From positions 4,712,001 through 4,776,000 of the forward strand of contig CATNEN010000007.1 in NCBI GenBank assembly GCA_950097015.1: 64,000 bases of DNA, read 5' to 3'. The notes below the pieces were generated by a model that was not told the DNA's origin, made no database searches, and saw only the letters and a list, made by a program, of their open reading frames with translations. This DNA comes from Macrostomum hystrix (Eukaryota > Animalia > Platyhelminthes). The position numbers and the translations under genes were made by a program. Shown one piece after another: positions 1 through 64,000 of the stretch (positions are counted from its first letter, which is position 1; the number at the start of each line of letters is the position of its first letter).

Positions 1-3000
1 GCCGGTCCGTCAACGCCGCGCCGACGGAAGGCTGCAGCATGCCCGCCCAGCCCCAGACTGTCCAGCAGTTGCGTCACCTCGTCCATCGTCCAGGAGCTCA
101 TCGGGGTCGACGAGGTTATCGTCGGCGTCGGTGGCATCGGGGGCGTCGGGGGCGTCGGCGTTTCTGGCGGTGGCGATGGCTCAGGCGGCGCTGGCAGAGT
201 CTCGAAGCGCATCGTTGGCAGCGGCGTTGTCGGATCTGAGTCGGCAACATCGGGAGGTGGTTCAACTTCGGCTACGTCGGCGGAGCAGCCGTCGCAGCTG
301 TCGCAACAGCTACTACTGCAGCAACAGCAGCAGCAGCAGGAGCCTGAGCAGGAGCAGAAGCTGCAGCTGTCGGATGCAGCGTCATTTACATTTTCTGCAT
401 GTGTTGGAGGCGATGAGCGCAAATCATAACAGCAATGACCAAAATGAGAACCCTGAGCACACTCTCAGGGTACACGTTTAATCATATTGATTATCGACCA
501 GGTGACAACTCGCCTAGATTCGCCCCGGAGTCGGCCAGCAGATCCGCCTGCCGGTTCTGGTCCTCGTCCTCGATGGCGAGGTCCCAGACTCGAACCAGCC
601 GGTCGTTGGAGCCGCTGGCGAGTCGGCGACCGTCTGGAGAGAAGCAGCAGCTGGTCACATAGCTGCAATGGCGGGCCGATGGTAGATGCGAGATTCAACG
701 GAATTGAATAAATGAAGATTTGTGAAATTTTGAATCTGCACCTGCAATAGATTCTCTAGGGGAGACACGGGACGAACAGGGAGAGATGGGACACGGGAGA
801 GATGAGACAGGGAGAGATGAGACAGGGGAGAGATGAGACAGGGGAGGGATGAGACAGGGGAGAGATGAGACAGGGAGAGAGATGAGACAGGGGAGAGATG
901 AGACAGGGAGAGAGATGAGACAGGGAGAGATGAGACAGGGAGAGAGATGAGACAGGGAGAGAGATGAGACAGGGAGAGAGATGAGACAGGGGAATATTCA
1001 GATTATGAGTTCACAAAGCCATCACTTTCTGTTCAAGTGTCTGCATAAATCACGGAGCAGTGTTCTGACCGTGCGTGAGCCTCCACAACGTGCAGAGAAG
1101 ATGCTGTTTCCTGGAAAGGTTGGGAAAGGTTCTTATTTAACTTTAATGCGCGGATGCACTTTTTGGTTTAAACCGAGAGCCTGACGGACGGGATCTCGCG
1201 AGACTCCGCTTACCGGCTTCCAGATCCTCACGGTGTGATCCCCGGAACTGGGCCGGGATGGGAGAGAAAAATTTTGGCAGCGTGAGTCAGTCAGTCAGGT
1301 GTGTGAAAGAGAAAATTGCTGCCTGGTCTTAACAATGGCCGGACTGGGCGACTCACCAGGAAATGAGCAGCTTCCCATTTGGGGAGAAGTGAACCGCCAT
1401 CACCGCCCGGCTGTGGCCCTTCAGTGAGAACAGCAGACTCAGGCTGCCATGCTGCTTTCCTGCGGGTGAGTGAGTGAGTGAGTGAGTGAGTGAGTGAGTG
1501 AGTGAGTGAGTGAGTGAGTGAGTGAGTGAGTGAGTGAGTGAGTGAGTGAGTGAGTGAGTGAGTGAGTGAGTGAGTGAGTGAGTGAGTGAGTGAGTGAGTG
1601 AGTGAGTGAGTGAGTGAGTGAGTGAGTGAGTGAGTGAGTGAGTGAGTGAGTGAGTGAGTGAGTGAGTGAGTGAGTGAGTGAGTGAGTGAGTGAGTGAGTG
1701 AGTGAGTGAGTGAGTGAGTGAGTGAGTGAGTGAGGGAGTGAGTGAGTGAGTGAGTGAGTGAGTGAGTGAGTGAGTGAGTGAGTGAGTGAGTGAGTGAGTG
1801 AGTGAGTGAGTGAGTGAGTGAGTGAGTGAGTGAGTGAGTGAGTGAGTGAGTGAGTGAGTGAGTGAGTGAGTGAGTGAGTGAGTGAGTGAGTGAGTGAGTG
1901 AGTGAGTGAGTGAGTGAGTGAGTGAGTGAGTGAGTGAGTGAGTGAGTGAGTGAGTGAGTGAGTGAGTGAGTGAGTGAGTGAGTGAGTGAGTGAGTGAGTG
2001 AGTGAGTGAGTGAGTGAGTGAGTGAGTGAGTGAGTGAGTGAGTGAGTGAGTGAGTGAGTGAGTGAGTGAGTGAGTGAGTGAGTGAGTGAGTGAGTGAGTG
2101 AGTGAGTGAGTGAGTGAGTGAGTGAGTGAGTGAGTGAGTGAGCTGAAGGTTAATAAGAGTACATGTGAGTGAGAGAGGGTGAGTGTTAAGTAGAGTGGGT
2201 CAGTGGGAGATAGGTCAGAAGGACGAGCAGCCGCAGCGACAACGCAGCGCAGGTGTTAGTGCAGGTGTCACAGCAGGTGTCACAGCAGGTGTCACAGCAG
2301 GTGTCACAGCAGGTGTCACAGCAGGTGTCACAGCAGTGGGAAGCCATCTACCCCAAGTAAAAGTGAAACCTGGGCGGCAGCTGCGGCCCACCCCAGCCTC
2401 ATTTTGGACTCTTAAAGGCTTGAAGGCGCGTTCTGTAATCGAAATTTAAAACCGAGAGAAAAGGGAAGTGGCCGGCCAGTGTGGGGCTAATGAGGTCCTG
2501 AGGCTGTGGCTCGCCCCAGATCCCAGCCCGCAATTAAGCTAGGCAAAACCTGTTCCTGCTCTCCCAGGACCTGCCCTAACCCACACCCAACCCTCTGTCT
2601 GAGACCTCGGCCGCGGCTGACCCTAACAGCCTCCTAATGCCTCGCTGATTGAGTCTGGCAGCCTCCTCCATCAGTGGGACTTAGATCCCGCATCCTTCTT
2701 TATGTTCGATTCCTGTTGCGCGGCCAGTGATTGCGGGTCGGGGGTGAGAAGTCCGCGAAGATGAGCCAGCTGGAACGAATTCTGTGTCTCTTTCACTTCA
2801 TCTTTTTCATTTCCTTTCCATTTCACAGTCGAGTTGTTGCTGTCTGCAGGAAATGCGGGAAGCCGGAATTAGTGAGGCGCGGGTGACAAGCAGCTCACTA
2901 TGGCTTTGGCTACCGGATCCTCTCGCTGACATCGCGCCGGCGGGGTCCGCTCCGCCGCCGCCTCCGCAGACCAGCCGCCAGATCTTCACGAGATTGTCGC

Positions 3001-6000
3001 TGCCACCGGTGGCCACCGTGTAGACAGGCCAGCGCCGAGATCCCGCATCCGGGTGGCAGGCTGCAATGAGATCAGTGAGGCTGATGGGATGAGACACTGG
3101 GATCAGTGAGGCCGATGGGATGAGACACTGGGATCAGTGAGGCCGATGGGATGAGACTCTGGGATCAGTGAGGCCGATGGGATGAGACACTGGGATCAGT
3201 GAGGCCGATGGGATGAGACACTGGGATCAGTGAGGCTGATGGGATGAGACACTGGGATCAGTGAGGCCGATGGGATGAGACACTGGGATCAGTGAGGCTG
3301 ATGGGATGAGACACTGGGATCAGTGAGGCTGATGGGATGAGACACTGGGATCAGTGAGGCTGATGGGATGAGACACTGGGATCATTGAGGCTGATGGGAT
3401 GAGACACTGGGATCAGTGAGGCTGATGGGATGAGACACTGGGATCAGTGAGGCCGATGGGATGAGACACTGGGATCAGTGAGGCTGATGGGATGAGACAC
3501 TGGGATCAGTGAGGCCGATGGGATGAGACACTGGGATCAGTGAGGCTGATGGGATGAGACACTGGGATCAGTGAGGCTGATGGGATGAGACACTGGGATC
3601 AGTGAGGCTGATGGGATGAGACTCTGGGATCAGTGAGGCTGACGGGATGAGACTCTGGGATCAGTGAGGCTGATGGGATGAGACTCTGGGATCATTGAGG
3701 CTGATGGGATGAGACACTGGGATCATTGAGGCTGATGGGATGAGACACTGGGATCAGTGAGGCTGACGGGATGAGACACTGCGATCAGTGAGGCTGACGG
3801 GATGAGACACTGGGATCAGTGAGGCTGATGGGATGAGACTCTGGGATCAGTGAGGCTGATGGGATGAGACACTGGGATCAGTGAGGCTGATGGGATGAGA
3901 CTCTGGGATCATTGAGGCTGATGGGATGAGACACTGGGATCAGTGAGGCTGATGGGATGAGACACTGGGATCAGTGAGGCTGATGGGATGAGACTCTGGG
4001 ATCATTGAGGCTGATGGGATGAGACACTGGGATCAGTGAGGCTGATGGGATGAGACACTGCGATCAGTGAGGCTGATGGGATGAGACTCTGGGATCAGTG
4101 AGGCTGATGGGATGAGACACTGGGATCATTGAGGCTGATGGGATGAGACACTGGGATCAGTGAGGCTGATGGGATGAGACTCTGGGATCAGTGAGGCTGA
4201 TGGGATGAGACTCTGGGATCATTGAGGCTGATGGGATGAGACACTGGGATCAGTGAGGCTGATGGGATGAGACTCTGGGATCATTGAGGCTGATGGGATG
4301 AGACACTGGGATCATTGAGGCTGATGGGATGAGACACTGGGATCAGTCAAGTTAATTGATTTTCTTGTCTGGGAGAAGTTAGGTAATTAGATGTAAAAGC
4401 TCAATAATGATTAGGCGCGAGTATATTTCTCAGAATTTTTTATTAACGGTTTGAGTAGTGTCTGAGTACCCTAAGACTCAATTTGCTGGTGTGGGTTTTT
4501 CTTCTAAAAGGGAATAATAAATTCATATAAAGAGCCGATTGAATAGCAATGAGGAACTTTCTACCCACAAGCTCAAAGCAGCAGCAGCAGCAGCAGCAGC
4601 TCGGAGGCCCTTATGTGGCCGCCACCGCTCAGACTCAATGCATCTCCATCAATTAATCTTTGGCTGTTCAGACCGCTCTGCCATTAGCATGCACTACTAA
4701 CCATGGAATGCAAATCTGAGGATCTGGGATCGGACTTTGCTGAGGCGAAGCTAATGCAAAAAAATCGGCGCAGCTGCCATGACATCCCCTTTTGTCCCCT
4801 TGTTGTGTCTCCCAGGGCCCAGTCTCCCGTGATCCCCTCCGCGACCAACTCTCCGCTACAAGAGTTTTTGTACCAACCGGCGACTCCAGCACGCGGTGTC
4901 GATTTCTCTGCCAGGATGTCATGGGAGGAGAAGGCTAAATTAGTGGTAATTAGCGGCACACACTCAAACACACACTCACACACACTCACACAGACTCACA
5001 AAGCACACACACAGACTCTCAGACTCATGCAGACTCACAAAGCACTCACAGACTCACAAAGCACTCACAGACTCACAAAGCACTCACAGACTCACAAAGC
5101 ACACTCACAGACTCACAAAGCACTCACAGACTCACAAAGCACACTCACAGACTCACAAAGCACACTCACAGACTCACAAAGCACACTCACAGACTCACAA
5201 AGCACTCACAGACTCACAAAGCACTCACAGACTCACAAAGCACACTCACAGACTCACAAAGCACTCACAGACTCACAAAGCACACTCACAGACTCACAAA
5301 GCACTCACAGACTCACAAAGCACTCACAGACTCACAAAGCACACTCACAGACTCACAAAGCACTCACAGACTCACAAAGCACTCACAGACTCACAAAGCA
5401 CACTCACAGACTCACAAAGCACTCACAGACTCACAAAGCACACTCACAGACTCACAAAGCACTCACAGACTCACAAAGCACTCACAGACTCACAAAGCAC
5501 ACTCACAGACTCACAAAGCACTCACAGACTCACAAAGCACTCACAGACTCACAAAGCACACTCACAGACTCACAAAGCACACTCACAGACTCACAAAGCA
5601 CACTCACAGACTCACAAAGCACACTCACACAGACTCACAAAGCACACTCACAGACTCACAAAGCACACTCACACAGACTCACAAAGCACACTCACAGACT
5701 CACAAAGCACACTCACCTCACAGACTCACAAAGCACACTCACAGACTCACAAAGCACACTCACAGACTCACAAAGCACACTCACAGACTCACAAAGCACA
5801 CTCACAGACTCACAAAGCACACTCACAGACTCACAAAGCACTCACAGACTCACAAAGCACTCACAGACTCACAAAGCACACTCACAGAATCACAAAGCGC
5901 ACTCACAGACTCACAAAGCGCACTCACAGACTCACAAAGCACTCACAGACTCACAAAGCACTCACAGACTCACAAAGCACACTCTCAGACTCATGCAGAC

Positions 6001-9000
6001 TCTCAAAGCACTCACAGACTCACAAAGCACACTCACAGACTCACAAAGCACACTCACAGACTCACAAAGCACACTCACAGACTCACAAAGCACACTCACA
6101 GACTCACAAAGCACACTCACAGACTCACAAAGCACACTCTCAGACTCACAAAGCACACTCACAGACTCACAAAGCACTCACAGACTCACAAAGCACACTC
6201 ACAGACTCACAAAGCGCACTCACAGACTCACAAAGCACTCACAGACTCACAAAGCGCACTCACAGACTCACAAAGCACTCACAGACTCACAAAGCACACT
6301 CTCAGACTCACAAAGCACACTCACAGACTCACAAAGCACTCTCAGACTCACAAAGCGCACTCACAGACTCACAAAGCACACTCACAGACTCACAAAGCAC
6401 ACTCACAGACTCACAAAGCGCACTCACAGACTCACAAAGCACACTCACAGACTCACAAAGCACACTCACAGACTCACAAAGCGCACTCACAGACTCACAA
6501 AGCACACTCACAGACTCACAAAGCGCACTCACAGACTCACAAAGCACACTCTCAGACTCATGCAGACTCACAAAGCACTCACAGACTCACAAAGCACTCA
6601 CAGACTCACAAAGCACTCACAGACTCACAAAGCACACTCACAGACTCACAAAGCGCACTCACAGACTCACAAAGCACTCACAGACTCACAAAGCACTCAC
6701 AGACTCACAAAGCACACTCTCAGACTCATGCAGACTCACAAAGCACACTCACAGACTCACAAAGCACACTCACAGACTCACAAAGCACACTCACAGACTC
6801 ACAAAGCACACTCACAGACTCACAAAGCACACTCACAGACTCACAAAGCACACTCACAGACTCACAAAGCACACTCACAGACTCACAAAGCACTCACAGA
6901 CTCACAAAGCACTCACAGACTCACAAAGCGCACTCACAGACTCACAAAGCACACTCACAGACTCACAAAGCACTCACAGACTCACAAAGCGCACTCACAG
7001 ACTCACAAAGCACACTCACAGACTCACAAAGCACACTCACAGACTCACAAAGCACACTCACAGACTCACAAAGCACTCACAGACTCACAAAGCGCACTCA
7101 CAGACTCACAAAGCACACTCACAGACTCACAAAGCACACTCACAGACTCACAAAGCACACTCACAGACTCACAAAGCACACTCACAGACTCACAAAGCGC
7201 ACTCACAGACTCACAAAGCACTCACAGACTCACAAAGCACACTCACAGACTCACAAAGCACACTCACAGACTCACAAAGCACACTCACAGACTCACAAAG
7301 CACACTCACAGACTCACAAAGCACACTCACAGACTCACAAAGCACACTCACAGACTCACAAAGCACTCACAGACTCACAAAGCACTCACAGACTCACAAA
7401 GCGCACTCACAGACTCACAAAGCACACTCACAGACTCACAAAGCACTCACAGACTCACAAAGCGCACTCACAGACTCACAAAGCACACTCACAGACTCAC
7501 AAAGCACACTCACAGACTCACAAAGCACACTCACAGACTCACAAAGCACACTCACAGACTCACAAAGCGCACTCACAGACTCACAAAGCACTCACAGACT
7601 CACAAAGCACACTCACAGACTCACAAAGCACACTCACAGACTCACAAAGCACTCACAGACTCACAAAGCACACTCACCTCACAGACTCACAAAGCACACT
7701 CACAGACTCACAAAGCACTCACAGACTCACAAAGCACACTCACAGACTCACAAAGCACTCACAGACTCACAAAGCACACTCACAGACTCACAAAGCACAC
7801 TCACAGACTCACAAAGCACACTCACAGACTCACAAAGCACACTCACAGACTCACAAAGCACACTCACAGACTCACAAAGCACACTCACAGACTCACAAAG
7901 CACACTCACAGACTCACAAAGCACACTCACAGACTCACAAAGCGCACTCACAGACTCACAAAGCACTCACAGACTCACAAAGCGCACTCACAGACTCACA
8001 AAGCACTCACAGACTCACAAAGCACACTCTCAGACTCATGCAGACTCTCAAAGCACACGTACAAGGATACTGGGCTCCGACTGAAAGTGCCTTATTAATT
8101 AACCAGAAAATATTTTATAATTCCTGTTTTTATTGTAAATCCCGAGGGTGTTGGGGCTGAACACTGAGTGAAGTTATTCTCACAGGGCACCGGACAGACG
8201 CATCACAGATGCTGTTTGGTAGCTGGAATCAGCCAGGCAATAGCTAAGTGCTCCTCTGTTGCTATAGGGACTTCAAAGAATTTCTCCTGTGCAGTCAAAA
8301 TGACCTTGTAGCCATTGCTACAAGGGAGAAAGGGGTGTCTCCAGGGTTCCCCCCGCCCGGGTGGAGGCGTCCTGGCTCACAGGCAGGACACGGCGAGACG
8401 TCAACGCCCGCAACGCCGAGGTCGTGACCGTCCAGCACTAGCTGCAGCGCTTTGGCCCTGCCGAACCGGCCGTCCCACACTCGGAGGTCGCCGCTGGCAG
8501 CCCCGGACACCAGGAACCGGCCGTCCGGGCTGAATGCCAGGCCCAGCACGGAGCCGCAGTGGCCGGAGATGCTGCGCAGCAGGGCCTGCGAGGGCACGTC
8601 CCACAGGCAGAGGCTGCCGTCCTCGCCGCCGCTAGCGAACAGCTGCGAGTTGAGGGAGAATGCCCCGGCACGGATGCTGCACTTGCTGGGATGGGTGAAC
8701 AGGCTCAGCTGCTGGCCTGCGGGACCGGAAACCGTTAGGCGGGGGATAAATACTTGTGATTAACTGCCAAGAGGGAGGGGATATCGTGCGGGGATAATTT
8801 CTCCACAAGGGATATCGTACAGGAAAATCGTTTATCCAGAGGTGATATCGTATGGGGTGATAATTTCTCCAAAAGGTATAGTGTACGGGGATGATTAATC
8901 TCATTGGGATCTGTGCGGGGGTGTAATTTCTCCAGTGTGGCCCTGATTCACACTGCACAGTTTTTAAGTTTCACTTTACCAGCAATTGTGCTCCTAGAAG

Positions 9001-10540
9001 TTGCAGCTGATGGTAATTGCTCCTTTGGGAGCGGACAACACCTCTGCGGGCCAGAGAGCAGCTCTGGGACCGGGTGCACCCAGCCGGCTGACAAAAGTGC
9101 ACAGCAGCCGAACTAACTGTTGACAGTTTCGGGGTGGGAAAATTGGCAAGCCAGCCAGGCCCCTCTAATCCCCCTTTGTGTCCCCAGCAACACCGCAGCT
9201 CTGCGTTAATCCCTGCTCTCTTTGTCACTGCATGGGATTTCAATGGGATAATCTTCCCCTTGCCTATCGGGATCACAAGCGAGGCCGAGATTGACAGCCG
9301 CCGGATGTGGGAACAGTTATACTGGAGGATTTTGTTAAAACGGGAGAATGGGATAAAGAAAGAGCAGTTAAAAATAACAAAATATGCGACATTTGGGCAA
9401 ACTAAACAATCATAGAAATGATAGACAAGGCGAGAATACGCAGAGAAGCGACTAAATATCCCGATGAAGATTATGACAAGATGAGAACAGGGTGACAAGA
9501 TGAGAACAGGGTGATAAGATGAGAACAGGGCGATAAGATGAGAACAGGGTGATAAGATGAGAGCAGGGCGATAAGATGAGAACAGGGTGATAAGATGAGA
9601 AGAACAGGGTGATAAGATGAGAAGAACAGGGTGATAAGATGAGAACAGGGTGATAAGATGAGAAGAACAGGGTGATAAGATGAGAACAGGGTGATAAGAT
9701 GAGAAGAACAGGGTGATAAGATGAGAACAGGGTGATAAGATTAGAACAGGGTGAGAGAATACGAAAAGATGGACTCAAATTCCAGCAGTTTGAGAACACG
9801 AACCGTTCTTGGGATCCCAGAAGATGGCTTTGCCGTCAGTTGAGCAGCTGACTAGCATTGTGCCGAACGGCGAGAAGGCGACAAAGTTTACGCAGTAGGC
9901 GTGGCCGCACAGCGGGGACCAGGCGGCCTCCTGCCAGCTCGCCACCGACCACAGGCTGCGGGCGCGTAGCGGGTGGAGCTCTGATTGGCCAAGACCTCAT
10001 GACCTTCTTTGTTAGTCTATGACCTTTGAACTAACGCACTGAGGCCCTTGATTTGAATGTGTCAATCTGACCATATCCCTCTATGACCATATCACTCTAT
10101 GATCGTATCACTCTATGACCATTTCACTTTATGACCCAATGACCATATCACTTTATCACTTTATGACTCCATGCTGCTCTTTCACCTTGGTCTCCACCCG
10201 CAGTACCCAGCAGCTCACCGCACAGTCTTGTCCCCGGAGCAGGTGGCCAGCCAGCCGCCGTTGAAGGCCACCCCGGTGACGTCGCGCGCGTGAGCCCCGA
10301 TGGTGACGGCAAGCCTGGCGGTGACGCGCGGATGACAGCTGAAGCCATTCTGCATCCCGCTGGGCGGCCTCTCAGCCCTCTGTGAGGACTGATGCTGGTG
10401 TCTGTGTGCTCAGGGTGTCTGTGTGCTCAGGGTGTCTGTGTGCTCAGGGTATCTGTGTGCTCAGGGTGTCTGTGTGCTCAGGGTGTCTTCTATGGGTGTC
10501 AGTTGTGGGTGTCTGTCAATCAGACCTTGTGAATCAGCAT
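1..10540 (-). CDS. WDSUB1: WD repeat, SAM and U-box domain protein 1-like gene (spliced; 3' end runs off the window)
   Basis: Phase-consistent exons reconstructed by hand (minus): 10526-10540 (tentative MLIHK start), 10219-10349 ([27 protein letters not shown]), 9804-9955 ([31 protein letters not shown]), 8381-8716 ([13 protein letters not shown]...[13 protein letters not shown]), 2899/2914-3060 ([14 protein letters not shown]), 1357-1459 ([16 protein letters not shown]), 1214-1247 (SGDHTVRIW), 1070-1110 (LHVVEAHAR), 499/514-662 ([23 protein letters not shown]), <1-394 (Cys/Pro linker then SAM start [29 protein letters not shown]). The WD motifs follow the order I recall for vertebrate WDSUB1. 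The U-box would lie outside the window. Confidence 0.88.
781..990. repeat. Intronic minisatellite, ~15-17 bp (GGGAGAGATGAGACA)
   Basis: Tandem copies visible inside WDSUB1-like intron 663-1069. Confidence 0.95.
1466..2142. repeat. (GAGT)n microsatellite, ~680 bp
   Basis: Near-perfect tetranucleotide run starting a few nt from the splice acceptor at 1460-1461. Confidence 0.98.
2246..2335. repeat. 12-bp tandem repeat (GCAGGTGTCACA)
   Basis: About 7 tandem copies, intronic. Confidence 0.9.
3069..4347. repeat. 31-bp intronic minisatellite (GATCAGTGAGGCTGATGGGATGAGACACTGG)
   Basis: About 41 tandem copies starting 8 nt from the acceptor at 3061-3062. Confidence 0.97.
4957..8055. repeat. 19/21-bp intronic minisatellite (CACAAAGCAC[AC]TCACAGACT)
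   Basis: About 3.1 kb of mixed 19- and 21-bp units. It accounts for the spurious 1131-aa ORF. Confidence 0.97.
9474..9752. repeat. 19-22-bp intronic minisatellite (GATAAGATGAGAACAGGGT)
   Basis: Tandem copies next to the donor at 9802-9803. Confidence 0.92.
10400..10485. repeat. 17-bp tandem repeat (GTCTGTGTGCTCAGGGT)
   Basis: About 5 copies in the putative first WDSUB1-like intron. Confidence 0.85.
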
Positions 10541-10700
10541 TCTTGCAGCTCTGCCAGGCCAGGCCACGATGAAATCCAGTTGTCCGCAGACCACAGACAG
10601 TTGTCCAGGTCAGGCCAGGATCTGAGCACTGTGATTGGAGCTCTCAGGACCGGAACTGTGTGCTGCTTTATAATTATTTAGTTCAGCCTGTGGCTGCAGC

Positions 10701-10722
10701 GGCCAATTGTCGGCGGCCAATG
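10701..10722. promoter_or_regulatory. Paired CCAAT boxes, candidate promoter of the WDSUB1-like gene
   Basis: GGCCAATTG and GGCCAATGG lie ~15 bp apart, ~160 bp upstream of the tentative start codon. Motif evidence only. Confidence 0.3.
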
Positions 10723-11084
10723 GGACTGCGTTTGCCGCTGGATTTGGGAAGTGCATGCAGTTGGAGAGAGCCGTGGGCCAGTTTTAGAACCCCTACCCAG
10801 AAGCTGCAGCAATGGCCTATTCAGTCCGCTTGTTTAACGAAATCCACTAGTGGTGACTTTTATAGGGCAATTCGATGCGACTTGTGAAGTTGTTTTTGTA
10901 AGAAAAACTGTCCGAATTCAAAATGCTAATTCTGCGTCTGAACTCTGAATTCTTAGTTCTCGAACTTTTTCAAATCTCCCATTATTATCCTAAATCTCCC
11001 ATTTCCGAAATTCCAGACAACTACGAGCTAAATCCCCTTTTCTACAATTACGAAGAACTTATTCTTTCGTAGGCAATTTGAAAA

Positions 11085-14000
11085 TCCCAACTTGTAATCT
11101 AAAATCCCACTCAGTAATCAAAAATCCCACTCAGTATTCAAAAATCCCACTAAGTAATCAAAAATCCCACTCAGTAATCAAAAATCACACTCAGTAATCT
11201 AAACTCCAACTCAGTAATAAAAAATCCCACTCAGTAATCTAAAATCCCACTCAGTAATCTAAAATCCCACTCAGTAATCTAAAATCCCACTCAGTAATCT
11301 AAAATCCCACTCCGAAATCTAAAATCCCACTCAGTAATCTAAAATCCCACTAAGTAATCTAAAATCCCACTCAGTATTCTAAAATCCCACTCAGTAATCT
11401 AAAATCAGACTAAGTAATCTAAAATCCCACTAAGTAATCTAAAACCCCACTCTGTAATCTAAAATCCCACTCAGTATTCTAAAATCCCACTAAGTAATCA
11501 AAAATCCCACTCAGTAATCAAAAATCACACTCAGTAATCTAAACTCCAACTCAGTAATCTAAAATCCCACTCAGTAATCTAAAATCCCACTCAGTAATCT
11601 AAAATCCCACTCCGAAATCTAAAATCCCACTCAGTAATCTAAAATCCCACTAAGTAATCTAAAATCCCACTCAGTATTCTAAAATCCCACTCAGTAATCT
11701 AAAATCAGACTAAGTAATCTAAAATCCCACTAAGTAATCTAAAACCCCACTCTGTAATCTAAAATCCCACTCAGTATTCTAAAATCCCACTAAGTAATCT
11801 AAAACCCCACTAAGTAATCAAAAATCACACTCAGTAATCTAAACTCCAACTCAGTAATAAAAAATCCCACTCAGTAATCTAAAATCCCACTCAGTAATCT
11901 AAAATCCCACTCAGTAATCTAAAATCCCACTCAGTAATCTAAAATCCCACTCCGAAATCTAAAATCCCACTCAGTAATCTAAAATCCCACTAAGTAATCT
12001 AAAATCCCACTCAGTATTCTAAAATCCCACTCAGTAATCTAAAATCAGACTAAGTAATCTAAAATCCCACTAAGTAATCTAAAACCCCACTCTGTAATCT
12101 AAAATCCCACTCAGTATTCTAAAATCCCACTAAGTAATCTAAAACCCCACTAAGTAATCTAAAACCCCACTCAGTAATCTAAAATCCCACTCAGTAATCT
12201 AAAATCCCACTAAGTAATAAAAAATCCCACTCAGTAATAAAAAATCCCACTAAGTAATCTAAAATCCCACTCAGTAATCTAAAATCCCACTCATTATTCT
12301 AAAATCCCACTAAGTAATCTAAAACCCCACTCTGTAATCTAAAATCCCACTCAGTAATCTAAAATCCCACTCAGTAATCTAGAATCCCACTCAGTAATCA
12401 AAAATCCCACTCAGTATTCTAAAATCCCACTCAGCATTCTAAAATCCCACTAAGTAATCTAAAACCCCACTCAGTAATCTAAAATCCCACTCAGTAATCT
12501 AAAATCGCATTCAGTATTCTAAAATCGCATTCAGTAATCTAAAATCCCACTCAGTAATCTAAAATCCCACTCAGTAATCTAAAATCCCACTCCGAAATCT
12601 AAAATCCCACTCAGTAATCTAAAATCCCACTAAGTAATCTAAAATCCCACTCAGTATTCTAAAATCCCACTCAGTAATCTAAAATCAGACTAAGTAATCT
12701 AAAATCCCACTCAGTAATCTAAAATCAGACTAAGTAATCTAAAATCCCACTAAGTAATCTAAAACCCCACTCTGTAATCTAAAATCCCACTCAGTATTCT
12801 AAAATCCCACTAAGTAATCTAAAACCCCACTAAGTAATCAAAAATCACACTCAGTAATCTAAACTCCAACTCAGTAATAAAAAATCCCACTCAGTAATCT
12901 AAAATCCCACTCAGTAATCTAAAATCCCACTCAGTAATAAAAAATCCCACTCAGTAATCTAAAATCCCACTCCGAAATCTAAAATCCCACTCAGTAATCT
13001 AAAATCCCACTAAGTAATCTAAAATCCCACTCAGTATTCTAAAATCCCACTCAGTAATCTAAAATCAGACTAAGTAATCTAAAATCCCACTAAGTAATCT
13101 AAAACCCCACTCTGTAATCTAAAATCCCACTCAGTATTCTAAAATCCCACTAAGTAATCTAAAACCCCACTAAGTAATCTAAAACCCCACTCAGTAATCT
13201 AAAATCCCACTCAGTAATCTAAAATCCCACTAAGTAATAAAAAATCCCACTCAGTAATAAAAAATCCCACTAAGTAATCTAAAATCCCACTCAGTAATCT
13301 AAAATCCCACTCATTATTCTAAAATCCCACTAAGTAATCTAAAACCCCACTCTGTAATCTAAAATCCCACTCAGTAATCTAAAATCCCACTCAGTAATCT
13401 AGAATCCCACTCAGTAATCAAAAATCCCACTCAGTATTCTAAAATCCCACTCAGCATTCTAAAATCCCACTAAGTAATCTAAAACCCCACTCAGTAATCT
13501 AAAATCCCACTCAGTAATCTAAAATCGCATTCAGTATTCTAAAATCCCACTAAGTAATAAAAAATCCCACTCAGTAATCTAAAATCCCACTCAGTAATAA
13601 AAAATCCCACTAAGTAATCTAAAATCCCACTCAGTAATCTAAAATCCCACTCAGCAATCTAAAATCCCACTAAGTAATAAAAAATCCCACTCAGTAAAAA
13701 AAAGCCCACTAAGTAATAAAAAATCCCACTCAGTAATAAAAAATCCCACTAAGTAATCTAAAATCCCACTCAGTAATCTAAAATCCCACTCAGTAATAAA
13801 AAATCCCACTCAGTAATCTAAAATCCCACTCAGTAATCTAGAATCCCACTCAGTAATAAAAAATCCCACTCAGTATTCTAAAATCCCACTCAGTAATCTA
13901 AAATCCCACTCAGTAATCAAAAATCCCACTCAGTATTCTAAAACCCCACTCAGTAATCTAAAATCCCACTCAGTAATCAAAAATCCCACTCAGTATTCTA

Positions 14001-14565
14001 AAATCCCACTCAGTAATCTAAAATCCCACTCAGTAATAAAAAATCCCACTCAGTAATAAAAAATCCCACTCAGTAATCTAAAATCCCACTAAGTAATCTA
14101 AAATCCCACTCAGTAATCTAAAATCCCACTCAGTAATAAAAAAATCCCACTCAGTAATAAAAAATCCCACTCAGTATTCTAAAATCCCACTCAGTAATCA
14201 AAAATCCCACTCAGTATTCTAAAATCCCACTCAGTAATCAAAAATCCCACTCAGTATTCTAAAATCCCACTCAGTAATCTAAAATCCCACTCAGTAATAA
14301 AAAATCCCACTCAGTAATAAAAAATCCCACTCAGTAATCTAAAATCCCACTAAGTAATCTAAAATCCCACTCAGTAATCTAAAATCCCACTCAGTAATAA
14401 AAAATCCCACTCAGTAATAAAAAATCCCACTCAGTATTCTAAAATCCCACTCAGTAATCAAAAATCCCACTCAGTATTCTAAAATCCCACTCAGTAATCA
14501 AAAATCCCACTCAGTAATCTAAAATCCCACTCAGTAATCTAAAAACCCACTCAGTATTCTAAAAT
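11085..14565. repeat. 20-bp satellite (AAAATCCCACTCAGTAATCT) with higher-order structure
   Basis: About 170 units. Diagnostic variants recur at a 1020-bp period. Confidence 0.97.
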
Positions 14566-15589
14566 ATCTAATCAATATAAATAATTAAGTAAATTTGACC
14601 TACAAAGTTTTCTAGAAACCCAATTTCCAGAGTCCTAATTCTATGATATTCTCATTTTCTAATATCCAAGTTAAAGAAAATCATTGGTTGTTAAACTTTT
14701 TTGTTTTCTTTTCGCAGACCTGTATCGCTTGTCCGAATTCATAATTCCCTGAATTTCAATCCACTTCGTCCAGTTTCCTCCAGGTGCAGCTGCGCGTAGC
14801 AACCGTGGGCCCCATCGAACAGGCCCGCACTCGCAGTTGGCGGAGCGAGAACAATAAATACTGCGACATCCCCCCAGCAGCCTCCGCAAGAAGGAAGACA
14901 ACACACGCCACCATTACTAGACACGGAAGACCGATGCCCGAAGTTGGATTTCTAGGAAAACACGACGCGGACTATCTGTTCCTCAGCTTCGGCAAGCGAA
15001 ATTGGCGGGACGTTAAGGGGTTCGGGGGGAGGATTCGCCAAAAAACACAGGAAATTCGCACCGGTCACCACGCCGAGCATTCGTGGCCTGTCCCCCCTGC
15101 GACCCAAGCCCTCGAGGCAATCCAATTAAGCCCTTGTCTCTCCGCCATCCATCTAGGAGCTATAAGAAAAGTATTTTAGCACTGGGAGGGGGGCAGCCGT
15201 CAGCTGAAGACGATATGAAGAGCAGAGAGATGAGGAATGGGGAGGCTCGGGAGGTGGGGCGAAAGGACAGGCGGTTTGTGAGGCCGCAGGTCGTGCAGGA
15301 TCTGCTAGTCATATAAACTGTCAAACCCAGTCAAGGGGGGGTCATTCGGACTGCAATTTAGTGTAGTGTCCTTGCGCCATCAGCCCATGGCGTCTGTTCC
15401 ACTTCGCCTAATTGTGACTGGCCAGCCCGCTACTAATTTCTAATCCTGATGGCGGATTTTCAATTTCTTAGAAAGCATCATTGTCATTTTTCTGCTATCG
15501 TCAATCAAGCACCGACACTGCTTGGGTGGCTGACATAAGAAATAGTTTTTGGTCAAAAATGTGTAAATGTTAAAAATATGAATATTTGG

Positions 15590-17582
15590 GCAGTTTCGGG
15601 TTGGTCTAGTTTCGTGTTGATCTAGTTTCGGTTTAGTCTAGTTTTGGGTTGGTCTAGTTTCGGATTGGTCTAGTTTCGGGTTGGTCTAGTTTCGGATTGG
15701 TCTAGTTTCGGGTTGGTCTAGTTTCGGATTGGTGTAGTTTCGGGTTGGTCTAGTTTCGGATTGGTCTAGTTTCGGGTTGGTCTAGTTTCGGGTTGGTCTA
15801 GTTTCGGTTTAGTCTAGTTTTGGGTTGGTCTAGTTTCGGGTTGGTCTAGTTTTGGGTTGGTCTAGTTTCGGTTTAGTCTAGTTTCGGGTTGGTCTAGTTT
15901 CGGTTTAGTCTAGTTTCGGATTGATCTAGTTTCGGGTTGGTCTAGTTTCGGGTTGATCTAGTTTCGGGTTGATCTAGTTTCGGGTTGATCTAGTTTCGGG
16001 TTGGTCTAGTTTCGGGTTGATCTAGTTTCGGGTTGATCTAGTTTCGGGTTGATCTAGTTTCGGGTTGATCTAGTTTCGGGTTGGTCTAGTTTCGGTTTAG
16101 TCTAGTTTCGGATTGATCTAGTTTCGGGTTGGTCTAGTTTCGGGTTGATCTAGTTTCGGGTTGATCTAGTTTCGGGTTGATCTAGTTTCGGGTTGGTCTA
16201 GTTTCGGGTTGATCTAGTTTCGGGTTGATCTAGTTTCGGGATGATCTAGTTTCGAGTTGGTCTAGTTTCGGGTTGGTCTAGTTTCGGGTTGATCTAGTTT
16301 CGGGTTGATCTAGTTTCGGGTTGATCTAGTTTCGGGTTGATCTAGTTTCGGTTTAGTCTAGTTTCGGGTTGATCTAGTTTCGGGTTGGTCTAGTTTCAGG
16401 TTGATCTAGTTTCGGGTTGGTCTAGTTTCGGGTTGGTCTAGTTTCGGGTTGGTCTAGTTTCGGGTTGGTCTAGTTTCGGATTGGTCTAGTTTCGGGTTGG
16501 TCTAGTTTCGGATTGATCTAGTTTCGGGTTGGTCTAGTTTCGGGTTGGTCTAGTTTCGGTTTAGTCTAGTTTTGGGTTGGTCTAGTTTCGGTTTAGTCTA
16601 GTTTTGGGTTGGTCTAGTTTCGGATTGGTCTAGTTTCGGGTTGGTCTAGTTTCGGGTTGGTCTAGTTTCGGATTGGTCTAGTTTCGGGTTGATCTAGTTT
16701 CGGGTTGGTCTAGTTTCGGATTGGTCTAGTTTCGGGTTGGTCTAGTTTCGGGTTGGTCTAGTTTCGGGTTGGTCTAGTTTCGGATGGGTCTAGTTTCGGG
16801 TTGGTCTAGTTTCGGATTGGTCTAGTTTCGGGTTGGTCTAGTTTCGGGTTGGTCTAGTTTCGGTTTAGTCTAGTTTTGGGTTGGTCTAGTTTCGGGTTGG
16901 TCTAGTTTCGGATTGGTCTAGTTTCGGGTTGGTCTAGTTTCGGGTTGGTCTAGTTTCGGGTTGGTCTAGTTTCGGGTTGGTCTAGTTTCGGATTGGTCTA
17001 GTTTCGGATTGGTCTAGTTTCGGGTTGGTCTAGTTTCGGGTTGGTCTAGTTTCGGGTTGGTCTAGTTTTGGTTTAGTCTAGTTTTGGGTTGGTCTAGTTT
17101 CGGTTTAGTCTAGTTTCGGGTTGGTCTAGTTTCGGGTTAGTCTAGTTTCGGGTTGATCTAGTTTCGGTTTAGTCTAGTTTCGTGTTGATCTAGTTTCGGG
17201 TTGGTCTAGTTTCGGGTTGGTCTAGTTTCGGATTGGTCTAGTTTCGGGTTGGTCTAGTTTCGGTTTAGTCTAGTTTTGGGTTGGTCTAGTTTCGGGTTAG
17301 TCTAGTTTCGGGTTGGTCTAGTTTCGGATTGGTCTAGTTTCGGGTTGGTCTAGTTTTGGGTTGGTCTAGTTTCGGGTTAGTCCAGTTTCGGGTTGGTCTA
17401 GTTACGGGTTGGTCCAGTTTCGGGTTAGTCTAGTTTTGGGTTGGTCTAGTTTCGGGTTAGTCCAGTTTCGGGTTGGTCTAGTTTCGGGTTGGTCTAGTTT
17501 CGGTTTATTCTAGTTTCGGGTTGGTCTAGTTTCGTGTTGATCTAGTTTCGGGTTGATCTAGTTTCGGGTTAGTCTAGTTTCG
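15590..17582. repeat. 16-bp minisatellite (TCTAGTTTCGGGTTGG)
   Basis: About 125 tandem units with point variants. Confidence 0.97.
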
Positions 17583-18574
17583 GCACTATGGGAAGTTTCG
17601 GGTAAATTAAAATTCAAGCTATGAAATGGCAGTGTGAAGCGTTTGGGTTTTATAAATTGAAAATAGTTTTGCGGTTCAAAAGTCCCAAGCCGCAGGCTGT
17701 GTAAAACTGTAAACAGTTTCTGCTAATTAAACACCCGAGCTGCTCAACATTTCTGAATTCTGTTGCATACTGCAATCGATTAACGGAATCTGCAATTTTC
17801 TCGCCTCCGTAAAATTGTTAACGAATTCATGACGACAAACAGCCAGGCCTTCTTAATCGCTCCCACCCGCCAAGCATCCCGATCTCCGACTCATCCCCGA
17901 GTCTCGCCCTCCGCTCTCCGTCGCCCTGAGTCCCAGTTTGCGATAATCGATTTAAAAACCTCGACCGAGCCCTGGGCCGACCCGAGCTGCGCCCGGGATC
18001 ACCGGCACAGAAGTATTTAGGGCAAGGGATCGAGTTATCGGCCCAAGTCTATCGAGTTCCAAGGCGGTGACCTCGAACCAACTCGCACCCCCCAGCCTGA
18101 GGCTTAAGTGCACACGCTAAGCAAGATCCTCTAACTTCAAAGATATCCCCTTATTTCCTAGTTTCCTGTCGGATCCCCTCCCCCGAATTTCCCATCCAGG
18201 GATTCCTCAGACCGATTGTGGAGCAGCTCAGCGGCCCAGTGGAGGGCAAACATCCCGTGAATGAAAGCAAATGAGCCCCTCAAAGGCTTTGAGCAGTCTA
18301 TACTGGGTGTCGGGAAGGCGTGGCTGTTCTCAATCGATTTCCTTCCCATCCTGCCGGCTTATTAATCCCATTAATCCGCGGAGAATTGGGAAGCATCAAC
18401 AGCCAGCGCCGAATTCTTATCCGTGGCGTGTCGCCGACTTCACCTGATTTGATCACAGCGGTCTTGGGCAGCACTTTAACTCCCAGAGTGCGCGGCACCG
18501 CTGGGAGTTACTCCCTACTACAACTGTCAATCTTTGCTTTCCACTAATCCCTTAATCTCACTCTTTTTCTCATA

Positions 18575-18730
18575 GCATCAGTCAATCTCATCTCTTTCTC
18601 ATAGCATCAGTCAATCTCATCTCTTTCTCATAACATCAGTCAATCTCATCTCTTTCTCATACCATCAGTCAATCTCATCTCTTTCTCATAACATCAGTCA
18701 ATCTCATCTCTTTCTCATACAATCTGTCAA
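18575..18730. repeat. 29-bp tandem repeat (CATCAGTCAATCTCATCTCTTTCTCATAN)
   Basis: About 5 copies. Confidence 0.85.
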
Positions 18731-19545
18731 TCTCACTTTCCTTTCACTTTCTCACTTTCCTTTCCATCAATCTCACAGTCGATCTCAATCTCTTTCTCAT
18801 GCCATCAATCTCACTCTTCATCTCATCCCCTCAGTGAATCTCGCTCCGATGCTCACCCAGTACTACAGCAGCACATCCGGCTGTTTGTCTGTGCCTCTAA
18901 CTCGAGCCCCAGCTGATTTCCCAGCCGCTGCAATTTCCCCATGATATTAATCCCATGGCATCGCCACTTCTAATCCATCAAACCTGCGAATCGCAGAGCC
19001 GGTCACTCCCAGTTCCCGTTCGCCTGTCCGCACCTGAAGCCGAGATTGTCACTGCTCTCGAAGGACGATAACGATATCCTGAAGTGATTATCCCAACAAA
19101 TCCGTATCTGGGCCGCTATCTTGCCAGCAGATTACAATAATGCGCTGGGGTAGGGGGGCCGGTATTAATCAGCAAGGCCGATTCCCAGTATCCATGCGGT
19201 CTGAGCTAACCTGCCTCCCTGTTAGCACGCTCGAGTAGCAAATTTCTACATCTTCCACGGTACGGTGTCCCACAGTGCGCGGCTGCAGATTCCTGACGAA
19301 GACAGATCGGTGTGCGCTGCCGGAGAGCACGCTGAGCTCACTGGTAGGGGACGAGATCCCTCAAAATCAAGGGGGAGAGTAGGACAGCTATTGATATTGA
19401 ACTTTCTCAGAGGCCGTTTCAATCACGCAGAACTATCCGCCTCGGAGAGCTCTGGCCAGCTGGATTTGCACTTTAGATGCACACAGCGCATGCATTGCTG
19501 GGCAACACGCTTTTTGAGACCAGGCTGCCTATTCCTTCCTGCCTA

Positions 19546-22325
19546 TAGATGGAGCAGAGTAGCTAGAGCAGTGTAGCTGTAGCAGAGTAGCTGGAGCAGA
19601 GTAGCTAGAGCAGGGTAGCTGGAGCAGAGTAGATGGAGCAGAGCAGATGGAGCAGGGTAGATGGAGCAGAGTAGCTGGAGCAGAGTAGCTGGTTCAGTGT
19701 AGATGGAGCAGAGTAGATGGAGCAGAGTAGCTGGTTCAGTGTAGATGGAGCAGAGTAGATGGAGCAGAGTAGCTGGAGCAGAGTAGCTGGAGCAGAGTAG
19801 ATGGAGCAGAGCAGATGGAGCAGGGTAGATGGAGCAGAGTAGCTGGAGCAGAGTAGATGGAGCAGAGTAGATGGAGCAGAGTAGCTGGAGCAGAGTAGCT
19901 GGAGCAGAGTAGATGGGGCAGAGCAGATGGAGCAGGGTAGCTGGAGCAGAGTAGATGGAGCAGAGCAGATGGAGCAGGGTAGATGGAGCAGAGTAGCTGG
20001 AGCAGAGTAGATGGAGCAGAGTAGATGGAGCAGAGTAGATGGAGCAGAGCAGATGGAGCAGGGTAGCTGGAGCAGAGTAGCTGGAGCAGAGTAGATGGAG
20101 CAGAGTAGATGGAGCAGAGTAGCTAGAGCAGTGTAGATGGAGCAGAGTAGATGGAGCAGAGTAGCTAGAGCAGAGTAGCTAGAGCAGAGTAGCTGGAGCA
20201 GAGTAGATGGAGAAGAGTAGATGGAGCAGAGTAGCTGGAGCAGAGTAGCTGGAGCAGAGTAGATGGAGAAGAGTAGATGGAGCAGAGCAGATGGAGCAGG
20301 GTAGCTGGAGCAGAGTAGATGGAGAAGAGTAGCTGGAGCAGTGTAGATGGAGCAGAGTAGCTGGAGCAGGGTATATGGAGCAGAGTAGATGGAGCAGAGT
20401 AGATGGAGCAGAGTAGCTGGTTCAGTGTAGATGGAGCAGAGTAGATGGAGCAGAGTAGCTGGAGCAGAGTAGCTGGAGCAGAGTAGCTAGAGCAGTGTAG
20501 ATGGAGCAGAGTAGATGGAGCAGAGTAGCTGGAGCAGAGTAGCTGGAGCAGAGTAGCTGGAGCAGAGTAGATGGAGCAGAGTAGCTGGTTCAGTGTAGCT
20601 GGAGCAGAGTAGCTGGAGCAGAGTAGATGGAGAAGAGTAGATGGAGCAGTGTAGCTGGAGCAGAGTAGATGGAGCAGAGTAGATGGAGCAGAGTAGATGG
20701 AGAAGAGTAGCTGGAGCAGAGTAGATGGAGCAGAGTAGATGGAGAAGAGTAGATGGAGCAGAGTAGCTGGAGCAGAGTAGATGGAGCAGAGTAGATGGAG
20801 CAGAGTAGATGGAGAAGAGTAGCTGGAGCAGAGTAGATGGAGCAGAGTAGATGGAGCAGAGCAGATGGAGCAGGGTAGCTGGAGCAGAGTAGCTGGAGCA
20901 GAGTAGATGGAGCAGAGTAGATGGAGCAGAGTAGATGGAGAAGAGTAGCTGGAGCAGAGTAGATGGAGCAGAGTAGATGGAGCAGAGTAGATGGAGAAGA
21001 GTAGCTGGAGCAGAGTAGATGGAGCAGAGTAGATGGAGCAGAGCAGATGGAGCAGGGTAGCTGGAGCAGAGTAGCTGGAGCAGAGTAGATGGAGCAGAGT
21101 AGCTGGTTCAGTGTAGATGGAGCAGAGTAGATGGAGCAGAGTAGCTGGAGCAGAGTAGCTGGAGCAGAGTAGCTAGAGCAGTGTAGATGGAGCAGAGTAG
21201 ATGGAGCAGAGTAGCTGGAGCAGAGTAGCTGGAGCAGAGTAGCTGGAGCAGAGTAGATGGAGCAGAGTAGCTGGTTCAGTGTAGATGGAGCAGAGTAGAT
21301 GGAGCAGAGTAGCTGGAGCAGAGTAGCTGGAGCAGAGTAGCTAGAGCAGTGTAGATGGAGCAGAGTAGATGGAGCAGAGTAGCTGGAGCAGAGTAGCTAG
21401 AGCAGTGTAGATGGAGCAGAGTAGATGGAGCAGAGTAGCTGGAGCAGAGTAGCTGGAGCAGAGTAGCTGGAGCAGAGTAGATGGAGAAGAGTAGATGGAG
21501 CAGAGTAGCTGGAGCAGAGTAGCTGGAGAAGAGTAGATGGAGCAGAGTAGCTAGAGCAGTGTAGATGGAGCAGAGTAGCTGGAGCAGAGTAGATGGAGCA
21601 GAGTAGATGGAGCAGAGTAGCTGGAGCAGAGTAGCTGGAGCAGAGTAGATGGAGAAGAGTAGATGGAGCAGTGTAGCTGGAGCAGAGTAGATGGAGCAGA
21701 GTAGATGGAGCAGAGTAGATGGAGCAGAGTAGCTGGAGCAGAGTAGCTGGAGAAGAGTAGATGGAGCAGAGTAGCTAGAGCAGTGTAGATGGAGCAGAGT
21801 AGCTGGAGCAGAGTAGATGGAGCAGAGTAGATGGAGCAGTGTAGCTGGAGCAGAGTAGATGGAGCAGAGTAGATGGAGCAGAGTAGATGGAGAAGAGTAG
21901 CTGGAGCAGAGTAGATGGAGCAGAGTAGATGGAGAAGAGTAGATGGAGCAGAGTAGCTGGAGCAGAGTAGATGGAGCAGAGTAGATGGAGCAGTGTAGCT
22001 GGAGCAGAGTAGATGGAGCAGAGTAGCTGGAGCAGAGTAGATGGAGCAGAGTAGATGGAGCAGAGCAGATGGAGCAGGGTAGCTGGAGAAGAGTAGCTGG
22101 AGCAGAGTAGATGGAGAAGAGTAGCTGGAGCAGAGTAGATGGAGCAGAGTAGATGGAGCAGAGCAGATGGAGCAGGGTAGCTGGAGCAGGGTAGCTGGAG
22201 CAGAGTAGCTGGAGCAGAGTAGATGGAGCAGAGTAGCTGGAGCAGGGTATATGGAGCAGAGCAGATAGAGCAGGGTAGCTGGAGCAGAGTAGATGGAGCA
22301 GAGTAGATGGAGCTGAGTAGATATA
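19546..22325. repeat. 14-bp minisatellite (GTAG[A/C]TGGAGCAGA)
   Basis: About 200 tandem units. Confidence 0.97.
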
Positions 22326-23504
22326 GCATTAATTGAGAAGCTGCTAGCAGCTAGAGGAGTATTTAGAATTTTGGGAAGGGGTTGGGTTTCAGGAGAGAGA
22401 CGGCGATGGAATGAGATCTATAAAGGCAATAATAATATTTGATATAAAATTAACAATAAGAAATACACAATGGTGTATTTTATTGATATATATAGTCGGC
22501 TTAAAACTCCTTATGTTTTCATAATCAAACTAGAAGTTTTAAGCAAATTAGGATTGACTTCAAGTCGTTTACTACTTGTAGTAAGGTGAATAAAATTACT
22601 GTCGATTAGAATTAGGCTGAATTGGAAAAACAAAAGACTAAGGAAATACGAACTGGCGAATAATGGCAGCTAGGACAGTTAGACAAAATGGGAATAGCAT
22701 TGGGTCTGGCACGCATGCACACAACTCTGAATTGAGCAAAGATACATTTGTAATTAGTTGACGGCTAGCATTTAGAAGAAATAGCTGAAAAATTGGGACT
22801 AAAATTGGGATTAGATTTATAAAATAAAAACCGCAGTGGAAAAAATACGAATAGTCGGTTTCAAAATACTAATGCCACTACTAGGTAAGTAGGCACAATG
22901 GGATCGGTTTTCTCCTGTCCGCAGACAGGAAGAAATGGCCGCAGAAAAACGCGCCTACTGCTCAACGCACTGTACCAGCTCAAATATCTAGCTGGTAATA
23001 CCGTCGGCAAATTGTAAAGTTTATCTAGCTGGAGAATTTTACAGAAACGAAGAGGCAGCTCAAGTAAAAACCGCACTGGAACCAAGAAAAGAAAAGTAAA
23101 AAAAGTTAGAAAAGAAACACGGCAGCGCCTAGTACTCTCAGAGTGTGCTCAAGAGTATAACTAATTGGAAAATGACACTGATAAAAGAATTCGCACATGT
23201 AGTACGCAAACGGACAAAATTAAATTCGATTTCCTCACGGGAAAATGGAAATAAAATAAAATAATGCTGCCAGAGTCGACGCAATCTGGAAAATAGCAAT
23301 GAAGAGAGAATGGACAGCGGGGAGAGAATGGAGAGTGGGGAGAGAATGGACAGCGGGGAGGTAATTCATAATTCTATACTCTTAATGAACAGATGGCAAT
23401 CCAGTGAATATATTTAGCGAGTAATAAACATTGATGCGGAAGCACATCCAGCTAGCCGGCCAGCAGCGGACAGTGAAGAGTCCAACCGATTTCTATGATC
23501 AGAG

Positions 23505-26500
23505 CTACATCACGCAGCAACTCGCATCCTTGGCCTCTCCTTGCGCCAGGCGTCTCTTGGCAACGCGAAGGTGGCGCCTCTGACCGGCCGTCAGTAGGAC
23601 TTCGGAGCGGACCTTGCGCCAGGCCACCACCTGCAGGAGCGAATTGGCAATAGTGGGGCTTTTAGTGGGCTGGCACATGGACTTTTAGTGGGCTGATACA
23701 TGGACTTTTAGTGGGCTGGCACATGGACTTTTAGTGGGCTGATACATGGACTTTTAGTGGGCTGGTACATGGACTTTTAGTGGGCTGATACATGGACTTT
23801 TAGTGGGCTGGCACATGGACTTTTAGTGGGCTGGTACATGGACTTTTAGTGGGCTGGCACATGGACTTTTAGTGGGCTGATACATGGACTTTTAGTGGGC
23901 TGGCACATGGACTTTTAGTGGGCTGATACATGGACTTTTAGTGGGCTGATACATGGACTTTTAGTGGGCTGGCACATGGACTTTTAGTGGGCTGATACAT
24001 GGACTTTTAGTGGGCTGGCACATGGACTTTTAGTGGGCTGATACATGGACTTTTAGTGGGCTGGCACATGGACTTTTAGTCCATGACATGGACTTTAAGT
24101 TTAAGACATGCCCTCTTAAAGCCTACAAAGGCAAAAAATCCGCTCCCTGGTGGAACCCAGCGCTTGGAACCCTCCGGCGAAAGGCCAAATCCCTCCAGCG
24201 GATTGCGCGGAAAAGCAAGGACCCAGCTGACCTGACCGCCTACCAGAATGCAGTTCGTGACTTTAAGCGTGACACCAGGAAAGCGAAGTCCGAAAAGTGG
24301 CGCCAATACTGCTCCGAGCTGGAGGGCGCCCGCCCAACTTCTCGCGTTGTAAAAGCGCTCACTCTTGACAAAATGTCGAAGCTCTCAGTGATCAAAAGAC
24401 CGGACGGCCGGCTTGCTGAGAATCCTGGCGAATCGCTGGACATCATGCTCGCCAGCGCCTTCCCCCAGACTGCGCCGCTTCAGGACCCGCCGGACCACAC
24501 TCCGGGTGGACACATCCTTGCGACAACTATTATCACTAGAGAACGGACAGCTCGCGCTGCTAACTCCTTCTCGCCTTTTAAGTCGCCTGGACCTGACAAC
24601 ATTTACCCCGCCTTCCTACATGAAGCGGTAAAAAATGACAGGTTCCTCGGCCTCCTTTGCAACCTGTTCAAGGCCTGTATCACCCTCGGGTACGTACCCA
24701 GGTCTTGGCAGGAAGCCACTATCGTCTTCATCCCCAAACCTGGGAAGGGAGACTACCACTCCGCCAAAGCCTTCCGCCCCATCAGCTTAACATCTTTCTT
24801 TCTTAAGCTGCTTGAAAGGCTTGTTCTTTGGCGCCTCCTTCACGTTGAGCTGAGGAACTCCCCGCTCTCCGCCAACCAGCACGCCTTTCGATCCGGACGT
24901 TCCATCGAAAGTGCTCTGCATGCCATTGTCGACAAGCTGGAGCGCGCCGTGCTTGGCACCGGTTTTGCTCTCTCGCTTTTCCTCGACATTGATGGTGCCT
25001 TCGACAATGTGCTCTTCGGAGCCTTTAGGCGAGCCCTGGAACGCCGGGCTACGCACGAGCACCTCACCCGCTGGATCATGTATATGATCTCTCACCGAAC
25101 TGCCACCTCGCACCTGCTTGGACACTCCCGTTCTGTGAATGTCCAGAAGGGAGGCCCGCAGGGTGGCGTTCTCAGTCCGATCCTTTGGAACCTTGTCATG
25201 GACGAACTGCTCTGCAGCCCTGACCCGGACCCGGTCCAAAAAATCGGCTATGCTGACGACGTCACCGCCACCGTGGCCGGACCGTCTCCCCCGGTCCTTA
25301 GAGACCTTCTGCAAGCTTTCATCCACCGTGCCGAACGCTGGGCCAATGGCTGCGGCCTCAAACTCTCTGAGTCCAAGACCGTCGCCATTATGTTCACCAG
25401 CAAACGAAACTGGAGGATTGAGCCTCTCCTTCTCTATAACAAACCAATCGCCATGGAGAAGCAAACCAGATGCTTAGGTGTCATCCTCGACCACAGGTTG
25501 AGCTGGACACCTCACGTCAAATTCAAAACCCGTAAAGCTCTTGCGACGCTCGCGCAGATTCGCAGAGCCTTCGGCGCCACCTGGGGCCTCACCCCCCGCC
25601 GTCTCTGGTGGATTTACACTACCATTGTAAGACCGGCCATCTCTTTTGCCGGCTTCATCTGGAATAGTGCCCTGGAGACCAAAGGGGTCCTGGAGGCCCT
25701 AAACAAGGTGCAGGGCCGTGCTTGTCGAGCCATCATGAGTACGGCACCCTCCACTCCCTTCGCTGGCATGAATGCCTTCCTGGACCTTCCCCCTTTAGAT
25801 CTTTTTATCAAGGGGGAGGCGATGAAGACGGCTCGTCGTCTTCTGGACGCGGGTATCTCCATCCGGAAGCAACTTGCCTTCAGCAAGCGGAACCTCCAGC
25901 CCCATGGCGACCTCAGCCTACGGGACCTGGACGCAGCAGGAGGTCTCAAAATTCTCTCCGACGGAATCCCGTCGACGCTGTGCCCACCGCAAAAATTCAA
26001 AACCAGCATTCCGCCTCGCCAGGAAGTACGTGACCACGGCCAACCCCGTGAAATTCACTGCTTCACCGACGGATCGCAAATCAACTCGGTCTCTGGTTTC
26101 GGCTACTGCATTATGTCCGGAGGGAAAACTGTGGCGACCTTCTCCCAGCACACCGGCATTAACTCTACTGTTTTCCAGAACGAAGTTCTGGCCATCAGCT
26201 CCTGCGCCCTGGAGCTGATCTACCAAAACGTCCATGGAGCAGAAATCTTCCTCCACTCGGACAGCCAGGCGGCGATCCATGCCCTTGGACGCACGCACAC
26301 CTGCTCGCGCACAGTCCTTGACTGCGTCGCGCAACTCAACCGCTTAGGGACCCACAACAAGGTGTCCCTAAGGTGGATTCCAGGGCACTCTGGCCACCCT
26401 GGTAACGAATTGGCCGACAGCCTCGCCAAGGCCGGTTCGACGGGTTCGCTTTTTGGCCCCGTGCCTGCGGTCTCCACCCCTACCGCCGTCGTCAACACTC

Positions 26501-29500
26501 GGATTAACCAGTGGGTGACCTCAAAGCACAAGGACAGATGGATCAATACCGCCGATTGTCGGCAGTCTCGCGCTGCTGTCCCTTGTCCCTCCACTGCCCT
26601 TCGCAAAGCCTTGCTTGGACTGAACCGCAAGGACATCAGGGCAGTCACCATGGCCCTCTCTGGCCATGGCTGTTTCGCCAGGCACCGCTTCCTGCAAGGC
26701 AAAATCCGCAGTGAGGAATGCCCCTTCTGCCTCTCCTATGTTGAGGATGCAGAGCATTTTATTTGCGACTGCCCCGCCTTCACTCAGGACCGGCTCACCT
26801 ATCTCGGCCCAAACCCGGATCTCCCCGACGTTTTCAGGCCTGAGAACATCTGCCAGCTCGTCCGATACCTGAGGGCCACCGGGCGAGCAACCCTCCACCT
26901 CCTGGACACTCCGGAGGAGGACCGCGCTGCGGACGCCGGCACCACCGGATCCCCCTGCGCGACACCGCAGCTCTAGTTGCCCGTGGTCGCCAGGGGCTAG
27001 CGGAATGGGCGGCAACGCCTCCCCGCTGCATCCGGAAGATGCCCCCTGCAGCTAAGTCAAGTAAGTCAAAGGGGCTTTTAGTGGGCTGGCACATGGACTT
27101 TTAGTGGGCTGATACATGGACTTTTAGTGGGCTGGCACATGGACTTTTAGTGGGCTGATACATGGACTTTTAGTGGGCTGGTACATGGACTTTTAGTGGG
27201 CTGATACATGGACTTTTAGTGGGCTGGCACATGGACTTTTAGTGGGCTGGTACATGGACTTTTAGTGGGCTGGCACATGGACTTTTAGTGGGCTGATACA
27301 TGGACTTTTAGTGGGCTGGCACATGGACTTTTAGTGGGCTGGCACATGGACTTTTAGTGGGCTGATACATGGACTTTTAGTGGGCTGGCACATGGACTTT
27401 TAGTGGGCTGATACATGGACTTTTAGTGGGCTGGCACATGGACTTTTAGTGGGCTGATACATGGACTTTTAGTGGGCTGGCACATGGACTTTTAGTGGGC
27501 TGATACATGGACTTTTAGTGGGCTGGCACATGGACTTTTAGTGGGCTGATACATGGACTTTTAGAGGGCTGATACATGGACTTTTAGAGGGCCGATACAT
27601 GGACTTTTAGAGGGCCGATACATGGACTTTTAGTGGGCTGATACATGGACTTTTAGAGGGCCGATACATGGACTTTTAGTGGGCTGATACATGGACTTTT
27701 AGTGGGCTGATACATTGAATTTTAGTGGGCTGGTACATAGACTTTTAGTTGGCTGGTACATGGACTTTTAGTTGGCTGGTACATGAACTTTTAGTGGGCT
27801 GATACATGGACTTTTAGAGGGCCGATACATGGACTTTTAGAGGGCCGATACATGGACTTTTAGTGGGCTGATACATGGACTTTTAGAGGGCCGATACATG
27901 GACTTTTAGTGGGCTGATACATGGACTTTTAGTGGGCTGATACATTGAATTTTAGTGGGCTGGTACATAGACTTTTAGTTGGCTGGTACATGGACTTTTA
28001 GTTGGCTGGTACATGAACTTTTAGTGGGCTGGTACATGGAGTTTAGTGGGCCGATAACTGAACTTAAAGTGAACCGGCAGATGGACTTCTAATGGGTCGG
28101 CAGATGAACTTTTAGTGGGTCGGCAGATGAATTTTTAGTGGGTCGGCAGATGGACTTTTAGTGGGCCACCAGATTGGGAGATCGGATTGGTTTTTAAAAT
28201 GATTTTAAAGCACACTTTTCAATTCTCACCTGCCCACTGGAGTCCATCAGCGAGGCGTTCACATTTTCGGCCCGACCAAAGCAGGCGCTCTTGGATACGA
28301 ATTCCAGTGGCGGTTTGGCAGTCTTGGCGGAGTCAGAAGTCCACACCTGTGCGGCGGTTATTGGATAATTAGTTGAGATGGCCTTAATGATGTCAGTGCG
28401 AAAGGAATTAGACACACACTGCAATCATTATAAGTGGACATCAAGGAAAAGGAAGTGGAAATCAAGGAAATGGAAGTGGAAATCAAGGAAATGGAAGTGG
28501 AAATCAAGGAAATGGAAGTGGAAATCAAGGAAATGGAAGTGGACACCAAGGAAATGGAAGTGGACATCAGGTAAATGGAAGTGGACATCAAGGAAATGGA
28601 AGTGGACATCAAGGAAAGGGACACCAGGAAACAAGCAGTCAAATCGGTACTCAACGGTAATCTCAGCCAAGGGCGGAGCCACGGTCTTGGCCTTAAATCG
28701 ATATTCCAATCGGCGCTCGTCATTTTCGTCGGCCACACAGCGCAACGTCCAGCCACCGAGGCCGATCTCGTCGTCCCCGGTGTTGCGCAGCCGCACAAAC
28801 CGGCCGTCCGGATCGATCTCGGCCACCTGCAGCGGACCCTGCTGCTCCTGGCTGGCGGTGAGTCGCCGCTCCTCTTTGGCTTCTTCCTCGCCGTTCTCGC
28901 AAAAATCTTCGTCCAACCGCTGCCGCTTGCCGCCGTGCCGATGCGGCGAATAATTAGTACGGCGCTGCTCGTCCTCCAGCAGCTGGCGGTAGGCCAGGAT
29001 CTCCTGGTCCAGCGCCAGCTTGCTGGTCAGCAGGTTGTTGTACTCCTCCAACTGTTCTGCCAGTCGCTCGCGGTTCTTTCTCTCCTCATCGCGCAGGAAG
29101 TCCAGCTGCTGCTCGAAGCTCTCCCTCTCGCGCAACAGCGCCTCCTCCAGTCGAGCCTGGCTCGCCCGCATCAGCTCCGCCTCCTTCAGCGCCTTCTCAA
29201 GGGCCAGCTCGCGATCGTTTAGGCGGCGTCGCAGCTCCACCAGCTCGACACGGGTGCTCCTGGCGAAGTGGATTAACGATTAGCACGTTGGGGTGAAGTA
29301 ATGAACATTTGAGATATTTTCTGTTCTGTGATCTGAGATAAGATTTTTGCCTTAATCGGGAAGGGATTAACGATTCCCATCAAGGGATTAACGATTCCGG
29401 TATAGGAATTGACGACTTCTATGAAGGGATTATCGATTATGGTAGGAATTAACCATTTTAAGGTAGAGATGAAAAATTCCAAGATGTATATTAACTATTC

Positions 29501-32500
29501 CAAGGTAAGGATTAACAATTCCAAGGTAGGGATTAACTATTCCAAGGTAGGAATTAACGATTCCCGTGTTTGGATTAAAACTACATGAAGACAGAAGTAA
29601 ATAAGGCACCCAGACACACCTGGCATCCTGTGAGTACTTGTCAGACGCGGACCTCAACTCGTCCATCTTGGCCTTAAAAGTGGTCTCCAAGTTGAGCCGG
29701 AACTCGGCCGCGGATTGGTCAGCCTCCTGCCTGGCTCGGCGAAGCTCTTCGCACAGGCGCGACTCGTACTCGGCCTCCTGCACCCGCGTCACCTCCTCGA
29801 CGACGACGCTGCGCTCCTGGAAGCGGCTGCGCTCCTCGCGAAGCAGGCTGTCCCTGAAGGCCGCCTCTTCCTTGGCAGTCTGCAGCCGGTTCTCCAGCTC
29901 CGTCTTCAGCTTCACCTCCGTCTCGAGCTGGTCGCGAAATGTGCGCAGCTGGGCCTGCGTGTCCTGCAGCTCCGACTGGCATTAGAGGGCCGGGGGAACG
30001 GTTCAAGGTCAGAGAAGCGTTTGTGAGCTCGACTGTTGCTACGATTACCAATACCCCGATGGGATAGTAGGATTATCGTTCATATGTGCCATGGGATAGT
30101 AGGATTATCGGTTCTATACCCATGGGATAGTAGGATTATCGCACCTATGACCCATGATATGAGAGTATTATCGTTTTTATACCCCGTGAGATGATATGAT
30201 TTTTATTGCATCCCAAGGAAAGCTTTCCTTAATATTTATGGGAGCTAAACATGCATAATCGGTTTCTGCCAAAAGTTTTTAAGTCTCTCTGCACTGGTCC
30301 GAGGGGCCGTGCTCGGCGATGGTGGAGAAGATGCGAGGACTTACTCTGTCTGTATATTAGTTGCTAAGGGATTCATGTACAGCCAGAGGATAGATCAGAG
30401 AGATGGGGAAGAGAGGCTTTACCCAGGAGCAGTTGGTTTTCATCATCATCGTTGTTGGGTGCAGAGGCTCTCGCAGCATCCTAATATATTTTTGCATTGC
30501 TCCAGAAGAGCAGCGATGTCGTTCTCACAATCAACATGGGATACGAGGATTATCGTAGTCGCTACCCTAATAAGTTTGTCGGATTTTTTGTTGCTTCCGG
30601 AGGCCAAGTGGAATGAAGGGTTTCCCTGAGCCCATGTCCCAGCAGTCTAGCTGCAGCAAATTAATTGAAGAGTGGCGGAAAAAAACAGCGCTACCCACCA
30701 AATGCAAAATGGCTCCCAGATCATTTTTCTAAGATAAATAGACAAATATGGAAAATTAATTTTCTGAATTGTCATTAGTGACCTTGTCAATTTATTTCTT
30801 TTTAATTTGCTTCCTGGAATGATTGCTTTACGCCCAGCAGTTGGCTAGGCCCCACTCTGAATTATGAATGATCCAATAAAACTACAACTTGATGGATTTT
30901 TATATCTAGAAGAGAAGCAGAATCGCATTTTAAGCTTGCCTAGGATCAGCACTCTACTCTCTATACGCGACAGACTCCGAGATTCGCAATGCTGCTAGCC
31001 GTTCTGCTAATGCTGGGAGCGGTGCCGCGAACGGTCATTACCAACAGCCTGGAGCAACGGGGCTGCCCGACCTTCTCCTACAAGGCAATCAACGGTAGCC
31101 TATGCATCAATAGGCAGTTTGTTGAAATCCCAAGAATTACAGTTGGCCTAGCAACAATATCGGAGTTGGAGTGCTCATTGCACTGCAGTCAGAGACAACT
31201 GTGTCAGGCATTCAGCACAGCCGATGGTTCCTGTCAGCTGTTCGTGTTTGACAAGTGCAGTCGCGCCGTGAGAAACTGCACCGCCTGCGCTAGAACTGGC
31301 AAGGTGTTTGTAAAGAAACAGGCAGGACTGCAGCCGGGACAGCTGTGTCCGCCTGGCTACACGGACAGGCAGTGCGGAGTGCGCTACAAGGCCCACCTGA
31401 ATCCCATCAGCTGGCGGGATGCCAGCGACAGGTGCCATAATGAGAGCGGCCTGGTGGTCATGGCGGATGTGAACGATGCGACCGAGATGGCCTTCATCAA
31501 CACAAACTATGATGCTGGCTACTACCAACACGGTTGGTGGCCCTTCTGTGGCTTGGGTGAATGCCACTGAAATACCAGCAGTGGGTGGGGTGAATGCCAC
31601 TGAAATACCAACAGTGGGTGGGGGTGAATGCCACTGAAATACCAGCAGTGGGTGGGGGTGAATGCCACTGAAATTGAAGTAACCAAACACATTCTCCCCT
31701 CGAAACAATTCAGCGAAGGCGCTGTGGCTGGGTGGCATCCAGTGGCCGGTGCTGGCTCTATCCTCAGCCAACTGGAGATGGGCCAGCTGCGACACCGCGG
31801 TGGATGTCAGCCTGTGGGGCAGCGGACAGCCGGACAATTACCTGGGCGGTGAGAACACCATCGGTCGATGGAACGGCGCACCGGGGCTCAACGACTACCC
31901 GGAGAACCCGCCCGCTTTTAACAAACCAGCCGCCTTCCTGTGCGAGTGCGTCTCGCCGTTCGACTAGAACGAGGCCAAAAGCTGGATCTGTGCACTTTGC
32001 CACTGACTCATTGCACTGGTTAACAGATACCAATGATTATTGCGTCGAGTTACTGCTCTCTTCTATATTTATTTTAAATCTTACCTAAGTTATAACTTAT
32101 ATAATGCCGAGCAAACACACATTCAGTACCTCCATATGCACATCTAGTAATAAAATTTAATATGATTGAGATCAAGGAAAGGAACTAGAGATTGATATCT
32201 AGAGAGGGAACTAGAGATGATTAGAGATCTAGAGAAGAAAAGATAGATTATGAGGCTCAATCAAAGCACCTGCAGTCGCTGATTCTCCCGTTCCATTCGC
32301 TCGGCCATCAGTTGAGCCTTGCGCAGGCTGGCTGACTCCTTTGCGCTGGCGGCTGCGGCGGCCTGCAGAGCGGCGAGGCTGTCGCGCAGGCGGGCCGCCT
32401 CTGCGCGCAGTTCGGCGGCTTCGGCTTCGATCTCGGCAGCCCGGTCCAGATCATCCTGCTGGTCCTTCAGCGACCTGCGGGTGACCGGGTGGTTGGCAGC

Positions 32501-34076
32501 TGAGGAGACTCACAGAAATACCTAAGGTGACTCACTGAAATACCTAAGGTGACTCACAGAAATACCTAAGGTGACTCACTGAAATACCTAAGGTGACTCA
32601 CTGAAATACCTAAGGTGACTCACTGAAATACCTAAGGTGACTCACTGAAATACCTAAGGTGACTCACTGAAATACCTAAGGTGACTCACTGAAATACCTA
32701 AGGTGACTCACTGAAATACCTAAGGTGACTCACTGAAATACCTAAGGTGACTCACTGAAATACCTAAGGTGACTCACTGAAATACCTAAGGTGACTCACT
32801 GAAATACCTAAGGTGACTCACTAAATACCTAAGGTGACTCACAGAAATACCTAAGGTGACTCACTGAAATGCCTAAGGTGACTCACTGAAATACCTAAGG
32901 TGACTCACTGAAATGCCTAAGGTGACTCACTAAATACCTAAGGTGACTCACTAAATACCTAAGGTGACTCACTGAAATACCTAAGGTGACTCACTAAATA
33001 CCTAACGTAACTCACTGAGGGACCTGAGGAGACTCACGGAGGGACCTGAGGAGACTGACTGAGGGACCTGAGGAGACTGACTGAGGGACCTGAGGAGACT
33101 CACTGAGGGACCTGAAGAGACTGACTGAGGGACCTGAGGAGACTGACTGAGGGACCTGAGGAGACTGACTGAGGGACCTGAGGAGACTCACGGAGGGACC
33201 TGAAGAGACTGACTGAGGGACCTGAGGAGACTGACTGAGGGACCTGAGGAGACTGACTGAGGGACCTGAGGAGACTCACGGAGGGACCTGAGGAGACTGA
33301 CTGAGGGACCTGAGGAGACTGACTGAGGGACCTGAGGAGACTGACTGAGGGACCTGAAGAGACTGACTGAGGGACCTGAAGAGACTGACTGAAAACAAAG
33401 GTATAGAAGTCGAGACCCATTTCAACTGTGACAAAAAGCAATGAACAGAAGGCAATTCCTACTTCTCCAGGCTGGCCACTCGTTTCTCCGCCTGCAGGCG
33501 GTCGGCGGCGGCCTTGTCAAGCGCCAGCTGCAGGTCGGCTCTCTCGCCGGCCAGCCGGTCGAGCTGCTGGCGCAGACCGCCGATCTCGCGCTCGTAGAGC
33601 CCAGTGCTCTGGTTGACCTCCTGAGTAGTTGACTCGCTTAGCGACTCGTATTGTCGGCGAACAGTTTCAGCAGACTGCTGCTGGGAGCGGACGAATTCGA
33701 TGTAGCAGGCCAGGCGGGTGTTGAGATGGGCCAGCTCCTCCTTCTCCTGCTCGCGGGAGATCGCCAAGGGGCTGCGCGACCGGCGGCGACTGTTGGCGGA
33801 GGCCGACGCTGATGCTGAAGTCGACGCGGACGATACGCCCGCCGAGGCTACCGGGGTGCCAGTGAGCAGAGAGGTGACCTTCTTTGTCACCGTGGTTATG
33901 ACCGTGTCGCCATCCTGCTTCTGCAGCTGCTGATGGGCAACAGCTTCCTCCACGAGGTCCTGGTGCTCCTCGCTATGCTCAGTGACGATAACCTCCTCCT
34001 CGGTGAGCACAGACTGGGCCTGAGCCTCGGCGGCTTTCCGCTCTGTTTTGCGAGCCTTGACTTGCTTAGCTGACAT
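23505..34076 (-). CDS. LMN: Nuclear lamin (B-type, CaaX), 6 coding exons, 673 aa
   Basis: join(33463-34076, 32270-32474, 29620-29975, 28656-29259, 28230-28346, 23505-23630) = 2022 nt, all junctions GT-AG and phase-consistent. Motifs: CDK-type SP + coil 1A ([29 protein letters not shown]), [14 protein letters not shown] rod end ([18 protein letters not shown]), NLS-like KRQR, lamin tail Ig domain ([19 protein letters not shown]...GGWTL...VWTSDS...VVAWRK), C-terminal CCVM-stop. Confidence 0.95.
23655..24080. repeat. 23-bp minisatellite, left copy (duplicated target of the retroelement)
   Basis: GGGGCTTTTAGT followed by 18 units of GGGCTG[GC/AT/GT]ACATGGACTTTTAGT, in the last lamin intron. Confidence 0.95.
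24081..27070 (+). mobile_element. 5'-truncated non-LTR retrotransposon with RT, RNase H and CCHC domains (Loa/R1/I-group-like)
   Basis: Uninterrupted 962-aa ORF 24088-26976 containing [46 protein letters not shown] and YADD; RNase H FTDGS / SDSQAA / WIPGH..GNELAD; and CX2CX8HX4C. The 3' tail is TAAGTCAAGTAAGTCAAA. No endonuclease or ORF1 is present. The clade assignment is by recalled domain order only. Confidence 0.93.
27071..28165. repeat. 23-bp minisatellite, right (original) array
   Basis: Same unit as 23655-24080, degenerating towards 28165. Confidence 0.95.
28437..28615. repeat. 21-bp intronic repeat (ATCAAGGAAATGGAAGTGGAA)
   Basis: About 8 copies inside lamin intron 28347-28655. Confidence 0.9.
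30989..31967 (+). CDS. Secreted PAN/apple-like + C-type lectin domain protein (265 aa), nested antisense in lamin intron 2
   Basis: join(30989-31532, 31714-31967), phase-1 GT-AG intron containing a ~34-bp repeat. Hydrophobic N-terminus ([13 protein letters not shown]), PAN-like [25 protein letters not shown]-like [32 protein letters not shown]. Confidence 0.8.
32503..33392. repeat. Two abutting 22-bp arrays in lamin intron 1 (GACTCACTGAAATACCTAAGGT; GAGGGACCTGAGGAGACTGACT)
   Basis: First array ~32503-33010, second ~33013-33392. Confidence 0.95.
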
Positions 34077-34263
34077 TTGGCTGCTTGATTGGTGCCAGAA
34101 ATAGGCACAGTCTGGCACTGAAATAGTTCATTGAAAGGCACAAATTAGATGATGAGGCATTCAAGTACATTTGGCTGCTTGATTGGTGCCAGAAATAGGC
34201 ACAGTCTGGCACTGAAATAGTTCATTGAAAGGCACAAATTAGATGATGAGGCATTCAAGTACA
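34073..34263. repeat. Exact 94-bp tandem duplication covering the lamin start-codon context
   Basis: 34074-34169 is repeated at 34168-34263. Confidence 0.92.
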
Positions 34264-34629
34264 CGACCGATTGCATATTTACTTCTGCCTTTTACCCAGT
34301 CAAAAAAGTCCATGTGTGGCTTTATAAATCTAAATTGCAAAAGCATTTCTGTTTATATAGTTTTTATGTTGCTTGTTTTCTAGATGCCATTCTAGGAAGT
34401 TTAAAATAAGACTTTAAATGTTAAAAAAGTTATTGAAAATTTTCAGTTTCAGAGGAGTCCAAAGACAAGCATAGTAGCCAACTAAAACCTTTGATTTTGC
34501 CAAGCTATTCACTCTTACTGATAGTAACCACAGCTAGAATGTTAAGCTGGGACAGATAGCATATTAGACAAATTTTCATGTATTTTCATTAACTCTATCA
34601 CTATATTCTTCAGCAAGAGCTAATTACAT

Positions 34630-37628
34630 CATGACTGTAAGCAAGAATGCCTAGTACAAATAATGCTTACACCATGACTGCAAGCAAGAATGCCTAGTAC
34701 AAATAATGCTTACACCATGACTGCAAGCAAGAATGCCTAGTACAAATAATGCCTACACCATGACTGCAAGCAAGAATGCCTAGTACAAATAATGCTTACA
34801 CCATGACTGCAAGCAAGAATGCCTAGTACAAATAATGCTTACACCATGACTGCAAGCAAGAATGCCTAGTACAAATAATGCCTACACCATGACTGCAAGC
34901 AAGAATGCCTAGTACAAATAATGCTTACACCATGACTGCAAGCAAGAATGCCTAGTACAAAAAATGCTTACACCATGACTGCAAGCAAGAATGCCTAGTA
35001 CAAATAATGCTTACACCATGACTGCAAGCAAGAATGCCTAGTACAAATAATGCTTACACCATGACTGCAAGCAAGAATGCCTAGTACAAATAATGCCTAC
35101 ACCATGACTGCAAGCAAGAATGCCTAGTACAAATAATGCTTACACCATGACTGCAAGCAAGAATGCCTAGTACAAATAATGCTTACACCATGACTGCAAG
35201 CAAGAATGCCTAGTACAAATAATGCTTACACCATGACTGCAAGCAAGAATGCCTAGTACAAATAATGCTTACACCATGACTGCAAGCAAGAATGCCTAGT
35301 ACAAATAATGCTTACACCATGACTGCAAGCAAGAATGCCTAGTACAAATAATGCTTACACCATGACTGCAAGCAAGAATGCCTAGTACAAATAATGCTTA
35401 CACCATGACTGCAAGCAAGAATGTCTAGTACAAATAATGCTTACACCATGACTGCAAGCAGGAATGCCTAGTACAAATAATGCTTACACCATGACTGCAA
35501 GCAAGAATGCCTAGTACAAATAATGCTTACACCATGACTGCAAGCAAGAATGCCTAGTACAAATAATGCTTACACCATGACTGCAAGCAAGAATGCCTAG
35601 TACAAATAATGCTTACACCATGACTGCAAGCAAGAATGCCTAGTACAAATAATGCTTACACCATGACTGCAAGCAAGAATGCCTAGTACAAATAATGCTT
35701 ACACCATGACTGCAAGCAGGAATGCCTAGTACAAATAATGCTTACACCATGACTGCAAGCAAGAATGCCTAGTACAAATAATGCCTACACCATGACTGTA
35801 AGCAAGAATGCCTAGTACAAATAATGCTTACACCATCACTGCAAGCAAGAATGCCTAGTACAAATAATGCTTACACCATGACTGCAAGCAAGAATGCCTA
35901 GTACAAATAATGCTTACACCATGACTGCAAGCAAGAATGCCTAGTACAAATAATGCCTACACCATGACTGCAAGCAAGAATGCCTAGTACAAATAATGCC
36001 TACACCATGACTGCAAGCAAGAATGCCTAGTACAAATAATGCTTACACCATGACTGCAAGCAGGAATGCCTAGTACAAATAATGCCTACACCATGACTGC
36101 AAGCAAGAATGCCTAGTACAAATAATGCTTACACCATGACTGCAAGCAAGAATGCCTAGTACAAATAATGCTTACACTATGACTGCAAGCAAGAATGCCT
36201 AGTACAAATAATGCTTACACCATGACTGCAAGCAGGAATGCCTAGTACAAATAATGCTTACACCATGACTGCAAGCAAGAATGCCTAGTACAAATAATGC
36301 TTACACCATGACTGCAAGCAAGAATGCCTAGGCCTAGTACAAATAATGCTTACACCATGACTGTAAGCAAGAATGCCTAGTACAAATAATGCTTACACCA
36401 TGACTGCAAGCAAGAATGCCTAGTACAAATAATGCTTACACCATGACTGCAAGCAAGAATGCCTAGTACAAATAATGCCTACACCATGACTGCAAGCAAG
36501 AATGCCTAGTACAAATAATGCCTACACCATGACTGTAAGCAAGAATGCCTAGTACAAATAATGCTTACACCATGACTGCAAGCAAGAATGCCTAGTACAA
36601 ATAATGCTTACACCATGACTGCAAGCAAGAATGCCTAGTACAAATAATGCTTACACCATGACTGCAAGCAAGAATGCCTAGTACAAATAATGCTTACACC
36701 ATGACTGCAAGCAAGAATGCCTAGTACAAATAATGCCTACACCATGACTGTAAGCAAGAATGCCTAGTACAAATAATGCCTACACCATGACTGCAAGCAA
36801 GAATGCCTAGTACAAATAATGCTTACACCATGACTGCAAGCAAGAATGCCTAGTACAAATAATGCTTACACCATGACTGCAAGCAAGAATGCCTAGTACA
36901 AATAATGCTTACACCATGACTGCAAGCAGGAATGCCTAGTACAAATAATGCTTACACCATGACTGCAAGCAGGAATGCCTAGTACAAATAATGCTTACAC
37001 CATCACTGCAAGCAAGAATGCCTAGTACAAATAATGCTTACACCATGACTGCAAGCAAGAATGCCTAGTACAAATAATGCTTACACCATGACTGCAAGCA
37101 AGAATGCCTAGTACAAATAATGCTTACACCATGACTGCAAGCAAGAATGCCTAGTACAAATAATGCCTACACCATCACTGCAAGCAAGAATGCCTAGTAC
37201 AAATAATGCTTACACCATGACTGCAAGCAAGAATGCCTAGTACAAATAATGCTTACACCATGACTGCAAGCAAGAATGCCTAGTACAAATAATGCTTACA
37301 CCATGACTGCAAGCAAGAATGCCTAGTACAAATAATGCTTACACCATGACTGCAAGCAAGAATGCCTAGTACAAATAATGCTTACACCATGACTGCAAGC
37401 AAGAATGCCTAGTACAAATAATGCTTACACCATGACTGTAAGCAAGAATGACTAGTACAAATAATGCTTACACCATGACTGCAAGCAAGAATGCCTAGTA
37501 CAAATAATGCTTACACCATCACTGCAAGCAAGAATGCCTAGTACAAATAATGCTTACACCATGACTGCAAGCAAGAATGCCTAGTACAAATAATGCTTAC
37601 ACCATGACTGTAAGCAAGAATGACTAGC
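34630..37628. repeat. 43-bp minisatellite (ATGACTGCAAGCAAGAATGCCTAGTACAAATAATGCTTACACC)
   Basis: About 70 highly homogeneous units. Confidence 0.97.
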
Positions 37629-38607
37629 TCTGCTGTATACAAAGAGTGAATTTGATTTCTATATAAATGTTCAATATATTTGGTGGCAAGTTAAATTCTA
37701 AAAAAGTTATTTGTGCTTTGAACATGTTATTATATATAGGCCCCTTATTTTTGGAACTACAAAAATACTCAATATCAACTATATGCATTATAAATCAGTG
37801 GATACACAGCGCAAAGATAGTTAACATGTACCACCTTCTGTTGTTTTTTACTAGTGGACATTTATTAAGTCAAAAATTTAACTGAATAAAATAACAAACA
37901 CAATTTTGTGCTTAAACAACAATAAATATTAAATATGGCTTATTTCAAATAGGCCCTAGGCCTACCAAAACACAAAAAGTCTTTGTAAATCACAAAAGGA
38001 CAATACAATGACTCCTCTAAGTCTAACATTAATCCAGCTAATTAGATTTGCAAATACCCAAGAGGACCTAACAGGGACTACTTAATACTCTGGGAGTTAG
38101 GGATTTAGTAGTCCCTAGGACCTAACTTTAAATTAAGGAATCACTAGCTACAACTACAAGTTGCAAGATGAGGACACTGCCACTTGCTAATTCCTAACTC
38201 TGCTGCCTGCTCATGAAACAAATATGACTTCAAATCACACTTGGAATGATTTATAGCCATAAACTAGCACACTAAGCTCCCTTTGGGGGGCACAACTGTT
38301 CATACAAAAAATTTTGTGTAATGCAGAAGGACAAAACACACCTGAAAGCAAACAAAAACAAAAACTCATTTGTAAGTATTAATTTCCCTGATTGTGAATA
38401 TATATGATTGCGATTCAACAAGAATTTGAATTCTCACTAAATACAAAATAGTCAGTCCAAGCTTTAATACATTCTGAGACATCCGGTCTGTACACCAAGA
38501 GCCCCATTGGGGCAAAAGTACACAAGTAACTTACGTTTGATACAACTCAGCTTAAAGCTACTAAGGTACATGTGAATACAATCCCCTTAGCAGTAAAAAA
38601 CCAGTGT

Positions 38608-39692
38608 CTCCCAGCTGCAGAGAACTAATTCCTCCCCCCAGTAGCAGAGAACTAATTCCCCCCAGCAGCAGAGATCTAATTCCCCCCAGCAGCAGAGATC
38701 TAATTCTCCCCAGCAGCAAAGAACTAATTTCCCCCAAGCAGCAGAGAACTAATTTCCCCCCAGCAGCAGAGGACTAATTCCCCCCCCCAGCAGCAGAGGA
38801 CTAATTCCCCCCTAGCAGCAGAGAACTAATTCCCCCCCCAGCAGCAGAGGACTAATTCCCCCCCCCCAGCAGCAGAGGACTAATTCCCCCCCCAGCAGCA
38901 GAGGACTAATTCCCCCCTAGCAGCAGAGAACTAATTCCCCCCCAGCAGCAGAGGACTAATTCCCCCCTAGCAGCAGAGAACTAATTCCCCCCCCAGCAGC
39001 AGAGGACTAATTCCCCCCTAGCAGCAGAGAACTAATTCCCCCCCCCAGCAGCAGAGAACTAATTCCGGCAATGTTGAGGTTTCCTTCGCGATATTATTTT
39101 TCAAATGGATTTGTTGCAGACCGGTCCGCTGCTACCCTGATGCCAATCATCCAGCGGCATGTCCTACCTGGCAGCCGCATCCTCACAGATGGCTGGCTTG
39201 CATACGCTGGCCTGGCAAACCATGCTGTTGTCAATCATCGGCTGCACTTTGTTGACCCACAGGATGGTACAGTGCACACAAACACCATTGAGGGGACCTG
39301 GGCCCATGCAAAGGCGAAGTTCAGGTCCATGTATGGAACCTCGGCCGGACTCTTTGAAAGCCACCTGGAGGAATTTCTCTGGCACCGCCTGTACCCGGCC
39401 AATGCTTTTGGAGCTGTACTGTACTGGGTGTCACACTACTACCCACTGTGACTTCTCTGTGTCTGTCTGTCTCTGTGAACTAAAACTGCCCTGAACTGTT
39501 TATCATTATCGTTGTTTATCTTTGTTTATCGTTGTTTATTGTTGATATTACGTCATATTAATCATCTCCATGGATACGCAAATTTCTCAAATCCATTTGA
39601 AAAATAATATCGCGAAAGAAACCTCAACATTGCCCTAATTCCTCCCAGCAGCAAAGAACTAATTCCCCCAGCAACAAAGAACTAATTTCTCC
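38608..39692. repeat. ~24-bp minisatellite (CAGCAGAG[A/G]ACTAATTCCCCCC) interrupted by a Merlin element
   Basis: Units with variable C-run length at 38608-39066 and 39635-39692. Confidence 0.9.
39067..39634 (+). mobile_element. Merlin/IS1595-like DNA transposon, internally deleted non-autonomous copy
   Basis: 47-bp TIRs beginning GGCAATGTTG (1 mismatch), 8-bp TSD CTAATTCC (39059-39066 / 39635-39642). The interior encodes only a C-terminal IS1595-type transposase piece (RSAATL.PII..HV.PGS.I.TDGW.AY...VNH...FVDP..G.HTNTIEG.W). Confidence 0.9.
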
Positions 39693-40901
39693 TATAGAAA
39701 TAAAGTTTTGAATTTTAGTATATTGGATTAATAATAGGCCTAGCATATTATAGGACACAGGGTCCAATTTTCTCTTAAATTATTTTATTAGGCCTTTATA
39801 TTATATACATGCCTTTCTCAGATGTAAATTATAATAGGGGCCTATTATATACAGAAAGGACAAATGTAGGCTTTATCTCTTATTGTAAATAAAGAGTAAT
39901 GTAATATATATTAAAAATAATGCTGAACAAATCATACGACTCATAGACTCGTCACTGATAGGAAGGGCATGGAGGCCAGATGAAATGATCATATAGGCCT
40001 AAAGACGGTTAATCTTGCTTGTATACATCACACATGTATTTTACTGAAACACATTAGGCCTCATGAGTTAATTGCCTAGCCTAATAATATTGTTTGCATT
40101 TATTAGCTCTTTTCTTGTGCAAAAATTTATTTAAAAAACAATGATAGTATGGTTTACATATAACCGCGGTAGTCGGGAGATTTTAACTTTTCTTATTTTT
40201 TTTTGCACGAAGTCAAAAGAACATCTACGTCAACAACATCAATAAAGCTAATCGAATCACATGGAATTCCGGAAAACAGCACACAAAAAGAGCTTGAGTG
40301 TATAAAGTTCATTTAGCTTATTCATTCCTGACTATTTTTATGCACAGAAAACGTACCCAATAGCATATTTTGCAAGCTAAGGGAATGCAGTCAGCTTAGG
40401 AAAAGTAGGAACAAAATTAATAAGAGCTTCTACATTTTTTAGTTTTTTTTAGTACTTAATAAATTACTTAACAGTTCGATGTAACTCATTGCTCCTAATA
40501 TTGCTATAATTTTTTGGCTCTTAAATTTATCTTGGTCATGTAATTAATGATTGAACTGACGATTTGCGTTTCGAAACTCACAACACCTGGCAGCTATCAT
40601 AAAACCGCTAAACATGCACATATCGTACACGCACGTAAAAATTACTCAAATCGCGCATTTTGTGTGTACGCATAACATGCTTTTTAGTTTAGTCTATATC
40701 TAGAAGTCCTTAGTTGTATTAAGAATCCGACTTTTGCAACACCTATAAAGTCATGGATTTTAGGTGTCACAACTTCACAAGTAATGAGCCCACATACAGC
40801 TGACGTCCAAGTGAGGAGGGCCAACCAAGGACTACTAACGTATATAAAGGCTAACTGCCAGTGGTCCTTTGGGCCAACCCTCCAAATTTCAGAATGTATG
40901 C

Positions 40902-42158
40902 TCACCACAAAAAGTAGATTATATTTTCATGAAAGACAAATTTTTTACCGGTTTCATCCATCGGCTCGTACCTTGCTGCAGTAGTTAGCTGCTCATCCAT
41001 TGGCTCACTGACTACAGTTGGACGTACACAACGAGGCTGACTATGCGAGTCAGATTGCGGATCAATAGCAGCTGGCTGCACTGGGAATGCGGACTGCCCT
41101 TCGGCAACTGGTGTACTGGTCACCAGCGCATCAGAGGCAGATGAATTCGATAGAATGGCGATAGATTCGTGTCCGGCGACGGGCTGAGCGATGGCAGCTT
41201 TGTCAGTGACGGAGTTTCTGGTGACAGACAGGGCCGTATTATAAACAATGACAGACTGCCAAGAGCATGTGACATTAACAGATGGAAGAGTGTTAGACTG
41301 ATTGTCAGACGGGACGATGCTGGGCTGACTGCCGGCAGACTGACCGCTGTCAGGTGGGACGATGCTGGGCTGACTGCCGGCAGACTGACCGCTGTCAGGT
41401 GGGACGATGCTGGGCTGACTGCCCGCAGACTGACCGCTGTCAGGTCGGACGATGCTGGGCTGACTGCCGGCAGACTGACCGCTGTCAGGTGGGACGATGC
41501 TGGGCTGACTGCCGGCAGACTGACCGCTGTCAGGTCGGACGATGCTGGGCTGACTGCCCGCATACTGACCGCTGTCAGGTCGGACGATGCTGGGCTGACT
41601 GCCGGCAGACTGACTGCTGTCAGGTGGGACGATGCTGGACTGACTGCCCGCAGACTGACTGCTGTCAGGTCGGACGATGCTGGGCTGACTGCCGGCAGAC
41701 TTACTGCAATAATCCGCGGGCCGCTCCTGCGGTTTGATGACACTAATGGAGCTTGCGATGGAAGAATCAGAGTTGAACTGCAGGTAGCTAGATAGCTTCT
41801 TGGCAGCTGGTTGATTCGTCCAAGATGGTGTAGTGGCGGTATTTGGCCTAGCTTTGCCTGATAAAAAAATATTCGGGTCTATGTAAATCTAGATGCAGAC
41901 GATGACGATACGGTACGTCCGTCACCCAAACTGTTTGCGGAAATAGTAAAATTAGCTGTGGTTCGAATCGACGCATATCTGAGCAAAAATCTCACAAATT
42001 TGACAAATCCATGAGAAAAGAGGCGCGCTCTTAAGTAGCCGGTATTCCTCCAGGCTCATGCTGGAGCACGAGACTCGATGCTGCCACCCGCCGCAGTTGT
42101 CGCATTGCAATCTGTGCTGCCTCGGTCGCACCTGTTCAAGGCAAATGACGCACTGCAT
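40902..42158 (-). CDS. PHD-finger protein with a low-complexity 15-aa repeat region (spliced; 3' end uncertain)
   Basis: Exon 41996-42158 (CVIC..LQCDNCGGWQHRVSC..WICQI) spliced in phase 1 to 41857 completes the last Cys. The frame then stays open through a 45-bp array (DSGQSAGSQPSIVPP) to the stop at 40902. Confidence 0.6.
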
Positions 42159-44098
42159 TTCGGAATCATTTGTGTGTGCTTCAAATTGATCGGAGTTTAG
42201 CTTGCGTGCTTATTATTCTAGTGGAGAGCTTTGAAATGCGTACGATGTACTTAGCTCTGACAATGTGCCATCAACCCCAGCTAAAAAAGGACAGCCTCAA
42301 TTTGTTCACCAGGCCGTAGTCGTAGATTGACTGCATATTTTAGCAACAATACAAGCACATTGTACAAGCACCAGGAGAATTGTACTACCCTAGTGGCTGA
42401 ACTTGGTGTTTATTTTAGAAAAATGCTACTCGTGAAATTTATTTTGTGAACCAGCCCCCCCTGTTTCTGGTAGCCACAGAGGATCAGCCCCCCTTGTTCT
42501 GTAAGCTACAGAGGATCAGCCCTCCTGTTTCTGGTAGCTACAGAGGATCAGCCCTCCTGTTTCTGGTAGCTACAGAGGATCAGCCCTCCTGTTTCTGGTA
42601 GCTACAGAGGATCAGCCCTCCTGTTTCTGGTAGCTACAGAGGATCAGCCCCCCCCTGTTTCTGGTAGCTACAGAGTATCAGCCCCCCCTGTTTCTGGTAG
42701 CTACAGAGTATCAGCCCCCCTTGTTCTGTTAGCTACAGAGGATCAGCCCTCCTTGTTCTGGTAGCTACAGAGTATCAGCCCCCCTTGTTCTGTTAGCTAC
42801 AGAGGATCAGCCCTCCTGTTTCTGGTAGCTACAGAGGATCAGCCCTCCTGTTTCTGGTAGCTACAGAGGATCAGCCCTCCTGTTTCTGGTAGCTACAGAG
42901 GATCAGCCCTCCTGTTTCTGGTAGCTACAGAGGATCAGCCCCCCTGTTTCTGGTAGCTACAGAGTATCAGCCCCCCTTGTTCTGTTAGCTACAGAGGATC
43001 AGCCCTCCTTGTTCTGGTAGCTACAGAGGATCAGCCCCCCTTGTTCTGTTAGCTACAGAGGATCAGCCCTCCTGTTTCTGGTAGCTACAGAGGATCAGCC
43101 CTCCTGTTTCTGGTAGCTACAGAGGATCAGCCCTCCTGTTTCTGGTAGCTACAGAGGATCAGCCCTCCTGTTTCTGTTAGCTACAGAGGATCAGCCCTCC
43201 TTGTTCTGTTAGCTACAGAGGATCAGCCCTCCTTGTTCTGTTAGCTACAGAGGATCAGCCCTCCTGCTTCTGGTAGCTACAGAGGATCAGCCCTCCTTGT
43301 TTCTTGTAGCTACAGAGGATCAGCCCTCCTGTTTCTGGTAGCTACAGAGGATCAGCCCTCCTGTTTCTGGTAGCTACAGAGGATCAGCCCCCCTGTTTCT
43401 GGTAGCTACAGAGTATCAGCCCCCCTTGTTCTGTTAGCTACAGAGGATCAGCCCTCCTTGTTCTGGTAGCTACAGAGGATCAGCCCCCCTTGTTCTGTTA
43501 GCTACAGAGGATCAGCCCTCCTGTTTCTGGTAGCTACAGAGGATCAGCCCTCCTGTTTCTGGTAGCTACAGAGGATCAGCCCTCCTGTTTCTGGTAGCTA
43601 CAGAGGATCAGCCCTCCTGTTTCTGGTAGCTACAGAGGATCAGCCCCCCCTGTTTCTGGTAGCTACAGAGTATCAGCCCCCCTTGTTCTGTTAGCTACAG
43701 AGGATCAGCCCTCCTGTTTCTGGTAGCTACAGAGGATCAGCCCTCCTGTTTCTGGTAGCTACAGAGGATCAGCCCTCCTGTTTCTGGTAGCTACAGAGGA
43801 TCAGCCCTCCTGTTTCTGGTAGCTACAGAGGATCAGCCCTCCTTGTTTCTTGTAGCTACAGAGGATCAGCCCTCCTTGTTCGGTTAGCTACAGAGGATCA
43901 GCCCTCCTTGTTTCTGGTAGCTACAGAGGATCAGCCCCCCTTGTTCTGTTAGCTACAGAGGATCAGCCCTCCTGTTTCTGTTAGCTACAGAGGATCAGCC
44001 CTCCTTGTTTCTGGTAGCTACAGAGGATCAGCCCCCCTTGTTCTGTTAGCTACAGAGGATCAGCCCTCCTGTTTCTGTTAGCTACAGAGGATCAGCCC

Positions 44099-47000
44099 TA
44101 GGGTTTGCTATTACCGGTCCTTATCTCATTACCGGTAATTCGATAATATCTTTTTTATTTACCGGTAATTACCGGTAATTACCGGTAAACATGCAGTATT
44201 GCTATACTTTAATTCACTAAAAACGTCTTTGTTGCTCCCTTCTTAGAAAACATTAAAAAATTATGGTTGGGATGATAAGTGAGAATCGTAGGCATGTATA
44301 TTTGCACTATTCATTGCTCGAATTTCAATTTTTGTAGCCTTATAAAAAGTGTACCATATTTTCTTTAGACCGTATTCCTATCGCTGTAAATTGTAATATT
44401 TCACGTAAAGATCATTGCCATTAAAACTAACTCGGAGTCGAACCCATTCATTGATCCGCGACCGCCACTGTACTATATATAATTGAGATTTGAGCCTTTG
44501 AGACAGATACTTGTACAATTTTATTATAGTGGACAATGTGGTAGACTGGGAGTGGATTAAAATTGCGCAATAGTTTTGAACTGAATTCGCAAATTACTTT
44601 GAAATGTTCATGTTACAGCGCAGAAAGTTAAGGCAGTCAAGAGTGCTGTCCGAAAGTCGTGAACGCAGCCTTGTGCACAGATTGCCGGCAGTAGAAAATG
44701 CACGCTCCGACTCCACAGATGTAGGTGGTATGGTCAATAGCAGTTGGTAAACCTTGCTCATGTAGAAGCCTCGCTTGCCACTGTGTTCGGCCGCAGAGAG
44801 TTCGTTGAGGAGCACAGACGACAGGTCCTTCTGATGCATACTTTGAATTTCAGATTCAGGCAGCTTCATTGAGTCTTTGACTGCCTTCTGAAGTCTAAGT
44901 AGCACATCTGTGTCACTGACACTGTCAATGTCAACAGCACCATTTGGCGATGCCGATGGGACATCAGACCGCAGTTCAGTCGTCGCTGCAGCTAGCGCTT
45001 CATGGTCTATTTCATTTTCAACGACCAGGTTTAGTCTTGTAAGCAGAGAGCAGCAGTAGGTCTTGATTGATTGCTTTTTTGCCAGCCGTCTCTGTGGACT
45101 GTGCAAGTACTGAAGTACCACAGAATCGTTAGTATAGCGTTCTTGTACAATTCGCTGCTCGATTGCCAGTTTCAGATGTTTGCTTAGTTCAGACTTGTGC
45201 TTGTTGCTATCCATCTCTAGCTCGGTTATTAAAAATTTCACGACTGCTTCGGCCTCGATCAGATTTGAGTCCCTCCGAGACAGGGAAAGTACGGCAGCTT
45301 TCACAGGTTTTAGTGCGCGTACAACAGAAGCTACCACTTGGAAGTCGCTCTCACTTAGCCTGTCGCATGACCTAATGTTGACGTCAATCTGCGCTTTCTC
45401 AACACTCGCGCTAACTAGAAGGATGCGATCCAGCATGTCCACCAAGCTGTTCCATCTGGTCTTGCAATCCAAAATGAGTCGCCTGCAGGACACTTGGGGG
45501 ATCTGTTGTGCAATGTGGTTTTCCAGTATCTCTGAGCTCTTAGGAGACTTCCGAAAAACCCGAATCACGGATCTGACTTTTCTTATTGTTTCAGCAATTG
45601 AGCTCAGCGGTGTCACAGTCAAACAAGCAGCTGTAGACAGCATCGACTCCACGACGTCCGTTTCTTGTCCGTCATGATGATCAATTACAAGACCTTCGTT
45701 GAGATCACTGTCAGAATCTTCGTCGGAATCGTCCTCAACATTCACAATTGGATGGTGGTCCTCGCCGTCGGATCCTGAACTCGGTCCAATAGCGGCTCTC
45801 TGCACTGGAGTTACTTTCTCGTACAAAACGTCCAGTACAGCCAGTTGCAGTCCATGGCTGTAGCACAGCTGCTGTGAGATTGGAAGAATGAGCTGTCCAA
45901 CCTTCCGCATCATAGCGGCACCGTCTGTCGTGATGCAGACTATGTCTTGGGTCAAATTGAGTTCAAACTCAGTCAGCTTAGTGGACACCGCTTTTACACA
46001 ATTTTCTGCATTAAAGGTGCCGCTTACCCTTGACAGTCCTAGATTCCACAGCTTTTCACCGTCACGGATGTCGATATTCAAATACCGCACATTTCGGACC
46101 GACGTCCATTCATCAAATGTGAGGCTAAAGCGAGACCCGTTTTGCTTTCGCTGTAGTAGCTCTTTAGCTACATCGTTCTTCTTCTCACGGCCGTATTTCA
46201 ATACAAGTGACTTAATAGCGTTGGGTGACTTTGGCAGATCATGGCCGAGTGCAGCAAATGCTCGGCGCAAATCTTGCGAGGCTGCGAATGCCAGAAACGG
46301 CAATCCATGTCCTGCAGTCATGCGGGCCAACATCGCAGACATGGAAGTGTCGTTCTTGTTAGCAAAATAGCCAGTAATCGTATCTGCCAATAATAAGATT
46401 TAAAATATCACAGTGAGTAGTGGTACTAGTGGTGGGTAGTAGAGGTACATACTGATATACTGATACTGATGCTGATGCTGATGCTAATTTAACATGTATG
46501 ATGTAACTATTTATCAATTATTTTCCTCCCTAAATTTAGTTCATTAATCGCCCAGTATTGATTATAGAATGTAAAAAAGAGAAGTACTTACTTTTTGATG
46601 CCGATGGTGAAGCATAAGAAGACCCAACCACGTCAATGACAGTCTGGAGTCTAGCCATTTTTGTAGGGGGCTCGTTAACTTCCGCGATTGATTTCGGAAC
46701 CGTGGAAGTGGAATTGGCTTCTTTCTTGTGAATTCGCTTAAGGTGGCTCCGCAATCCACTGGTAGATCCACCTTCGCACTTTATGACTGCCTTACAGGCC
46801 GTACACTGTGCTGAAAGACCGTAGCGTTCGTTTTCCCATTCTCGCAAAAAATAGCTCCATATTTCGTTGTCGCTTCGAAACGGCTTGTACGTTTTCATTG
46901 AATGCGTGTTCTGTACTGTTAAAAATTATAATTGAAGTTATCTAGGCAGAGGCAGAGCCAAGCCAACTGAACAGAGTCACACTGACACTGAGCCAGAGCC

Positions 47001-47487
47001 AGACAAGAGGAGTGAACTGACTGCATGCATGTGCATGGCCACATATATTAGTAACAGAAGGGTAAGGCTTAAGGATTAAGGAATAAGGATAGGGAGGGCG
47101 GGGCCTGGGCCAGGCCAGGAGTAGGCCACACAGGCATGGGAATGTACATACATATGTACATGTATTCAGTATATTGCTCATCCCTTGGTTCCTTCCTTGG
47201 CTAATATGGCTATACCAGGCAATTTGAGCCCTTGAATTTTATCACTTATTTCTCCGCTTCTGAAGTCTCTCGAGTCTCTACACCCTGCAGTGAAGCGAAT
47301 GTGCATTAATTTCAATGACTGTCTGACCATTATTCATTTAATTTGTTTATGAATTAAGAGCTCAAATGTTTTTATTATGAAAACCGTTTACCGGTAATAC
47401 CGGTATATTTGCTTTAAAAAACCGGTATGAAAAAGCGGTCAATTACCGGTAAACCGGTTTACCGGTTTACCGGTAATGCAATCCCTA
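44099..47487 (-). mobile_element. Full-length hAT DNA transposon (3389 bp)
   Basis: Imperfect TIRs TAGGG[T/A]TTGC, 8-bp TSD ATCAGCCC (44091-44098 / 47488-47495), clustered subterminal TTACCGGT repeats at both ends. Confidence 0.93.
44594..46898 (-). CDS. hAT transposase with BED zinc finger, 698 aa, one intron
   Basis: join(46592-46898, 44594-46383), phase-1 GTAAGT..CAG intron. BED finger (IWSYF..AQCTAC..STSGLRSHL..IH), SLTFDEWTS, TTDGA, CYSH, TRWNS, PPTSVESERAFS. No stops or frameshifts seen. Confidence 0.92.
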
Positions 47488-49558
47488 ATCAGCCCTCCTT
47501 GTTCTGTTAGCTACAGAGGATCAGCCCTCCTTGTTCTGTTAGCTACAGAGGATCAGCCCTCCTGCTTCTGGTAGCTACAGAGGATCAGCCCTCCTTGTTT
47601 CTTGTAGCTACAGAGGATCAGCCCTCCTGCTTCTGGTAGCTACAGAGGATCAGCCCTCCTTGTTTCTGGTAGCTACAGAGGATCAGCCCTCCTGCTTCTG
47701 GTAGCTACAGAGGATCAGCCCTCCTTGTTTCTTGTAGCTACAGAGGATCAGCCCTCCTTGTTCGGTTAGCTACAGAGGATCAGCCCTCCTTGTTTCTGGT
47801 AGCTACAGAGGATCAGCCCCCCTTGTTCTGTTAGCTACAGAGGATCAGCCCCCCTTGTTCTGGTAGCTACAGAGGATCAGCCCCCCTTGTTCTGTTAGCT
47901 ACAGAGGATCAGCCCTCCTGTTTCTGTTAGCTACAGAGGATCAGCCCTCCTTGTTTCTGGTAGCTACAGAGGATCAGCCCCCCTTGTTCTGTTAGCTACA
48001 GAGGATCAGCCCTCCTGTTTCTGTTAGCTACAGAGGATCAGCCCTCCTTGTTCTGTTAGCTACAGAGGATCAGCCCTCCTTGTTCTGTTAGCTACAGAGG
48101 ATCAGCCCTCCTTGTTCTGTTAGCTACAGAGGATCAGCCCTCCTGCTTCTGGTAGCTACAGAGGATCAGCCCTCCTTGTTTCTTGTAGCTACAGAGGATC
48201 AGCCCTCCTGCTTCTGGTAGCTACAGAGGATCAGCCCTCCTTGTTTCTGGTAGCTACAGAGGATCAGCCCTCCTGCTTCTGGTAGCTACAGAGGATCAGC
48301 CCTCCTTGTTTCTTGTAGCTACAGAGGATCAGCCCTCCTTGTTCGGTTAGCTACAGAGGATCAGCCCTCCTTGTTTCTGGTAGCTACAGAGGATCAGCCC
48401 TCCTTGTTCTGTTAGCTACAGAGGATCAGCCCCCCTTGTTCTGTTAGCTACAGAGGATCAGCCCCCCTGTTTCTGGTAGCTACAGAGGATCAGCCCTCCT
48501 TGTTTCTGGTAGCTACAGAGGATCAGCCCCCCTTGTTCTGTTAGCTACAGAGGATCAGCCCTCCTTGTTTCTTGTAGCTACAGAGGATCAGCCCTCCTTG
48601 TTCGGTTAGCTACAGAGGATCAGCCCTCCTTGTTTCTGGTAGCTACAGAGGATCAGCCCCCCTTGTTCTGTTAGCTACAGAGGATCAGCCCCCCTTGTTC
48701 TGTTAGCTAGAGGATCAGCCCTCCTGTTTTTGGTAGCTACAGAGGATCAGCCCTCCTTGTTCTGTTAGCTACAGAGGATCAGCCCCCCTTGTTCTGTTAG
48801 CTAGAGGATCAGCCCTCCTGTTTTTGGTAGCTACAGAGGATCAGCCCTGCTGGTTCTGGTAGCTACACGGTATCCACCCTCCTGGTGGATAGCGAATAGC
48901 AAACGTAGTAGCCTAGTAGTTAGAGTGGTTGACTCACGACTTAAGGGTTAAGGGACTCACGGCATCGATTCCCGACTTCACTTGAACAATTGGAGTAATT
49001 GATTGATTAACAGTCTGGTTTAATGAAATATTGAAATAGCTGCGGCTGTGCTGTTGGCTGCTCATCTGGCCCAATTAGGGCAATGTGTAGTAAATTATTG
49101 TTTTATGTATTGAGGCGCACAAAAAGAAACAAAACTTTCAAATACGTGCCTGGAGGTATTATTATTAATTAATGCTTAATTATTCTAAGTGGCAGAATTT
49201 TTTACCCTGATTTTGAGACAACTTGCAGTCAAGCATCGACTTGGGGAAATTGTGCCCACCGAACAAAGTATTTCGTCAGCCCAACGTATACAGCACGTTA
49301 GATAGCGAAATCTCATGATTCCCAACTTTGCCCCATAGCGACGCCCACAAATGTGAACACGCATTCCCAAAGTTTTTTTGTTTACGACAAGCAGGGCTTC
49401 CCATAGCACGGGAAGGCATTCACATATCGAAATCTATGTGAGACCAGAGGCTCCCATTTCTGTGAGCACCAAGCAGCCACCCCAACCAATTGGGGTTAGT
49501 GTTAGGCTGCTGCGCTTATCGCTATGTGAAGCTCTGAAGAAACCAAAAATAGCTCGCC

Positions 49559-49583
49559 GTGTGCAGTCTCCGAAGGCTATAAA
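49559..49583 (+). promoter_or_regulatory. MRE core (TGCACAC, reverse strand) plus TATA box upstream of the 360-aa MT-like ORF
   Basis: GTGTGCA at 49559-49565 matches the TGCRCNC consensus. TATAAA at 49578-49583 lies ~110 nt before the ATG. Confidence 0.6.
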
Positions 49584-49689
49584 TGCAGCACACCTGAGGC
49601 ACCCAGGAAATCCTCAAGAAACTCGACCAAGCGATCCAGCTCGACAATCTAAAGCCAGAAATTAGCAACACAAGCCAACAAAGACGGTA

Positions 49690-50772
49690 ATGGAATCACA
49701 AGAGAAACCACAGTGCAAGTGCGACACCTGCGAATGCAAGAACTGCAAGTGCGAGACCTGCGAATGCAAGAACTGCAAGTGTGAGAACTGCAAATGCAAG
49801 AACTGCAAGTGCGAGACCTGCGAATGCAAGAACTGCAAGTGTGAGAACTGCGAATGCAAGAACTGCAAGTGCGAGAATTGCGAATGCAAGAACTGCAAGT
49901 GCGAGAACTGCGAATGCAAGAACTGCAAGTGCGAGACCTGCGAATGCAAGAACTGCAAGTGTGAGACCTGCGAATGCAAGAACTGCAAGTGCGAGACCTG
50001 CGAATGCAAGAACTGCAAGTGTGAGACCTGCGAATGCAAGAACTGCAAGTGCGAGAACTGCGAATGCAAGAACTGCAAGTGCGACACCTGCGAATGCAAG
50101 AACTGCAAGTGTGAGACCTGCGAATGCAAGAACTGCAAGTGCGAGACCTGCGAATGCAAGAACTGCAAGTGTGAGACCTGCGAATGCAAGAACTGCAAGT
50201 GCGAGAACTGCGAATGCAAGAACTGCAAGTGCGACACCTGCGAATGCAAGAACTGCAAGTGCGACACCTGCGAATGCAAGAACTGCAAGTGCGAGAACTG
50301 CGAATGCAAGAACTGCAAGTGCGAGAACTGCGAATGCAAGAACTGCAAGTGCGAGAACTGCGAATGCAAGAACTGCAAGTGCGAGAACTGCGAATGCGAG
50401 AACTGCAAGTGCGACACCTGCGAATGCAAGAACTGCAAGTGCGAGAACTGCGAATGCAAGAACTGCAAGTGCGACACCTGCGAATGCAAGAACTGCAAGT
50501 GCGAGAACTGCGAATGCAAGAACTGCAAGTGCGAGAACTGCGAATGCAAGAACTGCAAGTGCGAGAATTGCGAATGCAAGAACTGCAAGTGCGAGACCTG
50601 CGAATGCAAGAACTGCAAGTGCGAGAATTGCGAATGCAAGAACTGCAAGTGCGAGACCTGCGAATGCAAGAACTGCAAGTGCGAGACCTGCGAATGCAAG
50701 AACTGCAAGTGCGAGAACTGCGAATGCAAGAACTGCAAGTGCGAGACCGGTGAATGCAAGAACTGCAAGTGA
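49690..50772 (+). CDS. Long repeat-built metallothionein-like protein A, copy 1 (360 aa, ~140 Cys)
   Basis: ATG, an 8-aa leader, then 35 units of CKC[E/D][T/N]CECKN. The 30-bp unit has no indels. No aromatic or hydrophobic residues and no signal peptide. Upstream MRE+TATA and downstream AATAAA (51032). Confidence 0.8.
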   Translation: MESQEKPQCKCDTCECKNCKCETCECKNCKCENCKCKNCKCETCECKNCKCENCECKNCKCENCECKNCKCENCECKNCKCETCECKNCKCETCECKNCKCETCECKNCKCETCECKNCKCENCECKNCKCDTCECKNCKCETCECKNCKCETCECKNCKCETCECKNCKCENCECKNCKCDTCECKNCKCDTCECKNCKCENCECKNCKCENCECKNCKCENCECKNCKCENCECENCKCDTCECKNCKCENCECKNCKCDTCECKNCKCENCECKNCKCENCECKNCKCENCECKNCKCETCECKNCKCENCECKNCKCETCECKNCKCETCECKNCKCENCECKNCKCETGECKNCK

Positions 50773-51504
50773 AAGAACTTCAAAGTCAGGTGCTGCTTTA
50801 TAGTTGGCAAAAGCAATGAGAAGTTTTCTCATTTGCTGCAAAGCATATGCTCGTACATATATTCCGCCAATTTACCAAGACGATTTGAGGGACTATAAGC
50901 TTTCTCAAAATTGTGTTCACTTTATGTTGATTGCTTATTAAAATTCGGACACTGAAGCCATTGGTTTTCTTATTTTTTAATCAGAGAAAATTGCTCTTAT
51001 CAAACGTACCTACTATGTTTGTACCGGAAATAATAAAATTTTTGAGCTGGTGTTGATTATTTTATAATATTTTCCTTCTGCCGATCCTGCTTTGATACGC
51101 AAATATTCACGCTGTAAAATTGTCATTATGCCCGTACAAACAGAACTTAAAACAAACAGTTTAAGTACATTTAATGTAATATGAAGCGACATTATTAAAA
51201 CAAAAAAATGAAAAGCTAATGAATTGATTCAATTGAGTAGATAGGTAAGCTGGCAAGCTTAAACACACCATCGGAAATGGATTCGCCTCAATCTAATGAA
51301 ATGTAAGAAAGAAAAGAAATCAACTGGAAACTGTACGAAAACTGGCATTTTAACTTCTAAATATAAAATTCGAAAATCTATATATTCTAAATCTTATATA
51401 CTAAAAATGAAAATATCAACTAAAAAGATAATCATGCGCTTCCACTGAATATATCCTGAAGGAATCCTGAAAGTATCATATCAGAGATAACCCCCCTTGA
51501 GGAT

Positions 51505-52610
51505 ATTATCCGACTGAAGATTTCCTACTGAAGATATCCCGCAGAAGATATCCCACTGAAGAACTGAACATTATCCCACTGAAGATATCCCGCAGAAGAT
51601 ATCCCACTGAAGAACTGAACATTATCCCACTGAAGATATCCCGCAGAAGATATCCCACTGAAGAACTGAACATTATCCCACTGAAGATATCCCGCAGAAG
51701 ATATCCCACTGAAGAACTGAACATTATCCCACTGAAGATACCCTACTGAAGATATCCCACTGAAGAAATCCTACTGAAGATATCCTGCTGAACATATCAT
51801 ACAGAGGCTATCCAGAAGATATCCTATGAGGCTATCCAGAAGATATCCTATGAGGCTATCCTGAAGATAATCCTATGTGGCTATCCAGAAGATATCCCAT
51901 GTGGCTATCCTGAAGATATCCTATGTGGCTATCCTGAAGATATCCTATGAGGCTATCCAGAAGATATCCTACGTGGCTATCCTGAAGATATCCTATGAGG
52001 CTATCCTGAAGATATCCTATGAGGCTATCCTGAAGATATCCTATGTGGCTATCCAGAAGATATCCTATGAGGCTATCCTGAAGATATCCTATGAGGCTAT
52101 CCTGAAGATATCCTATGAGGCTATCCTGAAGATATCCTATGAGGCTATCCTGAAGATATCCTATGAGGCTATCCTGAAGATAATCCTATGTGGCTATCCA
52201 GAAGATATCCTATGAGGCTATCCTGAAGATATCCTATGAGGCTATCCTGAAGATATCCTATGTGGCTATCCTGAAGATATCCTATGTGGCTATCCTGAAG
52301 ATATCCTATGTGGCTATCCTGAAGATATCCCATGTGGATATCCTGAAGATATCCCATGTGGCTATCCTGAAGATATCCTATGTGGCTATCCTGAAGATAT
52401 CCTATGTGGCTATCCTGAAGATATCCCATGTGGCTATCCTGAAGATATCCTATGTGGCTATCCAGAAGATATCCTATGAGGCTATCCTGAAGATAATCCT
52501 ATGTGGCTATCCAGAAGATATCCTATGAGGCTATCCTGAAGATATCCTATGAGGCTATCCTGAAGATATCCTATGTGGCTATCCTGAAGATATCCTATGT
52601 GGCTATCCTA
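51505..52610. repeat. Intergenic GAAGATATCC-based repeats: 51-bp x4, then a 24-bp array (GAAGATATCCTATG[T/A]GGCTATCC[T/A])
   Basis: Tandem copies lying between the two MT-like genes. Confidence 0.92.
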
Positions 52611-53120
52611 TGGAAGAAACCCAGCTGAAATGACACTGAAGACATCCGAAAAGGAACATATTTTACCCGGCTGAAGAGTGTAGTCGTCCTGAAGGAATCA
52701 GCTGGGATTCATTCATCATGAATCTTAACTCAAGTTATCATTTGCGAGCTATCCAATAGATACACGCATTGACTTACGAGTCCTTTTTCATGAAGCTTGT
52801 TGGTGTTTTAATATCTCATTGCGTCGATAGCAAACCAGTTTTTGCATACTCGAGCCCGCTCACATTGCCGCTCATGCAGAAAACCCCATTTATGTGAATC
52901 CGCATTCCCATCAAAGCTTGTACCAAGGCGATAAGCAGAAAGCGACTCCCATATTTTGGGAGCGCCCCGAGTTCTATGTGAGTCCAAACTGGGTTACAGC
53001 TTCAAACCAATTTGCAGCAGGTTTATGTGAAGCCTACCAGTCCTTATCGCATACTGACGGCGTGCCAAAGCCAAGAAACCATGACGGTGACCGGCACACA
53101 CCTCCTATTCAATTTTTCAC

Positions 53121-53126
53121 TATAAA
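53121..53126 (+). promoter_or_regulatory. TATA box candidate for the 818-aa MT-like ORF
   Basis: TATAAA 110 nt upstream of the ATG, a spacing very similar to gene A. No perfect MRE was seen nearby (only GGCACAC at ~53094). Confidence 0.45.
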
Positions 53127-53230
53127 GCTTAGCGGCTCCATGACATGCCAGAGCAAGCACTTAACAGGCTCTGTATAATCTATCTATTTTTCACCTTGCT
53201 AACACTCCTACAGCCACTGCAGCAACTATC

Positions 53231-55687
53231 ATGGAAATGGGTGACTGTGAAAAGTGCAAGAGCAACACATGCGGGTGCCGTGAATGCAAGTGCGAGAGCT
53301 GCAGTTGTAAGGACGGAGACTGCAAGGACTGCAAGTGTACTGACTGCAAGTGTACTGACTGCAAGTGCACCGACTGCAAGTGTACTGACAGCAAGTGCAC
53401 CGACTGCAAGTGCACTGACTGCAAGTGTTCCGACTGCAAGTGTACCGACTGCAAGTGTACCGATTGCAAGTGTACCGACTGCAAATGTACTGACTGCAAG
53501 TGTACCGACTGCAAGTGCACCGACTGCAAGTGTACCGACTGCAAGTGCACCGACTGCAAGTGCACCGACTGCAAGTGTACCGACTGCAAGTGCACCGACT
53601 GCAAGTGTACCGACTGCAAATGTACTGACTGCAAGTGCACCGACTGCAAGTGTACCGACTGCAAGTGTACCGACTGCAAGTGCACCGACTGCAAGTGCAC
53701 CGACTGCAAGTGTACCGACTCCAAGTGTGACACCCGCAAGTGCCGTGAATGCAAGTGCGAGAGCTGCAGTTGCAAAGACGGAGACTGCAAAGACTGCAAG
53801 TGCACCGACTGCAAGTGCACTGACTGCAAGTGTTCCGACTGCAAGTGTACCGACTGCAAGTGTACCGACTGCAAGTGCACCGACTGCAAGTGTACCGACT
53901 GCAAGTGTACCGACTGCAAGTGCACCGACTGCAAGTGCACCGACTGCAAGTGTACCGACTCCAAGTGTGACACCCGCAAGTGCCGTGAATGCAAGTGCGA
54001 GAGCTGCAGTTGCAAAGACGGAGACTGCAAAGACTGCAAGTGCACCGACTGCAAGTGCACTGACTGCAAGTGTTCCGACTGCAAGTGTACCGACTGCAAG
54101 TGTACCGACTGCAAGTGCACCGACTGCAAGTGCACCGACTGCAAGTGCACCGACTGCAAGTGTACCGACTGCAAGTGCACCGACTGCAAGTGTACCGACT
54201 GCAAATGTACTGACTGCAAGTGCACCGACTGCAAGTGTACCGACTGCAAGTGCACCGACTGCAAGTGCACCGACTGCAAGTGCACCGACTGCAAGTGCAC
54301 CGACTGCAAGTGTACCGACTGCAAGTGCACCGACTGCAAGTGTACCGACTGCAAATGTACCGACTGCAAGTGCACCGACTGCAAGTGTACCGACTGCAAA
54401 TGTACTGACTGCAAGTGCACCGACTGCAAGTGTACCGACTGCAAGTGTACCGACTGCAAGTGCACCGACTGCAAGTGCACCGACTGCAAGTGTACCGACT
54501 CCAAGTGTGACACCCGCAAGTGCCGTGAATGCAAGTGCGAGAGCTGCAGTTGCAAAGACGGAGACTGCAAAGACTGCAAGTGCACCGACTGCAAGTGCAC
54601 CGACTGCAAGTGCACTGACTGCAAGTGTTCCGACTGCAAGTGTACCGACTGCAAGTGTACCGACTGCAAGTGCACCGACTGCAAGTGTACCGACTGCAAG
54701 TGTACCGACTGCAAGTGCACCGACTGCAAGTGCACCGACTGCAAGTGTACCGACTCCAAGTGTGACACCCGCAAGTGCCGTGAATGCAAGTGCGAGAGCT
54801 GCAGTTGCAAAGACGGAGACTGCAAAGACTGCAAGTGCACCGACTGCAAGTGCACCGACTGCAAGTGTACCGACTGCAAGTGCACCGACTGCAAGTGCAC
54901 CGACTGCAAGTGCACCGACTGCAAGTGCACCGACTGCAAGTGTACCGACTGCAAGTGCACCGACTGCAAGTGTACCGACTGCAAATGTACCGACTGCAAG
55001 TGCACCGACTGCAAGTGTACCGACTGCAAATGTACTGACTGCAAGTGCACCGACTGCAAGTGTACCGACTGCAAGTGTACCGACTGCAAGTGCACCGACT
55101 GCAAGTGCACCGACTGCAAGTGTACCGACTCCAAGTGTGACACCCGCAAGTGCCGTGAATGCAAGTGCGAGAGCTGCAGTTGCAAAGACGGAGACTGCAA
55201 AGACTGCAAGTGCACCGACTGCAAGTGCACCGACTGCAAGTGCACTGACTGCAAGTGTTCCGACTGCAAGTGTACCGACTGCAAGTGTACCGACTGCAAG
55301 TGCACCGACTGCAAGTGCACCGATTGCAAGTGTACCGACTGCAAGTGCACCGACTGCAAGTGCACCGACTGCAAGTGTACCGACTGCAAGTGCTCCGACT
55401 GCAAGTGTACCGACTGCAAGTGTACCGACTGCAAGTGTACCGACTGCAAGTGTACTGACAGCAAGTGCACCGACTGCAAGTGTGACACCCGCAAGTGCCG
55501 TGAATGCAAGTGCGAGAGCTGCAGTTGCAAAGACGGAGACTGCAAAGACTGCAAGTGTTCCGACTGCAAGTGCTCCGACTGCAAGTGTACCGACTGCAAG
55601 TGTACCGACTGCAAGTGTACTGACAGCAAGTGCAATGACTGTAAGTGTGACACCTGCAAGTGCCGTGAATGCAAGTGCGAGAGCTGA
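53231..55687 (+). CDS. Giant modular metallothionein-like protein B (818 aa, ~40% Cys)
   Basis: Single ORF of (CKCTD)n interrupted by a CRECKCESCSCKDGDCKD module. The 15-bp unit has no indels and its variation is mostly synonymous. Only M,E,G,D,C,K,S,N,T,R are used. AATAAA at 56132. Confidence 0.8.
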   Translation: MEMGDCEKCKSNTCGCRECKCESCSCKDGDCKDCKCTDCKCTDCKCTDCKCTDSKCTDCKCTDCKCSDCKCTDCKCTDCKCTDCKCTDCKCTDCKCTDCKCTDCKCTDCKCTDCKCTDCKCTDCKCTDCKCTDCKCTDCKCTDCKCTDCKCTDCKCTDCKCTDSKCDTRKCRECKCESCSCKDGDCKDCKCTDCKCTDCKCSDCKCTDCKCTDCKCTDCKCTDCKCTDCKCTDCKCTDCKCTDSKCDTRKCRECKCESCSCKDGDCKDCKCTDCKCTDCKCSDCKCTDCKCTDCKCTDCKCTDCKCTDCKCTDCKCTDCKCTDCKCTDCKCTDCKCTDCKCTDCKCTDCKCTDCKCTDCKCTDCKCTDCKCTDCKCTDCKCTDCKCTDCKCTDCKCTDCKCTDCKCTDCKCTDCKCTDCKCTDSKCDTRKCRECKCESCSCKDGDCKDCKCTDCKCTDCKCTDCKCSDCKCTDCKCTDCKCTDCKCTDCKCTDCKCTDCKCTDCKCTDSKCDTRKCRECKCESCSCKDGDCKDCKCTDCKCTDCKCTDCKCTDCKCTDCKCTDCKCTDCKCTDCKCTDCKCTDCKCTDCKCTDCKCTDCKCTDCKCTDCKCTDCKCTDCKCTDCKCTDCKCTDSKCDTRKCRECKCESCSCKDGDCKDCKCTDCKCTDCKCTDCKCSDCKCTDCKCTDCKCTDCKCTDCKCTDCKCTDCKCTDCKCTDCKCSDCKCTDCKCTDCKCTDCKCTDSKCTDCKCDTRKCRECKCESCSCKDGDCKDCKCSDCKCSDCKCTDCKCTDCKCTDSKCNDCKCDTCKCRECKCES

Positions 55688-57491
55688 AGTTGCAAAGGAC
55701 GGAGACTGCAAAGACTGCAAGTGTTCCGACTGCAAGTGCTCCGACTGCAGGTGTGACACCTGCAAATTATAGTTCGAGAGCTGCGAGTGCGAGGACGTAG
55801 CCTGCATGCAATGATGGCATTAAAGGCTAAAGATAGCTATCACAAGTGCAATTCTAGAACTGACAGAAAATTTCGAAGTGGAAGAAACCTCGGTCTAACA
55901 TTATTTTGATTTACAATCAGCCATTAAGTGCTTTTTACGTTCATTTTTGAGGGAATAATATCTAATTTGAGTTACATAATATGCTGCATTGATTTGACTT
56001 CTTTATATTTTGCTGCTGTTGATTTTACTCGTACTTTCTTATTTATAGTTCACGTCCTTGCTTGATTTCGCAGCCATCTCCACTTTCAAGTTTGATTGCT
56101 TAAGACAGAGTGCACATTTCCAATTTTTTTAAATAAACGTTAATTTGAAGCTAGCTTCTAAATGGACTTCGGAAACGCGATGAGACACATGCAGATATTG
56201 TTAAGAACTTGGCAACGGCAAGCTTGCGGCCTTAGGCCTAACAACTTATAAGATTTATAAAAACCGCCATTTTGGAGTTAGATGAAATTGAGTCAAAATC
56301 AGTACAACAGAATCGTATACAATTTATCAATGTAATTGCTTAATGGATTATCGTAATTAATTGCTGACGATACATATAAATTTACTGAAACTGTGGCCGA
56401 TTGCAAGCTAATCCATTGTGCGACAGCTGTGGCAGCTCATAGCGAAGTACACAGTGTTGTAACGTTTTGAACAAAGGAACATACAGTTTTATTTGAAAAA
56501 ACTGTTCCGACGAGCAAGACAACTATGTGGTCGGCGACCGTTAAAATGCAGCGTGGTACAAACCGAAATTTTGTGCTCTTTAAAACCTGGAAATCGATAC
56601 AAAAAGCTGGAATTGACAGCGGCTGCACGCTGCACTGCAGTCATTTATATGTTGTATTGTATGTGTTTTCTCAATGAGTTCTCGGTCACCCCGCCCAGAT
56701 GAGTTTAAGAAAGTAGAACCACATAGTGAAGTTTTCTATACTATTTTAATAATATATAGGAGCTGCTCTGATCTGCTCTGCAGCCCTCAACAACCCAGAC
56801 TAGAGAATATTATATGTTTAACGACAACTTGCGTGTGAAAGCCACAAACCTTGGCTGGATCATCTCAAGCATCCTTAGAGACTTTCTGCAAACCTTTATA
56901 CAACGTGCCGAACACTGGGTGTGTATAGCTTTGCTTTCTTCTAAAATCGTTAATTCCAAAAACCGTAGATCGCTGCAAATAGTAGTCATCTTCGACAGCA
57001 GACGAAACAGTGTAAACACTGTAAAGCATCGAGTCACTGCTTCCGGAATCAAACCTAATAACCTTTAGGAAGCAAACCTAGATGTTATCCTTGATCATAT
57101 GTTACACTCGAAACAAAATCACCAAATCTCTTACGACGCTGTCGAATCTGCAAAGAAAATAATTTACGATAGAATCTCGGACTTGCGATAACTAAGTATT
57201 TTAACTAACAAATATACATACATGCTTTTGGGTCCTACAAGCATAAAATTGTCTGACAATTTTTTATGTAAATAACATTAATTGAAAAAATTCCGACTGG
57301 CAAAATAGTGCTTTTAAGCTATTTTGACTTAACAGGAACCTGAAAAAAAGTCTAAAAAGTTTTCTTGATTTATAAGTAACTTATTAGGCCCCTACTACTA
57401 AATAATTAAGCGTTGTGGTTCAGCAACAAGCGTATACGTTTTCCTGTCGTATTTAATATTAAATGTTAAATGTACTGTCATTTATAGACTA

Positions 57492-58135
57492 GGGTAATGT
57501 ATCATCAACCAAACAAGAATGTGTATTTTTTTAACTTCAAACCTAAGCTACAGATTTTCTATTTTAGATATCATGATAAATCAAAAGCCAAGTTATAGAA
57601 AACAGTTACATCTTTCTAAAAAGTATCTGCTTTTGCTAATTTATCAAATATAAAAAAAGTTATTCCTGCTTTTTATCTAAAACCGAACAATGATTTTCAT
57701 GTATCTTCAAACCAAACAGAGAATTTGATGTTTGGTTTTACAATTTGAGTGAGTGGTTTAATCTTATTTTAAGGATGGAACTATCATGAATTATGTAATT
57801 TGAAAGCATTTTTCATGCTCTATAAATAACTACATTTATGGTCATTTAATTGGTAAGCAACCACATACAATCTTCATCTAAAGTACATACTGAAAAAATG
57901 TTGTTAAAAAGTATGCTTTTGCAATAAAAATTTCTACTGAATCATCAATATCTTTCTTTCCTCTTAATGCTTCATTGCACATCATGCCTCAGCTTGTAGA
58001 TAATTTCTTCAACTTTCAAATTAGTTGTTCTGTGAAACACAATAGCTTGTTTCTATCTTGCACGAGACCAAGGAAGAAGAAAAAAATTCTTGTTTGGTTT
58101 TGAAGATACACTGTTCGGTTGATGATACATTACCC
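57492..58135. mobile_element. Putative MITE with GGGTAATGTATCATCAACC TIRs flanked by TA
   Basis: Inverted terminal repeats at 57492 and 58135, TA on both sides, internal copies of GTATC[A/T]TCAA..CCAAACA in both orientations, AT-rich non-coding interior. Confidence 0.6.
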
Positions 58136-59250
58136 TATACCAAAGCCGTTTGATAACAACTTTAGCTTTGTACAAGCAAGCAAGATTTTCATTTTTAGTA
58201 TATTTTGTATGTAATAGGCCTAGGCCCTATTGACACCTACACTATTTAGATGACTTACCTACTGACTTAACCTTGTTACACTTTTTCTGCGTCTACATAA
58301 ATTGCGATAATAATATATGCCACTATTGACACACCATTATGCCTCAAGGAGTCTAGGGTGTATGCCTAGACATACTAAATAGCTAAATGGTCCCTAGGCT
58401 ACCCTACACAATGCACTGCACTTACACACTAGGCCTAGTCTACATTAGGCCATGTTATAGATGCTTGGCTTAAATACACAGTGGACTTTTATAACTAACT
58501 AGGCCTACTGGAAATTCTGCCTACTGTTTTATTAAGTATAAGTAATGAAACTTCTTTATAGTAAAACTATAAACAATTACTAACACAACCAATGGCAACA
58601 AGCTACTCAGATGGCATAGTAGTGTGCCACCCATTAAATAATTTTGCAAAATGTAACAAGGCAAGAATAAATCATATTTTTCTCCCAGTCCCTCCTGCCC
58701 TTTCTCTTCTCTCTTTCTCTTTGGTTTTGACCATGGACATGGCCATGCAGTGCCATGTTGTTTAAAAAACTTGTGTAATTTCAAGTCTTTAACAAAGCAA
58801 GTTTGTTGTCTTTCAAAAATGCAAAAATTTCAGAATAACATATGTGCAAAGCTAGAGGATTGCCAGTCTACTATACATATATAGCCAGCAAGTTTTATAT
58901 ACATATTTTCATATAATACATAAAATATTTCTTAAATACTTAGTTGTTTTTTTGATTTGGGTGTTTTTCAGTTGAATTATTTTCAAAACCTGAAAATGCT
59001 ACTTTTTATGATTAGCCATTCCAAAAAAATATAAATTCAAAGAATATCAATCATTGAAATTATTTAGGCTTTTTACTTTTTATACTATTATTTAATATTT
59101 TCTTATCAATCATTGACATAATTTATTACTTTTTTAGTTATTTAAAGCATAAGTACAAACCATTTATAAAATGATTTTTTCTTATACGAGTTTTCTCGTT
59201 CTTTCTCTTGTAGACTATAATATACTCATAGCTATGGTTATCCTAGTTTA

Positions 59251-61609
59251 TTTCTGGTAGCTACAGAGGATCAGCCCTCCTGTTTCTGGTAGCTACAGAG
59301 GATCAGCCCTCCTGTTTCTGTTAGCTACAGAGGATCAGCCCTCCTTGTTCTGTTAGCTACAGAGGATCAGCCCTCCTTGTTCTGTTAGCTACAGAGGATC
59401 AGCCCTCCTGCTTCTGGTAGCTACAGAGGATCAGCCCTCCTTGTTTCTTGTAGCTACAGAGGATCAGCCCTCCTGTTTCTGGTAGCTACAGAGGATCAGC
59501 CCTCCTGTTTCTGGTAGCTACAGAGGATCAGCCCCCCTGTTTCTGGTAGCTACAGAGTATCAGCCCCCCTTGTTCTGTTAGCTACAGAGGATCAGCCCTC
59601 CTTGTTCTGGTAGCTACAGAGGATCAGCCCCCCTTGTTCTGTTAGCTACAGAGGATCAGCCCTCCTGTTTCTGGTAGCTACAGAGGATCAGCCCTCCTGT
59701 TTCTGGTAGCTACAGAGGATCAGCCCTCCTGTTTCTGGTAGCTACAGAGGATCAGCCCTCCTGTTTCTGGTAGCTACAGAGGATCAGCCCCCCCTGTTTC
59801 TGGTAGCTACAGAGTATCAGCCCCCCTTGTTCTGTTAGCTACAGAGGATCAGCCCTCCTGTTTCTGGTAGCTACAGAGGATCAGCCCTCCTGTTTCTGGT
59901 AGCTACAGAGGATCAGCCCTCCTGTTTCTGGTAGCTACAGAGGATCAGCCCTCCTGTTTCTGGTAGCTACAGAGGATCAGCCCTCCTTGTTTCTTGTAGC
60001 TACAGAGGATCAGCCCTCCTTGTTCGGTTAGCTACAGAGGATCAGCCCTCCTTGTTTCTGGTAGCTACAGAGGATCAGCCCCCCTTGTTCTGTTAGCTAC
60101 AGAGGATCAGCCCTCCTGTTTCTGTTAGCTACAGAGGATCAGCCCTCCTTGTTTCTGGTAGCTACAGAGGATCAGCCCCCCTTGTTCTGTTAGCTACAGA
60201 GGATCAGCCCTCCTGTTTCTGTTAGCTACAGAGGATCAGCCCTCCTTGTTCTGTTAGCTACAGAGGATCAGCCCTCCTTGTTCTGTTAGCTACAGAGGAT
60301 CAGCCCTCCTGCTTCTGGTAGCTACAGAGGATCAGCCCTCCTTGTTTCTTGTAGCTACAGAGGATCAGCCCTCCTGCTTCTGGTAGCTACAGAGGATCAG
60401 CCCTCCTTGTTTCTGGTAGCTACAGAGGATCAGCCCTCCTGCTTCTGGTAGCTACAGAGGATCAGCCCTCCTTGTTTCTTGTAGCTACAGAGGATCAGCC
60501 CTCCTTGTTCGGTTAGCTACAGAGGATCAGCCCTCCTTGTTTCTGGTAGCTACAGAGGATCAGCCCCCCTTGTTCTGTTAGCTACAGAGGATCAGCCCCC
60601 CTTGTTCTGGTAGCTACAGAGGATCAGCCCCCCTTGTTCTGTTAGCTACAGAGGATCAGCCCTCCTGTTTCTGTTAGCTACAGAGGATCAGCCCTCCTTG
60701 TTTCTGGTAGCTACAGAGGATCAGCCCCCCTTGTTCTGTTAGCTACAGAGGATCAGCCCTCCTGTTTCTGTTAGCTACAGAGGATCAGCCCTCCTTGTTC
60801 TGTTAGCTACAGAGGATCAGCCCTCCTTGTTCTGTTAGCTACAGAGGATCAGCCCTCCTTGTTCTGTTAGCTACAGAGGATCAGCCCTCCTGCTTCTGGT
60901 AGCTACAGAGGATCAGCCCTCCTTGTTTCTTGTAGCTACAGAGGATCAGCCCTCCTGCTTCTGGTAGCTACAGAGGATCAGCCCTCCTTGTTTCTGGTAG
61001 CTACAGAGGATCAGCCCTCCTGCTTCTGGTAGCTACAGAGGATCAGCCCTCCTTGTTTCTTGTAGCTACAGAGGATCAGCCCTCCTTGTTCGGTTAGCTA
61101 CAGAGGATCAGCCCTCCTTGTTTCTGGTAGCTACAGAGGATCAGCCCTCCTTGTTCTGTTAGCTACAGAGGATCAGCCCCCCTTGTTCTGTTAGCTACAG
61201 AGGATCAGCCCCCCTGTTTCTGGTAGCTACAGAGGATCAGCCCTCCTTGTTTCTGGTAGCTACAGAGGATCAGCCCCCCTTGTTCTGTTAGCTACAGAGG
61301 ATCAGCCCTCCTTGTTTCTTGTAGCTACAGAGGATCAGCCCTCCTTGTTCGGTTAGCTACAGAGGATCAGCCCTCCTTGTTTCTGGTAGCTACAGAGGAT
61401 CAGCCCCCCTTGTTCTGTTAGCTACAGAGGATCAGCCCCCCTTGTTCTGTTAGCTAGAGGATCAGCCCTCCTGTTTTTGGTAGCTACAGAGGATCAGCCC
61501 TCCTTGTTCTGTTAGCTACAGAGGATCAGCCCCCCTTGTTCTGTTAGCTAGAGGATCAGCCCTCCTGTTTTTGGTAGCTACAGAGGATCAGCCCTGCTGG
61601 TTCTGGTAG
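59251..61609. repeat. 32-34-bp minisatellite, duplicated copy with an empty hAT site at 60235-60242
   Basis: Same unit and variant order as the array at 43107-48862 minus the transposon. Confidence 0.95.
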
Positions 61610-62305
61610 CTACACGGTATCCACCCTCCTGGTGGATAGCGAATAGCAAACGTAGTAGCCTAGTAGTTAGAGTGGTTGACTCACGACTTAAGGGTTAAGG
61701 GACTCACGGCATCGATTCCCGACTTCACTTGAACAATTGGAGTAATTGATTGATTAACAGTCTGGTTTAATGAAATATTGAAATAGCTGCGGCTGTGCTG
61801 TTGGCTGCTCATCTGGCCCAATTAGGGCAATGTGTAGTAAATTATTGTTTTATGTATTGAGGCGCACAAAAAGAAACAAAACTTTCAAATACGTGCCTGG
61901 AGGTATTATTATTAATTAATGCTTAATTATTCTAAGTGGCAGAATTTTTTACCCTGATTTTGAGACAACTTGCAGTCAAGCATCGACTTGGGGAAATTGT
62001 GCCCACCGAACAAAGTATTTCGTCAGCCCAACGTATACAGCACGTTAGATAGCGAAATCTCATGATTCCCAACTTTGCCCCATAGCGACGCCCACAAATG
62101 TGAACACGCATTCCCAAAGTTTTTTTGTTTACGACAAGCAGGGCTTCCCATAGCACGGGAAGGCATTCACATATCGAAATCTATGTGAGACCAGAGGCTC
62201 CCATTTCTGTGAGCACCAAGCAGCCACCCCAACCAATTGGGGTTAGTGTTAGGCTGCTGCGCTTATCGCTATGTGAAGCTCTGAAGAAACCAAAAATAGC
62301 TCGCC

Positions 62306-62330
62306 GTGTGCAGTCTCCGAAGGCTATAAA
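62306..62330 (+). promoter_or_regulatory. MRE core plus TATA box, duplicated copy
   Basis: GTGTGCA at 62306-62312 and TATAAA at 62325-62330. Confidence 0.6.
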
Positions 62331-62436
62331 TGCAGCACACCTGAGGCACCCAGGAAATCCTCAAGAAACTCGACCAAGCGATCCAGCTCGACAATCTAAA
62401 GCCAGAAATTAGCAACACAAGCCAACAAAGACGGTA

Positions 62437-63519
62437 ATGGAATCACAAGAGAAACCACAGTGCAAGTGCGACACCTGCGAATGCAAGAACTGCAAGTGCG
62501 AGACCTGCGAATGCAAGAACTGCAAGTGTGAGAACTGCAAATGCAAGAACTGCAAGTGCGAGACCTGCGAATGCAAGAACTGCAAGTGTGAGAACTGCGA
62601 ATGCAAGAACTGCAAGTGCGAGAATTGCGAATGCAAGAACTGCAAGTGCGAGAACTGCGAATGCAAGAACTGCAAGTGCGAGACCTGCGAATGCAAGAAC
62701 TGCAAGTGTGAGACCTGCGAATGCAAGAACTGCAAGTGCGAGACCTGCGAATGCAAGAACTGCAAGTGTGAGACCTGCGAATGCAAGAACTGCAAGTGCG
62801 AGAACTGCGAATGCAAGAACTGCAAGTGCGACACCTGCGAATGCAAGAACTGCAAGTGTGAGACCTGCGAATGCAAGAACTGCAAGTGCGAGACCTGCGA
62901 ATGCAAGAACTGCAAGTGTGAGACCTGCGAATGCAAGAACTGCAAGTGCGAGAACTGCGAATGCAAGAACTGCAAGTGCGACACCTGCGAATGCAAGAAC
63001 TGCAAGTGCGACACCTGCGAATGCAAGAACTGCAAGTGCGAGAACTGCGAATGCAAGAACTGCAAGTGCGAGAACTGCGAATGCAAGAACTGCAAGTGCG
63101 AGAACTGCGAATGCAAGAACTGCAAGTGCGAGAACTGCGAATGCGAGAACTGCAAGTGCGACACCTGCGAATGCAAGAACTGCAAGTGCGAGAACTGCGA
63201 ATGCAAGAACTGCAAGTGCGACACCTGCGAATGCAAGAACTGCAAGTGCGAGAACTGCGAATGCAAGAACTGCAAGTGCGAGAACTGCGAATGCAAGAAC
63301 TGCAAGTGCGAGAATTGCGAATGCAAGAACTGCAAGTGCGAGACCTGCGAATGCAAGAACTGCAAGTGCGAGAATTGCGAATGCAAGAACTGCAAGTGCG
63401 AGACCTGCGAATGCAAGAACTGCAAGTGCGAGACCTGCGAATGCAAGAACTGCAAGTGCGAGAACTGCGAATGCAAGAACTGCAAGTGCGAGACCGGTGA
63501 ATGCAAGAACTGCAAGTGA
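62437..63519 (+). CDS. Long repeat-built metallothionein-like protein A, copy 2 (360 aa)
   Basis: Translation identical to 49690-50772 in the ORF track. Confidence 0.8.
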   Translation: MESQEKPQCKCDTCECKNCKCETCECKNCKCENCKCKNCKCETCECKNCKCENCECKNCKCENCECKNCKCENCECKNCKCETCECKNCKCETCECKNCKCETCECKNCKCETCECKNCKCENCECKNCKCDTCECKNCKCETCECKNCKCETCECKNCKCETCECKNCKCENCECKNCKCDTCECKNCKCDTCECKNCKCENCECKNCKCENCECKNCKCENCECKNCKCENCECENCKCDTCECKNCKCENCECKNCKCDTCECKNCKCENCECKNCKCENCECKNCKCENCECKNCKCETCECKNCKCENCECKNCKCETCECKNCKCETCECKNCKCENCECKNCKCETGECKNCK

Positions 63520-64000
63520 AAGAACTTCAAAGTCAGGTGCTGCTTTATAGTTGGCAAAAGCAATGAGAAGTTTTCTCATTTGCTGCAAAGCATATGCTCG
63601 TACATATATTCCGCCAATTTACCAAGACGATTTGAGGGACTATAAGCTTTCTCAAAATTGTGTTCACTTTATGTTGATTGCTTATTAAAATTCGGACACT
63701 GAAGCCATTGGTTTTCTTATTTTTTAATCAGAGAAAATTGCTCTTATCAAACGTACCTACTATGTTTGTACCGGAAATAATAAAATTTTTGAGCTGGTGT
63801 TGATTATTTTATAATATTTTCCTTCTGCCGATCCTGCTTTGATACGCAAATATTCACGCTGTAAAATTGTCATTATGCCCGTACAAACAGAACTTAAAAC
63901 AAACAGTTTAAGTACATTTAATGTAATATGAAGCGACATTATTAAAACAAAAAAATGAAAAGCTAATGAATTGATTCAATTGAGTAGATAGGTAAGCTGG

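Follow-up and report, generated by a model that had tools for sequence, protein, structure and literature searches.

The described proteins closest to the one presented here are large or multi-modular metallothioneins. OdiMT2 of Oikopleura dioica is made of 399 aa, 123 of them Cys, arranged in 65-aa repeat units whose number varies from 3 to 7 between populations; its binding of Zn and Cd has been shown and, large and multi-modular as it is, it is nevertheless accepted as a metallothionein (PMC8283569). Its unit of ~65 aa is a structured one (t-12C and 12C domains), its gene has introns and its Cys content is 31%. The subfamily 7b copper thioneins of Tetrahymena, MTT2 and MTT4, are built on the elementary motif CKCXXCKC (PMC1808422); they are ciliate proteins of ~100 aa, whose spacers differ in length. 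In the metallothioneins of snails (Alinda biplicata, Littorina) and in TmMT of Tremella mesenterica, metal capacity has grown by multiplication, within one polypeptide, of whole ~30-aa 3-metal domains, which belong to a recognisable metallothionein family. There also exist intracellular structural proteins with pentapeptide repeats and ~35-40% Cys, namely the ultra-high-sulfur keratin-associated proteins of the KAP5 type, in which CC doublets accompanied by Pro, Ser and Gly form disulfide matrices.

A literature search for metallothioneins of Macrostomum or of other flatworms returned nothing specific, and no characterised flatworm metallothionein was found; metallothionein is named once only in a 2026 review of the ecotoxicology of planarians, and the supplements of the Macrostomum hystrix genome paper do not mention it (PMC10468722). 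The locus described below lies in a 64,000-nt stretch of M. hystrix DNA (hereafter the window, whose numbering is used throughout) and contains two neighbouring Cys-coding arrays, genes A and B. With moderate confidence, we consider gene A to be a real gene without introns, transcribed from the + strand, which codes for a metallothionein-like metal sink, is paired with gene B and is regulated via sequence blocks common to the two promoters.

Gene A and its predicted product

Gene A (49690-50772, + strand) consists of 360 codons and a TGA. Eight unique residues precede an array (49714-50771, + strand) of 35.3 units of 30 bp, with 95% matches and zero indels according to Tandem Repeats Finder, so that the 360 aa and the 35 tandem units announced by the original prediction are borne out. 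Each 30-bp unit is composed of two diverged 15-bp half-units, both coding for CxCxx and identical at 11 of their 15 bases. The consensus CKC[ED][TN]CECKN is found in 32 of the 35 full units, the exceptions being unit 3 (CKCENCKCKN), unit 23 (CKCENCECEN) and unit 35 (CKCETGECKN). The initiator codon is in a gGTAATGG context, i.e. with G at -3 and +4, and the stop codon results from a TGC-to-TGA change within the last, degenerate unit.

The composition of the predicted product is very restricted (140 C, 72 K, 66 E, 51 N, 19 T and 6 D). Apart from the initiator Met, aromatic and hydrophobic residues and His are absent, as are Pro, Gly and Ser of the matrix type, and the protein has neither a signal peptide nor a hydrophobic stretch. 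About 40% of the residues are charged and the net charge is zero (72 K versus 72 D+E), with Lys adjoining Cys. The high Cys content of a metallothionein (here 38.9%, 140/360) is present, and so is its motif pattern, with 70 CxC pairs regularly spaced as CxCxx and neither CC nor F, W, Y or H; a low molecular weight, also typical of metallothioneins, is not, the protein being 360 aa long. The word ‘giant’, previously used for it, holds for its Cys, which are more numerous than those of OdiMT2, but not for its length, which is below the 399 aa of the latter.

The likeness to OdiMT2 lies in the type of architecture: a very large animal metallothionein, made of tandem Cys-rich units in an array of variable copy number. 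The differences are that gene A is intronless, has a 10-aa (2 × 5) unit repeated 35 times and 39% Cys, and that its metal binding is a predicted one; there is no sequence similarity between the two. The predicted protein resembles the Tetrahymena 7b thioneins in its CxC pairs, which are two residues apart, in having Lys beside Cys and in the virtual absence of CC or CCC. Gene B polymerises the CKCXXCKC motif in pure form, and gene A alternates CKC with CEC. Any likeness to these ciliate proteins is convergent, and a copper preference of gene A, which they could bring to mind, would be an analogy only. Ciliate contamination as the source of gene A was discarded, since the gene is on a 13.5-Mb animal contig with a lamin gene ~20 kb away. 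Module multiplication within a single polypeptide is what gene A would have in common with the snail metallothioneins and TmMT, but the module is here a pentad or decad instead of a whole domain, and no Pfam metallothionein family matches it. Gene A would belong with the multi-modular metallothioneins.

The KAP5-type proteins raise the question of another function for a protein that would be real. It could be an intracellular matrix cross-linked by disulfides, for instance as part of the copulatory stylet or of sperm or egg structures, or else a thiol redox sink. Macrostomum does make hard intracellular structures, structural proteins with a comparable Cys content and pentapeptide repeats are on record, and the gene is lineage-specific and fast-evolving, as reproductive genes often are. 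The composition goes the other way: unlike KAP5-type proteins, where CC doublets go with Pro, Ser and Gly, gene A has CxC only, associated with Lys, Glu and Asn, and the strict CxC spacing, the Lys beside Cys, the abundance of charged residues and their exact balance fit a soluble thionein of the CKCXXCKC type better. We therefore regard a matrix or redox protein as unlikely.

Relatives were sought in several ways. Word-index protein searches gave none for the whole of gene A, for its first 70 residues or for the 60 N-terminal residues of gene B. When 1.84 billion representatives were searched exhaustively with HMMER, 697 matches had E values of 0.001 or less; those inspected, 14 in number, are periodic, low-complexity sequences with 15-54% identity, and no CxCxx protein rich in K, E and N is among these 14. 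One of them (P0134) is an unrelated protein whose tail is acidic and made of CxCxx. No usable match came from the ESM Atlas, and an exact-sequence contig look-up had nothing on record. Within Pfam, gene A matches none of the metallothionein families, the sole hit at E up to 1 being PF25296 (see below), and PF00131 has no match in the M. hystrix genome.

A neighbouring paralogue and a tandem duplication

Gene B (53231-55689, + strand) has 818 codons, 303 of them for Cys, and is mostly (DCKCT)n, interrupted by a spacer that recurs. Its end is due to a TGC-to-TGA change combined with a 1-base insertion, after which ~28 decayed repeat codons can be recognised. Its layout is that of gene A: a TATAAA box (53122-53127) stands 109 nt ahead of the ATG, and both genes start with ATGGAA and make use of the word TGCAAGTGC (CKC). 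The local alignment of the two promoters scores 77.5, against 32.1 ± 6.0 for 500 dinucleotide shuffles, none of which reaches the observed value (the best is at 51.5), and against 19-30 for control alignments of the promoter with 13 other unique segments of the window. The promoters are thus homologous, which, with the common start and word, upholds the relationship between A and B that had been proposed earlier.

The relationship does not extend to the 3' side, where no similarity between the 3'UTRs of A and B was detectable by blastn. The arrays are uniform internally (95% in gene A), far more so than the diverged flanks. Uniform arrays next to diverged flanks, together with the unlike 3'UTRs, make it plausible that the present expansions of A and B occurred independently. 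The earlier proposal of one ancestor expanded twice is accordingly retained, with independence as its plausible part. As a scenario, A and B would be a lineage-specific pair derived from a single ancestral Cys-rich gene, and unequal exchange of 15- or 30-bp units would have made each array grow and would now keep it uniform.

The A-B pair is itself duplicated. A second, identical copy of the gene A ORF, not remarked in the original prediction, is found at 62437-63519 (+ strand), with its own core resembling a metal response element (MRE) at 62306-62312, and the stretch from 60235 to the window end at 64000 reproduces 47488-51253 with 100% identity. When the downstream genome was added, blastn gave 99.991% identity over 11,764 bp between 47489-59252 and 60236-71998; the first duplication unit, which bears A and B in the + orientation, is therefore 47489-59252, and the second starts at 60236 and extends beyond the window end. 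The order of the locus is A-B-A-B and repeats every 12,747 bp, the gene B copies being at C7:4765231 and 4777978 in contig coordinates; the flanks of gene A have no more than two copies in the genome. The identity begins exactly at the start of a 32-bp minisatellite upstream of copy 1, which points to unequal exchange between that array and the longer minisatellite upstream of copy 2, in the middle of which the identity begins on the other side. On this ground, the pair would have been tandemly duplicated very recently, after the growth of the arrays, probably through an exchange involving the 32-bp minisatellites that flank it. The assembly, Machtx_v2, is the polished output of Canu on PacBio reads of the inbred line SR1 (PMC10468722), and a 12.7-kb duplication so close to perfect could also be an artefact of long-read assembly with this program.

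The surroundings are rich in repeats, ~51% of the window being minisatellite (tandem repeat). Its other features are an ORF for reverse transcriptase and RNase H (24.0-27.0 kb), the lamin/intermediate-filament gene (28.4-34.1 kb, - strand) and a hAT transposase (44.6-46.9 kb, - strand).

Coding nature and probable transcription of the array

In such a setting, gene A could be a non-coding minisatellite: its array would be one among the many 30-bp arrays of this genome, open in every frame by construction, and any transcripts would then be noise. The open frame is indeed weak evidence, because the five other frames across the array are open too, over 189-384 codons. The genome contains other arrays that read (CxCxx)n by construction, such as (CDCRF)n over 355 aa, (CVCLS)n over 689 aa, (CACDG)n and (CQCEW)n, some of them with a preceding Met, so that the base rate of Cys-periodic pseudo-ORFs is not negligible; for annotation, this genome is a warning that minisatellites can yield such ORFs by chance. 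The Pfam hit is no help either. The PF25296 ‘Decapeptide’ profile is above cut-off at at least 150 places in the genome, where it fires on unrelated 30-bp arrays whose translations are unrelated 10-aa repeats (e.g. GGCQTEDLRQ or PMIFQCVGSH), and homology of gene A to this ‘Decapeptide repeat region’ was rejected as unspecific. That none of the protein searches gave a homologue of gene A also goes in the direction of a minisatellite.

Five observations oppose it. The first is that gene-like flanks are common to gene A and to a second Cys-coding array made of a different unit. Second, the A and B promoters are conserved amid diverged surroundings. The third is the nature of the variation between units, to be read with the caution that array variants, in A as in B, are not independent events. 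Among 125 core units of gene B, the variants fall 12, 2 and 91 times at codon positions 1, 2 and 3 of the Cys frame; 91 of the 105 are synonymous in exactly that frame, versus 12 and 2 in the other two. In gene A, three of the four polymorphic sites are at third positions and the Cys are unaltered in 34 of the 35 units, the exception being the terminal one; its codon-position signal is weak when taken alone (about P = 0.1). Fourth, all non-Cys positions of gene A are hydrophilic, whereas the chance arrays carry F, W, V or L. The fifth, contig depth, is given below. All in all, a non-coding array appears to us rather improbable. The original prediction of a metallothionein-like gene looks real with respect to the gene; the metallothionein-like function is a predicted one.

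Contigs from four public runs were placed on the 49300-51300 region. X3 to X6 are 2020 runs from one study, with ~45 Mb of contigs each. The M. hystrix data of 2020 are the stranded RNA-seq of Brand et al., while the DNA data of the genome paper itself are from 2023 (PMC10468722, Table S1); given this match in date, X3 to X6 are probably RNA runs. Short-read contigs from X3 and X4 tile the gene A array, all with a match of at least 99%. Downstream of it, a probable 3'UTR (50773-51066, + strand), which has two genomic copies only, contains an AATAAA (51032-51037) 260 nt past the TGA, and a 348-nt contig of X3 corresponds exactly to 50719-51066, i.e. ends 29 nt past the AATAAA. None of the four runs has a contig on 51067-51300. 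Coverage is uneven elsewhere: X4 has no contig on the 3'UTR, neither X3 nor X4 has one on 49628-49728, and a low-depth contig of X4 (49453-49627) spans the TATA box.

Contig depth was divided by the genomic copy number of the 31-mers, to give a depth per copy. It was 4.7-9.4 for the gene body versus 1.3 for the upstream flank in X3, and 4.9-22.6 versus 1.2-1.5 in X4, i.e. 4 to 15 times more over the gene body than over the promoter flank in these two probable RNA runs, where uniform DNA would have given equal values; as contigs prove neither RNA ends nor strand nor level, and as the RNA nature of the runs is deduced from their date, we conclude that gene A is probably transcribed, at a moderate level. 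The enrichment over the ORF and 3'UTR, and its stop after the AATAAA, are not what a non-coding minisatellite would be expected to give. One more contig, from X1 (49632-49743), covers the 5'UTR and the first unit and begins immediately downstream of an AG; it gives no more than a lead towards a trans-splice acceptor at 49631/49632, contigs being unable to show RNA ends.

Predicted function and promoter sequences

As predicted from its composition, the gene A product would be a soluble, signal-less and charge-balanced polymer of 70 Cys-x-Cys-x-x pentads which, in the manner of metallothioneins, would buffer or sequester metal through its thiolates with a very high capacity. If the mammalian stoichiometry of 20 Cys for 7 M(II) applied, its 140 Cys would accommodate ~45-50 divalent ions, and more of Cu(I); the Lys beside the Cys would offset the charge of the clusters. 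Should A and B prove to bind metal, they would count among the first metallothionein candidates of the phylum and be the most extreme case of modular metallothionein growth, with a unit of 5 or 10 residues repeated from 35 to ~160 times; they would then allow a natural test of the extent to which thiolate clusters can be polymerised. A broader reading, possible though doubtful in our eyes, would make them the metal-handling metallothioneins of a lineage devoid of the classical kinds, in which near-homopolymeric CxCxx chains would hold tens of metal ions each, previously undescribed cis-elements (three TATGTGAR motifs and ATGTGAAYMCGCATTCCCA) would co-regulate the two genes in replacement of MTF-1 and the MRE, and copy number would control dosage, which could evolve fast through the number of units and the 12.7-kb tandem duplication.

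The promoter of gene A has a TATAAA box at 49578-49583 (+ strand), 112 nt ahead of the ATG, with no other ATG between 49585 and 49689. By local alignment and MAFFT, the stretch homologous to the gene B promoter (52862-53082) was delimited as 49325-49546 (+ strand). Its distal part contains a conserved 19-nt block, ATGTGAAYMCGCATTCCCA (49351-49369, + strand), detected by blastn and present in gene B at 52892-52910; in the whole 220-Mb genome, exact matches to it are found in the four A and B promoters only, and there are 4 matches when 2 mismatches are allowed, which is near the reversed-pattern control (2). Then come two inverted TATGTGAR motifs (49419-49426, - strand, and 49435-49442, + strand), the second of which is positionally kept at 52975 in gene B and belongs to a collinear block (49433-49446 in A, 52973-52986 in B). 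The next collinear block, of 8 nt (49484-49491 in A, 53005-53012 in B), corresponds to a CCAAT box, CCAATTGG in gene A (49486-49493, both strands; 92 nt ahead of the TATAAA) and CCAAT at 53006-53010 in gene B. The last one is 100% identical in the two genes (49523-49532 in A, 53024-53033 in B) and includes the third TATGTGAR motif of gene A, TATGTGAA (49523-49530, + strand), 55 nt ahead of the TATAAA. The 64-kb window has nine TATGTGAR matches, and all of them are in the promoter of gene B or of one of the two copies of gene A.

Because four collinear blocks have been kept in both promoters, co-regulation of A and B is likelier than the different regulation that had been suggested for them. 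Judging from their distribution in the sequence, the TATGTGAR motifs, three per promoter, are better regulatory candidates than the MRE; regulation would be exerted mainly by the blocks common with B, i.e. these motifs, the 19-nt block and the CCAAT box, and not by the single MRE-like core. RNAi and in situ hybridisation are established in Macrostomum, and transgenesis in M. lignano, so that the promoter blocks could serve to probe directly how metal or stress genes are regulated outside the MTF-1 paradigm.

The MRE-like core is a TGCACAC read on the - strand (TGCACACGGCGA) at 49559-49565. The original prediction had it next to the TATA box of gene A and had found no perfect core in gene B; both statements are correct, save that the gap to the TATAAA is of 12 nt instead of 13. 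MTF-1-driven promoters usually contain several MREs. A TGCRCNC core near a TATA box is present here as one copy, which is the sole core within ~3 kb upstream of gene A. The motif is not enriched but under-represented in the window, with 22 matches versus 60.7 ± 7.1 in shuffled sequences, and the probability of encountering one match by chance within 100-300 bp of a TATA box is roughly 3-25%. Neither is the core conserved: it sits just 3' of the stretch common to A and B, which ends at 49546, and the B sequence that aligns with it is not an MRE, the only related sequence nearby being a GGCACAC. The MRE therefore looks like a chance match, as the earlier caution about a 7-bp motif had allowed for, and the weight that had been given to it is not supported.

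Control of gene A by MTF-1, with an orthologue of this factor binding the TGCACAC and with A but not B being metal-inducible, is for us very unlikely: besides the single, non-enriched and non-conserved core, a literature search found no paper on MTF-1 in flatworms. What such control has in its favour is the perfection of the core, its plausible distance to the TATAAA and the imperfect sequence of gene B. The extended MRE consensus is TGCRCNCGGCCC; on its own strand the core continues with GGC, and it fits this consensus at 10 of 12 positions.

Promoters and ends of genes A and B

The promoters of the metallothionein-like gene A (49325-49546) and of its paralogue, gene B (52862-53082), each carry three TATGTGAR motifs, two of which occupy positions conserved between the two promoters. 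In the gene A promoter, an inverted pair (49419-49442) is made up of two of these motifs, separated by 8 nt. All nine matches to TATGTGAR found in the 64-kb window lie in A and B promoters; the motif is a candidate for a new cis-element.

Downstream of the gene A promoter, the contig from X1, a public sequencing run, has its first base at 49632, immediately 3' of an AG, and a low-depth contig from a second public run, X4, has its last base at 49627. Going by contig ends, which are no proof of RNA ends, the interval 49628-49632 may hold either a spliced-leader acceptor or the TSS region. At the other extremity of the pair, gene B terminates through a TGC-to-TGA change and a one-base insertion within a spacer unit, and about 28 more repeat codons, in a different frame, follow the stop as decayed 3' sequence (the whole end region spans 55680-55772).

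The two 11.8-kb units of the A-B duplication (47489-59252 and 60236-71998, the second running past the window end) differ solely by a small indel near 58086 (versus 70833) and are elsewhere identical, several minisatellites included. Either the copying happened very recently or the second unit is an artefact of the assembly.

Cysteine-periodic arrays and the Decapeptide profile

Translated minisatellite repeats of the types (CDCRF)n (contig C31, 2208000-2211500), (CVCLS)n (C38, 306000-311000) and (CACDG)n (a pair on C1, 2055500-2058500 and 2073500-2076500) are present in the M. hystrix genome, with a cysteine share of 24-39%. In the two (CACDG)n arrays, a Met immediately precedes the repeats, whose residues (C, A, D, G) give them an MT-like composition. 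P0134, a 212-aa protein from a public collection, ends in an acidic (CxCxx)n tail (CDCEDCDCED...) and is an independent instance of the CxCxx cysteine spacing seen in gene A; its unrelated N-terminal part, judged by eye, may be phosphopantetheinyl-transferase-like.

In a whole-genome profile search, the Pfam 'Decapeptide' profile (PF25296) exceeded its curated cut-off at no fewer than 150 unrelated translated 30-bp minisatellites. A match to it in this genome is a signal of periodicity, not of homology.

Other genes and mobile elements

A hAT-type transposon (44159-47474), with a BED finger (46539-46925) and a hAT dimerisation domain (44597-46399), both on the minus strand, is bordered by TTACCGGTAA palindromic repeats (44159-44188 and 47443-47474) and flanked on each side by an array of one common 32-bp minisatellite. 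Several minisatellites also lie inside introns of a lamin/intermediate-filament gene (28431-34127, minus strand) with Filament and Lamin Tail Domain exons. On the plus strand, a retroelement open frame of 980 codons (24034-26973) contains reverse transcriptase and RNase H domains.

Follow-up and report, generated by a model that had tools for sequence, protein, structure and literature searches.

The question raised by this locus of Macrostomum hystrix is whether a very long, cysteine-rich open reading frame (ORF), built mostly from a 15-bp tandem repeat, is a gene for a giant metallothionein (MT)-like protein or a by-product of minisatellite growth. The window, meaning the whole stretch of 64,000 nucleotides that was analysed, contains this ORF, here called MT818, and two copies of a shorter paralogue, MT360.

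The reading frame, its repeat and its paralogue

MT818 runs uninterrupted on the forward strand from 53231 to 55687, with 818 codons, an ATG start and a TGA stop at 55685-55687, and ORF calling bears out the 818-aa frame of the original prediction. Its product would contain 303 Cys (37.0%), 162 Lys, 153 Asp, 123 Thr, 32 Ser and 18 Glu, with Arg (14), Gly (9), Met (2) and Asn (2) as minor residues. The Cys content had been put at ~320 residues, or ~40%, which proved too high. The predicted lack of aromatic and aliphatic residues is confirmed by the residue counts: Ala, Val, Leu, Ile, Phe, Trp, Tyr, His, Pro and Gln are all at zero in the 818 aa. The CxC motif occurs 140 times and CC never, and the computed mass and pI are ~90 kDa and ~7.2.

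The start codon has a good Kozak context (A at position -3, G at +4) and lies 110 nt downstream of a TATAAA box (53121..53126, forward strand). Between this box and 53231 there are just two ATGs, at 53140 and 53145 (+19 and +24 nt from the box). Transcription probably begins at or beyond these two, which would make the ATG of MT818 the first usable one past TATAAA. An AATAAA poly(A) signal is located 445 nt 3′ of the stop (56132..56137, forward strand), with an ATTAAA at 55819 on the same strand as an alternative, so that both the TATA box and the poly(A) signal were rightly foreseen. An independent run (X5) includes a contig that agrees with 55670-55909 at every position, which confirms the TGA stop. 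The codon preference of MT818 (TGC, AAG, GAC, ACC) agrees with that of neighbouring exons.

Most of the ORF is covered by a 15-bp tandem array (53327-55753, forward strand), for which TRF reports 161.7 copies with 84% matches and 1% indels. The unit reads GAC TGC AAG TGC ACC (D C K C T), and ~160 units are arranged in eight blocks; 124 units are canonical and fall into 12 sequence variants. The description of the protein as (CKCTD)n is right for most units, but the array is not a plain repeat, since it is interrupted by a recurring 28-aa linker (..SKCDTRKCRECKCESCSCKDGDCKD..) with spacings of 155, 80, 180, 85, 125, 115 and 55 aa. Linkers 2-6 are identical in DNA, an indication that the array expanded very recently. 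The non-repeated N-terminal segment (53231..53326, forward strand) has 12 Cys in 32 aa and holds a diverged copy of the linker; over a 60-nt core it differs from the internal linkers at three sites, all of them silent third positions. Frame-breaking changes are confined to the region 3′ of the MT818 stop, leaving 2.4 kb of array with no stop or indel. The degenerate repeat that follows the stop (55688..55772, forward strand) already contains one indel in its 85 nt, an extra G at about 55697-55698 that shifts the frame, and still reads ..KDGDCKDCKCSDCKCSDCRCDTCKL in frame +1.

MT360 (copy 1, 49690..50772, forward strand) encodes 360 aa with 140 Cys (39%) in 35 units of 30 bp (CKCETCECKN). Its unit is different from that of MT818, but the C-x-C-x-x spacing is common to both. 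The four Cys codons of the MT360 units vary silently only, except in the last unit before the stop, whereas the non-Cys codons vary in the amino acid encoded (T/N, E/D, E/K, K/E). Copy 2 (62437..63519, forward strand) is identical and lies within a tandemly duplicated segment (period 12,747 bp), whose first copy spans 47488..51253 and whose second, at 60235-64000, runs past the end of the window; the 3,766 bp that could be compared show 100% identity. In the flanks of MT818 and MT360, similarity is limited to short blocks on the 5′ side and is undetectable in the 3′ UTRs.

Two upstream motifs are placed alike in the paralogues. Motif A (ATGTGAA-NN-CGCATTCC), found at 52892..52908 on the forward strand, 339 nt 5′ of the MT818 ATG, occurs three times in the window (49351, 52892 and 62098), each time exactly 339 nt before a Cys-repeat ORF, against a chance expectation of 0.10. 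Motif B (TCTATGTGAG-N-CCA), at 52973..52986 on the forward strand and 258 nt 5′ of the same ATG, also has three matches in the window, one for each Cys-repeat ORF and all at position -257 or -258 (0.13 expected by chance). A third ATGTGAR is present at 53025. MT360 has its own TATAAA at 49578, 112 nt 5′ of its ATG, and a match to the core of the metal response element (MRE) on the reverse strand (49559-49565), 13 nt before that box. No MRE core (TGCRCNC) was found within 500 bp 5′ of MT818, and the whole window has 22 matches, fewer than the 61 expected by chance. The use of MTF-1 and MREs is not universal among animals.

Evidence for and against a coding frame

The canonical unit has seven variable sites. 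Those of transition type, at positions 6, 9, 12 and 15, are silent third-codon positions in four cases out of four, and the three differences in the linker core bring the transitions at third positions to 7/7. Such an agreement in one phase has p ~0.0014, a value that is valid only if the events are independent; counted by site over all seven variable positions, third positions make up 4/7 and Fisher's test gives p = 0.10. The variant sites are few and possibly non-independent, and this was counted against the coding reading. Phase clustering like that of MT818 is absent from the neighbouring arrays.

The mere existence of the frame carries little information. Five of the six frames are open over the array, and other arrays of 3n period in the window are likewise open in four to five frames, so that an open frame alone is no more than chance would give. 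Moreover, staying in frame needs no selection, because the array is so young that its linkers are still identical in DNA. The original prediction had described the synonymy as a property of this frame only, which is incorrect: the reverse-strand (SVHLQ)n frame shares the third positions, and the same variants are silent there. It had also contrasted the array with neighbouring minisatellites that carry indels; the contrast is real for some of them, but many neighbours have 0% indels according to TRF.

Several independent, indirect lines of evidence in the sequence nonetheless favour the Cys frame as the genuine coding frame. These are the placement of the ATG and the TATA box, the third-position variation, the Cys spacing kept in the paralogue, the upstream motifs common to both genes and the decay of the repeat only past the stop. 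The agreement of codon choice with the neighbouring exons, and the failure of rival frames to present a proper ATG and poly(A) layout, also argue for coding.

Family membership and competing explanations

No relative of MT818 was found among 5.8 billion sequences in a protein homology search with the whole product and with aa 1-100, HMMER against 1.84 billion representative proteins gave no true homologue, and the ESM Atlas gave no usable match. The 1,765 HMMER matches are periodic and of low complexity, with at least 15% Cys in two of the best 150; the two Cys-rich matches, one a bacterial (CKCGE)n protein and the other a 305-aa protein on the yeast record HE650825.1, look convergent and were set aside. 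The exact MT818 and MT360 products are absent from protein records, degenerate DNA patterns of both units had no match in metagenome contigs, and literal strings of the repeat motifs had none in a corpus of 8 million papers. Multi-modular MTs repeat a unit comparable to a free-standing MT domain of 7-12 Cys; protein searches revealed no small stand-alone relative of MT818, whose blocks consist of 2-Cys pentapeptides and the 28-aa linker.

Whole MT818 matches none of the Pfam MT families. The best of them, PF12749 (Metallothio_Euk), reaches 12.1 bits (E = 0.2) with the N-terminal 45 aa, against a cut-off of 22. PF25296 ('Decapeptide repeat region') scores 88 bits with MT818 and 66 bits with MT360 over the whole proteins (cut-off 45), no single stretch passing, and 19 bits with the bacterial (CKCGE)n protein. 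In the literature, the term 'decapeptide repeat region' refers to non-Cys repeats, for example those of p180 and PfCERLI2, and the match is most likely an effect of periodicity and composition.

MTs are classically smaller than 10 kDa, and those above 100 aa are called 'large'. By low mass, one element of the MT definition, MT818 does not belong, its ~90 kDa being far beyond characterised MTs. The few or absent aromatic residues and His of the definition are seen in MT818 as zero Phe, Trp, Tyr and His. Its Cys share and its 140 CxC agree with the Cys element and exceed the 16-32% Cys of standard MTs (PMC4862169).

The best explanation, of which the sequence leaves us about half persuaded, is that MT818 is a real, intronless, lineage-specific gene expanded by minisatellite growth and encoding a cytosolic, MT-like metal-thiolate binder. 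The MT-like part of this reading is suggested by the high Cys content arranged in CxC, the Lys beside Cys and the lack of aromatics and His, as well as from the agreement of CKC-x2-5-CxC with the consensus of ciliate Cu-MTs and the known tandem expansion of large MTs. The ORF with its composition and architecture, the paralogues and the promoter-like layout are seen in the sequence itself; transcription, translation, metal binding and any selective benefit of MT818 are inferred.

A rather unlikely alternative is a runaway minisatellite that arose within a small Cys-rich gene, or descends from one, and left a giant ORF which is tolerated, silent or a pseudogene and has no length-dependent function. 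The surroundings lend themselves to such an origin: tandem repeats make up 51% of the window, with minisatellites of every kind in >30 arrays, and expansion here may reflect mutational drive rather than adaptation. The very recent expansion with its identical linkers 2-6, in which the frame could be kept without selection, the routine openness of 3n-period arrays in four to five frames, and the stop and frameshift in the last block all fit this origin, as does the lack of homologues. Reads were examined at the 3′ end of MT818 (55440-56400), where a putative RNA run, whose type was guessed, yielded just two short, low-depth contigs (55440-55604 and 55954-56106) that low-coverage DNA would explain equally well. 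A runaway array does not, however, account for the clustering of all transitions at third positions, for the Cys codons that MT360 keeps while intervening codons vary, or for an intact ATG, TATA box and poly(A) signal with upstream motifs that keep their distances in MT818 and MT360 alike; 2.4 kb with no stop or indel also contrasts with one indel in the 85 nt past the stop. An assembly error behind the length of the array or behind the 100% identical duplication, with a true ORF that is much shorter, seems very improbable. The perfect identity of the 3.8-kb duplicate would suit an artefact, and short-read contigs are unable to span the array, no listed piece crossing it, but the irregular block sizes and the ordered variants are atypical of a collapsed or inflated assembly. 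In run X1, the canonical units have a summed contig depth of ~35,000 against 136 in the flank, some hundreds of times more, which would roughly fit a few hundred genomic units, although depth is not copy number. Runs from two further studies bear out the flanks and the stop.

The protein might also be real without being a metal store, which we consider distinctly unlikely. Its many Cys might then serve structure or redox chemistry, for example in a β-solenoid rod whose core is lined with Cys, or in cross-links of the germ line or cuticle, in the manner of other Cys-repeat genes that evolve fast and are clustered in tandem. MT818 has neither an MRE nor an MT family match, and AlphaFold2 run without an alignment predicts regular 5-residue strands, with pLDDT 80-96 for residues 60-150 of MT818 and, for residues 1-200 of MT360, a mean pLDDT of 95.7 and pTM 0.84. 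Foldseek relates the MT818 model to AlbG and MfpA (E 1e-4 to 1e-3), and the models match autotransporter β-helices (Z = 15, rmsd 3.1 over 199 residues); on the other hand, pLDDT falls to 42 in two of the five MT818 models, and for the MT360 model Foldseek gave nothing significant. The AlphaFold2 solenoids were rejected as evidence of fold, given the documented bias of the program for perfect repeats (PMC11795689). The structural reading is also opposed by the lack of a signal peptide and of hydrophobic residues to fill a core, and by the Pfam pentapeptide families (PF00805 and PF13599), which the Cys frame does not match. A protein encoded in another frame is scarcely credible, whether a pentapeptide-repeat protein of the reverse (SVHLQ)n frame or a secreted, mucin-like (TASAP/TASVP)n product of the +1 frame, with a hydrophobic N-terminus and an ATG at 53145. 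Third positions that are silent in the Cys frame are silent in the reverse frame too, and this frame matches Pfam Pentapeptide_4 (218 bits) and Pentapeptide (71 bits), as would be expected from any Leu repeat of 5-residue periodicity, but it has no ATG (TTG only) and, as the 700 nt that precede the array contain no TTTATT, no poly(A) signal, and in MT360 the pentapeptide pattern is lost (VSHLQ/FLHSQ). Variants in the +1 ORF (53145-55772, 875 aa) fall at second codon positions (A/V, P/L, S/N, T/I), which speaks against it in spite of its hydrophobic opening stretch; its ATG is just 24 nt past the TATA box, the corresponding frame of MT360 opens with GTG and has no ATG start, and its reach into the Cys-frame ending is due solely to the frameshift.

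As observations apart, intermediate-filament and lamin-tail exons in the window indicate an animal genome, and a hAT transposase is no more than 45% identical to proteins from a variety of animals. An ESM Atlas search with the filament exon pointed to Eukaryota in general, Nematoda and Chordata being the commonest groups. Rfam gave no match over the whole window.

If MT818 is an MT-like gene, its ancestor may have been a small gene with CxC-x2 decapeptides of the CKCESCSCKD type, which can still be recognised in the linker and MT360. A 15-bp piece (CKCTD) would have been amplified through unequal exchange or slippage, as in the minisatellites of the region, larger blocks bearing the linker would have been copied next, and the latest step would be the duplication of the whole 12.7-kb MT360-MT818 pair. 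In the product, clusters of Zn(II), Cd(II) or Cu(I) could be enclosed by the thiolates of 140 Lys-flanked CxC pairs; at the Cys:metal ratios of characterised MTs, one chain would nominally take up ~100 divalent or ~180 Cu(I) ions. More tentatively, and with more doubt than belief, we propose that the animal makes near-pure [CxC-x2]n chains of ~90 kDa and ~41 kDa, by far the largest and most Cys-dense MT-like chains known (~100 divalent ions per molecule). Minisatellite dynamics and the 12.7-kb tandem duplication would have generated these chains and would still be changing their size in real time, repeat instability being a fast route to metal capacity. In a bolder version of this proposal, the regular pentapeptide would fold as a solenoid whose continuous Cys-lined core holds a chain of metal ions.

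Relation to known metallothioneins and other repeat proteins

The suggestion of a possible record length is in keeping with the literature search, in which the largest characterised MTs have 365-399 aa, about half of MT818. They are OdiMT2 of Oikopleura dioica, which has 123 Cys in its 399 aa (PMC8283569), and BscMT1 of Botryllus schlosseri, which has 105 Cys in 365 aa and binds 36 Zn (PMC8476144). If expressed, MT818 would double the MT size record, provide a new MT architecture in which a 2-Cys pentapeptide array with higher-order blocks takes the place of concatenated 9-12-Cys domains, and show clearly, in a natural setting, how the growth of a coding minisatellite can create protein length that scales with function. 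The origin of large MTs and the relation of capacity to repeat number are questions already raised in the field (PMC8476144, PMC11645667, PMC13168519). If silent, it would exemplify a minisatellite-prone genome inflating an ORF without selection. Caution is advisable, as such genes escape gene callers, homology searches and short-read transcriptomes; a survey of chelicerate MTs left large, incomplete Cys-repeat transcripts unresolved (PMC13168519).

The multi-modular MTs of tunicates resemble MT818 in being large, rich in Cys (29-31% in tunicates), built in tandem and devoid of aromatics (PMC8283569, PMC8476144). In tunicates, the repeat number varies among populations and capacity scales with it (PMC8283569, PMC8476144). 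Their repeat, however, is a complete 12-Cys domain of ~35-40 aa with CC, encoded by genes with introns, whereas MT818 is intronless and has a 2-Cys pentapeptide, no CC and blocks of 55-180 aa. MT818 is 2-2.5 times longer and richer in Cys residues by the same factor, and sequence similarity to tunicate MTs was undetected.

The Cu-MTs of ciliates (Tetrahymena, subfamily 7b) share with MT818 the CKC-x2-5-CxC consensus, in which CxC is mostly CKC, and the Lys beside Cys (PMC4862169). They differ in size, which does not exceed ~158-167 aa, in their Cys share of 16-32% and in belonging to a protist lineage, while MT818 comes from an animal (PMC4862169); the common motif is a resemblance, not homology. 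Pentapeptide-repeat proteins such as AlbG, MfpA and Qnr have the same five-residue periodicity, but MT818 lacks Leu or Phe at the central position and does not match their Pfam models, which recognise an A(D/N)LXX consensus.

The MT of Alinda biplicata, with 9-10 domains, and the fungal TmMT (257 aa) gain capacity through concatenated Cys modules, as MT818 may do (PMC7084494, PMC11645667, PMC4755600). The modules of gastropod and fungal MTs are 9-Cys β domains or 7-Cys segments, with totals well below 400 aa, unlike those of MT818. Expansion of tandem repeats is a recurrent route to large MTs (PMC8476144).

The Cys-repeat ORFs and their setting

The Cys-repeat ORF MT818 (53231-55687, + strand) runs for 818 codons without interruption to a TGA stop. 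Its predicted product (~90 kDa, pI ~7.2) has 303 C (37.0%), 162 K, 153 D, 123 T, 32 S, 18 E, 14 R, 9 G, 2 M and 2 N, but lacks Pro, Gln and His and every aromatic or aliphatic residue; CxC occurs 140 times and CC never. The original prediction of an 818-aa Cys-repeat frame is borne out: the feature exists and was for the most part described correctly, except that ~320 Cys and ~40% were slightly too high. Between 53327 and 55753 Tandem Repeats Finder counts 161.7 copies of a 15-bp unit, GAC TGC AAG TGC ACC, with 84% matches and 1% indels. This array is heterogeneous, with a 28-aa linker (..SKCDTRKCRECKCESCSCKDGDCKD..) interspersed repeatedly at spacings of 155, 80, 180, 85, 125, 115 and 55 aa, and the unique N-terminus is a diverged copy of the linker core. 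The last block is ended by TGA where other linker copies have TGC, and an extra G 10-11 nt 3' of the stop causes a frameshift, beyond which the remnant still reads ..KDGDCKDCKCSDCKCSDCRCDTCKL. The 2.4 kb before the stop contain no indel or stop, and in the 85 nt after it there are several substitutions besides one indel. A contig from X5, an independent sequencing run of another study, equals 55670-55909 with zero differences, which rules out assembly error as the source of the stop and of the extra G.

Two identical 360-aa ORFs, MT360 (49690-50772 and 62437-63519), are paralogues of MT818. Each has 140 Cys (39%) and 35 units of a 30-bp repeat, CKCETCECKN, of which CKCESCSCKD in the MT818 linker is a diverged copy. 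TATAAA is found at -110/-112 of the Cys-repeat genes, that is, at 53121 (+), 110 nt before the MT818 ATG, and 112 nt 5' of each MT360 ORF. In each MT360 a match to the metal-response element core lies 13 nt before the TATA box; such cores are fewer than chance in the window, and none occurs within 500 bp upstream of MT818. The ATGs at 53140 and 53145, 19 and 24 nt past the MT818 TATAAA, probably precede the inferred transcription start, and then the ATG at 53231 (A at -3, G at +4) would be the first in the predicted mRNA. The motif ATGTGAA-NN-CGCATTCC lies exactly 339 nt 5' of the ATG in all three Cys-repeat genes, and TCTATGTGAG-N-CCA at -257/-258; both are absent elsewhere in the window (chance expectation 0.10 and 0.13). 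Outside the shared upstream motifs the flanks of MT818 and MT360 have low similarity, and their 3' UTRs were not alignable on comparison.

The locus is embedded in minisatellites and transposon remains. Tandem repeats make up 51% of the window in >30 arrays, with minisatellite periods of 4-94 bp and several multi-kb arrays, e.g. 11081-14565 (period 20) and 34624-37627 (period 43); a 32-bp unit is shared by 42456-44099, 47488-48867 and 59251-61614. At 24034-26973 (+) a non-LTR retrotransposon has an open frame of 980 codons, with domains for reverse transcriptase and RNase H, and is flanked on both sides by one 23-bp minisatellite (23659-24080, 27075-28166). An intact-looking 601-aa hAT transposase ORF (44597-46399, -) has at most 45% identity within the protein collection, and a fragment at 39011-39448 (+) bears an IS1595/ISXO2-like DDE transposase domain. 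The exons of an intermediate-filament/lamin-like gene (28431-29279, 29433-29981 and 33462-34127, -; Pfam Filament and Lamin Tail Domain) encode a long Ser/Ala-rich head and have minisatellites between them, and a WD40-repeat exon lies at 8298-8759 (-; 72 bits to PF00400). Such exons mark the genome as that of an animal.

Transcript and homology searches

The interest of MT818 hinges on a + strand transcript and protein. Read comparison covered 55440-56400, and two DNA runs match 55720-56400 and beyond with zero differences. Run X9, taken as RNA by guess (no matching run is recorded as RNA), gave contigs at 55440-55604 and 55954-56106 with depth 3-4, and none beyond the AATAAA at 56132. These contigs are compatible with a transcript, but sparse DNA would fit just as well.

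A word-indexed search of 5.8 billion proteins found no MT818 homologue. HMMER against 1.84 billion representatives returned 1,765 matches, all periodic low-complexity proteins; among the best 150, two have at least 15% Cys, one from yeast and the other a bacterial (CKCGE)n protein, and both look convergent. An Atlas search and exact-product look-ups for the Cys-repeat proteins gave no match, nor did repeat patterns in metagenomes or literal motif strings in papers. The metallothionein (MT) families of Pfam were unmatched, with PF12749 scoring 12 bits against the MT818 N-terminus (cut-off 22). MT818 is therefore named MT-like: judged by its predicted sequence, it is MT-like by composition and outside the described MT families. 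PF25296 'Decapeptide' scores above cut-off for both MT818 and MT360, but no single stretch is significant and we read the match as a periodicity effect; in the literature, the 'Decapeptide' repeat phrase refers to unrelated non-Cys repeats.

A possible metallothionein-like gene and the alternatives

The most likely reading, held at about even odds, is that MT818 is a lineage-specific MT-like gene; the original metallothionein interpretation is plausible but unproven. Minisatellite dynamics would have amplified an internal CxC-x2 motif first as the 15-bp unit, then linker-bearing blocks and, third, the 12.7-kb gene pair, and the thiolates of the CxC pairs, with adjacent Lys, would coordinate Zn(II), Cd(II) or Cu(I) in clusters in MT fashion. 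Mammalian MTs have 20 Cys per 7 M(II), and a ratio of 20 Cys per 12 Cu(I) was used for Cu(I), at which 303 Cys would correspond to ~180 Cu(I), by arithmetic and not by measurement. In BscMT1, 105 Cys correspond to 36 Zn (PMC8476144). At the mammalian MT or BscMT1 ratio, the figure for MT818 would be ~104-106 divalent ions, likewise calculated and not measured.

The main rival, which we consider rather unlikely, is a functionless or silent runaway array within or derived from a small Cys-rich gene. The open frame alone is not beyond chance, because five of the six frames are open across the array and other arrays in the window with a period that is a multiple of three are open in 4-5 frames. 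Linkers 2-6 are identical in DNA, so the expansion is very recent and the lack of indels can be explained without selection; moreover, many neighbouring arrays have 0% indels, which invalidates the proposed contrast between in-frame 15-bp units and indel-bearing neighbours. Other evidence points to the Cys frame as the coding one: the start context, the shared upstream motifs, the decay beyond the stop, the MT360 paralogues, the codon choice and the phase of the variation. Among 124 canonical units there are seven variable sites. Four are transitions (positions 6, 9, 12 and 15), all third-position and silent; the three non-transition variants change the amino acid (C>S, T>S and T>N). A test that counts just the sites inside the unit is weak (Fisher p = 0.10). 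The N-terminal and internal linker cores differ at three sites, all silent, and transitions share one phase in 7/7 cases (p ~0.0014, provided that the events are independent). No phase clustering was found in well-registered neighbouring arrays. In MT360, changes in the four Cys codons are silent only, the last unit before the stop excepted, and the remaining codons differ between units in the residue that they encode (T/N, E/D, E/K, K/E). The choice of TGC, AAG, GAC and ACC in MT818 agrees with the neighbouring filament and WD40 exons.

The probability left by the MT-like gene and the runaway array is divided among a structural role unlike that of MTs, a different coding frame and faults of assembly. 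The opposite-strand (SVHLQ)n frame (53194-55695, -) scores 218 bits to Pfam Pentapeptide_4, a match that we read as a periodicity effect and not as a real family, and which illustrates how perfect repeats yield strong, meaningless family matches. Its third positions are identical to those of the Cys frame, so that 'synonymous in this frame only' was wrong. This reverse ORF has no ATG and begins with TTG, and the + strand has no TTTATT 5' of the array. Translated in this frame, the MT360 unit gives VSHLQ in one half and FLHSQ in the other; therefore, the Cys spacing, and not the Leu pentapeptide, has been kept across the paralogues. As to structure, AlphaFold2 run without an alignment on 53231-53980 (MT818) and 49690-50289 (MT360) gave a strict five-residue strand pattern, both models being regular beta-solenoids in which pLDDT reached 98. 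Residues 60-150 of MT818 had pLDDT 80-96, yet 42 in two of five models, and residues 1-200 of MT360 had a mean pLDDT of 95.7 and pTM 0.84. The models look like generic beta-helices: AlbG and MfpA, both pentapeptide-repeat proteins, are among the MT818 matches, and the MT360 model, with no significant Foldseek match, reached Z = 15 against autotransporter beta-helices (VIA-align). They probably reflect the documented bias of AlphaFold2 for perfect repeats, and a Cys-lined solenoid would be a minority reading. As to assembly, 47488-51253 and 60235-64000 are 100% identical copies in tandem, 12,747 bp apart in period; the duplication extends past the window and either arose very recently or was introduced by the assembly.

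Comparison with known metallothioneins

Large MTs (>100 aa) built of tandem repeats occur in tunicates, gastropods, fungi, ciliates and spiders, and what repeats in all of them is a domain of 7-12 Cys (PMC8283569, PMC8476144, PMC4755600, PMC4862169, PMC13168519). The largest characterised are OdiMT2, with 399 aa, 123 Cys and, in one population, as many as seven repeat units (PMC8283569), and BscMT1, with 365 aa and 105 Cys (PMC8476144); TmMT has 257 aa (PMC4755600), Tetrahymena MTs reach 193 aa (PMC4862169) and spider MT3L has ~110 aa (PMC13168519). The suggestion of a possibly record-length MT would fit this literature, in which the 399 aa of OdiMT2 stand against 818 aa, if MT818 is expressed. 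MT818 follows the tandem-repeat principle of the large MTs and has the CKC-x2-CxC motif in common with ciliate Cu-MTs. Unlike the known large MTs, it has a unit with 2 Cys, no CC, no introns and 37% Cys, and it is 2-2.5 times larger than the largest characterised MTs.
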